DNA of 64,000 nucleotides from Octopus vulgaris (taxonomy: Eukaryota), in assembly GCA_951406725.2 (NCBI GenBank), contig OX597815.1, positions 210,366,001 to 210,430,000 on the forward strand. The letters are read 5' to 3'. Below the pieces are notes generated by a model. That model was not told the DNA's origin, did no database searches, and was given only the letters and a program-made list of their open reading frames with translations. Of the stretch, positions 1 through 64,000 are shown one piece after another (positions within the stretch are counted from its first letter, which is position 1; every line of letters begins with the position of its first letter). Both the position numbers and the translations under genes were made by a program.

Positions 1-864
1 ATTCGGCCTCGATAAATGTGCAAAGGCTACCTTTATCAAAGGAAAAAATGACAGAAACATCTAACGTTAACCTTGACCAACAGAATGTCATAAAAGAACT
101 AGACCCAGCGGAGAGCTACAAGTACCTAGGGATAATTGAAGGGAACGGAATAAGGCATTCAGAGATGAAGGAAAGGATCAGGAGAGAATGCTATCGAAGA
201 GTGAGAGCAATACTCAAGACAGAGCTGAATGCAAGAAACAGGATCGAAGCAATCAATGCATTAGCTATACCAGTCGTGACTTACAGTTTCAATATTGTTA
301 ACAGGTCAATTACTGAAATATGTCAGCTCGACAGAAAAATAAGGAAACTGTTGACAATGCATAGAATGCACCACCCTAAGGCAGATACAGAACGACTCTA
401 TCTGCCAAGAAAAGAGGGAGGCCGTGGTCTTTTGCAACTGGCAATAACAATGAAGATTGCTACAATTGGCCTAGACACCTACCTGAAAAACTCTGAGGAC
501 TGGATGCTAAAACTTGTCTCAAAACATGAAAACAAGAAAGCATCATACTCAGTCACAAAACAGGCAAAGGAATATCTAAGTGAATTCCGAATACAACCAA
601 TTTCGGAGATAGATATACAAGAAACAAGCACAGAAAAAGCTAGGCGCATGAAAACCCGTGCCAAAACTGCGGCCTTAGATATTCTGAATAATAAATGGCA
701 AGAAAAACCTCTCTATGGCAAATACCCAAAGAGAGCGAATAATGCAGATATCGACAAAGCCCTGACCCATCAATGGCTAATGGCCTCTGGCTTAAAATCT
801 GAAACAGAGGGGTTTATCATAGCAGCTCAAGATCAATGCCTACCAACAAGAAACTACCAGGCCA
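1..864 (+). mobile_element. Partial copy of the R4/Dong-type RLE retrotransposon (RT C-terminal region), truncated by the assembly gap
   Basis: Matches 5580-6442 by eye except one extra A in a homopolymer (ggaaaaaatg vs ggaaaaatg), which frameshifts the start of ORF 18..974. Ends at the N run. Confidence 0.92.
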
Positions 865-964
865 NNNNNNNNNNNNNNNNNNNNNNNNNNNNNNNNNNNN
901 NNNNNNNNNNNNNNNNNNNNNNNNNNNNNNNNNNNNNNNNNNNNNNNNNNNNNNNNNNNNNNNN
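865..964. other. Assembly gap (100 N)
   Basis: Run of exactly 100 N. Confidence 0.99.
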
Positions 965-1199
965 TATTGTCTAGAAAGAAAAAAGTAAACACAAGCATAT
1001 ACATAGAAACTCATTAAAAATCCATTTATAGATGACTCTCAAGAAACCCATTTAAAATACTACGCTTCATGTGAGACAACTTAATATTATTAAATACTAT
1101 AGAGGTGCAAATGCACAAAGCCTAAAATAAAATAAAATAACATAATAACATAAGATACAGTATGTTATTGTGTAGCCAAGTGATAATTTGTTATTTAAC

Positions 1200-2889
1200 T
1201 ATAAACAAAAACGGAGCAAATGTATATAAATATCATTCGTAATTAATTTAAGATGAAAGACATTATAGAAAATTTGTTACACTTAGTAAGTACCTAAAGA
1301 ATTAAGTAACTTAAAAGATGGAAGAACTTAATGCTAGAATTAAATAGTATATATTATCATTATATACATGATTACGCTTTAAAGTTTATTAATTTCAAAA
1401 GTGTTTAATATAGATAGAATCATATACTATATAATAATGAGTAATCAGAAAAATAGAATATTTTAATAGTAAAAGTAAAAATAAAATTAAATTGAATAAT
1501 TATCTTATTAAAGTCCATCACCCCTAAGACTAATATTGAGTTGGACAAGTAAAGTCAAATAAAAATTATTCGTCAAAATATATACATTTTCAGCATTCCA
1601 GAGAAAATAGCGGAAATAAGTATGGAAGAAGAGAATGGTTCAGGTTAAAACCATAAATAAAGAAGAAGGGAGAACATCCATGCCTATAAATATAAGGGCA
1701 TAAAGAGCGGTCAATATATCAAGATTAATTGAAACTTATTTTTAAGGTTGTCTGCAACACCGGAAGTAGGTATTTATTATATAGAGGAAACTGGGAATAT
1801 TGTGTACAAGGGACGAATAGTTAGATAGAGCTGGGCTACACAATTATATGCCATACAATTATATACAATTATATATATTAATAATATAGCCAAAGTTATG
1901 GTTTATACAGTAAAATGCAATAGTATAGTATTTTATTGGTATGAATAAAGAACTAATGGCTTTGATGGACTTAGTTACAAAGAGAAAAAAACGTAAATAA
2001 AATAATTATTATTAAGAGAGAGAATAAAAACTCGAATGGTGGTAATTTAAGAAATATATCAATACTTAAGCAGAGACAGAGGATAATTAAAGAAAGATAC
2101 TCTGCGGGGAACAAACATATATATTAGTCTAAAATATGATGTAGGAATAAAACATATGGATATGAATAGCCATAAATAAAAATTGATAGTAAAGGGGAGG
2201 TAATATATTGCTGGAACCAAACGAAAATAAGTTATAGAAAATACTGAGTGAAATAAAAAAATTGTCATCTATAAGAATATCACTTGTAATTATCTATTTG
2301 CCTAACTATCAAAAACTAAACTAACTAATGATTATAAATAAATAAATAAATAAATAAGTATATAGATAAATAAATTAATTAATAAATAATTAAATCTATA
2401 ATTTAACCATAAAGTAAATAAATAATGAGGCTAGAAATATATATATTAAAAGAGAGAAAAAATTCGAAGGGAGGTAATTTAAGAAATATATCATTACTTA
2501 AAGATTGAGCCAGAGGATAATTAAAGAAAGATACTATATAAATATAATAATATACGTATTTTTTATCTCGTATATTAATATATAAAGATAGAGCCAGTGG
2601 GCGCAGGGAAAATATATATATAAGTTAGTGTCTTATGAGATAGGGGTAATGAGATTAGTGATAATGCTGTCTTATCTCATAATAATATCTGGTTGATAAT
2701 ACGTTTTTAGAGTTTATCAATGCAACTTGATAAAATCTATTTTTCAATTATTAATAAACATTTTAATAACATTATATGCCATGAAATTATTGATAATAAC
2801 GCTATTAATGTAGGATATAGTTTAACATATGAACTTGCAACTATTATATTTGCTATAATTAATAAGAAATTAGGCGTATTCTACTTGAA
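1200..2889 (+). mobile_element. Highly decayed Penelope-like element remnant
   Basis: 2720-2885 translates to LDKIYFSIINKHFNNIICHEIIDNNAINVGYSLTYELATIIFAIINKKL. This resembles the Penelope RT/GIY-YIG linker as I recall it (GKIFLKLIDKHF..HKIFNRNTVKVSYSCMPN...HNKK). Weaker upstream traces include ITPKTNIE (~1520) and GLYSK (~1900, cf. GLYRDD). Boundaries approximate. Confidence 0.4.
2015..2535 (+). repeat. Diverged ~85-bp direct repeat (2015-2101 and 2451-2535)
   Basis: Both copies read agagag..aaaa.tcgaa.gg.ggtaatttaagaaatatatca.tacttaa...cagaggataattaaagaaagatact. Confidence 0.85.
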
Positions 2890-3014
<125 letters not shown>

Positions 3015-3113
3015 TAGCTACACATAAAACAATGTCATTGAAGATGATGATGGTGATGGTGATGTTGCTGATGATGGTGATGGTGGTGAAGATGATAGTA
3101 ATAACAATAATAA

Positions 3114-6100
3114 CTGACAGATCCCGTCTTTTTCCCTTTCTTTTCGTTTCCTTCTCCGTATTTTATTCTCATTATTTCGAACTAATACAGACACAGTAAG
3201 CCTTGAAGAAAGGAAGAGGAGGAAAGGAAAAAAAAAAAAAATGTCCGGAGATAAAACTATCAACAAAAAAAATACAGACGAATATAGATCTGCTAGTCTT
3301 AAGAAGCGGCGCTATGAGCAATGCTTACACGTAGTGAACCCTAAACTGACAGATCCATCTCCTAATATAAGAATGGATGCTCGTCATGCTTCAAGGTCAA
3401 CAAATCAAACAATAAACCGCATTGGTCATTGCGCGGATTACAAAAGACCACGTACCCGAAAATTGAACCAAATCCTGATTGAAAAATCAGTTACTGGATC
3501 AAATCTTCCCAACACACAGGAGCTGGACGAACCCCACAACCGGAATATTCCAACAGATGGCCATCCATGCTCATCACCAAATAATCAAAAGAAAAAGAAG
3601 GAAAAATGGTCTAGGGAAGATAATAAAGAAGTTCTTGAGGCCTTCTACCATGCCATATATTTCCCCACAGATAAGTCTAGCACTGTACAAGCATACTTAA
3701 ACTGGAGACAGAAACACCCTGAAGTAAGACCCTACATAGACAGTAACAAGCTTGCCAATGTTAGAAGAAACATTATAAAAAAGAAATTACTGACTGAAGT
3801 AGAGATTGATCAGGTTAGACAAGCAATATCGGATAAAATGAACGAAGCTGCAGCTAGAGAAGATAATACAGAGGAAATGATTATAGACCAGCCCAGGGCG
3901 GATAAAAACGAAGAGAGGATTGAAAGAGTTAGTATAAGTGATAGGCAAAGTGAAATACGCCCTGAACCAATCATAAACACTAAGACAGATGAGCATCAAA
4001 TAGATAAAGAAAGTCACACAAATATTGACCCAACAGAACTACATGAGCTAAAAAATCAAATCATGATTGAATGGCTGAAAATTAAAGAAACCAGTATGGA
4101 TGAGCGTGATACACTTCCTAAAATCCGCAACTCTAACCAAAACATGAAAATAATTGGTAAAATCCGGCTTGCACTTAAGGATATAATTTCAGTTAATGAT
4201 GTTGATATCACAAACCTCAACCACCTATACTATGCATCCGCGAAAATCTCAACGATCCTATGTGGTGTAAAGATTAGAAAACGGCAACAGTCCCACAAAA
4301 AGCCTTCTTGGCAAGAGCGTCTGCAACAACAAATTAAAATATTTAGATCTGACATTGAATATTTGAAAAACCTTAAGGCTCACAAGATTACCAAACCTAC
4401 AAAAACCCAAAAATTACTGAAAAAATACAATATGAAAACTATACTTGATATTGATGCCACCATAGAAACCATCAAACAAAAGGTATCTGCCAAAGCTGCC
4501 CGCATAGCGAGGTATGAAAAGCGTGTTAGATTTTTCAAGGACAACAACATGTTCAAAAATAACACCAAGAATTTTTACAGGAAGATAGGAAAAACAGCGT
4601 TTACTGCAGGGTCTGTACCATCAAAAGAAGAAGTGCAGAGATTTTGGAATAAAATCTGGGCAGAAGAAAAAACACACAACGAAAAGGCCCCCTGGATTGA
4701 CAGAATATCTACAGAAGAGCAAAAGTGGGAGGGTGTCAAGGTAGAAGATATAAGATCTGCTCTCAGGAGGTCAAGCAAATGGAAGTCTCCAGGAAAGGAT
4801 AAAATTCCTAACTTCTGGCTGAATGCCTTCCCAGAGAGCCATGAACTGCTAACAGAACTGTACAATGATGTTTTGCAACACCCTAGTAGGATGCCTCCTT
4901 GGCTAGTTAATGGGTTAACATTCCTGCTTCCAAAAAGTGAAGAAACAAATGAACCAAAAAACTATAGACCCATAACTTGCTTAACAACTATGTACAAAAC
5001 ACTAACATCTGTCCTGACGGAATATACCTATAGTTTTTTAACAGACAGCAGCATATTCCCTAATGAACAGAAAGGATGTAAACGTGGATCCTACGGCTGT
5101 AAAGACCAACTACTCATCAATAAGATGATCTTAGAAGATTGTCACAAACGACACAAAAACTTATCAATAGCCTGGATAGACTATAAAAAGGCTTTTGATA
5201 GCCTACCACATAGCTGGATTAGGAAATGCCTTGAAATGTATAAGATAGCACCAACTCTGCGAAACTTCTTGACTGTAAGTATGAGATCATGGAGAACCAC
5301 ACTAACTCTGAACAGTGACAGTGAATTCCTAAATGCTGGTGATGTAAAAATTTCGTGTGGCATTTTCCAGGGTGACTCACTGTCACCACTCCTCTTTTGT
5401 TTATCCTTAATACCTCTCTCAAAGCTGCTCAATGACGCGCAGTACGGGTATAAAATGTTTGATAAAAATATAAATCATCTCGTTTACATGGATGATTTAA
5501 AGCTTTTTGCAAAAAATGATCAACAACTCAAGGGCTTACTAGCGATAGTCAAACAATTCAGTGACGACATCAGAATGCAATTCGGCCTCGATAAATGTGC
5601 AAAGGCTACCTTTATCAAAGGAAAAATGACAGAAACATCTAACGTTAACCTTGACCAACAGAATGTCATAAAAGAACTAGACCCAGCGGAGAGCTACAAG
5701 TACCTAGGGATAATTGAAGGGAACGGAATAAGGCATTCAGAGATGAAGGAAAGGATCAGGAGAGAATGCTATCGAAGAGTGAGAGCAATACTCAAGACAG
5801 AGCTGAATGCAAGAAACAGGATCGAAGCAATCAATGCATTAGCTATACCAGTCGTGACTTACAGTTTCAATATTGTTAACAGGTCAATTACTGAAATATG
5901 TCAGCTCGACAGAAAAATAAGGAAACTGTTGACAATGCATAGAATGCACCACCCTAAGGCAGATACAGAACGACTCTATCTGCCAAGAAAAGAGGGAGGC
6001 CGTGGTCTTTTGCAACTGGCAATAACAATGAAGATTGCTACAATTGGCCTAGACACCTACCTGAAAAACTCTGAGGACTGGATGCTAAAACTTGTCTCAA

Positions 6101-7272
6101 AACATGAAAACAAGAAAGCATCATACTCAGTCACAAAACAGGCAAAGGAATATCTAAGTGAATTCCGAATACAACCAATTTCGGAGATAGATATACAAGA
6201 AACAAGCACAGAAAAAGCTAGGCGCATGAAAACCCGTGCCAAAACTGCGGCCTTAGATATTCTGAATAATAAATGGCAAGAAAAACCTCTCTATGGCAAA
6301 TACCCAAAGAGAGCGAATAATGCAGATATCGACAAAGCCCTGACCCATCAATGGCTAATGGCCTCTGGCTTAAAATCTGAAACAGAGGGGTTTATCATAG
6401 CAGCTCAAGATCAATGCCTACCAACAAGAAACTACCAGGCCAACATATTAAAGATCAGAAGCAGTCCAACGTGTCGTGTATGCAAGCAACAAAATGAAAC
6501 CATTGACCATGTGGTCTCCAAGTGCAGTCTTCTAGCGCCTACAGAGTATCTCAACAGGCACGATAGAGCTGCACAATATATTCACTGGGTAATCTGTAAA
6601 AACCTGGATTTGCCCCATGAAAAAAACTGGTGGGAACACAAACCACCCCCAGTGCTTGAAAATGACCACATCTCACTCCTCTGGAACTTCACCATTCAAA
6701 CTGACAGGAAGATAGATGCAAATAGGCCAGACATCATATTGAAAAACTTCAAACAAAGAACATGCCTCCTCATTGATATGACTGTCCCAATCGATATAAA
6801 CGTATCTGTCAAGACCTACCAAAACCTGAGCAAATATAAAGATCTTGAAATAGAAATCAGCAAAATGTGGAAGCTGAAGACTAAAACAATACCTGTTGTC
6901 ATAGGTGCCCTGGGAATGATAGCAAAAGGGGCTGATAGCTACCTAACTCAGATACCAGGAAACCCAAAAATGGCAGAAGTTCAAAAGATAGTGCTCATGG
7001 GAACTGCTCATATCCTACGCAAAATACTCTCTATGTAATCTCAAGGTTTAAAACAAACATAATTTTCGGTTTAAAAAAAAAAAAAAAAAAATTTTTTTTT
7101 TCTTTTTAGACATTCATTAGTACAACATCCCCACCCCCCAAATATATGGCACACTAGGCATAACAACAACATGAACTTCCAACCCTGTTGTCTCTTGAGG
7201 TCTCTGGGTGAGACTTGGAGCCAACTTGTACAAATATAAAGCAAAAGTCAAACATAGAATAATAATAATAAT
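3114..7272 (+). mobile_element. R4/Dong-clade non-LTR retrotransposon with restriction-like endonuclease, apparently full length
   Basis: Single long ORF and ~220-nt 3' UTR ending in (AAT)n at ~7258-7272. The 5' end follows a TAA-rich tract (..gtaataacaataataa). Dong-type elements are known to insert in TAA repeats. 5' boundary approximate. Confidence 0.88.
3241..7038 (+). CDS. Reverse transcriptase / restriction-like endonuclease polyprotein (1265 aa), uninterrupted
   Basis: RT motifs WKSPGKD, NYRPITCL, WIDYKKAFDSLPH, GIFQGDSLSPLLF, HLVYMDDLKLF, YKYLG, LYLPRKEGGRGL. C-terminal CCHC (CRVC..ETIDHVVSKC), RHD, RPDI, D..VP and KYKDL of the RLE domain. Confidence 0.95.
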   Translation: MSGDKTINKKNTDEYRSASLKKRRYEQCLHVVNPKLTDPSPNIRMDARHASRSTNQTINRIGHCADYKRPRTRKLNQILIEKSVTGSNLPNTQELDEPHNRNIPTDGHPCSSPNNQKKKKEKWSREDNKEVLEAFYHAIYFPTDKSSTVQAYLNWRQKHPEVRPYIDSNKLANVRRNIIKKKLLTEVEIDQVRQAISDKMNEAAAREDNTEEMIIDQPRADKNEERIERVSISDRQSEIRPEPIINTKTDEHQIDKESHTNIDPTELHELKNQIMIEWLKIKETSMDERDTLPKIRNSNQNMKIIGKIRLALKDIISVNDVDITNLNHLYYASAKISTILCGVKIRKRQQSHKKPSWQERLQQQIKIFRSDIEYLKNLKAHKITKPTKTQKLLKKYNMKTILDIDATIETIKQKVSAKAARIARYEKRVRFFKDNNMFKNNTKNFYRKIGKTAFTAGSVPSKEEVQRFWNKIWAEEKTHNEKAPWIDRISTEEQKWEGVKVEDIRSALRRSSKWKSPGKDKIPNFWLNAFPESHELLTELYNDVLQHPSRMPPWLVNGLTFLLPKSEETNEPKNYRPITCLTTMYKTLTSVLTEYTYSFLTDSSIFPNEQKGCKRGSYGCKDQLLINKMILEDCHKRHKNLSIAWIDYKKAFDSLPHSWIRKCLEMYKIAPTLRNFLTVSMRSWRTTLTLNSDSEFLNAGDVKISCGIFQGDSLSPLLFCLSLIPLSKLLNDAQYGYKMFDKNINHLVYMDDLKLFAKNDQQLKGLLAIVKQFSDDIRMQFGLDKCAKATFIKGKMTETSNVNLDQQNVIKELDPAESYKYLGIIEGNGIRHSEMKERIRRECYRRVRAILKTELNARNRIEAINALAIPVVTYSFNIVNRSITEICQLDRKIRKLLTMHRMHHPKADTERLYLPRKEGGRGLLQLAITMKIATIGLDTYLKNSEDWMLKLVSKHENKKASYSVTKQAKEYLSEFRIQPISEIDIQETSTEKARRMKTRAKTAALDILNNKWQEKPLYGKYPKRANNADIDKALTHQWLMASGLKSETEGFIIAAQDQCLPTRNYQANILKIRSSPTCRVCKQQNETIDHVVSKCSLLAPTEYLNRHDRAAQYIHWVICKNLDLPHEKNWWEHKPPPVLENDHISLLWNFTIQTDRKIDANRPDIILKNFKQRTCLLIDMTVPIDINVSVKTYQNLSKYKDLEIEISKMWKLKTKTIPVVIGALGMIAKGADSYLTQIPGNPKMAEVQKIVLMGTAHILRKILSM

Positions 7273-9672
7273 AGTAATATTCTATTGGACATATTTTCAC
7301 CTGATAAGAGTAGTACTAACCACTTGTTAACAAAAGCACTAATAAAATTTTTAAATACTCTTAAACTATCAAATTAGCCTGAAATAAAAAGAGAATATAT
7401 CTTAAAATTATTTTAAACGGCTTTTATTCAGTATTCTAAATTCATTTTAAAATTCATTAGTATTTCCCCCCAATATTGTTTCTCATAATGTGGTTACAAA
7501 ATTTCACTCCACAAGATTTAAAATTCAGCTGTAAAGTAAGGTAGTAATGTAGGTTACGTTACTACATTACCACATCACAGGATAACCAACGCCAGGTTTG
7601 AGATAATAAAATAGATGTAGGAGAAAAAATATTAGATAAAAATTTGACAAGAGGAAACGATAAAACGGAAAACATGTTTCAGTTGTAGATGATCGCCAGA
7701 CAATATTTTAAAGGAGGAAGAACAAAGTCTATAAGAATATATCACAAGCAATTTACCGATAATTTTAAGTTAATCATTGTAAAGTATTTTCTCATTGTGT
7801 TTCGTTTGAAGTTGTGAGAATGTTTTTCCTGCAAAGGGATTGGCAAACTTTCAAGCATGCTTTCCAGTTCATTTACCAACGAATTTTGCTGAAAATGTTA
7901 TACTGCAATTATTGATTCTTTCTCAACTTATTGTAATTATTCAGCAATTATTTGTATTTAATGCCCCTTCGACTGAATCTACTAATACGTCTCGCATGCA
8001 TTCCAATATACATGTAATTGTTATTCATAACCTACCTTTCTAAAAAAATATATATCTAACATTAATTTATTGCGTAGCTTATACCTTGAAAGTGGAATTA
8101 TTTTTATAATTGAATACAGCCATTTGGAGAACAAAGTTTTTAGCTTCAAACAAAACATTTAGAAAATGTGTGATACCTGGAGAATATATTTACGATAGTA
8201 TTGATCAATATGCTAATATATTCAAATTATACGCAGCTCTATATAATACAACACATTGGCATGTATATATTTTTTACCTGAGAATGTGTTTGTACGTGTG
8301 TGCGTGTATATACATACATAAAACGCACACATACACACTCATATGTGTGTGTAGATACATATGAAGGTGTGTTTAAATACATACATTGGGAATAATAAAT
8401 GTGAGCTTCATGGTAATCTGTTGCTAAATGTTAGCGAATAACTTCTCTTTGCAGAAAAGCTATTTCGCTTTTTTAGTTTGCAACTCTCAAAATACCTAAC
8501 TGTGACGAAAACACAAAACCTTTACATGATGCGCTAACAATAACTCCAGATCTTATATACTAAATTCCAAACTCACGCTAGAAATTTAACACAGAATCAA
8601 AATAAACATAAACCAAGAGAATATCTTTCGCATATACCATGACTAAGTACCTTAAAAGCAAGATGAAACTCTCAAGGGCCGTCCAAAGATAAACCTTCCA
8701 TTTGCACAATACTAAATTTAATCATTAATTAAAACTCCAGTGTTTGTAATATAGAATGGAAAAGCGTCACAGTTTTCATTATGCGAGGCTGCATGTGGAA
8801 AAATCTCACTTGCACGTCTGAAATGTTCTACAGGCTTGCATGATGCAGCAACGATTTTAATTGCTAACGGTTAGTTACATATGTATACGGTAAAGAAAGC
8901 AATACAGCCGATATACCGCAGCTCAAATGCGATATATGGGCTTTATTTTTCAGATGTCGTAAATAGGAGGGCGCTCACAATTGAAACATCACTGATCGTA
9001 TGTTGAAGCAGGACTGATGCAGAGTAGTTACACCAAGAGCAAGACAATCGTTGTTTTGAGATTGTTGGATTTGCTTTTCTACTCGTTTTCAAAATACAAA
9101 ATCTCAAATCATGCAACTTTGATAATATATAATAAACATGGAAATGAAAAAAAATTCAAAAACCTAACAAGATTAATCTATACTTCACGTAACATCTATA
9201 TTCTCCATATATAGCTCTTCTAAGGTGAAACTGAGTCAATAAAAGAACTTCTGATTCTGCTAGAAACAACTACCTAATCGCCTTCAAATCAAATATTTTT
9301 TTGTAATCAGATTAAAACATATAATGGATAATATGCTTATTGGCATACCTGTTATAAGACGGGATGATCACTGTTGTAATGATGTTGATCATTGATCTGC
9401 TCAGTTAGGGTAGATCTGTGCTTTAACAAATAAAAACAATACAGACTCAATGCAAGCGCCCATCTGTAATATACCCTTATATAAACTTTCCATATAATGA
9501 ACCTTCCTAAACCAACAATTACGTACATAGTTTAACTGTTTACGTCAATATCAGCCTCCTTAATTAGCACAATATCACATTACCGATAAAATTGTTTAGC
9601 AACGAAAACAAAACTCAGTATAATATCAGAAACAATAGCTAAATTATTTATAAATTGCATAAGAAACCAGCA

Positions 9673-9905
9673 TACTCTTTACTCTTTTACTCTTTTACTT
9701 GTTTCAGTCATTTGACTGCGGCCATGCTGAAGCACCGCCTTTAGTCGAGCAAATCGACCCCGGGACTTATTCTTTGTAAGCCCAGTACTTATTCTATCGG
9801 TCTCTTTTGTCGAACCGCTAAGTGACGGGGACGTAGACACACCAGCATCGGTTGTCAAGCAATGCTAGGGGAACAAACACAGACACACAAACACACACAC
9901 ACACA

Positions 9906-9959
<54 letters not shown>

Positions 9960-10113
9960 TACGGCAGGCTTTTTTCAGTTTCCGTCTACCCAATCCACTC
10001 ACAAGGCATTGGTCGGCCCGGGGCTATAGCAGAAGACACTTGCCCAAGATGCCACGCAGTGGGACTGAACCCGGAACCATGTGGTTGGTTAGCAAGCTAC
10101 TTACCACACAGCC
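9673..10113 (-). mobile_element. tRNA-derived CORE-type SINE (family A) with internal (TA)/(TG) microsatellite and (AAAGAGT)n-type tail
   Basis: Reverse complement of the 60193-60611 copy: tRNA-like head, CORE-like cttgggcaagtgtcttc, tail aagtaaaagagtaaaagagta. Confidence 0.9.
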
Positions 10114-10324
10114 GTGCAAAAGCTCCATATTCTGCAAGCGTTATAGTAGTGTACATTAATTCACCAAATTCTTTGAAGTAGAAGCGGAGCTGATAAATTT
10201 CAAAGGATTGATTATGTATATACTTATGTTTAACAGGTCAAGACTAGTTACTGTAGAGTGCATCATAGGAAATTAACTTCTCTGATTTCCCATTTCTGTG
10301 AGTTCCACACACACACAGCTCAAT

Positions 10325-10492
10325 GACGCACGGCGTTGTAAGTCACCGCTGTTTCGACATGTTGCGTCTCGTCAGCTAGAAGCAGCCTTAACTGTGAGCC
10401 TAAACGAAGCCCAAGTGTCTAGTGTATCGTCTAGTTCTGTCTGACGAGACACGACCCAACATATCGAAGCATCGGTGTCCCAGAATGCCGTG
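10325..10492. other. Imperfect inverted repeat carrying hammerhead-like motifs on both strands
   Basis: Arms 10329-10381 and 10435-10492. Minus strand: CTGACGA-GAC(gcaacat)GTC-GAAA-C...GTC. Plus strand degenerate: CTGACGA-GAC...ATC-GAAG-C. Confidence 0.55.
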
Positions 10493-11146
10493 AGCCAATA
10501 TGCCTGGTTTGTCGAACACACAGTCGTCGTAAAAGGCAGGAGGTATCCTCCTATCACGTACAACATGTTTTATAAATTCGAAGATAACCGCTCTAGATAA
10601 CGCTGTGCACTATGCAAATAGCGATTTATTATCGGTTGGTAGATAATAGCATCGATTAGCAAGCAATTTGATTACTGAAAGCATAAACAGACCAGCAACT
10701 TCGATTGGCTTCAATGTTTAGCTTGCTTCTGGTTTATGAGACATGCGTTGAATAAGTAGTGTCCTAGAATGACCTTCACTAACCAGCCAAGTGTGTTGAC
10801 TTGACAATCGATGTAAAGGGGAGACGTTATTCTGTTATGACATTGTGACCAGCATATTTTGTGTCTAAACCTGCCTAGTCGCTTTAAGAATAACTATGCA
10901 AATAGAATTTAAAGAATTGACTGCTTTTCAAACTATCTGTACATATCTGTACGATTTATCTTTGTTTAAACGTTTTAGAAATTAATGATTGTCTTTAGGG
11001 AAACGGATGAGAGTTGAGAGACAGAAAAGTGCCAAGATAAAGAAAATTTTAATGTAAACGTGAAGAAGTTGAACAAATTATAAGCAAAAACATATAAAGT
11101 GAAAGGATTTGCAAATTGAGAAGGGAATAAAGCGATAAAAGATATG

Positions 11147-11194
<48 letters not shown>

Positions 11195-11568
11195 ACGTGA
11201 AAATATGTGAGAGAGTGTGAGAGAGAATCAGTGGAGACTATAAGATGAATACGGTGATAAATATAGGTTTTAGGAAAATGCCATACAAACCCTAAAGGTT
11301 TCATTTGACAAATACAAATAATAAATGAATATTTTCATCAAATAAATATATTATATCAGTATATTAGTTCCATGACTACATAAAGAGTTCTAGGACCTTT
11401 AAAATCAAATATTCTGAAGAAGATAATTTGATAAATATTTGTTATCCTGAAGTACATGGGTAAAACACAATGGAATATAAGTAGATTCTTCATTGCTAAA
11501 CATCTTTGCGTACCATAGTTATATAGCTATTGAATTCATACAGTATTATTTAGTGAATACAGTGATAA

Positions 11569-12858
11569 TAATCGGTTGTCGAGTATGAAATTTGTTGTAA
11601 GGTATATGGTAAACTTTGAGAGCTGCTCATTTTGCGACATTATTATATTTTAACAATCTTTATTTTTTGTTAGAAAGTTGACACCTCCATTTCTTTATTC
11701 TAACTCATTTTGCGCTTTGTACAGTATTTAGAAATCGTTTTTTGCTATTTTTGTCTAGTGATGTATAAGTCAGAACTTCGTACAGTTTTGAAATATGAGC
11801 CCTTTCTTGGAAATACAGCATCACAGACAGTTCGAAATATTAATGGAGTATTTCATTCTAATGTTATTACACAGTAGACAGTATCAAATCGGTTTGCAAA
11901 ATTTCGTTCTAGTAAGTTTGACCTCACAAATGAGCAACCCGGTCGATCAGAAATAAATGTGGATAATGACAAACTGAAAGCCACTGTCGAGTCAGATCCA
12001 TCTCAAAGGGCCCGTAAATTGTCGTTGTTGTTTGCAGTTAGCGAGCAAACAATATTGACTCACCTAGTTTAAATCGGTAAAGTGAAAAAGTTGGTTAAGC
12101 GGGTTCGACATGAACTCAATGAAAATCAAAAACAGCAACGCTTGGAAGCCTGCATTATGCTACTTTCCTGACACAAAAATGAATAATTTGAGAATCGAAT
12201 TGTAAGATGTGATGAGAAATGGATCCAATACAACAACCGTAAACGTTCAGCACAATGGTTGGACAAAGATTAGCCATCAAAACAGATTCCAAAAGGCAAA
12301 TTCATTGAAAGAAGATGATGGTGTGTGTTTGGTGGTCTGGTGCAGGTGTGATCCATTATGATTTCCTTAAACCTGGCTCATCAATCACGGCTGAAATATA
12401 CCGCAGCCAGCTGGACCAAATGATGCAGAAACTTACAAACAAATAGTTTAGGTTAATCAACAGATCCACTCCTATTATATTGGAAGACAACGTCAGACCA
12501 CACATCGCAAAACTGACATTGGCGAAACTACAAGAGTTGCAGTTGGAAGTTATCCATCATCCACCATACTCACCTGATCTTGCCCCCACTGACTACCACT
12601 TCTTTCAGAACTTGGATAACTTTTTGATAGGAAAAAATAAATTTAATTCTGTCGATGCTGTAAAACAGACATTCCAAGATTTTATTGACTCTAGATTGCC
12701 AGAATTTTACTTTTACAGTTCCGTGCTGGACAAGCTACCATTGACACGTGTATTGACTATATGGGTGCATACTTTGATGAATAAATATACTCCTTGTATT
12801 TATAAAACATTAACAAACATTTTTCTTTTGTACAAATTTCATATTTGACGACCTAATA
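11569..12858 (+). mobile_element. Decayed mariner (DD34D) DNA transposon
   Basis: ~25-bp imperfect TIRs (taatcggttgtcgagtatgaaattt / aaatttcatatttgacgacctaata). Transposase relic from 11761 (MYKSELRTVLKYE) with RVRHEL (cf. WVPHEL), CDEKWI, EDNVRPH and PPYSPDLAPTDYHFF; many stops. Confidence 0.9.
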
Positions 12859-14394
12859 TTTAATGAGTCTCAGAAAGGGAAACTGCATGTCGAACCATTT
12901 TCCACGTGCTAGGTTTGCTTCTAATTCATAAGTGGTGTGTTGGTATTTAATCGGATAACATTGTTACCAAACTTTAACATTTTATCGTTTTTTTTTCTTT
13001 TGCCGTCTCAAATATGATTAATCTTATCTGTCACTCTCTGATACAGTCAACGCTATTAATAAAGATTGCTTTAAGAAATGGTAAGTGTTATTTAATTCCA
13101 GATCTGTTCTAACCAAGTAAACTGATAACTAAAGCGTTCAAGCTTCGACCATCCAATTTTTGTATTCAGACATATATTGAATTTATAAGATAAGTTTCAA
13201 GGAAATAAGCTTTGATTTCAAGGAAATCGGCCTACGATTGTGGATCGATCATGTAAAGCCTCATTCGCTGGCTTGTATGGGTATCCGGTAAATGTAGAAT
13301 TGAAGCCAATATCTCTCTTTTCTAAGAAGACATGCAAAACAATTTGAAATTTAATGTTAATCGACGTACATGAATTTCTCTTATGCAAAACGTACATTTT
13401 AGGTCGATAATCTTTTTTCACCAAAGTTTTATATTTTCAATATTTATCTTTTTTATTGACATTTAACATATCAAATAACTTTAGATATCTTCGTAGTTAT
13501 TTTATTTCAGTAATATTCACAGTATATAAAACGAATACTAAACGGAACACATAAATTTTTACAAAATAAAATGTTAACATGTTGAAAAATTGCAAAGATA
13601 TTCTTCATTACTTTGTAACGATTTTAAAGAAGTTTTTACAAAAAAGGAATAAATGGCATTCTACAAAAATAATAAGAGAGTAGCATGTTGATATTAGTGA
13701 AAGATATATGGAAAGAGGAGAAAAATGAAATTCTTCAAGAATCTTAGTTTAAAATATTGCCACATTAAGAAAATATAAATTATTTGGTTCTCTACGTTGA
13801 CAGAAATTTAGCAACGTTTCGTATTATATAGGAGATATTTGTTCAGTTCTCCATTACTTTGTTCAGGAATTCATGAATACATTCAAACTTTCTCTGCTTT
13901 TACTTCTATGTGATGCCGTACGTGAGGTTTATGGACAGGACATTTTTGACGTGAATGTTCTTGTTAGTCTGAAACAACTAGAAGTACTTTTGCATTAGTC
14001 GTGCACGTATATGCGATGCTGACTCTACTGCAGAGTAAAGCGATAGCCCCGGATGATATTTGCATAGTGAGCACAGTATGAAGTTAGGCAAAGTGGCTTG
14101 TCTCGTGAATTACCACTTTAAAGATAATCATGGTTGAGAATTTCATTGAGATTCTTACGAACAAAACAAACACTAAGATAAACTTTTGCAGATTTGAGTC
14201 CCAGGAGCACCTGCTGGCTACATGATTACTGAAGGCACTCTTCAGTGTTTGAATAATGTTGTTGTATTGGGTTGCCAGTCTTCAGGAAGTGATTTAGGTT
14301 ATCTTCCTTGAATACATTCGAAGTTAACGTTTCAAGTTACCAGTACCATTTAGGTTACTTAGCACCGTGATTGTGACTGTGCATCAGATGTGGC

Positions 14395-14397
<3 letters not shown>

Positions 14398-14459
<62 letters not shown>

Positions 14460-14515
14460 ATATGTATATACATATATATATATGTATATATTTGTTTTTT
14501 TTTTTTTTTTTTTTT

Positions 14516-14584
<69 letters not shown>

Positions 14585-14613
14585 GTATATATGTATATTT
14601 GTACATATATATA
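14398..14613. repeat. (TA)n/(TG)n/poly-T microsatellite block
   Basis: Direct inspection; explains the YI-repeat ORFs. Confidence 0.95.
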
Positions 14614-15347
14614 TTTAAAACATTAATTTCACACCGACCATCTCTGTATGGAAATAAGGCATATTTTGCTACGCTACACACAAAAAGAAGCTTAACTGTT
14701 ACTGTACATTCCGAATTTGTTATGGAATTTGAGAATAGAAAAAGAAAGAAAAAAAACAAACAGAATGAAAAGGCTGGCGTTTGTTTGGGGATTCACCATC
14801 GTGAACAAACAAGTATGGGAAGAAGCAGATGTAAAAATGAAGCTTCCACCTTTGATGACAGAATTTCACTCATCGACTATCATAAAAATCTGAAAATCTT
14901 ATTATACGCATCCACTTGTGACACTTAAATCCTGACAGAGTCTTTGATGTTTGTCTTCCAAATAGTGTATGAATTACAATGACCACACGGTAACGGCTAA
15001 TTCAATAAAATTTACAACAAATATTATGAACAATCTAACTCCAAACTTACATGCTAAATACACATACATGCATAAACTTCTGCATACATACAACACTTAG
15101 GAAACATATTCACAAATAATTATTATCAACATTCCTATGTACATATGTGCACACAATATAAATTTATACATAAATGCATACACACATGCACACACGTACA
15201 TATATATTCATACATACCTATATGTATATATATATATATTTAAGTAGGTGAATGAATTATCCTATGTTTATCGTTAGCATGGAAAATTCGTTTAACCGAG
15301 AGTAAAGGAATTTTCTTAACATCTTCGTTCGACTCTATTCTTTCATT

Positions 15348-15438
<91 letters not shown>

Positions 15439-15611
15439 GTTTTTATATATATATGTGTGTGTATGTATGTGTGTATAGATAGATAAACCACAGAAATATT
15501 TTTTTTCTTTTGCCCTTGTTTATAATTTTAACCTTTAAATGTATTTTAATATGATGCCACTTTTGATGAAATTTTTCCTGAAATATTTTTATCCTATATT
15601 AGTAATATATC

Positions 15612-15705
<94 letters not shown>

Positions 15706-15715
15706 GATAGATAGA
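15612..15715. repeat. (GATA)n microsatellite
   Basis: Direct inspection. Confidence 0.97.
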
Positions 15716-16402
15716 TTTTGAGGGGTTGAAAGCCTTTCCATCTATCATCATGTATTTTCAGTTTTGCGTTTTACGCTGTCATCCTTTGTGAAAATTCTTC
15801 ATGTACTCTTTGCTTCCCTTGTCTTCTAACCTGTCTGTCCAATTTTCTACTTACTACCTCATTCTTGAGCTCTCCTCTCATTAACCTATTCAGCTACCCT
15901 ATTTCTTTTCGTGTCTTTTCCAACATCATTCGTATTCTCTTCCTCCAGTTTTGTTATTTCTTTTCAAATCCTTTCATTACTTCAGTCTCCCGCTCGTGCC
16001 TGTCTTGAAATTACTTCTATATATGAAAGATGGCAGTTAGCAGATATAAAAAAAAGACAAACGATGAGAGAGCAGAGACATGGGTTTCTGAAAGCTCAAG
16101 TGCATAAGATAATGCGTGGGGAGACGTTCAGTATGTTCGCGTACATACGTTTGTACGTCTATATATAAGTTCCCACACAGTTCTTTGTACTCCATCTGCC
16201 TACTCTTAAGTCAATACCATAATGGGCCCAAAGTCTAGGCAGAATCAGATATAGCAGCTGGTGAGTATGTGCATATTGAGGCATTCCGTCGATTACGACG
16301 ACGGGAGGTTCTAGATGATCTAATCAACGAAAGCCTATATGTGTGAGTGTGTGTAGACATATATGTATATATGGATAACTATAAATATGTATATATATGT
16401 AC

Positions 16403-16454
<52 letters not shown>

Positions 16455-16495
16455 GGGGTAGTATAATCAGCAGTGGACTAAAACCTCATATTCTA

Positions 16496-16550
<55 letters not shown>

Positions 16551-16568
16551 TTATCTATCTGTCTATCT

Positions 16569-16599
<31 letters not shown>

Positions 16600-16601
16600 C
16601 A

Positions 16602-17650
16602 ACTTATAAACAAGGGCAAAAGAAACATTTTTCTAATGCCAAATATGCCGAAACTAGACACATTTCTAAAAAATTCCGTTATTACCATATCGAACCCGAT
16701 TTCACAGTTAATTCATAAGAACCTTCTCTTCGGCAGTGATAAATGCGGCAAAGAAATAAATGAAATACTTACTTATACCCATGGAAGAAGTAAACACTAA
16801 GTCATGAGCACATTTAAGTACCCCAAATACATCCAAAATAGAAATTCTCCAGTCCATTCGAGACACGTGCGATTCGAACTGAAAACTCTCATGGAGTGAG
16901 AGAGTCCGGAAGTGAACACTATTAAATTTACATCTAATATAGGATAACATTTTTCGAAAAAAATTTACTCAATGACCATCATATTAAAAAATACTTTTAA
17001 AGGCTAAAGGTATTCTTCGAAACGGGTGCTTATAGTGATGAATTATATGGTTATGGACGATATGTCTAGTTTCGGCATATTTGGCATTAGAATTTTTCTT
17101 CTTTTGCCCTTGTTTATAAGTTGTCTATAAATTTAACCTTTAAAGGTATTTTTTTAATATGCTGGTCATTGATAACATTTTTTTCGAAAAATGTTATCCT
17201 ATATTAGATGTAAATTTAATAGTGTTCACTTCCGGACTCTCTCACTCTATGAGAGTTTTCAGTTCGAATCGCACGTGTCTCGAACGGGCGGGAAAAATTT
17301 CTATTTTGGATGTATTTGGGGTACTTAAATGTGCTCATGACTTAGTGTTTGCTTCTTCTATGGGTATAAGTATTTAATTTATCACTGACGAAGAGAAGGT
17401 TCTTATGAATTAACCGTGAAATCGGGTCCGATATGGTAATAACGGAATTTTTTAGAAATTTCTGTCGGCTTTCATCGAAACAGATGCTTATAGTGATGGA
17501 TTATATGGCTATGGACGATGTCTAGTTTCGGCATATTTGGCATTAGAAATTATTTCCTTTGCCCTTGTTTATAAATTTAACCTTTAAAGGTATCTTTTAA
17601 TATGCTGGCCATTGATAACATTTTTCCGAAAAATTTAATCTATATTAGAT
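16602..17650. repeat. Large foldback: inverted and tandem copies of a ~455-bp unit
   Basis: 16660-17008 is the reverse complement of 17130-17460, and 16602-16658 is the reverse complement of 17518-17573. 17020-17210 repeats directly at 17477-17650. A further partial copy lies at ~15492-15602. Confidence 0.88.
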
Positions 17651-17673
17651 GTGTATATACATACATATATACA

Positions 17674-17721
<48 letters not shown>

Positions 17722-17723
<2 letters not shown>

Positions 17724-18918
17724 GTACTCTTTAACTTTCTTACTTAGCATCATAGCATCATAATTTTTAAATATCTATAAAACTGTCGAAAGCTTTTATA
17801 TTTTTACGCTTTTTTATTTATTATTAGTGTTGCTTAATACTTTTTGCTAAACATGCTGCTTCTTTTCAGATACCATCAGAAAAAGGTAATTAAAATTCAT
17901 TAAAATGACAGATTTATCGAACTTTCAAAGAGGTCAAATCGTTTGTACTCGTATGGCAGGCGCTAGGGTAACGGAAACAGCCGAAATGTTTCGTGTATGA
18001 AGAAGTACTGTCTCGAAAGTAATGACAGTCTTTGAGAAAGAGGGAACAACCTCTTCGTCGAAACAAAACTCCGGAAGAAAAACCAAACCATTCAGATAGG
18101 GACCGTCAGAATATTACGCGAATTGTTAGAAAGGATCACAAAAGAACTGCTTCCAAAATTACTGTAGAGCTTAATGACCACCGAGAGAACCCAGTTTCCA
18201 CAAATGCTGTTCGCCGGGAGCTGCACAAAGCCGGATTTCACGGGGGGTTGCAATCAGAAACCTACTAATTTCAAAAACAAACGTTTCAAAGCGTTTAGAG
18301 TGGAGTAAAAACCTAAAGAATTGGTCTTTAGAGCAGTGAAAGAATGTTATTTCCTTGGACGAATCATCCTTTACCTTATTTCCGACCACCGGCTGAGTAC
18401 ACGTGTAGAGACCACCAAAAGAAGCATCTGACATAGACTGCCTTCTTCCAACTGTTAAAGATGGAGGGGGATCTGTGATTATTGGGGCGGGGGGAGGGCT
18501 ATATCTTGGAAATCGTATACTTGCGAAACAGTTTCCGGAGGGTAATGCCATCTTTCAGGTTGATAATGCACCAATTCACACAGCTAAATTTGTTATTGAA
18601 TGGCACGAGGAACATTCTAGTGAAGTTGAATATCTTATCTGGCCACCAGAGTCAGCAGATCTCAATATTATTGAACATTTATGGTGCACTTTAGAAAAGC
18701 AAGGAGTTGATCTCCTCCACCGTCACCACTACAAAACCTGGAGATTATTTTAACTGAAGAAGGGACAAAAAATTCCTTTGGAAATAATTCAAACTTTGTA
18801 CGAGTCCATACCCCGTAGAATTCAAGATGCAATTACTGCCAAAGGCGGTCCTACCCCATATTAAAATATATTTGTTTCAAATTTTAAGATGCTTAGGTTA
18901 TTTTGTCCAACCCCTGTA
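17722..18918 (+). mobile_element. Decayed Tc1-like (DD34E) transposon; 5' TIR lost next to a TA tract; internal deletion
   Basis: From 17905 MTDLSNFQRGQIVCTRMAGARVTETAEMF..., then DES, FQVDNAPIH, WPPESADLNIIEHLW, KGGPTPY* (18864). 3' end ttttgtccaacccctg followed by TA. Confidence 0.9.
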
Positions 18919-19999
18919 TATGTTAGATAGATAGATAGTAAGATAGATGGCGTTGTGATGATATATGTGAAGTGATATAATTAGAGGAACACGTGAGCAA
19001 CTGTCTTATTTACATTGATTTTTATACGCTCACTTCATTAAAATATAACTAATTATTCGCAGAACATTGCTCTTTGATTGTGCATATATAACATACTTTT
19101 GAATATTATTCCATTGTGCAAGGTACACTGTATAAATACTGTATTCAAGAACATACATTTATAAAAATCCTTAATTTCTTACATATTTTCTTTTCGTTTT
19201 TTCTTCTTAGCAGTTTGTAGTTTTCTTCTAAACACGCTAATCCCATTGTGTGTTCAATCTGTATTACTTCCTATATATAATGTTAGTTCTAGAAATACAA
19301 TTTTCATACCAGCAGTTGACGAAATACATGAAATTAATTTAGATCTATTCAAAACTTTATAAATGTTATGTTCACAGTAGATTATATTTTTCTTTCAAAT
19401 TGTAACTTCTACATTTATACATTCTTTTTTAAATAATAGGCAAATATTAAGCTTCCCCTGTGTATTGGATGCATTTTTAAATATCTGTAATCTCTCAATA
19501 TATTTTACTAAATATATGTGTTAATATTGCATGTTAAGCATATTATATTTCAAAGTAATATAATATGAATGAAGCTATATTTCTTACAGCAGATTTATCC
19601 ACTAAAGATGTATATTTTTAAAATTTAACAAGCTCGTAAAATATTCCATGTATTTATACTCTACGTAAACGAAGTGGCTCATTCTTAAATCCAAGAAAGA
19701 AGTTTCGATTAAATATATCTGGATATAAAATGTTTATGACACTTTTTCTTTTATATTTTAGTAACTTTGCATTGTCTTTTTGTTAATTTAAATAGGTTAT
19801 CCCAATGGTTATATACTGGGCTATTCAAAAATCCAGTTAGCTAATCCTTGAAACTCATTTAAACTGTAAAGAAACTTTACTTCACTCTCTATAATAAATA
19901 TGATACCACAAAATTATCTCATTTATATATATATATATATATTTGTATGTATATATATATATATGTATAGTATACATATATATATATACATATATACAT

Positions 20000-20030
<31 letters not shown>

Positions 20031-20043
20031 CATACATATGTAC

Positions 20044-20085
<42 letters not shown>

Positions 20086-20608
20086 CTTTTTCTCTCATTC
20101 TTGCTCTGTGTATAAATATTCATTACATGTATATATAAAATATTCCCATGTTTGCATACAAATACACACGCTCACAAAACCCCACAAAAACACACACACA
20201 CACGCACTCAAACACACACAAAAGCACATATGTAATGGGAGTTGGGTAACAAAAACATTGATAAATTATTTGATACTTCTATGGGTTCCTGTGAGAGCAC
20301 TCTGTTGTGTATATAATAATTTTACACACAAGATTTCTCGAAAATACTATTCACCGCTATATGTTTAGGAACTTACAGGGATTACATTCAATAATGTGGT
20401 ATAATCCTGTTTTTACTGAACTCTAAAAACCAATATATCAAAGAAGTTCCCGGAATTATTGTTGTACGCATTACAAGATATGAAAAGTTAATATTGTTAA
20501 AGTTAGCTACTCTGCTTATAAAAACTTATCAACTCCTATGAGTTGCGACATTGTTGTAAAAAACAACTTACTATTACAAACGACGTGAAAAGAAATCTCA
20601 TAACTAAC

Positions 20609-20982
20609 TGGATGGAAGCATTCCGTCGGTTACGACGACGAGCGTTCCGGTTGATCCGAATCAACGGAACAGCCTGCTCGTGAAATTAATGTGTAAGTGG
20701 CTGAGCACTCCACAGACACGTGTACCCTTAACGTAGTTCTCGAGGATATTCAGCGTGACACAGAGAGTGACAAGGCCGGCCCTTTGAAATACAGGTACAA
20801 CAGAAACTGGAAGTAAGAGTGAGAGAAAGTTGTGGTGAAAGAGTACAGCAGGGATCACCACCATCCCCTGCCGGAGCCTCGTGGAGCTTTTAGGTGTTTT
20901 CGCTCAATAAACACTAACAACGCCCGGTCTGGGAATCGAAACCTCGAGTCCGCTGTCCTAACCACTGGGCCATTGCGCCTCC
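20609..20982 (-). mobile_element. tRNA-derived SINE (family B)
   Basis: Head ggaggcgcaatggcccagtggttagg on the minus strand; body nearly identical to 36440-36827. Confidence 0.9.
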
Positions 20983-21059
20983 GTACTAAACTACACATGT
21001 GCGAAATCTCTACGGCATTATGGAACAACTGAATATGTGTGTGATTGTGTGTGTGATTG

Positions 21060-21210
21060 TGTGGACGCCCCAAGAGGATGAAGTAGGCTAGCCCAATACG
21101 TAGATATAGAGGGAGAAGTCTAACCATCAAGGGAGACTAGAACGGAGTAGAGTAGAGTAGAGTTGAGTAGTAGAGCCATCCGAACGTGCAATATAAAAGT
21201 GGCGACGAGG
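21060..21210 (+). mobile_element. Possible short LTR remnant followed by a Gypsy-type primer-binding site
   Basis: Starts TGTGG, purine-rich (gagta)n body, then aagTGGCGACGAGg (~21198-21210), a PBS-like motif I recall from Ty3/Gypsy elements. No internal domain follows. Confidence 0.35.
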
Positions 21211-22859
21211 ATTTCGTAGCTCACACGGCCACTTTGTAGTATTGCGATATAACACTGTGTGTGTACTGAAAATGCGAATCCTGCAGCGTAGACTTCCATT
21301 TACTAAATACGAATTGTGTCTGCTTTACGAAGATTTTTGTCGAAACGTTCGATTGCGGGCAAATCTGCTGGGTCCATTCCTGGTTTACACTCTCAGTTGC
21401 ATCGCCACGAAGCTTTACAGTGCACCGTGCTATCATATGTGTCTATCAATTTATGCAAACACGATCATAAAATCCCTTTATTGCATTGGCTTGCTAAAGA
21501 ATTATTACTGGCGTATGTTATCTTCATAAAACTTCCTAGTCTCTTCCAAAATCAATAACTTAGTTATACTAATTGGAGTATTATATAAGCATTTTTAACT
21601 CTAAAAACGAACACATTGCGTGGAGAGACCCAGAAAAAAATGAAGTGGCAACAAGTATTCGACCTTCTTCCTTCTTCATACTCACACAAGTATTTGTTTC
21701 TTTGCTTTATATGCTTCATATTATAGTATCAGGAAACAATAAGAGGTAAATTCTAACAGTATTTTCCGCTGGCACTGTACATGCATTTCAATGTCTCAGA
21801 CTATTTTCATTAGAACATCGAGCAGTACCGAATCATAAACCACATCACAAGCGTCTTAATTCTTGCACCGTTTCCTGGCGTCTATTAAACATTTCAGCGT
21901 AACGTGTCAACTGCTGTAATTTTCGGCTTGATGTCAGTAATTGAGTTTCATCATGCAAATTAAAAGAAAAAGACACCCAAAATGAAATATGTAATTTTTT
22001 ACGACGAGTATGAAAAGAATATTGAATGTTAAAATTTAATCCATTCAGAAGCGTTGTTCATAACAGTTATACACATTGATTTTGATTTTGGAATAAACTG
22101 AGAAGTTTTATGAAGATATAAACTTTTAAAGTAAGAAGAGATTATGAATCTTTCTTCAAAATTTACTTCTTCGATATTACTTAGGGACATTTTTCAGACT
22201 TTTGCATATGAACATACATATCATGTGTATTTCTTATCTTTGCGTCAGCATGTTTGAGAGTACTTGTATTACATTGCATGACACAAACACACTTACACAC
22301 TCAGACACACACTCATAGATGCATATATATATGTGTATGTGTGTGTTTGTGTGAGTGTGTATGTGTGTAGAAATCGCTGGTAGAAATGACGAGAAATGGA
22401 AAACGGATGCTGGGAAGGGTGCAGACGTGATATTTCCAGGAGAAGTGGAGGACCAGAGTGAACTGACATGCATGCACATAATGTTAGTTGATTTGGATTG
22501 CGCCGTACTTAGTATAACAACATACCATGAAGGTGGAAAGGTTTGCATATAAGCTGAGAGCTTGAAATGACACCTGGCTGTGCATGCTGACCAAAAACTG
22601 TCTCCTGATTTTGTTTGGTGCAATCATGTATGTAAACACTTGTGCCTAAAAATGTACATCACTTTCCAACATGAAAAGTCACATCCGTGTTACTCACACA
22701 CGAGTTTCTTCAATTGTTCAAGCGACGGTTAAACCGAAAACAAGGAAGCAGCCATCGTTTATGTATGTGTAATAAAAATATAAACTATATAACGGTTACA
22801 TAGGGCAAAATAATATTTAGTATATGTCCTACAAATATCCTACGGCACGTTTTAATGAT

Positions 22860-23072
22860 TTGAAAATTTGGCACAAAGCCAGTAGTTTTCTGGTAGCGAG
22901 TAAGTCGATTACATCGACCCCCAATGTTCAACAGGTGTACTTATTTTATCACCCGCGCGTGGATAAAAGGTAAAATCGTTCTCGAAGAATTCTAACTCAG
23001 AGCATAAAGACGAATGAAATACTGCTAAACATTTTGTCCGGCGTGCTGACGATTCTGTCAGCTCACCGCCTT
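22860..23072 (-). mobile_element. Diverged tRNA-derived Nin/Deu-domain-like SINE (family C)
   Basis: Reverse complement resembles 37923-38155 (head ggcgg.gagctgacagaatcgtcagcacgccgg; ggggtcgatgtaatcgactta). Confidence 0.75.
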
Positions 23073-24224
23073 AATTTCAGTGACTTGATTAAAAAGAAAT
23101 TTTAATGCATCCATGGTTTTATCATTTGTCTTTTTGATAACACGACCTATCTGAATAATTTGTCGCTCTCCTATTCCAAATTCATGCAGTAGTAGAGCAT
23201 ATTAATCTTGTAATTCTTTTGCTTTTGCAAAATCGTAAATACTGAAAAGATAGACTTCTCCATGAATCTAATGTTATTACTGTACAAAACAAGCAACCCA
23301 CATATATACAAACAATATGAAGAAAACATATATAACGATAAAATGACATATAACAACAAAAATATTAGAAACTTGACGGTTTTCTTTCTTCGGATGTATA
23401 AGCTTCTTTCCTTGTTTCCTTTTCCGAGATAACTCTATCAAATTTATCCATGAAATATGTAATTAGTTTACTAATCATCTATTGAAGGTTGTTATAGCAT
23501 GAAAATCTCGTTGACAAAAAGAGGCAGCAGAGAATAAAACATACTGAGAACATCAGATGAAAATCTTGCGAATGCCAAAATTTACATTGCGTATATTTTT
23601 TGCAGTGTATCAACCAGAAAACGTGCATCGATACATTCAGGAATTAAATGAAATATCAATAAATACATATCACATATCAAGAAAATCAACTCACGTTTGG
23701 CATTGTCACTAACAATAAATTACCTACGTCCTTTCTTGTAAACATATGCGTGTCTATGGAGGCGTATGTATCTGGTCACGCTAATATATTCACATGTGTA
23801 TAGGTGTATATACGTGTGTGCCTGTATACCTGTATACATACATATGCATATGTATATAAATATATATACATATACTTATATATACATATACTTATATATG
23901 CATATACATATATAGATATATATACATATACATATATAGATGTATATATACATATACATATATATATATGCATATACATACATATATATATACACATATA
24001 CATACATAGATATATATATATATACATATACATACCTAGAAATATTTACATACACACACACACACATATATATATATGGCATAATTTCATACACACACTC
24101 CCGAAAAAAGTGTGGAATCGATGAGAGATAAATAGATAAATAAAAAAATATATCTCAAGCTATAATTATATTCTCTTATGTATGTTAAAGAAATGCACAC
24201 TTACACACACATACACACACACAT

Positions 24225-24313
<89 letters not shown>

Positions 24314-24317
<4 letters not shown>

Positions 24318-24648
24318 GTATATAATTATAAAAATATGATTATAATTAAAGGAGCTTGAATACCAGCGCCTATACGCTAGAAGTAGATGTCGAATATCTG
24401 CAATCCACTCTAAATTTGTTCTCTGTTTATAACCCCAGTTCAAATGCGAGGTAATGAGTATGAAAATTTACAAAATATCGGATTATAAATAAAGGGGTTA
24501 CAAATAGAGAACAAATTTAGAGCGGATTGTAGACACTACTTCTAGCGTATTAGACATCTACTTCTAGCGTATAGGCCCTCGCATTCCAGCGCCCTTAATT
24601 ATAATTGTACTCCAGCACACTTTATTATAATTATAGTTATATACTTAA
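24314..24648. repeat. Palindromic MITE-like element
   Basis: Arms ~24314-24436 and ~24493-24648 are reverse complements (cctatacgctagaagtagatgtc / gacatctacttctagcgtatagg; ctctaaatttgttctct / agagaacaaatttagag). Confidence 0.8.
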
Positions 24649-24758
24649 AAATTAATTTTACCGATAAGAAACCAGTGCGCTAACCACTGGTATAATCATT
24701 TTAAAGATTATATCCTCAATTTATAATTATACACACACACAGATACATATATATGTAT

Positions 24759-27611
24759 TAGAGTGACCCTTACAATAGGTAAATTTTCGAAAGTTAAAAT
24801 TTTACTGCTCCCATCCCCTTAATCCTGCTCCAATAGAGATAAAAACGAGGTGTGTAACATCTCAGCTTAATCGGACAACTGTTAAGCGATTATCAAACAC
24901 ATTTAGTTTTGTTCAAAAGCGGTATACTATTCCCTTTTTCGGCTATTTTCTTTATTCTTTTTAGAGAAATTTATGTGGACACATCCAGGCAACCCCAACA
25001 GATGTTTAAAAACGTTTTGAATCAAATTTACTAATAGCTAATTTGAAAAATTCCTGAAATAAATGATAAACTTAAGAAATAGTAGGTTTTCTTAATAAAG
25101 CACACAACTATAAGAGAAACGCATTTTTATTCTCAACAATAATTTCTATAGAATCAAAAGCCTGATGTGAACACTGAACATTGAAGTTTGAACATTATTT
25201 TTGCATAAGAGAAGATTTAGTGGTAGTTGTGTATATTTTACTGTAATGGTCTTTAAAAAAATTGTTTCTTAGTTTCATCTTTTGTGAAAATGCTATTGTA
25301 ATCCTAAATGAGTTTGACATCTTTTTTCTGTAACATCATTCACAACTGTCTTCTCAAGTTTTCCAAGTCCAGTTTTGTAACTAGGGTCATCCTTCCATGT
25401 TGAAGGGTCTTTGTCGAGGAAATCAATGCTGATAGAAAATCTCGTGAAGAAAGATTTTGTACCAGGTGTTACAAAAGACGAAATCTCAAAATTTATAAAG
25501 GAAGAAAAGACATTTTGGTGCAGAATGTACCTCTTCAGTTGATTTTTTTCTTCTTCCTTTTTTTCACCTGCTTGAGCAATATTTGCCTTAACCTCTGTTG
25601 AAACATTGTCATCAAATATGCATACAGCCACACCTTCGAGAGCTAAATCCTAGAGATGTTTGGAAATTTTTTTCGTTGCAGCCTTACTGATTTCTGCATC
25701 AATTTCTTTATAACTAATTAGTTGAAGCATGAATAGGAAATCATAATAAGATGCTTACTGGTTTCTTATGATAGAAAGCAGGCTCGAACATACACTCGAA
25801 CAAGAAAAATAAATATTCTTCTTAAAGCGTTCTTCTTCCCAGGAGAAAACTAAAATTGATCTTGAAACAGGTATATCTGGAATGCGTAAATTGCTTTTGA
25901 CATTCACCTAGCAAGACTTACAGCTCCTGGTGTACGAAACGATATTCCGTTCATCAGAATGCCGCCAAGAAAGGTCATCGTAACTCCAAAACTTCTCGGT
26001 AATCATTTCGCTGTTGTTTCTGCGTAGAAAGGTGGTATTCATGAAATCCAAGAATGGCAGAGCGGACATCATCAGGCAATCTATTACTACCAGTTATGTA
26101 AACCTTCTTGTGAGTTTCGTCTAGGTTTCTTTAAATCTTTTGAAAAACACTATGCCTGGACCAGAAGTTGCATCCATCGGTAAATCAAAACAACTCCTAA
26201 AAACTATCTCAAAAACATGTTGACAGCAAGGAAAGTACAACAGGTCGTGATTGAACAGTCTTTCTAGATTTATACAGGCACCATTTCCTCCACCTGCGTT
26301 GCTTACTGTCGTATCACAGCAGAGTGTCTGAATTTTGTCGGTTATACCCCGCTTTCCCACTGCTTGGTAAACAGCCATGGCTTACTGCTCTCCTGAAGAC
26401 ATTGCCTTGAAAAGTTGCTATTATTTCCAGTCTATCAAGTGCTGAGAGGAACTTTCCATCTCAGTGCAAACACTAATTCTTCACAGTCGTTTAGGTTAAA
26501 TTTGTGCTGTATTTCTGTGTGTTGCTTCTCTAAATTTTGTTCTAAGTCGTGAAAATAAGTGTACAAATCAAATCTTTATATATAAAAGTGAGGTTGTGTG
26601 CTGTCTGTCTCCTATGATTTAGATTCCTAACTACTCCCACATTTTGCGGTGCAGTTTAACCAAAACCAGGTATCTTATAGTCGTGATTCATATCGAGCCC
26701 TTCTGAGTATTAGCGCGCGTCTACGATGAGTCTACGATTAAAAAAAAAACAATTACCATTAATTTTTCCCATTTTTCAATGCATTTTTGGCATATATAAG
26801 GGAAGTAACTCTCTAAAAATTTATTATTAAATCTCAGAACGTAAAAAGCTACAGTAACCCCCCCCTTGAGGTTAGCCATATTGAGATGGCTATTATACTT
26901 TACATGTCTAAAAGTGCTTATATAGTTATTTCCCTTACAAACCCGAGCAACGCCGGGCGATACTGCTAGCAACATTATAAAAACGGAGAGGTTATAAATA
27001 TAGCATTACAACTTTGTCAGGGCTACCAACACAACATGGGAAAATCTATATCATAATTCGCAACAACAAAATGAATGAATGCTTACAAGTTATTACAAAT
27101 AAATTAACTTATATTTACAAACGCGGACAAGTCTTATTAGTTTACTGTTTATTACAAATGTATATTTCTTGATATTTTATTTCTCTCCATTACCATTAGG
27201 TGCAGTACATTTCTTTCAATGGACGAACGCAACTCACTACCTCATTCGCTCATGGCTAGCCGCCGACTGAATGACGGCGAAAAAGAGGTGTTTGCCCTGT
27301 ATCTGTGCTCTGTCTTCAGCATTGCCAGTTGCCTTCCCCATTATATTTATTGACACTTATACTGCCATTACCAAGAATAACTCTGAACGAGTTTTTAATT
27401 TAAGAGAAAATTATATTAGAGAAAAACATTTTATCAGAAAAAACAAAATGACTTTCCGGGCGAAAACTTCAAAATTTCATAGTCGATGAGGGTCGCCTTG
27501 CTTTTGTTCGATTGAGCTAAAATTTTGCATAGATAGTTACTTTGATAATTGGAACAAGATATGGTGGTGGGAGCTAGTCTTTTAGAAAGTTGAAAAATAA
27601 TGGCCACTCTA
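24759..27611 (-). mobile_element. Decayed hAT-superfamily (hATm-like) DNA transposon
   Basis: Termini tagagtgacc / ggccactcta. Minus-strand transposase relics CCDTTVSNAG..GACINLERLFNHDLLYFPCCQHVFE (cf. DTTASNTG...ACRHH), TSGP..FKRFK and VVNDVTE. No clear TSD. Confidence 0.7.
26573..26969 (+). mobile_element. Non-autonomous Helitron nested in the hAT-like element
   Basis: 5' A|TCtttatatataaaag; 3' GC-rich hairpin cccgagcaacgccggg followed by ...tgCTAG; no TSD. Confidence 0.8.
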
Positions 27612-27629
27612 GTATACACACATACATAC

Positions 27630-27675
<46 letters not shown>

Positions 27676-27710
27676 GTGTGTGTATGTATATATATATGAA
27701 TATAATATAT

Positions 27711-27754
<44 letters not shown>

Positions 27755-28117
27755 TTATCTATTTATTCCCTCCACCTAACAATAACAAACTGCCTACCTC
27801 TTCTTGACCACCAAAAAGCAATTGTCTTCTAATTTACCTAAAATCGCATCCCATATATCTGTTTCTATTCATTTATTTATTTTCTCACTGATTCTTCTCA
27901 TTTCAAAAAACACTCTGGCCTTTTGACCACTCCCCTAAGAACAATAGCTTGTGCCCTGTTTATCTCCTAAATACCAACCTACCAAAAAACGTCCCCCATC
28001 ACCACTCCATTAAATCTGCCTAAATGCATAAATACCAGAACTTATTTTGACAGCCAGCTTCCTGAAGATTTCATCTGAATGAAACAGTTCTAGTCCTGTA
28101 GAAGCTCCTTCTATAAA

Positions 28118-28148
<31 letters not shown>

Positions 28149-30860
28149 CGTATATATACAGAGAGAGAGGGGTGAGAGAGAGAGAAGAGGAAGGGGGATC
28201 GGATACTTTAATAATTCATTAGGTATATATATATAAGATATGTGCTCTATCTTGCAAATATTTATGTAACAGATGTCCATATATAGCAGATATATTTTGA
28301 ACAAATAACTGTTGAATACTATTGAATATTACAGAGAGCATATCGACTTTATCGGTGGAAATTGTACATTTCTTTCTTTCATAGAGTACTGCTGCAAGGA
28401 AAGAGGTGTGATAAAATGTAAGATGATGTTTGAAGTCGGTTGCTTATGAGAATTAAATAGCAAATTGCAAATCGATCATGTAGATTATAGATTGATGACT
28501 ACTGCATATCATTAAAAATAAAACAGTTATGTAGTTTAGACGAATTTAACTATATAGAAATGAGTTAAATGTAATTAGAGGAAATCATCCTTAATTCGCG
28601 AAGAATTAAGTTCCTACGGTCATATGGATGCAAAATCATAAAAACGGATAATGTTGAATACAAAGAAACCTCATTGAGTGACAATGAATCTCAGAGTTTC
28701 TCGCTGTAAAAATTTGACAGGCTTTTTTGTTGTTAGTGTATGACTTTACTCAGGAGAGTATGTTATATTTTAGGCTGTAGATGATAACTTTGATTATCAA
28801 GTTAGAAGGCAGCATCTTTTCGCTTTTGCGATTCCATAAGGTGTAGAAATGTTTGTTATATTGTCACATGAAGAGATTCACAATAACGTATAAATAGGTT
28901 TTTGTTCCTGCAGTAGTAATTAGGTACACTATTTTGAGCTGCTGAACTATTCTGTTTAGTGCATTTGCACTTTAGATAATACTGAAATATATTTCAAATA
29001 TTTGTTGAGGTTTTTATATCTTGAGAAATGAGAAATAGACGTGCATTGATTTCACAAGATCCCAACTAATTGAGTATTGAGGATACACATTAACATAATT
29101 CTTAACTGTTAAAACCTCCTGCAGTCTGAATAAATAACAATATATAACGAAGTGTATATTCGTGTGTTTGATTAATTCTGTAGTAGCAATGTGTAAAATT
29201 ATCTGTGTGTTGTTTAGAGATGGGTTTATTGGCACGATTAGCTTGTTGCCTAAATTACAAGATCTGACGGATGTGATTAAGTTTAATCTTGATACGTTGC
29301 AGTCTATTTAAATTAGGGTTTTTGTAGGTGTTACATATGGAGTTAGATAGAAATAGATGATATATAAGTTGACACAGTTCATAAATATTTCCTGTTCTTT
29401 TTGATGGAATATCTTATAACTATTTTCGTATTTTGCTTTGTAATCTTGCTTCAATCTTTTAGTCTTATTTAATTTCCTTGTGACGATAAACACCTAATCA
29501 TCAAGTGGTTTCCAGCCTTTTCTTTCTCTACATACAGAAAGTTCTTTTGTAACCTAATTACTTGCTAAATATGTCTCCTATCCTCGGCAATCTCAGACTT
29601 TTCTGTTGAATAGAGAGAGATTTCTATTCGATATATCTATTTCTTCATATTTCGGTATCTTATAGCTTTAAAGTTTTCGATGTAATAGCGGGATATATAA
29701 CAGACTAATATATACATATGTTGTACATATATGTGTATATGAACTCACACACACACGGGCACACATTCACAAACACACACACACACGCACACATAATACA
29801 AACCTCAGTACCATGTTAAGATACGGCAAATTATACATTTATTACAACTGGATATTTTATGCACCAATGTATGTGTCTTGATGCAATTCTTTAGAGTTCT
29901 AAAAAAGCATAAACAAATAAAATACACGCATCAATTTGGATTTTAAAATTAGCTTTGTCTAACGATGTACGCTAAGATTTTAGCTTCATTATAAAAAAAT
30001 ATTGGGAGTGGGGCTGTTACATAATAGAGTTAATAGAGTAAATAGAAATGTCAGTATACCTAGAAACTAATATAATAACAAATAAATAAAACTTAAACAT
30101 TCAAATCATTATAATTTACCGATATAGGTAAAGAAATCTAGTTAAATGTAAGTCGCACCTTGAAGTCAGGTGTGTATTAATGTCAACAATACATTAAAGT
30201 GGAAAATAATTCTGGTTTAATGATTCTTGCAGTCTATTAAAATTATATTCTGTAGCTTTAGGTGAGCATAAACATGTAGCAATTAAATGGAACGTGATTG
30301 GAAGACTTGTTATTGTAGGATACTTTACTTTCTTTTATGAAAAGGCAGGAACAGGGTAGAAAAGTTAGGAAGGAATTTATAAGCATGCGGATGTATAATG
30401 GGTACAAAGGAAGGTATGAACAAAAAATAACTGTACATTTCTACAGGAGATTAAACGAAAATCTGGATTCAGTTGCTTTTCAAACTTTACGTAATTAAGC
30501 GTACATTTTTACGAATTGACACCTTTTCAAAGAGAAAAATATCGCTGCAATTAAGGAGGTATTCTGAAACTTTATAAAGGTTTCAGACACTTTGAAATTA
30601 CTATGGAGAACATAGAAATATTAAGAGTTGAACAACGAAATGAAGCAACTTCATATGTTATTGAGAACTACAGGCGTATGGCACTACTATATTGATTTAA
30701 AAAAAGGGTGGAATTCAATAAATTGTATATGTTATAAAGAATATAGAGTACTTTTATGTATGTATACTAACACATACATACATACAGACACAAACACACA
30801 CGTATATTTATATATATATTTTTTACCTCTGTCTTCCCTTCTTTGGATCTTTTCTTTTCC

Positions 30861-30933
30861 TATGTTTCTGACGAAGAGCTCCGCTCGAAACGTTAAACCC
30901 TCCTTCTTTCCTTCCTTCCTGAGCGTCCAATAA
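30861..30933 (+). ncRNA. Type I hammerhead-ribozyme-like motif (Penelope pLTR-type)
   Basis: CTGACGA (30868-74), A-GAGC-tcc-GCTC, GAAA, CGTT...AGCG-TC (GUC at 30925-27). Stem I weak (tgttt / caata). Confidence 0.6.
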
Positions 30934-30995
30934 TGCTAAATTTGTTCCATGTCCTCGCGTTGTTGTGTTTTCTCTTTGAGTTTTCATGTTTGGAT

Positions 30996-31040
<45 letters not shown>

Positions 31041-31492
31041 AAGAAATGAAGTTCGAAAATGCTGCTATATTATACAATTTTTAATTTTTATATATACATT
31101 ATAACATGTTTCAGTTCCTGAAATGAACCTTATCAAAAAAAGTTATATATAAAAAAAGAGACAGCTCATGCCGTCAAACACAAGAAATTCATTTATAATA
31201 CACAACGGAGTCAGACATCTTAAAGTTCATATATAGTTTGAAGTAAGTTCATTCATGCTATATGTTCAAAGTGTTCGATGCAGTGGCCCACGGTGGCGAT
31301 ACGTATTCAATACAAAACACAGATCAAAGTGGTGGAAAGCAGTCAATACAGAAGATTGATGTTTCCGAAAGAGCGAGGAATTCATTTTTACCTTAAGCAA
31401 TTGTGATGACCCATGCATTATATATGCATAGATACGTGCATACTGTGAGATTTTCAAGAAGTTTCAATGACTGATATGAGTGACATTGAGTG

Positions 31493-31587
<95 letters not shown>

Positions 31588-31891
31588 TGTGTGCGTACGT
31601 GTGTCTGTAAGTTTGAAAAGGATCACACGAGTTTGATATATATGGAAAAAGTCAAGATAGAAAATGCTAAAATAACTTTATAAAAAACATTTCAGTGCCG
31701 GTTTCAGTAATTGAAACGTTTTCAGCTGTATGCATGGAAAACAATTAAATTTTGGAAAAATTAAAAGACAAGTTTTTCTTAAAGAATATTTGTATAGTGT
31801 TAAAATTCTAGTGGCATTTTCCTTGTTTCTGCCTCTCTCTGTTTCTCTTGTTTACTCTTGTGGGTTCCATGTCGTTGTGAATTCTTGGTAG

Positions 31892-31892
<1 letters not shown>

Positions 31893-31927
<35 letters not shown>

Positions 31928-32041
31928 AGAAGGAGAAGAAGAAGAAGGAGAAGAAGAGGAGGAATAAGAAAAATAAGAAGAAGAAGAAGAAGAAGGGGAA
32001 GAAGAAGAAGAAGAAAAAGAAGAAGAAAAAGAAGAAGAAGA
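31893..32041. repeat. (GAA)n purine microsatellite
   Basis: Direct inspection. Confidence 0.96.
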
Positions 32042-32371
32042 ATGTGGGAGTGTCATGACAGTAGTATGTTAAATGGCCGGTTGGCCCGAAAGTGACCCGC
32101 TGTGGATGTTAGTAGTAATTGTTGGATTCGTGAAGCATCTCTTTCGAATGTTTTGTTTATAAAATGTGTGTAGTTGTTATTCTAAACAGCAATAGTGGTA
32201 AAGTTAAGAAGGAGGAGGAAGAAGACAATGAAGAAGAAAGAGAAGGGAGTATAAGAAGAAATGTAGATAGTATGAAAACAGTAAAGTGTTAACTGGTTAA
32301 GTGACCCAAAATTGGCTCGTTATGGGACTGTTTATTAATGAATTTTTGGCAATCTCTTGAGTGTATCAACT

Positions 32372-32867
32372 ACAACATGTATCGGTGGTGTATGTTTCAC
32401 TTATCACTGTTATTTATGACATTGTTCGTGCGTTTATACTGGTTTTAGCTTCAGGGTTTTAGGGTTAGGGTTAGGGTTTCAGGGTTAGGGTTAGAATTTT
32501 AGGATTAGGGTTACGGAAAAAAGTGAAAATGAAGAAATTGGAGGGGGAGGGTTAAGTGTTAAAAACTTTCAAAATTCCGATTTTTGGCAATTTTCCGTAT
32601 ACGAAAAGCTGGGGTTTGGGCCAAAAATATTTTAAAAAAGAATAATTTGTGATAAAATGGGGGCGGGAGGAAGTCTTTCGGATATAGTAGCTGAAAAACA
32701 GGAAAAAAAAAAATAATAAAATGCAGTAGAAATGCACGAACGATTGTAATGGTGTCACGAAGTAAACGTGCTTCAAATACACTCGTTTATTCATACGAAC
32801 GTAACTGAGATAAAATATGTCATAAATAACAGTGACAAAAGCGATATACACCGCCGGAAGTTGTTGT
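32372..32867. repeat. Inverted-repeat element containing interstitial telomere-like (TTAGGG)n
   Basis: Degenerate TTAGGG array at ~32452-32513. Arms ggtggtgtat..tcactgttatttatgacat (32384-32421) and atgtcataaataacagtga..atacaccgcc (32817-32855). Confidence 0.75.
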
Positions 32868-34965
32868 TGACAACAACAGCAGTGACTTTATTCAGCTGAA
32901 TACACGTCATTCATTGGCTGAAATTACCGAAATACGACAAATTTTACACGAAATAACTTAGTAAACAGAAACTTTTCTCAACAACGCTAAGAGTAAAACA
33001 TTTTCTATATGACACATTCTACCAGTATCCGAAACTTCAAAGTATTTAGTTAAAGAAAATTAATTAATTGAGCTGCCCATGAAAAGGAAAACATCCTTTA
33101 TATGTTTACGAAATCACATAATAGCAATTTATGCAAAATTAACAATGAGATACCCTAAGTTTTTTATTTTAAAAAGCCGGAGATTCCTTTCTACATTTTG
33201 CAGTGAATTTCATCATTACCTTTAATTTTTTTAAATATTATTGTAACTGTAAATTGAAAATACGCTGTTTTCTGTTAAAGTAAATTCAAAGAAATTAATT
33301 CTTTTGTTCGTTTTCTTTTTAATTTTTTGTATTATTTTTCACTGTTTTCATAACTTTAATTTTATAATATAATATCTATGATTTAAAATATTTGGATAAT
33401 GTGTTTTGTTAAGAAAAGAAAATTAAAAATGTAATATGATACTAAAACAAGACAGAAATGATGTTAGCTTCATACAAAGAAAGTCTTAAATTAAAAATAC
33501 TAACTTAATTTAACAAATATTGAAAGAAAACGCAGAAAATATATAAATCTAAACAGAGCACAGACTATTTGATGAACAATTGGAGAAAAATGTTTATCAA
33601 ATTCTAACTGAAGCTGAAATTTGGTTGAGAACTGAATTACTGAAGTCTAGAAGTGCCCGCGAGTAATTTAAGCTGACTTTGAGAATATATTCACCCACGA
33701 AAGAGGATGAAAAGTAAATATACGGAATTCAATTCGGTTGAGAGCTGAATTAGTGATAAAGCCTAGAACAGCTTGCGAACGATTAAAATTTGAACTTAAG
33801 TAAAACTTTGAAGGGCGGAGTCAGCTGGTATTTTACAAAGGTAAAGGAGACGTTGAACAGCAATGAAAACGGCTTAGAAGATGGGCTAAATACCTTTAAA
33901 AACCGGAGAAAAGTAGCTAAGAATCTGTTACAGAGAATCGCACCCATACATCCCGCAATCCGGTTGACCTCGCTGTACTATTAAGCTAAGCGACACATGA
34001 TACCAATGGATGTCTTCTATAACGCTCTTAAAATGACAAAAATATTATTTTGGCAGCTGTAATTTTTTGATGAGCTTTCCTCCGTAAGACTCATCACATA
34101 GAGCTGTTTCATCTGGACACAATCAATGAATAGTTTTCTTTTACAATAGTCAAGATGTTTTGATTCAAATACAATTTTATTGGGCGGGGGGGGGGGTTAC
34201 TTATCAATTGTTTTGTCACTTAAAAAGACACGTTTTCTGTAACAAATAAATTTTAACCAAAAGATTTTTCTCAATGCGCACGTGCTTTTAAACCCAATTA
34301 ATCAATACTTTTCTTTTAAAATTACTGAGATATTTTGACTCAAAGTCAATCTGTTCACCTTGTTCTCCTAGTCGTGACTTCACATATTTTGACATGTTTT
34401 TATTTTAACGTACCAAATTTCCATTACTTTATCTCAAAACATAGTTGAAGGCCAGACCATCTTTGCTAAAAAAAAAAAAACTGCATTCATTTGGTTTGAG
34501 AGACGAATTAGTGATCAAGCCTAGAAGTGCTGTGCTCGAGTGTAAATTAGATATTGACCTTCAAATATATTCACCTATTGCCGTGAGTGAATAATACCAT
34601 TCAGCTCAGGGATTATGCAGACAATAATTGAATTTGTAATTATACTGTTCACCGGGGAAAGGAGGCAGATACGTTTCTTCTGAGTTTAAAAAAAATAATA
34701 AATGACAAAGACAGAACTGTTTATTTAATTCCTGCGTTATTTTAGAGCCTGCTATCATCATATATATATGACAGCCTGGTTGGAGGCCCAACCTTCTCCG
34801 GTCTCATACAGGGCTTAGAAGAAATATAGGACCGGTCCTATAAGTTTGTGAATCTGAGAAGAGTATAAAATAATAATTAAGTAATCCTCCGGTATTTTCT
34901 TTTACACAAAACCAGGAAATTTTCTGCCTCCCTCCCTCCGTGTATATATATATATATATATATAT

Positions 34966-35300
34966 ATACAAAAGGGTGGGCTGAAGAGTTGATAGGCTCA
35001 CTATGAAGGATTGATACTAGAACAGTGAAGTCTTGCATTAATATTTTTCAACACTTATTCATAAGCGGATTGTTTCTTTCCAGGTAATTTGACGCATGAA
35101 TGTTCAAAGAATGCTTCAAGTGTAACTAGTAGCGACTTCTCCCGAAAATCGTCAAAATTTGGCATCAGGTTTTTATCAGATACCTGCAGAATATGGTTTA
35201 GCAGCCCCCCCCCCAACCACTAACAATGACATTAATACTGACATGGCTGCTACGTTAGGTGATACATTCATACTGGCGCTGTCAACTTCGAAAGTGCAAG
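34966..35300 (+). mobile_element. 5' fragment of a second mariner family
   Basis: Starts TA-caaaagggtgggctgaagagttgataggct (mariner-like TIR). Relic N-terminus with IRYLQ and DINTDMAATLGD. Confidence 0.55.
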
Positions 35301-35539
35301 CGTAGAGGACCACTTAAAAAGTACGTATTGAACGCCCGCCTCTAGAAATATGCCGACGTCTCCGGCCTACATCGGTAACTGTTTTTTTCTCCAATAAATA
35401 AAAAGAAACACCTTTTACTCACCAATGTAGTGTTATCCTAAACAGATTTTAAACTATACATCTACACCACGTGGAATCTCGCTAACACGATTATGGCTGA
35501 AACTAACACCACCACAGATGAAACTATCAGCGTCACCAC

Positions 35540-36024
35540 TGATGGCCACCCTGTGCAACACGATGTTGCCGCAAAAACAATTTACACAGCCATCCGCAAA
35601 AAATACTGTTCTGAAACATAGAAATTCCGTATGTTATGGGGTACATACATGAACACCAACTCAAGGAATACTGGTGGAATATTCCCATCAAGCTTCGGTC
35701 AAATGTAAACATAACAGGCCGGATACTGTTGTTTGGGACTGAGGGGCAAAGGTACGTACCGTCATAGAGTTCAGCTGCCCTCCAGATATAAATATGTATG
35801 GACAACTGCTTCGAAACCTCCAGCTTCTATATCTAGACTACGAATTCATATTCATACCAATAATAATTGGAGCACTAGGTTTTGTTAGTAAATGCTTCAA
35901 AGAGAATATGGATAAACTAGGATTTTCAGGAGAGATATTGACCAGCTAACTCGTACAATATCAGTGCAATCTGAGAGTGGAACAGTAAAAATATGCAAGA
36001 CTTTTCTCAAGTTCCAAATGTGAA
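35540..36024 (+). mobile_element. 3' remnant of another RLE-type (R4/Dong-like) non-LTR retrotransposon
   Basis: Frameshifted relics QHD (cf. RHD), EYWWNIPIK, KCKHNRPDTVVW, PIIIGALG and SGTVKICKTFLKF. Confidence 0.7.
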
Positions 36025-36439
36025 TTTGTCTGTGTTAACTATATTTCAAAGACGGAGTCTTGTATCTTTGTTGGAAACCCGCTCCCTCCTCAGTGATGCA
36101 TGTATGTATACATATATGTATACAAACTTGTTACCAGCTCAAATAAGCTTGAGGCATATTGGAACCCGCAAGAAAGTCATTCACTGTATTTCGTTATGGA
36201 GAATATTTCTCGATGACAAGTTGTTGTAAATAGAGCAAGTCAGCTCAGAGCGTTCCATAACGAGATTATTGGATGCATGCAATGACTATTTCGGAGAGGT
36301 TATCTCCTCTCAGAAACAGAGGTCCGAAGGGTAGACGCTGTGAACTGACATTAGAAGTAGGTCCCTCTGATGATATTACCGTCGCGTTCAATGACTAGTT
36401 GCGCTATTCAACGGCTCACTATGAATAAAGTACGTTATT

Positions 36440-36827
36440 GGATGGAAGCACTCCGTCGGTTACGACGACGAGGGTTCCGGTCGATCCGATCAACGGAACA
36501 GCCTGCTCGTGAAATTAACGTGTAAGTGGCTGAGCACTCCACAGACACGTGTACCCTTAACGTAGTTCTCGGGGATATTCAGCGTGAGTGACACAGAGTG
36601 ACAAGGCCGACCCTTTGAAATACAGGTACAACAGGAACAGGAAGTAAGAGTGAGAGAAAGTTGTGGTGAAAGAGTACAGCAGGGACCACCACCATCCCCC
36701 GCCGGAGATCGTGGAGCTTTAGGGTTTTCTCTCAATAAACACTCACAACGCCCGGTCTGGGAAGCGAAACCGCGATTCTACGACCGCGAGTCCGCTGCCC
36801 TAACCACTGGGCCATTGCGCCTCCACT
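36440..36827 (-). mobile_element. tRNA-derived SINE (family B) with 11-bp TSD
   Basis: TSD agtacgttatt at 36429-36439 and 36828-36838; tRNA-like head on the minus strand. Confidence 0.93.
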
Positions 36828-37589
36828 AGTACGTTATTACAGCACTAATCAATGTTATATATAAGAACCCAATAAAATTAAAGAGAGTTATAATTTTTGG
36901 AAACATATCTCTTATCATTATTTCTGTTTAATCATGATTGTCCTCTTTTAGATCAACCCTTTGATCTTCTAGATTGTCAATACAGTTTTAATTTGGAGCA
37001 AAATGTATTGAGAGTTTCATTTATGAAAGAGAACTCACATTATTTTTTTCTAATTCGATCTATGTAGCACTGCGTTGGGCTAGTAAAATCAAATCACAAA
37101 TTACTGATTATCTCACATAAGTCAATCCAACGTCAAAACAATATGCATGTGCCCACGTACACTGAATATTGTCTTGTATAATCTATTGCCACACAGATCA
37201 AAAATACGTAACATAAAATATATGAAATATGTGCTGTTGAATTAATGATAATACATCCTAATGTGTTGATTTTAAATTTAATTCCTGTGGCCCATATTCT
37301 ACACTTTGTTGTATATAAATTTCTAACATAAAAAAAAGAATAGCAGTAAAGTGTTATAACCGGCTATCATGGACGTGTAATATTTAATCGCTAATTTACA
37401 TGTTTAAAATTAGGAAACGAATCTCACTGCATTAACAGCTTTAACAACTGAATCAAAAATTTCATAAAAAGCGTATGTTGTATGTAGTAATAACGAAACC
37501 ATAATTCCTGAAATATTTGAACGTAATATCTGAATATATATTGCTTTAAAGAAAGATACCAATAAATTAAAGAGATATCCATACTAAGA

Positions 37590-37604
37590 ATCATCATCAT
37601 CATC

Positions 37605-37659
<55 letters not shown>

Positions 37660-37747
37660 CCACCACCACCACCACCACCACCACCGCCACCATCATCACC
37701 ATCATCATCATCATCATCATCATATTCATCATCATCACCACCATCAC

Positions 37748-37779
<32 letters not shown>

Positions 37780-37897
37780 CCACCACCACCACCACCACCA
37801 CCACCACCATCATCATCATTACCATTACCATCATCATTATCATCATCATCATCATCATCATCACCACCACCACCACCACCACCACCACCACCACCAC
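37590..37897. repeat. (CAT)n/(CAC)n compound microsatellite
   Basis: Direct inspection; source of the poly-M/V and poly-G/D ORFs. Confidence 0.97.
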
Positions 37898-37922
37898 AAT
37901 ATTTAATATTACTACGAGTACT

Positions 37923-38367
37923 AAGGCGGCGAGCTGTCAGAATCGTCAGCACGCCGGGCGAAATGCTCAACGGTATTTCGTCTGCCGCTACGTTCTGAGT
38001 TCAAATTCCGCCGAGGTCGACTTTGCCTTTCATCCTTTCGGGATCGATTAAATAAGTACCAGTTACGCACTCGGGTTGATGTAATCGACTTAATCCGTTT
38101 GTCTGTCCTTGATTGTCCCCTCCGTATTTAGCCCCTTGTGGGTAATAAAGAAACAGGGGAGCTTGCAGAATTGTTAGCACACCGGGAAAAAAATCTTAGA
38201 AACATTTTGTCCGTCTTTACATTCTGCGTTCAAATTCCGCCGAGGTCGATTTTACTTTTCAAACTTTCGGATTCGATAAAATAAGTTCCAGTTGCACACT
38301 GGGGTCGATGTAATCAATTTACCCGCTGTCCGAACTTGCGGACCTTGTGCCAAAACTTGAAACGAAT
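37923..38367 (+). mobile_element. Two tandem Nin/Deu-domain-like tRNA SINEs (37923-38155 and 38156-38367; family C)
   Basis: Each has a tRNA-like head, gttcaaattccgccgaggtcga and a cctttcatcctttcgg..cgat.aaataagt.ccag-type domain; the two tails differ. Confidence 0.85.
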
Positions 38368-39497
38368 ATTACAACGTGCACTGAATACATCATCATTCAA
38401 CAACACAGGTGAAGCATATTTCAAAACTCTCTCATTTCATTTCCCCTCCCTCTGTTTTGTTTAGCATTTCGTGCCAAGTTACCCAGAGACAGTCAACATC
38501 CTTTCTTGCTAATTATGAAATGGAAATAAAATGCGTTTAATAGTTGAAACTAGGCAATTATTGTTTGTTGCCATTATTTCGTAATGATTTTTCTGAAATC
38601 GATAATTTGTAATTTTGAAAATATACATAAAAATTGATAAAAGAGTAATATAAAGCCTATAGTTTTGCAAGGAATAAATTTTTTTATGGCTGAAGAAGGA
38701 GCCTGATATTCGCCTACTCTAAGGAGTTTTATTATAGAAACACAGTTACGTTCTGCCTCATTAGAGAAATAAATAAATGATTTATAATAAGGGGAAGCGT
38801 AATCCTATATCCTCATAACCAGAAGGATTGAATAATCATAAAGAGATTAACATGTGATGCTTGTGGACATATTTATTTCTCAGATTTATAAAGTGAAATA
38901 AAAGGAAATTCCTCTGGAGAATAGCTAGAATGTCATAAACGAGAAGGATAAAATCTAATGGACATGTTAACCGACAGGCATGTCATCTACGTAATGGTTT
39001 GAAAATGAACTTGCAGCATTTTTAGCGAGATGACTAATGAGCTAATCCATGCATGGAAGGTATGTCTAAAGCCTTCTCATTTAGAAATCAGCGGCAGACT
39101 AGCTACTATAATTCTGGACACATTATCAGCGTTAATATTTTATAAGCGTTCATTGAAGATGACACGCATACATTTTCATGGAATTATGGTTGCTGTCTTG
39201 TTTACAAACAACCTCTTATATATATTAACTTATCTATTGCGAGAGGGGAAAATTAAGAACTTTTGAAGCATATATATTTCATGCGTTCACTACTACAGTG
39301 AAATTAATTGTTGCCTTAGTTTATCCTCAAAAATCTTAATCATCATTATCGTCATAGTCGTTGTCTCTGTTATAATTCTGATTATTCCCCCGTCTCCTCA
39401 TTATTATTATTTTTCAACAACAACATTAGCTTCTCTATCGTTACATTGTCATTTTAGTTTGAAATTTCAGTGTTTCAGTGTTGTACAGATTTGCATG

Positions 39498-39809
39498 ATT
39501 TTTGTACCGAGCCATGCCTGGTTCATAAGAGCCGGTTTCCCGGTTTCCTTGGCGTATAGGTTCCCCACCTTGACGGAACGCGGGTCCGTCGAAGGTGAGC
39601 TGCAAGATGCAGGAGGAAAGAGTGAGAGAAAGTTGTGGCGAAAGAGTCAGTAGAAGTTCGCCATTAACCTTCTTCTGCCGGAGCCACGTGGAGCTTAGGT
39701 GTTTCGCTCATAAACACACACATCGCCCGGTCTGAAATTCAAACCCGCGATCCCTCGACCGCGAGTCCGCTGCTCTAGCCACTAGGCCATATGCCTCCAC
39801 AGAGTGGAG
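39498..39809 (-). mobile_element. tRNA SINE sharing the family-B head but with a different 3' half; 13-bp TSD
   Basis: TSD acagatttgcatg at 39485-39497 and 39810-39822. Head and gagtgagagaaagttgtgg block match family B; the tail does not. Confidence 0.85.
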
Positions 39810-40626
39810 ACAGATTTGCATGCAATTACTCAAGTAATAAATAACCATATACAAATAGTGATTTTTCAATGAAGTCAAATGAAATAGCTGTTTTGTGGTT
39901 GTTGCACTCCTCGCGTAACAATGGTGTTGTGGCAAGAGTCGAAACAATTACTCTCGCAAACACAAAGACGTTCGAAGCACTTCCCCTCCTCTCCTTCTTT
40001 CCTATTTATCCTGGTTCATTACCTACACATCAAAGTTTTCCTTCCACTGGATCTTTTATTCATGGAAACATAAACAATCCAAGTATACTGCAAACATGGC
40101 TCTGCAGACTGTGATGCTTTAAATCAACTAACCGGTAGGTGGTCTGCTATTTTATGAGGTTCCCATCGAGACAATACCTGTTTCATTTCTAGTCTATAAA
40201 TAACTGACTAAAATTATATCAACAAGATAAAAAAAACTTAAATAACCTTAGTGAATTCTTTTCTGTGTGCGTTGGAATGGCAGAGAAAATAGCTCAGAAA
40301 CGAAACAAGTCCATTGAATACATGAAAGGCATGCTATTCTATACTACTACCAATCAAAACTCTCGTTACCAGAATGTTTTTATATTTCTTCTTCTAACAT
40401 TCTCTCCTGGTATTTTTAAACAATCTCATATCTAAAATGTTTCAAAAAGCATACCCCAGAGAGGCAACAATTTCTGTTTTGTGCTACTAAATATTCTGCA
40501 CTAAGGCAGTGACTAATCATCTACTCTACAATGTGTGGCTCACCATAAAGTACTCACGTTATACAAGTAGAATAGAAAGCTATTGTTTATTGAAGGTACT
40601 GGTGCAATGAAATATTCTTTTGTACT

Positions 40627-40750
40627 CTAGGCATAAAGCCAGAAATTTTGGGATGAAGGGGCCAGTCAACTAGATTGGCTGCAGTGCACAACTGGTACTT
40701 AATTTATCGACCCCGAAAGGAGGAAAGGCAAAGTCAACCTCGGTGCAATT
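40627..40750 (-). mobile_element. Partial family C SINE
   Basis: ctggtacttaatttatcgaccccgaaagga.gaaaggcaaagtc matches the block at ~56011-56055. Confidence 0.75.
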
Positions 40751-41482
40751 AAATATTACAATCCAAGGTAAACATATATATTCGTTCTTTGTCTTTTCTA
40801 CTTGTATCTTAGTCATTATTTATGAATTAACAAGTTATTTACCACCTCTGCTAATGACAAGCTACTGTGTCAGTATCTTCACGCATTATTGCCCGACTGT
40901 GATAAAATATCAATAACGTGTTCAATTCTTTCAGTGCAGGAATCAAGTTGTCTCAAAACTCGTCACGGTTTCTTTTATTTTTTAAGTCTTCAAGAAAACG
41001 AAATTTAATCGTTTCAGTGAAGAAGGTACAGCGTTATGTCTTTCACAGTCCTACAAATAAGGTGGAGTATACACGATTAATTTTTCTTTTCACTTGTTCA
41101 AATTTAGCGGGCTTATGTTTTAAAATAACATTGATTGATGTCTGATAGAGTTCTATGCTTGTTAGATGTGGATGTAGTACTCAAATAGGACGTGAATAGG
41201 TTTAATAGTTGTTAACGGCAATTGCGCTGATGCTGCGGTGCTTCCTGTTTGAGTTGGGTGGTAATTGTCATGGATATCACTCCTTACCAAGCACCAGTTA
41301 TAGACATGTTAAATAACTTTGCATCGTATAACTATACCTATGAAAATATCAATAATCATTAAGATATAGTTCAAAATCTCACTAATATGCCGTAACTGAA
41401 ATATTCAAAATATATTAAAAAAATACTGACAAAATTCTTCTGGAAAATAATGGTTTATAAATCGAAATAAACAGGTTTAGAA

Positions 41483-41859
41483 TACTCTCTTTACAAGTTT
41501 ACTTTTTTATTTGTTTCAGTCATTTGACTGCGGTCATGCTGGAGCACTGCATTTAGTCGAGTAAATCGACCCCAGGATTTATTCTTTGTAAGCCTAGGAC
41601 TGATTCTATCGGTCTCTTTTGCTGAACCGCTAAGTTACGGGGACGTAAACACACCAAATTCCGTTGTCAAGCGATGTTGGGGGGGCAAACACAGACATAT
41701 ATACGACGGCTTCTTTGAGTTTCCGTCTACCAAATCCACTCACAAGGCTTTGGTCGGCCCGAGGCTATAGCAGAAGACAAGAAGACACTTGCCCAAGGTG
41801 CTTCGCAGTGGGACTGAACCCGAAACAATGTGGTTGGTTAGCAAGCTACTTACCACACA
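41483..41859 (-). mobile_element. CORE-type SINE (family A)
   Basis: Homologous to 9673-10113. Confidence 0.88.
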
Positions 41860-42504
41860 TGTCAATATTACTTTCTTTTTAATAAGAAAATTGGTTACAA
41901 TCCTTTAAAGATTCAGGAAACACAAGAGGCCGCATTGAATGCTTTAGGTATTCAAGTGGTTGACAGACAAAGGATTTAGTTGTTAACAGAAGTTATTAGA
42001 GGACAGAAAGTAAAATAATATGTGTATATAATATTACGGGGAAATGCCTTCAAGTAGTTCTTACTTATAGCACTAATATTAAACAAAGTCACGCAAGGGT
42101 TTCAACATAAGTTTTAGAACTTATTGACTAATTAAAGCAACATAAGAACAATATGAATCTAAAACATATAATACTGAAGCGACTTACAATGATAAAACTC
42201 CACAGCGATTATAGCTCACATAGGAATAATAAAAAGGCAATCAATAGGATTCTATTAAGACCAGTAGAAAAAAATGGAGGGGGAAGGCAGGAAAAAGCAC
42301 CAAAGAGAAAACATCACGATAAACCTGAGAACAAGAATTTCCCCTGAATATAGATGGAAAAAATAACTTAATCAATAAAAATGTAACGAGTTTCAGAGAC
42401 AAATGTCACTTGAAGCGGTAGAAAAGAAAGTGACGAAAGCGCCACTTCTGTTGATTAATGTCTATAGACTTTCGGAGGAAAATGAGCGCAGTAGTAGTCT
42501 TCGT

Positions 42505-42561
42505 GTACATATATATATACATATATACATACATACATGCATACATACATGTATACATACA

Positions 42562-42602
<41 letters not shown>

Positions 42603-42700
42603 ATGTATATACATATACATATATATATATATATATATAGACATGTATATACATATATATATATACATACATATATATATAGACATGTATATACATATAC

Positions 42701-42735
<35 letters not shown>

Positions 42736-42900
42736 ATATACATATATATATATATATATACATGTACATATCTATACATATGCATATATATACATATATA
42801 TATATACACAAACATTATATATATATACATACACATATATATACTTATATATGCTTATGTATATATAAGTGTATGTATGTATACATACACAAATACATGG

Positions 42901-42943
<43 letters not shown>

Positions 42944-42945
42944 AA
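42505..42945. repeat. Long degenerate (TA/CA)n microsatellite
   Basis: Direct inspection. Similar tracts at ~19.9k, 23.8-24.1k, 43.7-44.0k, 44.5k, 46.0k, 46.9k and 63.2k. Confidence 0.95.
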
Positions 42946-43690
42946 TATTCGATATACGTAAAATACATATTAAATATTGTCAACTTAGCAAAAGCTGTAT
43001 AATGACGCGCATATCCAGGCAAATGCTAAAGGAAAGCATTAATAAATGTCCAAAGAGAGTGTATGGTAGCGTAGATGCTACTGTGTAGTATCGCGGCGCA
43101 TTTGATGGGGTTTACCTTATGTTGAGGATGCACTGGTTGTTGCTATAGGTTAATATCTAGAGAAAAGTTGGATCATGCTAAAATACTCATCCTACCACTG
43201 ATTAGTCTAAAAATTGCGAAAACGCCAAACGCTTATGTCAATGGTGACAATGTCTCTGGAATGGATGAGAATGTCGAATTACAGCTATAACGTTCAGAAA
43301 ATTGAGACCTACACTACTCCTAATGGTGATGCTCTTGCAGATGATACTAATGGTAATAATGATACTAATGACGATGACAATGGTGTTGACCACCACGTGA
43401 CAATGATGGTGGTAACGAGGATTAAAAGGGAAAAACATAGAAAATAAGCCAAAATCACCAGCATATTTTAGTGAATCTGCTAACCAACAAATAAGTTTCC
43501 CTCGTTTTGTTTCATAACAGAAGTAAACGTATCTAATGCCCATTTGTGAACGGTTGGAAATAATCCGCTTGCAGCTTGATAATGTGTCCTAACAGTAACG
43601 ACAATACAAGGCACAATACTGTCAACAAGAATAATCAATATTTAACACAAGTCAAGGTGCTACACCACACAGTATTATATTACATTCGTG

Positions 43691-43732
<42 letters not shown>

Positions 43733-43801
43733 CCATATATAAATATATATATATTCACATATACGTATGTTGTCATTGATGTAAGTATATAAGTACATAT
43801 A

Positions 43802-43855
<54 letters not shown>

Positions 43856-44518
43856 AATGCCTGTGTATCTATAAATATGTGTGTGCACACACACATACAT
43901 ATATATATATATAAATATGTACCGTATATATATGCGTTTGTGTATAAATGGCTTATACAGATACATGTAACTATACAAACATATAAGCTTATATATAAAT
44001 ATATACACGCTCAAACACATATATAAATATAGGTATATACGTGTTTATGTTCCGGATACAACCAAGCCTATTCATATAAATCCTATATATAAATATATAA
44101 TGATTCTCTAACTCATCTACATATGCTGGAGTTACACACGCAAATCTCATCCTCAAAAACACCACCAAAACGAAAAAAAAAAAAAGAAACTGAACCAGAG
44201 ATAAATCCTCCAACATTAACATTATCAGCTCGAAAAGCAAGAATATTAACGTCATGATCACGAAAGTTAGTAGACAGAAAGAAAAATGAAATATCTATTA
44301 ATGTGCTACTACCACCAAATCAGCAGAAGCAACGATAGCAGCAAATTGTAACAACTTCAGCATTTACAAAAACAACGACAACTACGACGGTGGTCAAATC
44401 AGAAACATCACGAATGGCATCAACAGAAAGCTTAACATTAAACCCTGTAATTATTTTACTTCATATATTCACATATTTATGTATGTCAGCTTATAAGTAC
44501 GTCTGTATGCAGTTAAGC

Positions 44519-44553
<35 letters not shown>

Positions 44554-44585
44554 TATATACATACATACATACAATATATATATGT

Positions 44586-44655
<70 letters not shown>

Positions 44656-45209
44656 ATCAGTCTATATTTGCGTTTGTGTAACATAGTGGTTTATGAGAGT
44701 ATAAACTAGCAAATATATATAAACAGAAAGCAGAAAATACTGACTGTGAACATGAATCACGATGCGGAGACAGTTTGAGTTTATGAAAGCCATTTACTAA
44801 TAAGTCCTAGATTATAATGCGCCCATCAAATAATCAGTAATGCTCAAAATAATAACCTAGTTTTTTCTTTCGTAGAAGCTTCAACGTTTAATACATTTTT
44901 GTTGTCATATACATGCACATGCACGTGCTTCCGATCATACGTCCACAATATCCACAAATAAAAAGAGCTGTAGTTATAATAGTAATAACAACAACAACAA
45001 CAACAACAATAAAAATAATGGTGGTACCAATGGTACTCGTTCAGAACTCAACTACGAACACGGCTCAAAGCGATTGTTACACATGTAGACAGAAAACACA
45101 TACAAAAGTCATCATGCTTGGAAGTGCAAGAGTTCTCTGCAGATTCCTTGTTGCATAATCAGTAATCAAGTGTCGCCTTAGTCTGCAGGCTGGGGACAAA
45201 GTAAAATCC

Positions 45210-45750
45210 CAACAATGCTGGAAAATCAGAGGACTCAAATCAGAGACGAAGACTCAAATCAGGTTTTAATTGCAGCACAAGATCAAAACCTTCCCACCAG
45301 AAACCACTAGAAATACATAATGAGGTAAATTTCAAGTAACTGCAGAACACGTGGTGATGAGGAAGAAACAATAAACCATATAGTCTCTAGCTTCCCAATC
45401 CTGGCTAAGAAAGAATATATCCTCAGACATAACAGAGTTGGGACCTATATACACTGGAATGACAACAGAAAAGAAATGGTATAGGCCCATCCCAGAAAAA
45501 TCTCAGAAAATGACAAAGCAACCATACCCTGGGATATGCCAATACACACATATACAGAAATTAAGACAAATAGACCGGATATAGTTGTCAGAGACCATTA
45601 ACAAAACACATGCCTTCTAATCGATGTAGCAATACAAACAGATGGCAATGTATCTCTAAAAGAAGTTGAGAATCATACAAAATACAAAGATCTGGAGGCG
45701 GAGATAACCGGAGTGAGGATCCTAAAGATAGAAACAACCCTTATTATATA
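45210..45750 (+). mobile_element. Decayed 3' part of an R4/Dong-like element related to but distinct from 3241-7038
   Basis: Relics GLKSET, LIAAQDQNLPTRN, EETINHIVS, RHNRVG.YIHW, NRPDIVV, CLLIDV and KYKDLE. Confidence 0.82.
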
Positions 45751-45961
45751 GCTCACGGTTAGCAACTTGAATTGCTATGAATAGATCTTCGGCGAATTAA
45801 CTTGGGAATCCTTTATGACAATGTAACAGTCATGTGAGTAAGATATTTTCGGCCTGATGAGTAGCTAATTGAGCACCCATCGATGAGTAATTATTTCATC
45901 AGAGGATTTGCAAGCAAGAAAAAATATGTCACCTGACCTTTACGTGCTTAACTACCTCAAC

Positions 45962-46007
<46 letters not shown>

Positions 46008-46008
46008 A

Positions 46009-46043
<35 letters not shown>

Positions 46044-46113
46044 ATACGTATGTATATATATATATATGTATGTATGTATATATGTATATATATATATGTA
46101 CACCCCACCACTT

Positions 46114-46153
<40 letters not shown>

Positions 46154-46940
46154 TATGCTTAATTTAGTATTTATTATATGTCCAATTGAGAATATCATAA
46201 CTATAACTTATAAAGGGGACAGCTAGAGTGTTGTTACCTATAATCTTGTATTTCGCATTGAGCACTTCTTTAAGTAATAATCTAACTCATCAATAGTATT
46301 CCTTCCTCATGAGCTTCGGGTAAGCATCTGTTTCATTTGTACATTAGATATTTAAATAACTATATAGAAACCCGCATGTAAAAAAATAAAGTATGTTGAT
46401 GAATAATGGCTTTCGTAGACTAAATATATACTCGCATGTGTATGTGTGTGGGTACCATCATCACACGATATGAACCATTTACCTAAAATATAATTTTCCT
46501 TGTCAGCCGAAAGCATTCTTATGGCCGACTGTTTGACGATACAGACTTGAAATTTGGCAATGAAATTTCTTATACAAGTCTTGAGTTCATGGTTAGAATC
46601 TCCGTAGATTTGAGACAGATGTGATCAAATGGAGTTATTGAATATTTTCGCCGAAGTCAATAAGTTTTAGAGTGTTGGTTTTACTGTTATTCTTAACCGG
46701 CATGATCATGATCATCGAAGCGAGAACTTGCGTGGTGAGAAATACATTTATGTTATAATTTTGTCTGAATGATGGTAACTTGTTTATCTTGTTATATCAA
46801 AGAAACTAACCTGTTTTCTGCAAAATTATTAAAAATATATTCAAGCACACATTTTATTGGATGTTTCTTTACACCTTTGATGTTTACGGCGCCATGTATA
46901 TATGTATATATATATATATATTCATATATATATGTATACG

Positions 46941-47007
<67 letters not shown>

Positions 47008-47024
47008 GTATGTATGTATGTATG

Positions 47025-47059
<35 letters not shown>

Positions 47060-48174
47060 AAAAGTTATTTTGAGTGTATTCTTTAAAAAATCTCACCAAC
47101 TGAACAAGACAATGTCTCCAGTCAAGAAACGAGATGTTTTGACTGAACTATGGACATCATCATATAGGAAGTCTTATATGTTTGTGTGTATGAATGTAAG
47201 CGTTTCTGTGTATGTGTATATGCACGTACTTCACACATTCGTGCGTATGCTGGTGTATACTTAATTGTTTGTGTTTAGCAATACACTTACACTCGTCATT
47301 GCAAGTACAGATCACTATATTTTGATTTATGTATGAGTACATATACATATGTTTACGCGTTTATGTATTTCGGAATTTATTTACATTAATGTAAAACATT
47401 GTATATATGACTTACTATGGTATTTTCTTAATTACATCTGCTCTTCCTGATTTTTATACACCATTCCATCTACAATGGGTTTAATCAGTTAGGTATATAA
47501 GCAAATCACCTGATACCTGAATATAAATCTGGCTGTAGTCCCGGGCATTAGATCTGCAGATTTCTCGTGAGTTTGGCAGAGTTACTTTCTTTACCTTGTA
47601 TCTGAAATTAAAGCGACGTCTGCTGGAGAACTGATTTATACTACTTTGTACACTTATTGGTACTTCTACTCGGTCATTATACCTGGGTTGATGCATATTC
47701 AGCTTTCAGCGATTTTCACAAGAACATTCCAGAAATATTCAATCATAATTTGGGGCAATAAGGCTACATCGAATGTTCAGGATGAAAATTCGCATGGATT
47801 GTATTTTATACTTTTTTGGCCACGTCATCATGTCTCAAAACATAGTAACAGAATTACATTTTCAGACAACTGATTATGATGCAAGCTACATTTCTCGCTT
47901 AATGCCGCAGAACCTTCATCACTTGTTATCTGTGTATTTTCTCTGCACCTCTGTCCTTTTGGCGTGTAATTTATTTTGTTGTTCCTGGATTTGGATAGCA
48001 AAAGATACTCTTCCATATGACAACTATTTTGCCGTTTATTGTTCGAAAACTGAACAATGACTCATTCTTACAACATAACTATACATGGACATGGGAGGAG
48101 TACTTAATCTAAAAGCACGTTATGCAAATTTTCTTAGTGTGCTCCCACGGTCGATAATCAAGGAATGCGTTCAG

Positions 48175-50464
48175 ACCTCTCAGAGGTGTACTTTCAAATC
48201 CAGGTAGAGGAAGATTACACATAACTACAAACAATCAATACGCATCGTGGATTGTACAAGTCCAAACGACTACCGTTTGGAGTAAAAGTGGCACCCGCCA
48301 TATTCCAACAAATAATGCATGCAACGTTAAGTGGTTGCAATTTCACCGTCGCATACTTCGATGACAGTTTGATAAGGAGCGAGTCTTGGATGCTACATGT
48401 CGAACACATAATGAAAGTATTCGAGAGAATAAGTGAATGCGGGATAAAACTGACAGAAGAAGAATGGGAATTTTTGAAGGAAAAAAATGAAATACCTAGG
48501 TCAAGTAATCGACGAAAGTGGATGCAGACCGAACCCGACAATCGCGACGGTAATACGAAATATGCCCCCCCCTCCGTCGAACGTAACAATGCTTCCTAGG
48601 CTTCGTAAAAGATTACCAAGTATACATCCCAAATATACATATGGTAAAGGCACCACTTGAGGAATTATTAAAAAGAAAATGCCAAATGTGTTTGGACTGA
48701 GAAATGCCCGAAAGCATTTAATGAGTTAAAAGATGTGTTGACTTCAGACTTGTGTCTTACGCATTTCGACCCAAAGACTAGCTACAAATGCTAGCGATAG
48801 GAGCCGTGCTTCTACACAAGGGTAACGATGGCAGGAGAAAGGCCATAGACCACACATCAAGGACATTACTGCCGGCGGAAAAGAGCTACAGCCAGGTTGA
48901 AAAAGTGGTGTTGGCTATATTGTTTTGTTTTTTTTTGGCGTGCAAACGTTACACAGGTTCATTCACGGCCGATGTTTTTGGTTGCAAATGGACCATAGAC
49001 CTCTAATAAAGATATACGGATCCAAGAAAGGAATCCTGACACATACGGCAAACAGACTGCAACGGTGGAGTACTATTCTATTAAACTACGATTATAGAAT
49101 GGACTATATCTGTCATCAAAAAAGTTGAGGCATGCCAGTGGTCTGTCTAGTTTAATTACGACAAATAACAAACTACTGGAGGACACCGTAATAGCAGCCC
49201 TAAGGGCGGAAGTGGAAACAAAAAAAGTTATGCAGAACATCGTGTGTGATCTATCAGTAACTTTGGAAGAAATAAAAAGAAATGCAAAAAATGACAAATT
49301 TATTAATGAGACAAAAAGAAAACTGTGGTCGACAAAAGGAAATAAAGAAAGGTCTGATGCAAAGAATCGCCAAGGTGTGAGCGTGTACTCTGTATGTGAT
49401 GGTGTACTAATGCACGCTCGGAGGGTAGTCATACCACAAACATTACAGAAGAGAACGCTAAAAGAGTTCCATGTGGAACAACCAAGCATTTTTAGAATGA
49501 AAGCGCTGATGCGAAGTTTCGTATACTGGCGAAGCATGGAAAAGGAAGTTGAAAACCTGGTAAAAGGTTGCAGTGTAGATACACTGACAGCGAAACTACC
49601 AACTAAAAAATGTGAACTTAGGCCTGAAGTGAAAATACCAAGGTTCCGGTTGCATATTAATTTTGCAGGCCCGGTAAATGGATTTTCTTGCGTAATAGTA
49701 GTGGGCAGCTACACAAAATGGCCTGAGGTCGAGAAGTGTAAATGACTAACCTCATATACGGTAATAAACTTTTCTTACACGAGCCGTTTGCAAGATTTGG
49801 TGTACCGGATATAGTAAACGGAACACAGTTTGTATCCTGTGAGTTGAGAAGATACTGTGAGATTTTCACGTTAGATCATAAAACCATAGCACTGTACAAT
49901 CCTAGATCCAATGGAAGGACCGAACGGTTTGTAGACAGCTTTAAGAGAGCTTTAGAGAAAACTAATAAAGTAGCCATTGTTGATGTCTCGATCCAACAAT
50001 TCTTCAAGGCATACAGGGTAACTCCGAATCCAAATGCGCCAGAAGGAAGTCCACTTGCAGAATTAATGTTTGCCAGAAAATTTAAGTCAGTATTTGATAA
50101 ACTGTTAATAGGGAAGGAAAAAATACGTGCTAGTAAAGACATGCCAGTTTTTTTTAGAATCGGTGATAAGGTATATGTAAGAATGGACAAAAATGGCAAG
50201 CAATACTGGGAAGAAGGAGAAATTGTAACATACATAAGAAGAATGAGGTATGATATAAGAAGTAGAAAATGGAATGCAAAGGAGACATAGAAATCAGCTT
50301 AAGGAAAGAGTCATGGTAAAGGAACCAACAAGAGTAGAAATACTGATGAATTGGCTATATGACACTTTACAAGTCCCAACACTGTTACAAGAAGTGGAAA
50401 CCACACGTACAAAGAAAAGGAAGAACACTGAATTCCTAAAAGTAGATCCTAAGAAAGAAAGGAT

Positions 50465-50470
<6 letters not shown>
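48175..50470 (+). pseudogene. Ty3/Gypsy pol relic (RT-RNaseH-integrase), 5'-truncated and frameshifted
   Basis: RT: DLSEVYFQI..TINTHRGLYK, RLPFGVKVAPAIFQ, YFDD. RNase H: AEKSYSQVEK, DHRPL, ANRLQRW. Integrase: RMKALMRSFVYW, HINFAGP, NGTQF, PRSNGRTERFV. Confidence 0.9.
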
Positions 50471-50505
<35 letters not shown>

Positions 50506-50560
50506 GAGGAGGTGGGGTGAATAAAAAATTGAAAATAATTAAAATAATTAAAAGGGGAGA

Positions 50561-50845
50561 TGTATAGTGAAACTGGATACCCCTTCCGGTCAAAAGAAGA
50601 AGGACGGCCATTATAAATAGAGCAGTAGCCGGTCGTCAAGAGAGGGTGGAGAGTCGAAGAGTTGAGAGTCGACAGTTCTAGTCGGTCATGTGGAGCTATC
50701 AGCGATAGTAAGGCAGAAGAAGTTAGTGTATTACTATTCCAATACAAAGTGATACAACGGTATCCGATGTCTAGTAACTATTGTGGCTACTATCGTAAAA
50801 CATCAACTACAGTACAACGGCAGTCACACATCACACTTTACAACA
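50561..50845 (+). mobile_element. 3' LTR of the Gypsy element
   Basis: Polypurine tract aaaggggaga (50551-50560) immediately followed by TGT; TATA-like ttataaatag. End at ...acaaca approximate. Confidence 0.7.
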
Positions 50846-52829
50846 GTCCCTAATGATAAGGTGTTTATAAACGTGTGTCGAGAAGACAGTCCCTAGTAAA
50901 TTTTCGGTTTCAATACTTCCTGATGCTTTTCGTATTATGAATTTTGTTTTCTATCACAAATTAAAGAGTAATACTGACCGAAGTAATCCTAATATTCGTG
51001 CATAAGCTACAATGACATTTTTTACATACTGAGCCATTTATCTCGGAATTCTAAATATTCCTTTGCAGCAACTCTCTTCTTCCTTAGTGTTAGATTTTAA
51101 ATTTCGCATCAAAGCGATTATTTTGTAGACAGTTTCTTTTATTATCTCAGACATCGCGCAAAGATTGGTGGTTTTCGTATATGGCAGCAATGGCTTTAAA
51201 AACCTTCTCCTAAGATACCATAGTTCAACAGGATATGTAACATGGCCTTTCTACTGCTATTATTACTATCAGCAGCTTCACGTATCTCAGATCTATGTTA
51301 TTAAGAGTAATAAATAATTTCTTACACGCGATGGACACGACAGGAAAGCTTGTAACAAGCTTCAAACCATTTGACATTAAAGGGTTTCCAAGTCTACAGT
51401 TCAGGTAATGAAGTATTCCCCTGAAGACGACATTTGAGGATCCTTGTCAATAATACCGGAAACTATCTCTGAAGAAGGAACTTTACGACGTGCCAGGCTT
51501 CTAATAAAGGCTAAAAACATCACAAAATCATACGAAGACATTCCACCCATCTCAGCTATTATTGTTCAACACAGAGAAGGTTTTGTTGGTCATTGGTATA
51601 ATGATGAACAACAGACCATAAAAACTTATATTACATTTTGGAGACATCCTCATTCTGGTAGAAGAGAAAAGCAATTCATCTACATTTTTGTTATTAGTAG
51701 AGACACAACAGGAAACTCAGGGACAAGCAAAACTAATGAAAACACAGATTTTTAGTGTAGCGTTGTACGTGAATTCTCGGTTGCGTCACTGGAACAAGAA
51801 TATATCATTGTAGGAAGAACGTGACACAACACAAGCAAATTGGCTTAATTTACTTAATAGAAAACTAGAGAAAGTTTGTCTCAATAAGCTAATGTCATAT
51901 CCTGAGTATTAAAAAAGTTATGTTGTTGTTTTTCACGCAGTATGAACATCAAGCAAATTGACAGCAAATATTTACTCACTCGGGCTTTTAAACCAACAAC
52001 CTTTTGCATTTAAAGTGAACAAATAAATATAATTAAAGTAAAACTTTTAGTATCACTAATATGCTTCAAAGTGTTTCAAGCTCAACTCCCCAAATTACAG
52101 CTTTCTCTCTATAATCCCTCCTTATTTCAAACACTCCTCTTATGAATACACTTATACTTCTCTCTTTCCCCACAATAATTCTAAAGACTTTAGTTCCTTT
52201 TAATGCGTTTTTAATTTTTTATTTTATTTTCTAATGTGTCCTTCCCCTCCGTTAATACCACTCCCCATCTCTCCTCGCGTAGTATTAACACCTACCTTAC
52301 AATTTCGTTCTCTGTTTAAAAAGCATAACATAAAACGCTTCATTTATCCCGTTCTCAATATTTCACATAGTAAAAAGCAAAGATCAATTTATAAGAAGAC
52401 AATAAAAACTTTGTTCAATATTTCTAGTAATTTTTGAGATTTGGTAGAAAAGCTGATGTTGTTATAAATATTATTTAGAGGAAATAATTTTTTCTCAATC
52501 TCCACAGCGACTATTAAGCTCAGCTGAAATATCCCACTATAAAATGTCCCTTTTCTAAAGGAGCAAAAGGAGTCAATATGTTGAAAAGGAACGTGTTAGC
52601 CTGGTCGTGACGTAATCAACTTTTGCATTTATATTTGAACCAGACAATATACAATATCAAACTACTCTACGACTAGTTTGTCCCATTTAATCCAGCATTC
52701 AAAAAATGTAAGGATACGTTATTTTGTCAAGGGATCTCACCACAAATCATTTAGAGGGCTCTAAATATTTCAATATGGATGTATGCAAGTATATATATAT
52801 ATATATATATATAAATATATATTTATATA

Positions 52830-53248
52830 GTGATGCATATATGCCATTTGAATATGGCTAACCCATAAGGGTGGATGCTACTGTAGGATGTAGCCCCAGG
52901 AAGACACCTCCTCCGCTGGCTATAGACACACTATCTGTGTCCTGTCAGTATTTGTGAAGGGGAGTCATCCTCCCCGTCTTCAACACATGATACACACGTA
53001 CCCGAGTCTATAGCCAGCGGGAGGAGGTGTCTTCCTGGGGCTACAAACTACAGTAGCATCCACCCTTAGGGGTTAGCCATATTCAAATGGCATATATGCA
53101 TCACGTTGTGTTACCGCTACTGTTTATAACTCGCTCTGAGATTTATCATTGTTTGATTTCACTTTTTCAATATCAGTGTCAAATCGACACTGGAAAAAGT
53201 ATATGTATTTGTGAAGGGATCTGACTTCTCGTCGACAACCATGATTGT
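52830..53248 (+). repeat. Left part of the hammerhead-containing unit: inverted copy (52830-53007), direct copy (53006-53153), unique part and TSD
   Basis: 52830-53007 is the reverse complement of 58849-59027, and 53006-53153 matches 58929-59076. Confidence 0.92.
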
Positions 53249-53476
53249 TATTCGTCCAGGGACCCCTCTTTCATCTGCGTTTTGAGAATTTTGCTGCCTT
53301 TTTGTTGAGTGAGTTCGTATTTTTTGTTCGTCGTTGTTTGTGTTACTCGTGAATTGAACAGTTGTCCGTTGTGTAACAGTAATTTTCGCCCTACGGGGCG
53401 GAAAATTCTGCGTTTAAGCATTGTCATTACCTTCGAGGTTTTTTTTTTTTAAACATTTGTTCTCATAATTTGAGAA

Positions 53477-54871
53477 ATGGAGTTCGACTTGGCGTCGAGG
53501 AGTGACTTTCCCGTGATGGGAAAAGGTGAACAAAAGGATACCGAAGTCAAAAAACAGTCTTTTTCGGCCGCAGTGGGCGGAACCGTAACGAATGTAGAAT
53601 TCAAGATTGAACAGTTATTTGAATACCGGAACTTGGTAAAAACGGAAGGCAATGAAATTAAACTGGTTCCGCCGAAAGCAAAGGTACAGGAAATAAAGGC
53701 AAAGACAGTTGTATACAAAGTTTATAGCAACAAAGAAAAAAAAATGGATGTCAAGAACGAGATAGTAGAAAAGTGCTTGTCCCCGGTGTGGAACAAAATT
53801 CGCCACGTTGTTCGAGGTGCTCGCAGCGCTACCGTTGAAGCACATTTCGACTCGGCTGATGTGGCAAGAGAGGTGTCATCAATGACCTTGAAAAGTGAGG
53901 ATATCATGTTGCTACCTTCGTATATGGGGAAAAGAACAGCCAAACTACATGTAGAGGATATACCAAGAGGGTATGATATAATGTGGGTAGCAGCGGCAGT
54001 CCTGCACAATGTAGAGCGGGAAGTTTCAATTCTGCAGATGAGAAGGAAAGAGGAGGTGCACTGGAAAGGACAAGCGCTAGAACTCCTCGTTCAAGCAGAA
54101 AATATGATACTAGAAAACTTACCCGATAGGGTATTTAATGAGGAGGGAATTTCAATGAGAGTGTCAGTGGAGGGGCGCAGACCTAGGTGCTTCAAATGTG
54201 GCGAAAAGGGTCACGTCCGCTCAAACTGCATAAAAAAAAGAAAATCAACGAAGCCCCTCCTCAAAGTGCTTCAAACACTGAAAAAGAAAAGGTGGAAAAA
54301 GAACCCAAGACTGCGACAAGGAAAGGAACCGAAACGGAAGATGAAAATGAACAGATGGAATATACACAGGTGACACACAAAAGAAAAAAGATAACACCCT
54401 GGACTCCCCTCCCCAAACAAAGAAAAAAATCAGCAAACACCGCAGAGATACATACAAAACAAATTCCCCAGCCCTACCCCCACGGCACTGTATTCATTGG
54501 AACACAGTTCGCCAAGCCCCTCCCCATAAAACAAGATTTGAAAAAATTGATAAAAAAAAATGAAAAGATTATAGCATTTGACGAGAAGAACGATAGGGTG
54601 TACAAGTATTTCAAATTTTCAAAATTTAAACTATTCAGTAAGTCTACAGACACAAAATCAACCACTCGCTTGAGGAAGACGAGTAGAAGGAAAAAACACT
54701 ACAAGAACATTTAAAGAATAATCTTATCAGAGATGTAACGAATGAAATACTGGAGGGTAAACTCATTATAACCCCGGCAACCACACCTACCCAGAGCCCG
54801 ATGGCAACGCCGGTTAAGAGCCCTGCAGCTACGACCACAAGGGAGGAAGAAGGGGAAGCAGGCAGATTTAA
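53477..54871 (+). pseudogene. ORF1 (gag-like, CCHC zinc knuckle), frameshifted
   Basis: SFSAAV motif and EGRRPRCFKCGEKGHVRSNC. Apparent frameshift in the A-run at ~54232-54244, continuing as ORF 54187..54714 and probably further; end approximate. Confidence 0.8.
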
Positions 54872-54926
54872 ACTGTCATGCTCCCTGTCCCAACCGTAAG
54901 TTTATTTATTTTTTCTCTCTCCGACA

Positions 54927-57900
54927 ATGGCAAAGCTGGGTTGTGTGAATGTGCGTGGAATGGGGTCGAAATGGAAACAAATTTGTTTCCTGAACGACCT
55001 CACGACACACGGAGTGGACGTAGCTATTGTAACCGAGTCCAAGATGAAAGGGGCCCAAGCGTTCTCGCCTCTTCTAAATGGTTTCGAGAAATTTATTTCT
55101 CCTAGCCGAGGAAGAGGAAGAGGCGTGGCAGTCCTTATCAGGAAGAGCTTGGACTTTCAGGTAAGTACTGTCTTTCTGGACCCAGAAGGCAGGCTTGTCG
55201 TTCTGGATGTGACCCACGTAAGTAAACAGTCCTTCGGGTTGGTAGCTGTCTACGCTCCGAATGAGTGTAGGCAGGCGGGTTTTTTTCGGAATCTGGAGCA
55301 CTTTTGAGCGACGTCGAAAACGGTAGTCTTAGTAGGGGACTTTAACACTGTCCTTGAAGCGCGGGTCGACAGTGTTGGCTCAACCAATAGGAAGGGGAAA
55401 CATAGCCTCAAGGGTCTACTAGAGAGCTTTGATCTAGTGGACCGTTATCGACTGGATGAGCCGGGCGTTCCACAGTGGACGTAGAGTAACAACGACGACT
55501 CACACAGATCGTATATAGATAGGATATTCGTTAGGAAAAGAGATAAGGATACGTTTAGTTGTCCACAGTTTCACATTGTGCCTTACACGGATCACAAATT
55601 TGTGACTTGTAGGGTGCAATTAGATAAGTGCCATAGACAGGGACCCGGGTACTGGAAGCTGAACAAGTCTATTTTGAATTGTGAAGACTTCCGTACCCGG
55701 ATTAAGGTGTTAGTACAGAGGGCATTGTATGGCACCACCATTAACAATAGATGGTGGCACTCCCTCAAAAGAGCCATTCGTTCAGAGTCCATTAGATTTA
55801 GCAATCAGCTAAGGTTAGATAGGTCTAGGATAGAGGACGATTTAGTTAAGAATCTAAACGAGGCAATGGAAGCTGGCTCTGCATCCGGAGTGATGGCGGC
55901 AAGGACGGTATTGTACCTATTTCTTTATTACCCACAAGGGGCTAAACATAGAGGGGACAAACAAGGACAGACATAGGTATTAAGTCGATTACATCGACCC
56001 CAGTGCATAACTGGTACTTAATTTATCGACCCCGAAAGGATGAAAGGCAAAGTCGACCTCGGCGGAATTTGAACTCACAACGTAACGCAGACGAAATACC
56101 GCTAAGCATTTCGCCCGGCGTGCTAACGTTTCTGCCAGCTATTGTACCGTCACCTTAACTCCAAACACGAAGCTTGCAGAGTTAGAGCTAAGCTACGCGC
56201 TGGGAAACGAGAAGGTATTAACGTTGCCGGATGGGCCCGTCGAGTGGAGAGTCAGAGAGGTAACAAAGCTTCAATCAAGTCTTTAACTGACGAACAGGGA
56301 CAATAGATCTATGGACAGGAGGAGATGCAAAAGTTTCTTCACCAGCATTTCGCCCGCGCGTTCGGGGGTGGTGTGGCGCCGGAGTGGGGGGGCCTTAAAG
56401 GACTTCCTAGCCGGCGGACCGCGGCTCTCGGGGCGTGAGGTGGAGTGCTGTGAAGGAGCGATCACTCCCGCGGAGATAGAGGGGGTACTGGCCGGATGCG
56501 CCGGGGAGAAGTCGCCGGGGTTGGATGGTCTGCCCTACGAGCTTTACCAAAGTATGCCAGACTTGTTCGGGGGAATATTGGCAGGCGTCTACGCGAACTG
56601 GCAGCAGAATGGGAGAATTCCCAGTTCTGTAAGCCGGGGAGTGGTGACGCTAATCCAGAAAGACCCGAGCAAGGGGGATAACATTAGTAATTACAGGCCC
56701 ATAACTCTACTTAACGTAGAGTTAAAGATTTTGGCCAAGGTGTTGGCAAAAAGGTTGACGGTTGTCGTGGAGAAACTTGTAGGGAAAGCACAGACATGTG
56801 CAATTCCAGGCAGGTCGATCCAGGACAATCTTCACCTTATATGCTACACCTTAGATAGGGTGGGTACATTAACCGGCAAGGGCGGGGTAATATCCATTTA
56901 GACCAAAGTAAAGCGTCCGATAGGGTAGACCATAAGTACCTGGCGACGGTCCTCGAAGCGGCTGGACTGGGCCCTGAATTTCGCGGGTGGATCTCCGCTA
57001 TGTATAGCGGCATCAAGTTCACCGTCCAGATAAACGGTTACCTAACGGAACCGTTTTCGATCGAATGTTCAGTTCGTCAAGGGTGCCCCTTGTCACCACT
57101 TTTGTACGTGTTGGCTTTCGAGCCATTGCTGCGAAAGTTGGAGAGGCTGGGAAGTAACTCGGATGAGATCGGAGGTGGGAGGACGGTTACTGCTTATGCG
57201 GATGACGTCACCCTCATCGTATCCAATGAGGCCCAGCTACCTTGTGTAGAAGATGCTATCAGAGGATACGAGGTGGTGGCAAGGAGCAAGGGTTAACAAG
57301 GACAAGTCGGTTGGCTTGCGCCTCGGCACCTGGAGGAGCAAGTCGATATCGTCCAGTGTCGTGGGACACTGGACGGATGGTCCTGTTAAGTTGCTAGGAG
57401 TTTGGTTTGGGTCAGACTCCCAAACGGAGAGGAATTGGAGTGAGGTGACGGACAAGGTGGAGGCCATAGTACGGACCTGGTCCGGAAGGACTCTGTCCTT
57501 GAAAGTAAGGGCGGAGGTGGCACAGATGTTTATTGCATCTGTAATCACTTACCGCCTGACCGCTGTCCCTTGCCCCGATTCATGGCTTAGCAAGTTGGAG
57601 CGAATCCTTTTCCGCTTTTTGTGGAAGGGAGGAAAGCCACTTGTGAGGCACTCCGTTTGCTGCCAGGAACCTTAAAGGGTGGGTTAGGAATGCCTTGGTT
57701 GATGATGCGCAGGCATGCGTTGAGGCTGAAGCATCTCTGGCACCACCTGGAGGGTGATAAGGTGTGGAGTCCGCTGGCAGGGGAATTTTTCCCGAGACCG
57801 GCTTCCTTAGTGAATTTTAAACCCGGTCGCATCAAAAGACGGAATCTGACTTTATGGCAAAAGGAGTGCCGACAGGCACTCACGCTGATCCACAAGGCGG

Positions 57901-58544
57901 GCAAGGCCGGCTGCGAAAATACCACCTCGGTATTTTATAGCAGGCTGGTAGAGGCAAAGAACGACGACGTCCTAGGAGGGGCTCTGGGGTTTGACGAAGA
58001 CCAGCTTACCAACCTGTTTAAAAAGACTTTCAGGACGGGGTATTTGGATAATTTCCAAAGATCCCTGGCCTGGCAGTGTTATAGGAATGCTTTACCTGTT
58101 CGCGAGAAGTTATCGCGGCACGGAATTTCAGTTCCACCGACGTGTCCAAGATGCGGGTTGGACGATGAAACCGTCCAGCACGCTTTTGTACACTGTCGGA
58201 AGTTGTCAGACTTGATAAGTTACGCAGAACACGTGTTATCGCATCTGGGACGAGTACAGCTGTCGGCTGAGTCTATGATTAAGATGATACCGCCAACTGG
58301 ACTCTCGAAGGAAGGTGAGGCATGTTTTCACTGCACGGTTGCAGTAGTAAAAGAATGCATGTGGCGTACAAGAATGGAAGGAGTCGCAATAGGATCCTTT
58401 GTCTCAGGCCCCGGCTTGCTCACTTACTTCAGATATCATCTGAAGAGCAAAATGGGGCTGGAAAAGAAGATCTTACCACGAAGTGTGTATGAAAAAAGAT
58501 GGAAGGAAGTGGCAAAAAAGGTGGGTGTCAGAAACCCTGCTTAA
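54927..58544 (+). pseudogene. ORF2: APE endonuclease + reverse transcriptase + C-terminal CCHC, disrupted
   Basis: APE: CVNVRG, VYAP, GDFN, YIDRI, TDH. RT: KSPGLDGLPYE, YRPITLLN, QGCPLSPLLY, YADD. C-terminal CPRC..ETVQHAFVHC. Contains stops, frameshifts and a SINE insertion. Confidence 0.9.
55918..56139 (-). mobile_element. Family C SINE inserted into Tx1 ORF2, 9-bp TSD
   Basis: TSD tattgtacc at 55909-55917 and 56140-56148; reverse complement matches 37923-38155. Confidence 0.9.
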
Positions 58545-58798
58545 CTATGATGGAGGAGAGGAAAGAAAATCTGCGGGGCCTTATAGGTTGCCGGGGTTTA
58601 AAATATATCGGTAAGATCGCAAGTTAATGTAATGTTGTAATGTTCTATTAGTCAATGCAAAGGACAATTTAAATACAAATTTTGTATAATGAATAATCCA
58701 AATATTATGGAAAATTTTTAATCGAACCACTTAACTGTTTTTTGTATGTATGTCCTGTATTGTCCTATGTAATGATTTTATAATCGTAATAAAGAAAT

Positions 58799-59076
58799 TC
58801 GTCGACAACCATGATTGTCACACGCTGATGAAAGGTAAACACCTTGAAACTCGGGTACGTATGTATCATGTGTTGAAGACGGGGAGGATGACTCCCCTTC
58901 ACAAATACTGACAGGACACAGATAGTGTGTCTATAGCCAGCGGGAGGAGGTGTCTTCCTGGGGCTACAAACTACAGTAGCATCCACCCTTATGGGTTAGC
59001 CATATTCAAATGGCATATATGCATCACGATGTGTTACCGCTACTGTTTATAACTCGCTCTGAGATTTATCATTGTT
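58799..59076 (+). repeat. Right part of the hammerhead-containing unit (retrozyme / Penelope pLTR-like)
   Basis: Contains the TSD, the hammerhead and the segments repeated directly and inverted at 52830-53153; ends at a TA tract. Confidence 0.85.
58819..58863 (+). ncRNA. Minimal type I hammerhead ribozyme
   Basis: Stem I CACACG / CGTATG (CGTGTG in the inverted copy); core CTGATGA (58825-31); stem II AAGGT-aaac-ACCTT; GAAA (58846-49); minimal stem III C-tcgg-G; GUA cleavage triplet with predicted cut after 58857. Confidence 0.85.
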
Positions 59077-59324
59077 ATATTTATATATATATATATATAT
59101 ACTTACATACATACATTAATCCTCCTTCCACCCTCCCTCTACAACGTTCCCGTATTTACTTACTTCTACTTTCTCCATCGTACTTTTCCTCCTCCTTTCT
59201 GCACGCCCTATCCTATAACTTATGTTTCACGTTAGCAGCCCGCATTATCCTGCACCCATTATCAGCTGCAGCCAGATTTTCAAGCTGAGAGGATGTAAAC
59301 TCTGACTTTCTTCTCTTTTTGTCT

Positions 59325-59392
59325 AGCCCCTGACGAAGGATTGAATCTGAAACTTTGGATATTCCACTATTCCACTCCTCACGGCAAGTTCA
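59325..59392 (+). ncRNA. Degenerate hammerhead-like motif
   Basis: CTGACGA-A-GGAT-tga-ATCT-GAAA-CTT...AAG-TTC after a pyrimidine-rich tract; stem I not supported. Confidence 0.35.
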
Positions 59393-59406
59393 CCGTACCC
59401 CTTTCA

Positions 59407-59478
<72 letters not shown>

Positions 59479-60192
59479 TACGTATATATTTGCATGCCCG
59501 CACATATTTTAACGAGTATCCGATACTTACAAGAAGACGAAACACCAGCACAACGTGATTTTTGTAAAAGGATATGCAAAATTCTTGATCAGATATAATG
59601 GACGATTTAATTTCACCCTATTTTCCTTTGACATCAGCATGACTGAATCCTTTTCCGAAAATATTGAAACCTGTAGCATCTTTTAACAAAACGTAAATAC
59701 TTTCCTGGTTCTTTCGATGATAAAGTTTATAAAGCATTTTCTCTTTTACTGTTTTATTTTAATATACACATATGTATAGACACATGTATGTGTGTGCGTG
59801 TATACATGCATGCGTGCATGCGTACGTGCATGCGTGTATGTGGGCGTGCATGTGTGTGTATGTGTGTGGGTGTGTGCGTGTGTGTTCTGTATTTAATCAT
59901 TTAAATTCTTCTGAAGAAGAAGGAGCTGGTTTCTAGCAAAATCAGAGCTCCATTTTTGGACTGTAGATAGCGATGCCACATTCTAAACCTGAGAAAAGTC
60001 GTGCATAGGTTCACAGCGAATGTATGTAAATATGAATGAATGAATGAATGCAAGTGCTTACATTGTAAATTGGTTTGTAGAACTCCAAAGAAAACTCTAT
60101 GAGTTAATTATTTCTTGCGATCAACTATATTTTTTTTCGCATCTTATGTATTAGTAAAATGATACTCACCACATTTGCTAATGCACACATAT

Positions 60193-60611
60193 AGGCGCAA
60201 GAGTGGCTGTGTGGTAAGTAGCTTGTTTACTAACCACATGGTTCCGGGTTCAGTCCCAATGCGTGGCATCTTGGGCAAGTGTCTTCTACTATAGCCTCGG
60301 GCCGACCAAAGCCTTGTGAGTGGATTTGGTAGACGGAAACTGAAAGAAGCCCGTCGTATATATGTATATATATATATATGAGTGTGTGCATGTTTGTGTG
60401 TGTCTGTGTTTGACCCCTTAGCATCACTTAACAACCGATGCTGGTGTGTTTACGTCCCCGTCACTTAGCGGTTCGGCAAAAGAGATCGATAGAATAAGTA
60501 CTGGGCTTACAAAGAATAAGTCCCGGGGTCGATTCGCTCGACTAAAGGCGGTGCTCCAGCATGGCCACAATCAACTGACTGAAACAAGTAAAAGAGTAAA
60601 GAGTAAGAGTA
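60193..60611 (+). mobile_element. CORE-type SINE (family A), full length
   Basis: Head aggcgcaagagtggctgtgtggtaag...gggttcagtcc (A/B boxes), CORE-like block, tail aaaagagtaaagagtaagagta. Confidence 0.92.
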
Positions 60612-60789
60612 TATCTAAAATGATAAACCTACAATTTATGTACATACATATATGTATGTTAGTATGCAGGTATATATTTGTGTATACCTACAGACATACA
60701 TAATTATATATATGTTGGTGAATATATATATATGTATGTATGTATCTTATATAAAGAAATCTCGCTAGATAAGGCTTACACTCATACAG

Positions 60790-61483
60790 AGATTATTCCA
60801 ACTATACACGTGCAACCGAGATGTAAATGTTCATATTTCTATGTTCTGATTATGTTATACTGAAGATTGGAGGACGGAATTATATCCGCTGACCATGAAA
60901 TCATTAATTGTATGCAACTAAATCTGTTTCTAAAAGGTAACTTTCTATGTTTCATTCCCTCGTTTTCGGTGCCGTGAATATTTATTGAATTAGTTTGACT
61001 TAAGAGTTCTGTTACAGTGAGAGGCGTTTACTTATAATAATAGCCATTAATATAATTAATGTATTTTATATCTAAACGATAAAGTATATACTTTGTATTG
61101 ATTATTTCTTAAGCTTGTTTTTCACGCTGGCTACTTAATAAATTCTTATAAGGATTTAATCCTTATATTTTATTTTAGAAATTAAAAGGGAATATGTATT
61201 CAGTGGTGAATTATTCCGACAATACACGTACAACCGAGTTGTGACTAGAGAAGCTCACCTTCTACAAGTATATATAAGTGTGAACATTTGTATATGCTAT
61301 GTTGGATACGTTTGCTGTATAAGTGTTCATATTTATATGTTCTGATTATGTTGGAAAAGCGTAATTATACACTGAAGATTGGAAAGCGTAATTATACACG
61401 TTGTTAATGAAATCATTAATCGTATGCAACTAAAACTGCTTCGAGAAGGTAATTTTCCATGTTGCATTCCCTCGCTTTCGGTG
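60790..61483 (+). repeat. Diverged local duplication (60790-60972 vs 61209-61483)
   Basis: Shared blocks attattcc..atacacgt.caaccgag, tatgttctgattatgtt, atgaaatcattaat.gtatgcaactaaa and cattccctcg.tttcggtgc. Confidence 0.8.
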
Positions 61484-61515
<32 letters not shown>

Positions 61516-63099
61516 CATATATATATGATATATATTTTTTATATCATATATAAATGTAAAATAGTATATAAAATGAAAGCCCTATAATTTATAGATTCAA
61601 GTTTCGCTGGTTTAGTACCTGTTATATCTACATGAATCACTAAAAAGTGATAGTAAATGCTCGCCAAAAAAATATGCCTAAGATTACTAACGAAAAAAGA
61701 AACAATTCGATACTGAAAAATAATTGTTATGATTCTAACTATATGTGTCATAACTAGGTAGATACTTCGTATAATTATATTATCTTCTCTTTCAGTGAAA
61801 CACTAGAATTTAATATACATATTTCGTACAGTTCGTAAATTTCCTAAGCTTTGCCTCTTCCTCCTGAATTATTTAGAGAAAAAAACCGATTATCTATTTT
61901 ATTAGAATTCCTTGACTGTAGTTTCAAATCTCTATAATAACACCATCTCCAATACATTAGAAAAGTCATATTATTGGCCATCTTATTTCATAAACCTTTA
62001 GGGTATAGCCGAACAATATTTATTACTTGTATAAAATTACTAATCTACAATCTCTGCCACTAAACTTTGGCTATAGACACATTTATTATTAGGACAACTA
62101 TATTTTGTAATGTGAATTACTTGATTTAGCTGAATATCTGCCATTCTAGTCTCATATGTCTTTCTTTATGAAATCTGCATACATTTCGGCTTATTTAATT
62201 CAATCAAGATGTCTATTCCAGGCTGAAGCGTCTTCACCATTTTGCTTTTAAATACATCATGCAATAGCTCTGTGTATACTGCATGGTTAAATGAATTTGC
62301 TTAGGATAAGAGAGAACAGCATATGATGTTTTCATACAAAGGTATATCTCTTTGTTTACACGGATATTCACATTTACATAAGTATATATATATATATATA
62401 TACCTCTCCCTCTCTCTTTCTTTCTTTCACTCTATCTCTCTATGTACACATATTGGAGTAGGGAGCGGGTGCGTGTAAGAATACATATATATCCACATAC
62501 AGACATACACATATACATATATGAATACATATATATATATATTTCCATATGTATATACATATATTTTCATGTATATGCGCATACACAGCTACATATGCAC
62601 ATGTATTCACTTATATATATATATACATAAAATCTAATCTGTATTAACTAAGATTACTTTGTCAGCCTATGGTAATAAAAACAAATAGGTGATACGATAT
62701 TGATGCAATCGTTATAATAAGATACTTTATTGCATTGTAGCATCATACAGGCAGATTTGTATGAAGTGCAACATCTATATAATGCTAACAAAACATACTC
62801 TTAGATTTGGCAGCATGTATACATGTTGTTCTCCATATATTCATGTCTGTACGATGTTACAATGCAAGACAATCTATTAAGGAAACGATTTCAGAGACAC
62901 AGTCTAATCCATTCGTTTGTTTCCAATGTTATCATACATTACACTGAAATTCACTTCAACTTTGGATATCGTGGGATGTTGTGGATAACTAAACTTATTG
63001 GATTGTTTACCTGTTTTGTTGTATTTTACTGCATAGCCATCAATTCATTATACTTCACAGTGATAGTCCCATACCTTAATTGATCATACACAATTGATT

Positions 63100-63213
63100 A
63101 GTCCCACTGCGTGGCATCTTGGGCAAGTGTCTTCTGCTATAGCCCCGGCCCGACCAATGCCTTCTGAGTGGATTTAGTAGACGGAAACTGAAAGAAGCCT
63201 GTCGTATATATGT

Positions 63214-63287
<74 letters not shown>

Positions 63288-63289
63288 AC

Positions 63290-63365
<76 letters not shown>

Positions 63366-63621
63366 GTATATGTATATATATATGTGTGTGTGTGTATGTG
63401 TCTGTGTGTCTGTGTTTGTCCCCATAGCATTGTTTGACAACCGATGCTGGTGTGTTTACGTCCCCGTCACTTAGCGGTTCGGCAAAAGAGACCGATAGAA
63501 TAAGTACTGGGCTCACAAAAGAATAAGCCCCGGGGTCGATTTGCTCGACTAAAGGCGGTGCTCCAGCATGGCCGCAGTCAAATGAATGAAACAAGTAAAA
63601 GAGTAAAAGAGTAAAAGAGTA
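63100..63621 (+). mobile_element. 5'-truncated CORE-type SINE (family A) with expanded internal TA tract
   Basis: Homologous to 60253-60611. Confidence 0.9.
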
Positions 63622-63875
63622 TGCTGTGTAGAGACCGGCATATCAAAAAAATAAACTCAACATTTTTTCTGAGTGTCGTAAAATGCGAATAAAAGTTATG
63701 GTAGGATTTCGCCCCTCACCCAAACCACGAAAGCGCTTCCTCGGCAGTGACTGCCTAAACACACCCATAAACCGAACGTTTGTTACCTGATGAGGCAAAG
63801 GTGTCGTCTTCTATGAGTAGGGAATGTGCAACAAACGGAGGATGCAGAGACGCACTATTACAGCGCATGACCCAA

Positions 63876-63910
63876 TACTACTACTTCTGCCACCACTACG
63901 ACCACAAGCC

Positions 63911-63987
<77 letters not shown>

Positions 63988-64000
63988 ACTCCTACTACTG
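63876..64000. repeat. (TAC)n/(CTG)n microsatellite
   Basis: Direct inspection. Confidence 0.93.

What the first reader, a model, noticed from the sequence alone, without database searches (positions are those of the whole stretch)
53006..59076. Reconstructed ~353-nt retrozyme-like monomer with a minimal hammerhead and rod-like fold
Seen: removing the LINE and one TSD gives a unit of 243 nt (53006-53248) + 110 nt (58819-58928), followed by a 148-nt repeat of its own start (58929-59076), i.e. ~1.4 head-to-tail copies. It is highly self-complementary: gtatttgtgaaggg (53205-18) pairs with cccttcacaaatac (58895-908); cttctcgtc pairs with gacggggag using G:U pairs; caac/gttg and catgat/atcatg also pair. 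Short hairpins include cagtgtc-aaatc-gacactg, gacaca-gatag-tgtgtc and gccat-attcaa-atggc. Stem III is minimal with a near-palindromic CUCGGG. Established: minimal hammerheads with such loops cleave as dimers and mark Penelope pLTRs and tandem non-LTR retrozymes of animals, which yield small circular RNAs. Inference: a non-coding retrozyme family that could produce a ~350-nt circRNA.
Basis: partly seen in the sequence, partly recalled or inferred. Interest (0 to 1): 0.7.

Follow-up and report, generated by a model that had tools for sequence, protein, structure and literature searches.

The report
Two-armed hammerhead retrozyme split by LINE
This is one dead copy of a multi-copy, protein-free 353-base repeat that carries a predicted self-cutting RNA motif; its two back-to-back arms suggest it was likely pasted in by a Penelope-type enzyme, a longer jumping gene later landed inside it, and it is a new member of a known kind of animal genomic parasite.

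Summary
In detail: 243 + 110 nt unit, 148-nt repeat (2 differences), 20-bp LINE duplication, one type I hammerhead. Three corrections. (1) The insertion starts at 52830, not 53006: a 178-nt inverted arm was missed, and the whole (52830-59076) sits in a TA microsatellite with an 11-12-bp duplication. That is the Penelope-type insertion shape. (2) The hammerhead is canonical (helix I 6 bp, II 5 bp, III 2 bp), not the minimal Penelope type; a dimer is still plausible. (3) The circle folds branched (9 hairpins); only the hammerhead domain is rod-like. Public-run contigs show uninterrupted units at hundreds of times single-copy depth, no common variant in the catalytic core, and variants that mostly keep the fold (11 of 13, P about 0.01, post hoc). 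This copy has a private helix I mismatch and a broken Tx1-like LINE inside. Cleavage, expression, circles, tandem arrays, the partner enzyme and LINE site-specificity were not shown. This scan already noted similar retrozymes and retrozyme-targeting LINEs on other DNA of this genome; none matched this family by sequence. Verdict: new member of a known kind.

The parts
52818..52829 (.). Left target-site duplication of the whole insertion (11-12 bp, at the end of a TA microsatellite)
   Evidence: the 12-mer occurs 4 + 7 times on the two strands of the window, so it is informative but not unique
52830..53007 (-). Inverted arm, unit positions 274-353 then 1-99; holds the 3' half of the hammerhead with the intact helix I letter; overlaps the direct arm by 2 nt
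   Evidence: 96-99% identical to 58849-59027
53006..53248 (+). Direct arm, unit positions 1-243; 53205-53248 is the 5' strand of the long helix that extends hammerhead helix I
53229..53248 (+). LINE target-site duplication, upstream copy (20 bp)
53249..58798 (+). Full-length, broken L1/Tx1-like LINE: ORF1 with zinc knuckle (split over two frames), ORF2 with AP endonuclease, RT and zf-RVT; at least 3 stops and 4 frameshifts in ORF2
   Evidence: 28-39% identity to Xenopus Tx1 ORF2, best E 4e-51
55910..56148 (.). Very high-copy SINE-like insertion inside the LINE, with a 9-bp duplication (55909-17 / 56140-48)
   Evidence: SINE-free LINE joint in 3 of 4 runs
58799..58818 (+). LINE target-site duplication, downstream copy
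58819..58864 (+). Type I hammerhead: helix I 58819-24/58858-63 (C-A mismatch at 58861 in this copy), core 58825-31, helix II 58832-45, GAAA 58846-49, helix III 58849-56, predicted cut after 58857, unpaired U1.7 at 58864
58865..58928 (+). Rest of the unit (positions 290-353): 3' strand of the long helix and a small hairpin
58929..59076 (+). Repeat of unit positions 1-148; 59028-59076 is the 49-nt 'tail' present at this end only
59076..59087 (.). Right target-site duplication of the whole insertion

Best explanation
The stretch 52830-59076 is one copy of a multi-copy, non-coding 353-nt repeat with a type I hammerhead motif, laid down as two head-to-head arms in a TA microsatellite, likely by a Penelope-like reverse transcriptase acting in trans, and later split by a now-broken Tx1-like LINE. 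Shown: the anatomy, both duplications, the motif, uninterrupted copies elsewhere, no coding frame. Inferred, step by step: (1) source loci are transcribed into an RNA longer than one unit, or cut and ligated into a 353-nt circle; the long helix around helix I would hold the cut ends together. (2) The Penelope enzyme would nick both strands of AT-rich DNA 11-12 nt apart and start reverse transcription from each end at two internal RNA sites, unit 148 and unit 99. That gives the 501-nt direct arm, the 178-nt inverted arm and the one-sided 49-nt tail; the arms then join by 2 nt of microhomology. Both arms run across the predicted cleavage site, so the template was either uncut precursor or a religated circle. 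(3) In a single unit the core CUGA is predicted to pair with the helix III loop, so cleavage would be weak as a monomer and better when two hammerheads pair through helix III. (4) After insertion the copy drifted by about 1%, gained a helix I mismatch, took the LINE, and the LINE took a SINE. This copy is probably dead.
For: Anatomy. It matches the Penelope pattern of a direct partial tandem, an adjacent inverted 5'-truncated copy, a one-sided tail and a short duplication (PMC8557442, PMC3846280 passages). A purified Penelope-like protein cuts and extends both strands of AT-rich DNA and starts at two internal RNA sites that bound the tail, mainly on uncut RNA (PMC11167929). Family: depth rises from about 3-4 thousand on the LINE tail to 83-191 thousand at 58800-58832 in X1. 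Loose ends before 58799/58802 in X4 and X11 read the upstream unit, not the LINE. A LINE-free joint stands in 3 of 4 runs, one contig each. 58861 is G in more than 99.7% of depth in 3 of 3 runs, giving a perfect 6-bp helix I. No variant of 5% or more falls on 11 invariant core positions; the free core position N7 varies. 11 of 13 common variants are unpaired or keep their pair, against 7.1 expected, P = 0.012. A loose-end consensus of 18 contigs shows a two-sided change in the gccat/atggc hairpin. Longest stop-free frame round the circle is 55 aa (+) and 88 aa (-). Depth at unit 176 is about 61 thousand against a mean of 701 thousand over unit 1-192 in X1, as expected if many copies end near 148 and are 5'-truncated. 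Li et al. 2026 argue that animal retrozymes derive from Penelope pLTRs.
Against: No autonomous Penelope partner was found; none of 55 hand-picked window ORFs hit GIY-YIG, and no genome was available. The absence of core variants is not significant alone (P = 0.47). The 11-of-13 test is post hoc, uses one predicted fold, counts only contigs at 85% identity or more, and 2 variants break pairs. Helix III has pair probability 0.0 and the catalytic fold costs 5.6 kcal/mol over the best fold. The base of helix II is A-U (G.U and U.U in variants), not the G-C typical of canonical hammerheads. Rfam found nothing. The tail is 49 nt, longer than the 30-40 nt reported. That unit 99 and 148 are fixed ends rests on this one copy. 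The high depth on unit 1-148 may come partly from other families; a diverged piece of it lies in an unrelated-looking repeat at 26842-26900. Summed contig depth is not a copy number. The outer duplication lies in TA-rich DNA where such a word recurs.
Confidence: 0.8

Rival explanations
1. The unit is just the terminal repeat (pLTR) of an autonomous Penelope element, and this locus is a heavily truncated or internally deleted insertion of it.
For: Same insertion shape as autonomous elements. The 3' part of the unit is far more abundant than the hammerhead part. Penelope-like families are reported as recently active in an octopus genome (PMC13282606).
Against: The head-to-tail period is 353 nt with no ORF. 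The 243/244 junction is the common form in other runs. The hammerhead is canonical, whereas metazoan Penelope pLTRs usually carry minimal variants. The long helix needs sequence from both sides of the hammerhead within one 353-nt unit.
Confidence: 0.1
2. The unit is a non-autonomous Penelope derivative copied from linear, uncut read-through RNA; the hammerhead is a largely idle passenger and no circle is made. This differs from the best explanation only in step 1.
For: For the purified Penelope-like protein, hammerhead mutants did not affect insertion and uncut RNA was the main template. The monomer is predicted to fold into an inactive form.
Against: Common variants mostly keep the fold. The helix around the cut site is the strongest structure in the unit (z -5.4). 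Mussel units of similar size are abundant circles (PMC7229834 section 14). The inverted and direct arms overlap by 99 nt of unit, which a circle gives simply.
Confidence: 0.3
3. The hammerhead repeats are the ends of the LINE and serve to cut it out of a longer transcript.
For: A hammerhead lies 6 nt past the LINE's downstream duplication.
Against: The LINE has its own 20-bp duplication inside the unit. LINE-free units are about 20-40 times deeper than the LINE tail. No hammerhead core lies upstream of the LINE on its strand in this window.
Confidence: 0.03
4. Assembly artefact or chance structure in an ordinary satellite.
For: The window has one gap (865-964); no listed contig spans the locus.
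Against: The three overlapping copies differ from one another, the duplications are exact, the private 58861 letter has non-zero depth in X1 and X4, and z is -8.2.
Confidence: 0.02

Closest known systems
Animal non-LTR retrozymes (PMC7229834: passages and section 14 seen; mussel 350-390-bp repeats, axolotl)
   Same: Type I hammerhead in a non-coding unit of 353 nt, 43% GC, highly self-paired, many copies, duplication longer than 4 bp; two-pair helix III with a tetraloop, and a U.U variant at the base of helix II as described for axolotl HHR_Amex2.
   Different: This locus has 1.4 units plus an inverted arm, not a tandem array; one hammerhead; expression and circles not shown; unrelated host lineage.
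Penelope-like element insertions (PMC8557442, PMC3846280 passages; PMC11167929 parts 1-2 of 4)
   Same: Partial tandem, adjacent head-to-head inverted truncated copy, one-sided tail, short duplication, AT-rich or TA-repeat target.
   Different: No RT or GIY-YIG ORF; tail 49 nt; canonical rather than minimal hammerhead.
Non-LTR retrozymes as Penelope derivatives (Li, Clavereau, Pollet 2026, 10.64898/2026.07.22.740005; part 1 of 5 and passages seen)
   Same: Proposed origin from pLTRs fits the insertion shape here.
   Different: Their 'active' class needs two consecutive hammerheads; this copy would be a monomer. 'Octopus' and 'Tx1' do not occur in their main text.
Tx1-clade LINEs that target other mobile elements or snRNA genes: Tx1L in Tx1D, Tx1-Mar, Keno (PMC4494074 passages)
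   Same: AP endonuclease + RT LINE related to Xenopus Tx1, full length, sitting in another repeat with a 20-bp duplication.
   Different: Target is a hammerhead repeat; specificity was not shown here; clade was not tested by a tree.

Membership tests
Animal non-LTR retrozyme | Type I hammerhead with the conserved core | tested here: met
   Motif scan and coordinates; no variant of 5% or more on 11 invariant positions in 3 runs. Rfam did not detect it.
Animal non-LTR retrozyme | Non-coding unit of about 150-450 bp, GC under 50% | tested here: met
   353 nt, 43% GC, longest stop-free frame 55/88 aa
Animal non-LTR retrozyme | Many genomic copies | tested here: met
   Depth at 58861 is about 920 (X1) and 485 (X4) times that of the private letter; summed contig depth, so an order of magnitude only
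Animal non-LTR retrozyme | Target duplication longer than 4 bp | tested here: met
   11-12 bp, in TA-rich DNA
Animal non-LTR retrozyme | Tandem copies with two or more consecutive hammerheads somewhere in the family | tested here: inconclusive
   Not at this locus (one complete motif); short contigs cannot show arrays and no genome was held
Animal non-LTR retrozyme | Expressed as linear and circular RNA; self-cleaves | not testable with these tools
   Only contigs were available; they cannot show strand, ends or circles
Minimal Penelope hammerhead (min-HHR, PMC4209133) | No helix III, helix II 7-8 bp, helix I 4-5 bp, extra base before helix II | tested here: not met
   Helix III 2 bp + 4-nt loop, helix II 5 bp, helix I 6 bp in the family, no extra base
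Canonical metazoan type I hammerhead (PMC4209133) | Helix I 6 bp, helix II about 4 bp, helix III 1-2 bp with a small palindromic loop | tested here: met
   6 bp (family), 5 bp with 4-nt loop, 2 bp with an 8-nt fully self-pairing segment
Canonical metazoan type I hammerhead (PMC4209133) | G10.1-C11.1 pair | tested here: not met
   A-U here; G.U and U.U in variants
Canonical metazoan type I hammerhead (PMC4209133) | Loop 1-loop 2 tertiary contacts | tested here: inconclusive
   U1.7 is unpaired and loop 2 is A-rich, the contact described in PMC11875169 passages; not modelled
Penelope-type insertion | Inverted 5'-truncated copy adjacent to the direct copy | tested here: met
   52830-53007, 2-nt overlap
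Penelope-type insertion | Tail at one end only; AT-rich target; short duplication | tested here: met
   49-nt tail (reported 30-40), TA repeat, 11-12 bp
Penelope-type insertion | Autonomous RT + GIY-YIG partner sharing the terminal sequence | not testable with these tools
   No genome; no GIY-YIG among 55 window ORFs scanned
Target-specific Tx1 LINE | AP endonuclease + RT ORF2 related to Tx1 | tested here: met
   Pfam; tblastn of Xenopus Tx1 ORF2. It was the first named hit but ranked 82 of 109 fetched proteins; no tree was built.
Target-specific Tx1 LINE | Same target in more than 20% of copies | tested here: inconclusive
   No loose end behind 58798 among the 18 rows shown, but 142 rows were hidden; one search was swamped by the SINE

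The most novel reading that the evidence does not exclude
This is a further retrozyme family whose insertions are written by both ends of one DNA cut running round a single 353-nt RNA circle from two fixed start points, and whose transcription start is the specific landing site of a Tx1 LINE family that borrows the retrozyme's small-RNA promoter: a parasite of a parasite of Penelope. In addition, the hammerhead would carry a built-in off switch, the core pairing with loop III, that keeps the circle intact until two copies meet. What my calls give: the two-armed shape crossing the cut site twice; LINE 5' and 3' ends at similar depth; TTC kept just before the site in 3 of 3 visible LINE-free variants, with A at 53231 in 2 of them; a TATA-like stretch about 30 nt upstream (read by eye); the predicted inactive fold. 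Specificity, promoter and circle are untested here.
Probability: 0.3. Interest if true: 0.65.

Novelty: new member of a known kind. Interest (0 to 1): 0.38.

Why it matters
How protein-free hammerhead repeats get back into animal genomes has mostly been argued from co-occurrence and phylogeny. An insertion with the complete Penelope footprint (inverted arm, tail, duplication) but no ORF is structural support, and it names two RNA start points that can be tested with a purified Penelope enzyme. My searches found no paper describing cephalopod retrozymes (open-access library only). If the LINE proves specific for this site, hammerhead repeats join the known Tx1 target classes. This copy itself is a dead relic, and the kind of element is well known.

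Tried and rejected
Whole genome: none held, so no copy census, array search or partner search. Rfam: no hammerhead among the 150 of 165 window hits shown and 0 hits on 58780-58960. Exact-pattern scans: 0 loci in metagenome contigs and viral contigs. Sequencing runs: no RNA holder listed; X11 is only a guessed RNA run, so it is not used as evidence of expression. 5 of 24 listed runs were laid. First lay was swamped by the SINE: 1095 joints and 5320 loose ends were hidden, so the tandem joint could not be seen either way. Second lay showed one opposite-strand joint (58895/58951, one contig), not the junction of this copy. Look-ups of earlier notes by sequence found no look-alike for the unit, the LINE DNA or the LINE protein. 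Pair probabilities were mis-indexed and are replaced. The core test used 6 variable sites by mistake; one search uses 7. The sigma-70 scan found nothing and does not apply to an animal. A search for mollusc snRNA promoter sequences gave one paper, on insect telomerase RNA, seen as a listing only, so the promoter idea stayed untested. A second hammerhead-like hit at 36093 (-) has 3-bp stems and very long loops and was set aside as chance. Rejected readings: minimal hammerhead, rod-like circle, repeats as LINE ends.
Full report
Observation. The pieces are as described: 53006-53248 (243 nt), 58819-58928 (110 nt) and 58929-59076, which repeats the first 148 nt with 2 differences. An exact 20-bp duplication brackets 53249-58798. 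The joined 353-nt unit folds as a circle at -124.4 kcal/mol against -85.7 +/- 4.7 for 100 shuffles (z -8.2, none as good); the minus strand gives z -6.1. The fold is branched, with 9 hairpin loops and 60% of bases paired. The signal is concentrated in unit 197-353 (z -5.4; the other parts -2.0 and -2.7), where about 45 imperfect pairs extend hammerhead helix I. So 'rod-like' holds for that domain only.

52830-53007 is the reverse complement of 58849-59027, overlapping the direct arm by 2 nt. The left flank ends, and the right flank begins, with the same 11-12 bases in TA microsatellite; that word occurs 11 times on the two strands of the window, so it is supportive, not proof. The element is therefore one insertion, 52830-59076: an inverted arm of unit 274-353 + 1-99 and a direct arm of unit 1-353 + 1-148, head to head, with 49 nt (unit 100-148) present at the right end only. 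Papers describe this shape for Penelope-like elements: partial tandem, adjacent inverted truncated copy, one-sided 30-40-bp tail, 8-10-bp duplications in the rotifer examples, TA-repeat bias for some clades (PMC8557442 and PMC3846280, passages). A purified Penelope-like protein cuts and extends both strands of AT-rich DNA and starts at two internal RNA sites that bound the tail (PMC11167929, parts 1-2 of 4).

The hammerhead. Core 58825-31, helix II 58832-45, GAAA 58846-49, helix III 58849-56, predicted cut after 58857. Helix I has a C-A mismatch at 58861 in this copy. The inverted arm has G there, and so does more than 99.7% of depth in 3 of 3 runs, so the family has 6 perfect pairs followed by an unpaired U1.7. 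By the definitions of PMC4209133 (passages) this is the canonical metazoan type (helix I 6 bp, II about 4 bp, III 1-2 bp with a palindromic loop), not the minimal type (no helix III, helix II 7-8 bp). It departs from canonical in having A-U, not G-C, at the base of helix II. In the predicted monomer, helix II is certain (0.87-1.0), helix I about 0.6 and helix III 0.0, because core CUGA pairs with the loop III UCGG; the catalytic fold costs 5.6 kcal/mol more. Two helix III segments pair over 8 nt at -8.9 kcal/mol. Rfam did not detect the motif.

The family. No genome was held. 20 of 24 listed runs, from 11 studies, hold part of 52500-53400; I laid 5 of them. In one search, depth in X1 is about 3-4 thousand on the last 33 nt of the LINE and 83-191 thousand from 58800 to 58832. 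Loose ends before the duplication in X4 and X11 read the upstream unit, one of them matching 53202-53230 letter for letter. In one search a contig in each of X1, X3 and X4 (not X5) joins 53216 to 58802 through 15 other letters: a LINE-free variant. Using the private 58861 letter as single-copy depth gives ratios of about 920 (X1) and 485 (X4) for the hammerhead and 66-87 and 34-40 for the LINE tail; these are summed contig depths, not counts. Of 13 common substitutions in 58819-58990 (the two private sites 58861 and 58942 left out), none hits the 11 invariant core positions (P = 0.47 alone), and 11 are unpaired or keep their pair, against 7.1 expected (P = 0.012, post hoc). A loose-end consensus of 18 contigs has GCCAC...GTGG where the window has GCCAT...ATGG, a two-sided change, though those contigs may belong to a sister family. 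Tandem arrays could not be tested with short contigs.

The LINE. 53249-58798 has ORF1 with a zinc knuckle and ORF2 with endonuclease, RT and zf-RVT. Xenopus Tx1 ORF2 aligns at 28-39% identity; unnamed proteins are closer (up to 57%). ORF2 has at least 3 stops, 4 frameshifts and a SINE-like insert with a 9-bp duplication. The order of events is retrozyme, then LINE, then SINE; the retrozyme arms differ from one another by about 1.4-2%. Earlier notes of this scan claim that Tx1 LINEs in this genome target retrozyme start sites and U1/U2 starts. I could not test that: no diverging LINE 3' flank was among the 18 loose ends shown, but 142 were hidden. Hints only: LINE 5' and 3' ends have similar depth; TTC before the site is kept in 3 of 3 visible variants; a TATA-like stretch lies at 53200-53207. 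Its likeness to snRNA promoters is recalled, not tested.

Mechanism. Most likely a Penelope-like enzyme, in trans, primed from both ends of a staggered cut at two internal sites of the retrozyme RNA (inferred). Both arms cross the cleavage site, so the template was uncut precursor or a religated circle; my data do not separate these. Both direct copies share a letter at unit 14 that about 99% of the family lacks, which fits one template read round or one source locus. This copy has one damaged hammerhead and a 5.5-kb insert and is probably dead.

Known and new. It works like, and meets most tested features of, animal non-LTR retrozymes (PMC7229834, passages and section 14), which Li et al. 2026 derive from Penelope pLTRs (part 1 of 5 and passages). 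Arrays, expression and cleavage remain untested, so I file it as a probable new member. No call names the organism; 'octopus-like' comes from earlier notes and recalled repeat types. Searches for cephalopod retrozymes found no describing paper (listings), and an O. vulgaris repeat annotation has no mention of ribozymes in its main text (PMC13282606, passages). Other papers seen as passages: PMC6155905, PMC4494074, PMC11875169. I read no supplements; genome-wide hammerhead tables there may already list cephalopod motifs. The scan had already noted 359-, 360-, 485- and 490-nt retrozymes with the same two-armed shape on other pieces of this genome; none matched this unit by sequence.

Noticed in passing
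window 26573-26969: About 400-bp repeat-like element that starts with TC and ends in a GC hairpin plus CTAG (Helitron-like by recall). At 26842-26900 it holds a diverged copy of the retrozyme's unit 37-95 hairpins (81% over 47 nt, E 1e-4), with the gccat/atggc stem kept. Captured piece or shared origin; one copy in the window.
   Followed up: partly
window 3118-7038: Intact 1306-aa non-LTR ORF with RT and zf-RVT and no AP endonuclease hit, preceded by (TAC)n/(TAA)n repeats; R4/Dong-like by recall. Window 1-864 looks identical by eye to 5580-6443, next to the gap at 865-964.
   Followed up: no
window 52955-52970 region of the inverted arm vs 58861, 58942, 58969-70: The inverted arm differs from the direct copy at three places: G for A at 58861, one base missing near 58942, and TC for AA at 58969-70. 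Both direct copies carry G at unit 14 where about 99% of family depth has T.
   Followed up: partly
window 53217-53231: A LINE-free variant replaces 15 letters of the 5' strand of the long helix. Whether the 3' strand changes with it is not visible; it would be a good covariation test.
   Followed up: no
window 55910-56148, 37932-38321, 22901-23063, 40664-40750: Very high-copy SINE-like family; four more pieces in the window at 76-90% identity.
   Followed up: no
window 48228-49745: Fragments with RT, RNase H and integrase zinc-finger hits: a decayed Ty3-like LTR element.
   Followed up: no
window 12447-12848 and 18409-18750: DDE_3 transposase remnants, Tc1/mariner-like.
   Followed up: no
window 59027 and 59076 (unit 99 and 148): Both arm ends fall in predicted hairpin loops of the unit, loosely like the stem-loop start site reported in PMC11167929.
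   Followed up: partly

What the first reader, a model, noticed from the sequence alone, without database searches (positions are those of the whole stretch)
52830..59076. Tx1-like LINE inserted precisely into the stem of a hammerhead ribozyme: candidate ribozyme-targeting retrotransposon
Seen: a full-length Tx1/L1-type element (53249-58798) has a perfect 20-bp TSD (tcgtcgacaaccatgattgt). Joining the flanks restores ...gtatttgtgaaggg-atctga-cttctcgtc-ga-caac-catgat-tgt-CACACG-[CTGATGA core], so the target is the 5' strand of an extended hammerhead stem I. Because the TSD is duplicated, the downstream ribozyme keeps 26 nt of that strand, and the predicted GUA cut (after 58857) lies ~59 nt past the LINE end. 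The LINE has no poly(A) tail. Established: Tx1-clade endonucleases are often sequence-specific for multicopy targets (U2 snRNA, 5S rRNA, tRNA spacers, microsatellites, other transposons). Inference: this family may target a multicopy hammerhead/retrozyme repeat as a safe harbour, and may gain a ribozyme-defined 3' end on read-through transcripts. I know of no described case, but a single insertion cannot show specificity.
Basis: partly seen in the sequence, partly recalled or inferred. Interest (0 to 1): 0.85.

Follow-up and report, generated by a model that had tools for sequence, protein, structure and literature searches.

The report
LINE family targeting hammerhead ribozyme repeats
A clan of jumping genes in this animal genome inserts almost only at one spot just upstream of the hammerhead-ribozyme motif of short tandem repeats, likely using these abundant, self-renewing repeats as a safe landing site, which adds a new kind of target to a habit already known for this group of elements.

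Summary
Observation confirmed; the targeting idea now holds on many copies. The window's decayed Tx1-like LINE (53249-58798, 20-bp TSD) sits in a 353-bp tandem type I hammerhead repeat (non-LTR retrozyme; 334 exact empty sites). Of 42 exact LINE 3' ends in the genome, 41 lie at this site. LINE copies differ by 2-3%, their flanks by 9-19%, and six 5'-truncated copies have their own TSD, so most insertions are independent. Sister families (84% and more distant) and a 1.6-kb ORF1-only element use the equivalent site in four retrozyme families, two without BLAST similarity. One sub-lineage moved to the 5' end of U2 snRNA genes, carrying a 14-nt retrozyme relic. The ribozyme-defined 3' end is not the normal route: 22 of 22 off-target copies carry no ribozyme sequence; 1 of 104 on-target junctions stops at the cut site. 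Self-cleavage, expression and strict Tx1 membership are untested or unresolved. Tx1 elements targeting other transposons are known; nine paper searches found no ribozyme-repeat target. This scan noted an analogous case in a vertebrate genome (unchecked).

The parts
52790..52829 (.). (TA)n microsatellite, left flank of the whole retrozyme insertion
   Evidence: most empty retrozyme loci show the same flank
52827..53007 (-). inverted, 5'-truncated copy of the retrozyme monomer (Penelope-type inverted arm)
   Evidence: 97% to 58849-59030
53006..53228 (+). upstream partial retrozyme monomer (positions 131-353), type A, ending at the inferred nick
53229..53248 (+). 5' target-site duplication
53249..58798 (+). 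Tx1-like LINE, full extent, decayed; no poly(A) tail
53477..54896 (+). ORF1, gag-like with CCHC knuckle, frameshifted here; 478 aa open in copy L074
54927..58544 (+). ORF2, APE endonuclease + RT + zf-RVT, broken here; 1129 aa open in copy L070
55918..56148 (.). later 231-bp insert of a very high-copy short repeat, with a 9-bp duplication (55909-55917 / 56140-56148)
   Evidence: absent from the other copies
58788..58793 (+). AATAAA, 5 nt before the LINE end
58799..58818 (+). 3' target-site duplication = start of the 5' strand of extended stem I
58811..58869 (+). type I hammerhead motif: bulged stem I, core 58825-58831, stem II, 2-bp stem III with self-complementary tetraloop, predicted cut after 58857
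58799..59082 (+). downstream retrozyme monomer (positions 1-284), ending in (TA)n

Best explanation
This is a dead copy of a Tx1-like LINE family whose members sit at one fixed site in the 5' strand of extended stem I of hammerhead-bearing tandem repeats, likely because its endonuclease nicks there and the repeats likely serve as a dispensable, self-renewing landing site. Steps: (1, shown) the target is a 353-bp tandem type I hammerhead repeat with Penelope-type inverted arms in (TA)n. (2, shown as junction position; inferred as a nick) insertion starts at a TCRTC-like word 26-36 nt upstream of the core and 21-25 nt downstream of the base of a long inverted-repeat rod. (3, shown) the new copy ends at the element's own last base with no poly(A), on and off target; (inferred) ORF2p starts reverse transcription at that point of its RNA. 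(4, shown) TSDs of 13-20 bp; (inferred) a second nick that far downstream. (5, shown in several copies) donor target sequence of 14 to at least 70 nt appears at the 5' junction; (inferred) the RNA is co-transcribed from the retrozyme and joins by homology, as in R2, which would tie each sub-lineage to its own retrozyme family. (6, predicted) the intact downstream ribozyme would cut read-through RNA 59 nt past the end, but that end is rarely what gets copied.
For: 41 of 42 exact 3' ends on target: 39 run straight into a hammerhead repeat and 2 into TSD plus another LINE (read by eye). 52 of 59 with more distant copies included. Mean pairwise LINE distance 2.0% (n=17) and 3.0% (n=19) against flank distance 9.2% and 18.5%; LINE distance between target types equals that within types (0.020 vs 0.019; 0.030 vs 0.030). 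Locus-private target variants occur on both sides (L061, L077, L131, L149). Six 5'-truncated copies, each broken at a different point, have their own TSD (L113, L135, L136, L138, L142, L308). Tandem stacking at one site (L142, L128, L148, L134, L184). Inverted arms with an empty site beside a filled one (L074, L075, L141). Sister families: 28 of 40 on target; ORF1-only element: 24 of 30. Helices covary: 93.8% of cells paired, 8 of 17 pairs with two-sided changes, 0 of 500 shuffles as high.
Against: The shared sequence word is short and degenerate, so what is recognised is unexplained. Five copies of a close subfamily (L079, L116-L119) lie in a non-hammerhead context and five sister copies lie at U2, with no consistent change seen in the endonuclease stretch inspected (residues 165-232). 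LINE and flank distances correlate weakly in subfamily 1 (r 0.18, Mantel p 0.015), and L352 has the LINE in both inverted arms (0.6% apart), so some copies probably moved with the repeat. The 5' carry-over tracts could be gene conversion. Some counted copies are likely duplicates of one event (L065/L066, L196/L197, the U2 array). No nick, transcript or cleavage was observed.
Confidence: 0.85

Rival explanations
1. The LINE entered a retrozyme once or a few times, and the composite was spread by Penelope-type machinery as cargo, so the uniform flanks are inherited, not chosen.
For: L352: Penelope-type inverted insertion with the LINE in both arms, ending at monomer positions 232 and about 280 like empty double-armed loci. 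Weak LINE-flank correlation in subfamily 1. L351 is a cut-site-to-cut-site unit.
Against: Flanks are 5-6 times more diverged than the LINEs, and no correlation in subfamily 2 (r 0.04, p 0.39). Truncated copies have fresh TSDs; near-identical LINEs sit in families B and D, which have no BLAST similarity. Several separate LINE families share the site.
Confidence: 0.05
2. The LINE depends on the host ribozyme: read-through RNA is cut 59 nt past the end (and at an upstream monomer), and this processed RNA is the obligatory template, its retained target sequence pairing with the nicked site.
For: No poly(A) in any copy examined. The ribozyme is left whole downstream. L351: the monomer starts at the first base after GUC and stops exactly at GUC. 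Three type A/B repeat copies leave the consensus right after the triplet against none at a control position 4 nt further on; one of the three may be a small deletion. R2 offers a precedent for 5' ends (PMC3774820, abstract).
Against: 22 of 22 off-target copies carry no ribozyme letters at the 3' end. The U2 sub-lineage occurs at two chromosomes with no ribozyme downstream. Most filled loci lack a complete upstream hammerhead. In L351 the LINE may have inserted after the monomer was captured. Stem III is 2 bp, and such motifs may need dimers (PMC4209133, PMC7229834, passages).
Confidence: 0.12
3. The element reads a structure, not a sequence: the long inverted-repeat rod extrudes as a cruciform or forms an R-loop when the retrozyme is transcribed, and the endonuclease nicks at a fixed register on it. 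This is a variant of step 2 and is compatible with the rest of the best explanation.
For: Four retrozyme families of little or no sequence likeness are hit at the equivalent place; A, B, C and D all fold as a long rod with the site inside it, 21-25 nt from its base.
Against: A TCRTC-like word is shared by A, B, C, some D sites and loosely by U2 and several off-target sites; U2 has no such rod; distance to the core varies from 26 to 36 nt.
Confidence: 0.25
4. The hammerhead half is simply the LINE's own 3' UTR and there is no targeting.
For: Nearly every 3' end is followed by it.
Against: The upstream flank continues the same repeat; 334 exact empty sites exist; off-target copies such as L078 have a clean 13-bp TSD and no hammerhead.
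Confidence: 0.01

Closest known systems
Tx1 of Xenopus laevis (into Tx1D) and crocodilian Tx1-Mar (into Mariner-N4_AMi), Tx1-9_AMi (Harbinger), Tx1-8_Crp / Tx1-4_AMi (LTR elements); PMC4494074, passages and section 15
   Same: APE-type LINE that inserts at a fixed site in another multicopy mobile element, with TSD and tandem stacking, and mobilises non-autonomous dependents to the same site.
   Different: Target here is a ribozyme-bearing RNA-derived repeat; several unrelated target families are hit at an equivalent structural position; about 30% or less protein identity to fish Tx1 proteins.
Keno (Tx1 clade) and Utopia (RLE), U2 snRNA-specific; PMC4640811, passages
   Same: One sub-lineage of the sister family sits in U2 genes.
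   Different: Keno and Utopia leave U2 from nt 39 downstream. Here the TSD spans about nt -3 to +14 and a U2 matching model positions 1-192 remains downstream; the main target is not U2.
R2 with HDV-like ribozyme; PMC3774820, abstract and outline
   Same: Site-specific LINE likely co-transcribed with its target, carrying upstream target sequence into uniform 5' junctions, with a ribozyme at the junction.
   Different: R2 encodes its own ribozyme at the 5' end and uses an RLE endonuclease. Here the ribozyme belongs to the target, lies 3' of the element and is a hammerhead.
Metazoan non-LTR retrozymes / Penelope pLTRs; PMC7229834 and PMC4209133 (passages), bioRxiv 10.64898/2026.07.22.740005 (first part and passages), PMC8557442 (passages)
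   Same: Tandem ~350-bp repeats with a type I hammerhead; 5'-truncated, inverted arms, 30-50-nt tail on one arm, (TA)n flanks.
   Different: The passages read mention no LINE that targets them; no autonomous Penelope partner with this repeat was found among 30 GIY-YIG loci.
HAL1 (half-L1); PMC5753468, passages
   Same: The 1.6-kb W element encodes only an ORF1-like protein (31% to this ORF1, no ORF2 hit).
   Different: Related to a Tx1-like family in a non-mammalian genome and target-specific.

Membership tests
Tx1 clade | ORF2 with APE endonuclease, RT and C-terminal zinc finger | tested here: met
   PF03372, PF00078, PF13966 on L070 ORF2
Tx1 clade | separate gag-like ORF1 with CCHC knuckle (diagnostic value recalled) | tested here: met
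   PF00098 at aa 238-252 of L074 ORF1; no other family listed
Tx1 clade | RT phylogeny inside the Tx1 clade rather than L1 | tested here: inconclusive
   Quick IQ-TREE, 62 rows (careful search unfinished): own lineage (99) and fish Tx1-type proteins (99) are separate branches of an open fork that also holds Zepp; no vertebrate L1 row was available. Scores: 254-310 bits to 8 of 9 fish proteins, 172 to the ninth, 220 to human L1 ORF2p, 207 to Zepp. That the Q76IM entries are described Tx1 elements is recalled.
Tx1 clade | sequence-specific insertion into a multicopy target with TSD | tested here: met
   41 of 42; TSD 13-20 bp
non-LTR retrozyme (target) | 150-450-bp non-coding tandem repeat with one type I hammerhead per unit | tested here: met
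   spacing 352-353 bp; RF00163 in each of 5 units of L173
non-LTR retrozyme (target) | expressed as linear and circular monomers | not testable with these tools
   no RNA holder listed; contigs only
non-LTR retrozyme (target) | derived from the pLTR of an autonomous Penelope-like element | tested here: inconclusive
   0 of 30 GIY-YIG loci (of 148 matches) resemble monomers B, C or D; 16 show a different minimal hammerhead-like motif. Insertion anatomy is Penelope-like.
type I hammerhead ribozyme | conserved core and three helices with covariation | tested here: met
   16 sequences, 17 pairs, 93.8% paired, 8 pairs with two-sided change; structure drawn from these sequences; several rows carry core substitutions
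type I hammerhead ribozyme | self-cleavage at GUH | not testable with these tools
   indirect only: junctions at the triplet in L351, L387, L388
Keno | insertion between U2 nt 38 and 39 | tested here: not met
   U2-associated copies insert at the U2 5' end; the window family is not at U2
R2-type ribozyme-bearing LINE | element encodes its own self-cleaving ribozyme | tested here: not met
   the hammerhead lies outside the element and off-target copies lack it; no Rfam hit at gathering score in the window; no dedicated search for an HDV-like fold was run

The most novel reading that the evidence does not exclude
A LINE clan has become a parasite of ribozyme parasites: it finds unrelated retrozyme families by the shape of the hammerhead rod, is transcribed from their promoter, is cut out by their ribozymes as a cut-site-to-cut-site RNA (L351), can ride their Penelope machinery (L352), and used carried-over target sequence to jump to a new U2 site. 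With the scan's vertebrate note, hammerhead repeats would be a recurrent target class for Tx1 elements across animals.
Probability: 0.2. Interest if true: 0.85.

Novelty: new variant of a known kind. Interest (0 to 1): 0.64.

Why it matters
It adds catalytic-RNA repeats to the targets of site-specific LINEs and gives a natural series in one genome: several LINE lineages, four retrozyme target families, a retrozyme-to-U2 switch whose direction is marked by a 14-nt relic, and off-target copies, all with nearly the same endonuclease. That makes an open question testable: how APE-type LINEs achieve and change specificity (protein, RNA-DNA pairing or target structure). It also yields genomic footprints of in vivo hammerhead cleavage and a three-layer dependency (Penelope-like helper, retrozyme, LINE with ORF1-only satellite).

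Tried and rejected
Rfam at gathering score: no hit in the window or in 12 loci; none for the window hammerhead at E up to 10. Expression: no RNA holder listed. Four contig runs under four organism codes cover 30 of 30 bins; one contig (X2 record 32, 58573-58828) crosses the 3' junction by 30 nt, one short of the tool's bridging rule; contigs cannot show RNA ends. Penelope partner: one Pfam accession was absent from the library; GIY-YIG loci showed no match. Relatives elsewhere: 80 metagenome loci (best segments 24-37% identity) gave 1 weak motif hit, but the filter (stem I of 4 bp or more) would have missed the window's own hammerhead, so this blank is weak. No named close homologue. The 3' end of the W element at L351 was not found within 20 kb, so the order of events there is open. 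The automatic classifier was too loose (it called all 42 on target); the 39/2/1 split is by eye from its printout. The careful tree did not finish. For one search, 15 short or internally deleted copies were left out of the tree, and L078, L122, L128, L148 and subfamily 3 out of the distance sets. Literature: nine searches listed no paper on a LINE targeting hammerhead repeats. Repbase, subscription papers, bioRxiv supplements and Fig. 3 of PMC4494074 (which lists 'Sat' satellite targets that could be unrecognised retrozymes) were not seen. The host taxon was not tested; a cephalopod guess was used only to aim searches.

Full report
The observation. The 20-mers at 53229-53248 and 58799-58818 are identical. 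Between them lies a 5.55-kb LINE that ends 5 nt after AATAAA without poly(A). Downstream follow 26 nt, a hammerhead core (58825-58831, 58846-58849) and the triplet GTA (58855-58857), so the predicted cut is 59 nt past the LINE. The region folds better than all 200 shuffles. The window copy is dead: ORF1 and ORF2 are frameshifted with stops, and a 231-bp insert interrupts ORF2. Other copies keep long open frames: a 1129-aa ORF2 with endonuclease, RT and zf-RVT, and a 478-aa ORF1 with a CCHC knuckle.

The target. A 33-nt pattern spanning the uninterrupted site matches 334 times in the 2.8-Gb assembly, control 0; tandem matches are 352-353 bp apart. The 30 empty loci fetched (some overlapping) show 5'-truncated monomers, inverted arms, 3' ends near monomer position 236 or 280, and mostly (TA)n flanks. 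This is the anatomy described for Penelope-like insertions (PMC8557442, passages) and the size and motif of non-LTR retrozymes (PMC7229834, passages). Rfam Hammerhead_1 matches each of five units of L173 over the whole model (E 1.3e-5, just under the gathering score). Over 16 natural variants the helices are 93.8% paired with 8 two-sided changes, above all 500 shuffles and all slid controls; the structure was drawn from these sequences. Stem III is 2 bp with a self-complementary loop, as in canonical metazoan motifs, which may need dimers (PMC4209133, passages). No autonomous Penelope partner was found.

Specificity. An exact 23-nt pattern for the LINE 3' end, blind to the flank, gives 42 places. 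By eye, 39 run into a hammerhead repeat at the same register, 2 into the TSD and a second LINE, and 1 (L078) is elsewhere with a 13-bp TSD. With 17 more distant copies the count is 52 of 59. The six extra misses are one rearranged copy and five copies of a subfamily, excluded by the pattern, that lie in a different context.

Independence. Mean pairwise distance of the last 1.25 kb is 2.0% in subfamily 1 and 3.0% in subfamily 2, against 9.2% and 18.5% for the flanks; between subfamilies 4.4% against 29.7%. Locus-private target variants appear on both sides of the element. Six truncated copies with different break points have their own TSD. Against full independence: a weak LINE-flank correlation in subfamily 1 (p 0.015), and L352, where both arms of an inverted insertion hold the LINE.

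A clan, not one family. A sister family 84% identical, with relatives whose 3' ends are 74-78% alike, has 28 of 40 3' ends at the equivalent site, 5 at U2, 5 elsewhere and 2 unscorable. A 1.6-kb ORF1-only element has 24 of 30 there. The targets fall into four groups (A/B, C, D, E). B and C are 73% alike; B and D have no BLAST match; E was classed by eye. The junction lies 26-36 nt upstream of the core and, in A to D, 21-25 nt inside a long rod. The RT tree groups these families with high support beside unnamed relatives but does not resolve them against fish Tx1-type proteins.

The U2 switch. Five sister copies abut U2 genes (Rfam), four on C3 and one on C23. The TSD is 17 bp, about U2 nt -3 to +14, not the nt-39 site of Keno and Utopia (PMC4640811, passages). 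All four full-length copies carry, between TSD and LINE, a 14-mer that matches the C-type retrozyme TSD at 13 of 14 positions. The switch therefore likely ran from retrozyme to U2, and donor target sequence can travel at the 5' end. L074 shows the same on a larger scale: an A-type locus whose last 70-107 upstream bases are B-type. Mismatched TSD pairs at L111, L134, L139, L319 and L351 point the same way. Gene conversion is an alternative for these tracts.

The ribozyme's role. If the cut RNA end were the usual template end, off-target copies would carry 59 nt of hammerhead. None of 22 does (1 window family, 5 subfamily 3, 5 sister family, 5 U2, 6 ORF1-only). Of 104 on-target junctions (52 + 28 + 24, some sharing a locus), one stops at the cut: in L351 the host monomer starts at the first base after GUC and ends exactly at GUC, joined to a truncated ORF1-only element. 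The LINE may have entered that monomer afterwards. Genome-wide, three A/B repeat copies leave the consensus right after the triplet, against none 4 nt further on, a small hint of cleavage in vivo.

Verdict. Site-specific insertion is about 97% likely; the full mechanism as stated about 85%; obligatory use of the ribozyme about 12%. Tx1 elements that target other transposons are known (PMC4494074, passages and section 15), so this is a new variant of a known kind. Nine searches found no LINE described as targeting hammerhead repeats; Repbase and subscription papers were not seen. An unchecked note of this scan (e1-7851921) reports a Tx1 element at a hammerhead-bearing Penelope tail in a vertebrate genome; I could not test it.

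Noticed in passing
window 3241-7038 (+), partial second copy 48-974: Open 1265-aa ORF with RT and zf-RVT directly after (TAC)n(TAA)n; a C-terminal motif looks like a restriction-like endonuclease (R4/Dong-type, recalled), a microsatellite-targeting LINE.
   Followed up: partly
window 55918-56148; 37932-38157, 38160-38321, 40664-40750, 22901-23063; similar pair 9686-10113 / 60205-60600: Very high-copy short repeat (likely a SINE), often in short tandems, with far higher depth than the LINE in all four runs.
   Followed up: partly
window 49073-50290: Degraded ORFs resembling an LTR-retrotransposon integrase region; not scanned.
   Followed up: no
L311-L315 (C3:20.78-20.84 Mb, C23:43.31 Mb): U2 snRNA gene array with sister-family LINEs at the U2 5' end, separating intact U2 sequences from their upstream DNA.
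   Followed up: yes
L079, L116-L119: Subfamily 3 sits in a non-hammerhead context sharing a 13-nt word; another LINE-like family begins at the same word in L116 and L118; two loci lie beside ORFs that look like C2H2 zinc-finger genes. Target unidentified.
   Followed up: partly
L302:154-1752, L356-L385: 1.6-kb ORF1-only (HAL1-like) element, stacked in tandem at the hammerhead site of C, D and E retrozymes.
   Followed up: yes
L387:1485-1680: 35 nt of hammerhead ending exactly at GUC, between a (TAA)n run and sequence resembling the RLE-type LINE (by eye); would fit a template jump onto a cleaved RNA.
   Followed up: partly
L327-L350: GIY-YIG elements, many with 781-aa open frames (likely Penelope-like), carry an AT-rich minimal hammerhead-like motif unrelated to the targeted retrozymes.
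   Followed up: partly
L353:4030-4060: One inverted retrozyme arm starts at the inferred nick position, 9 nt from a truncated LINE on the opposite strand.
   Followed up: partly
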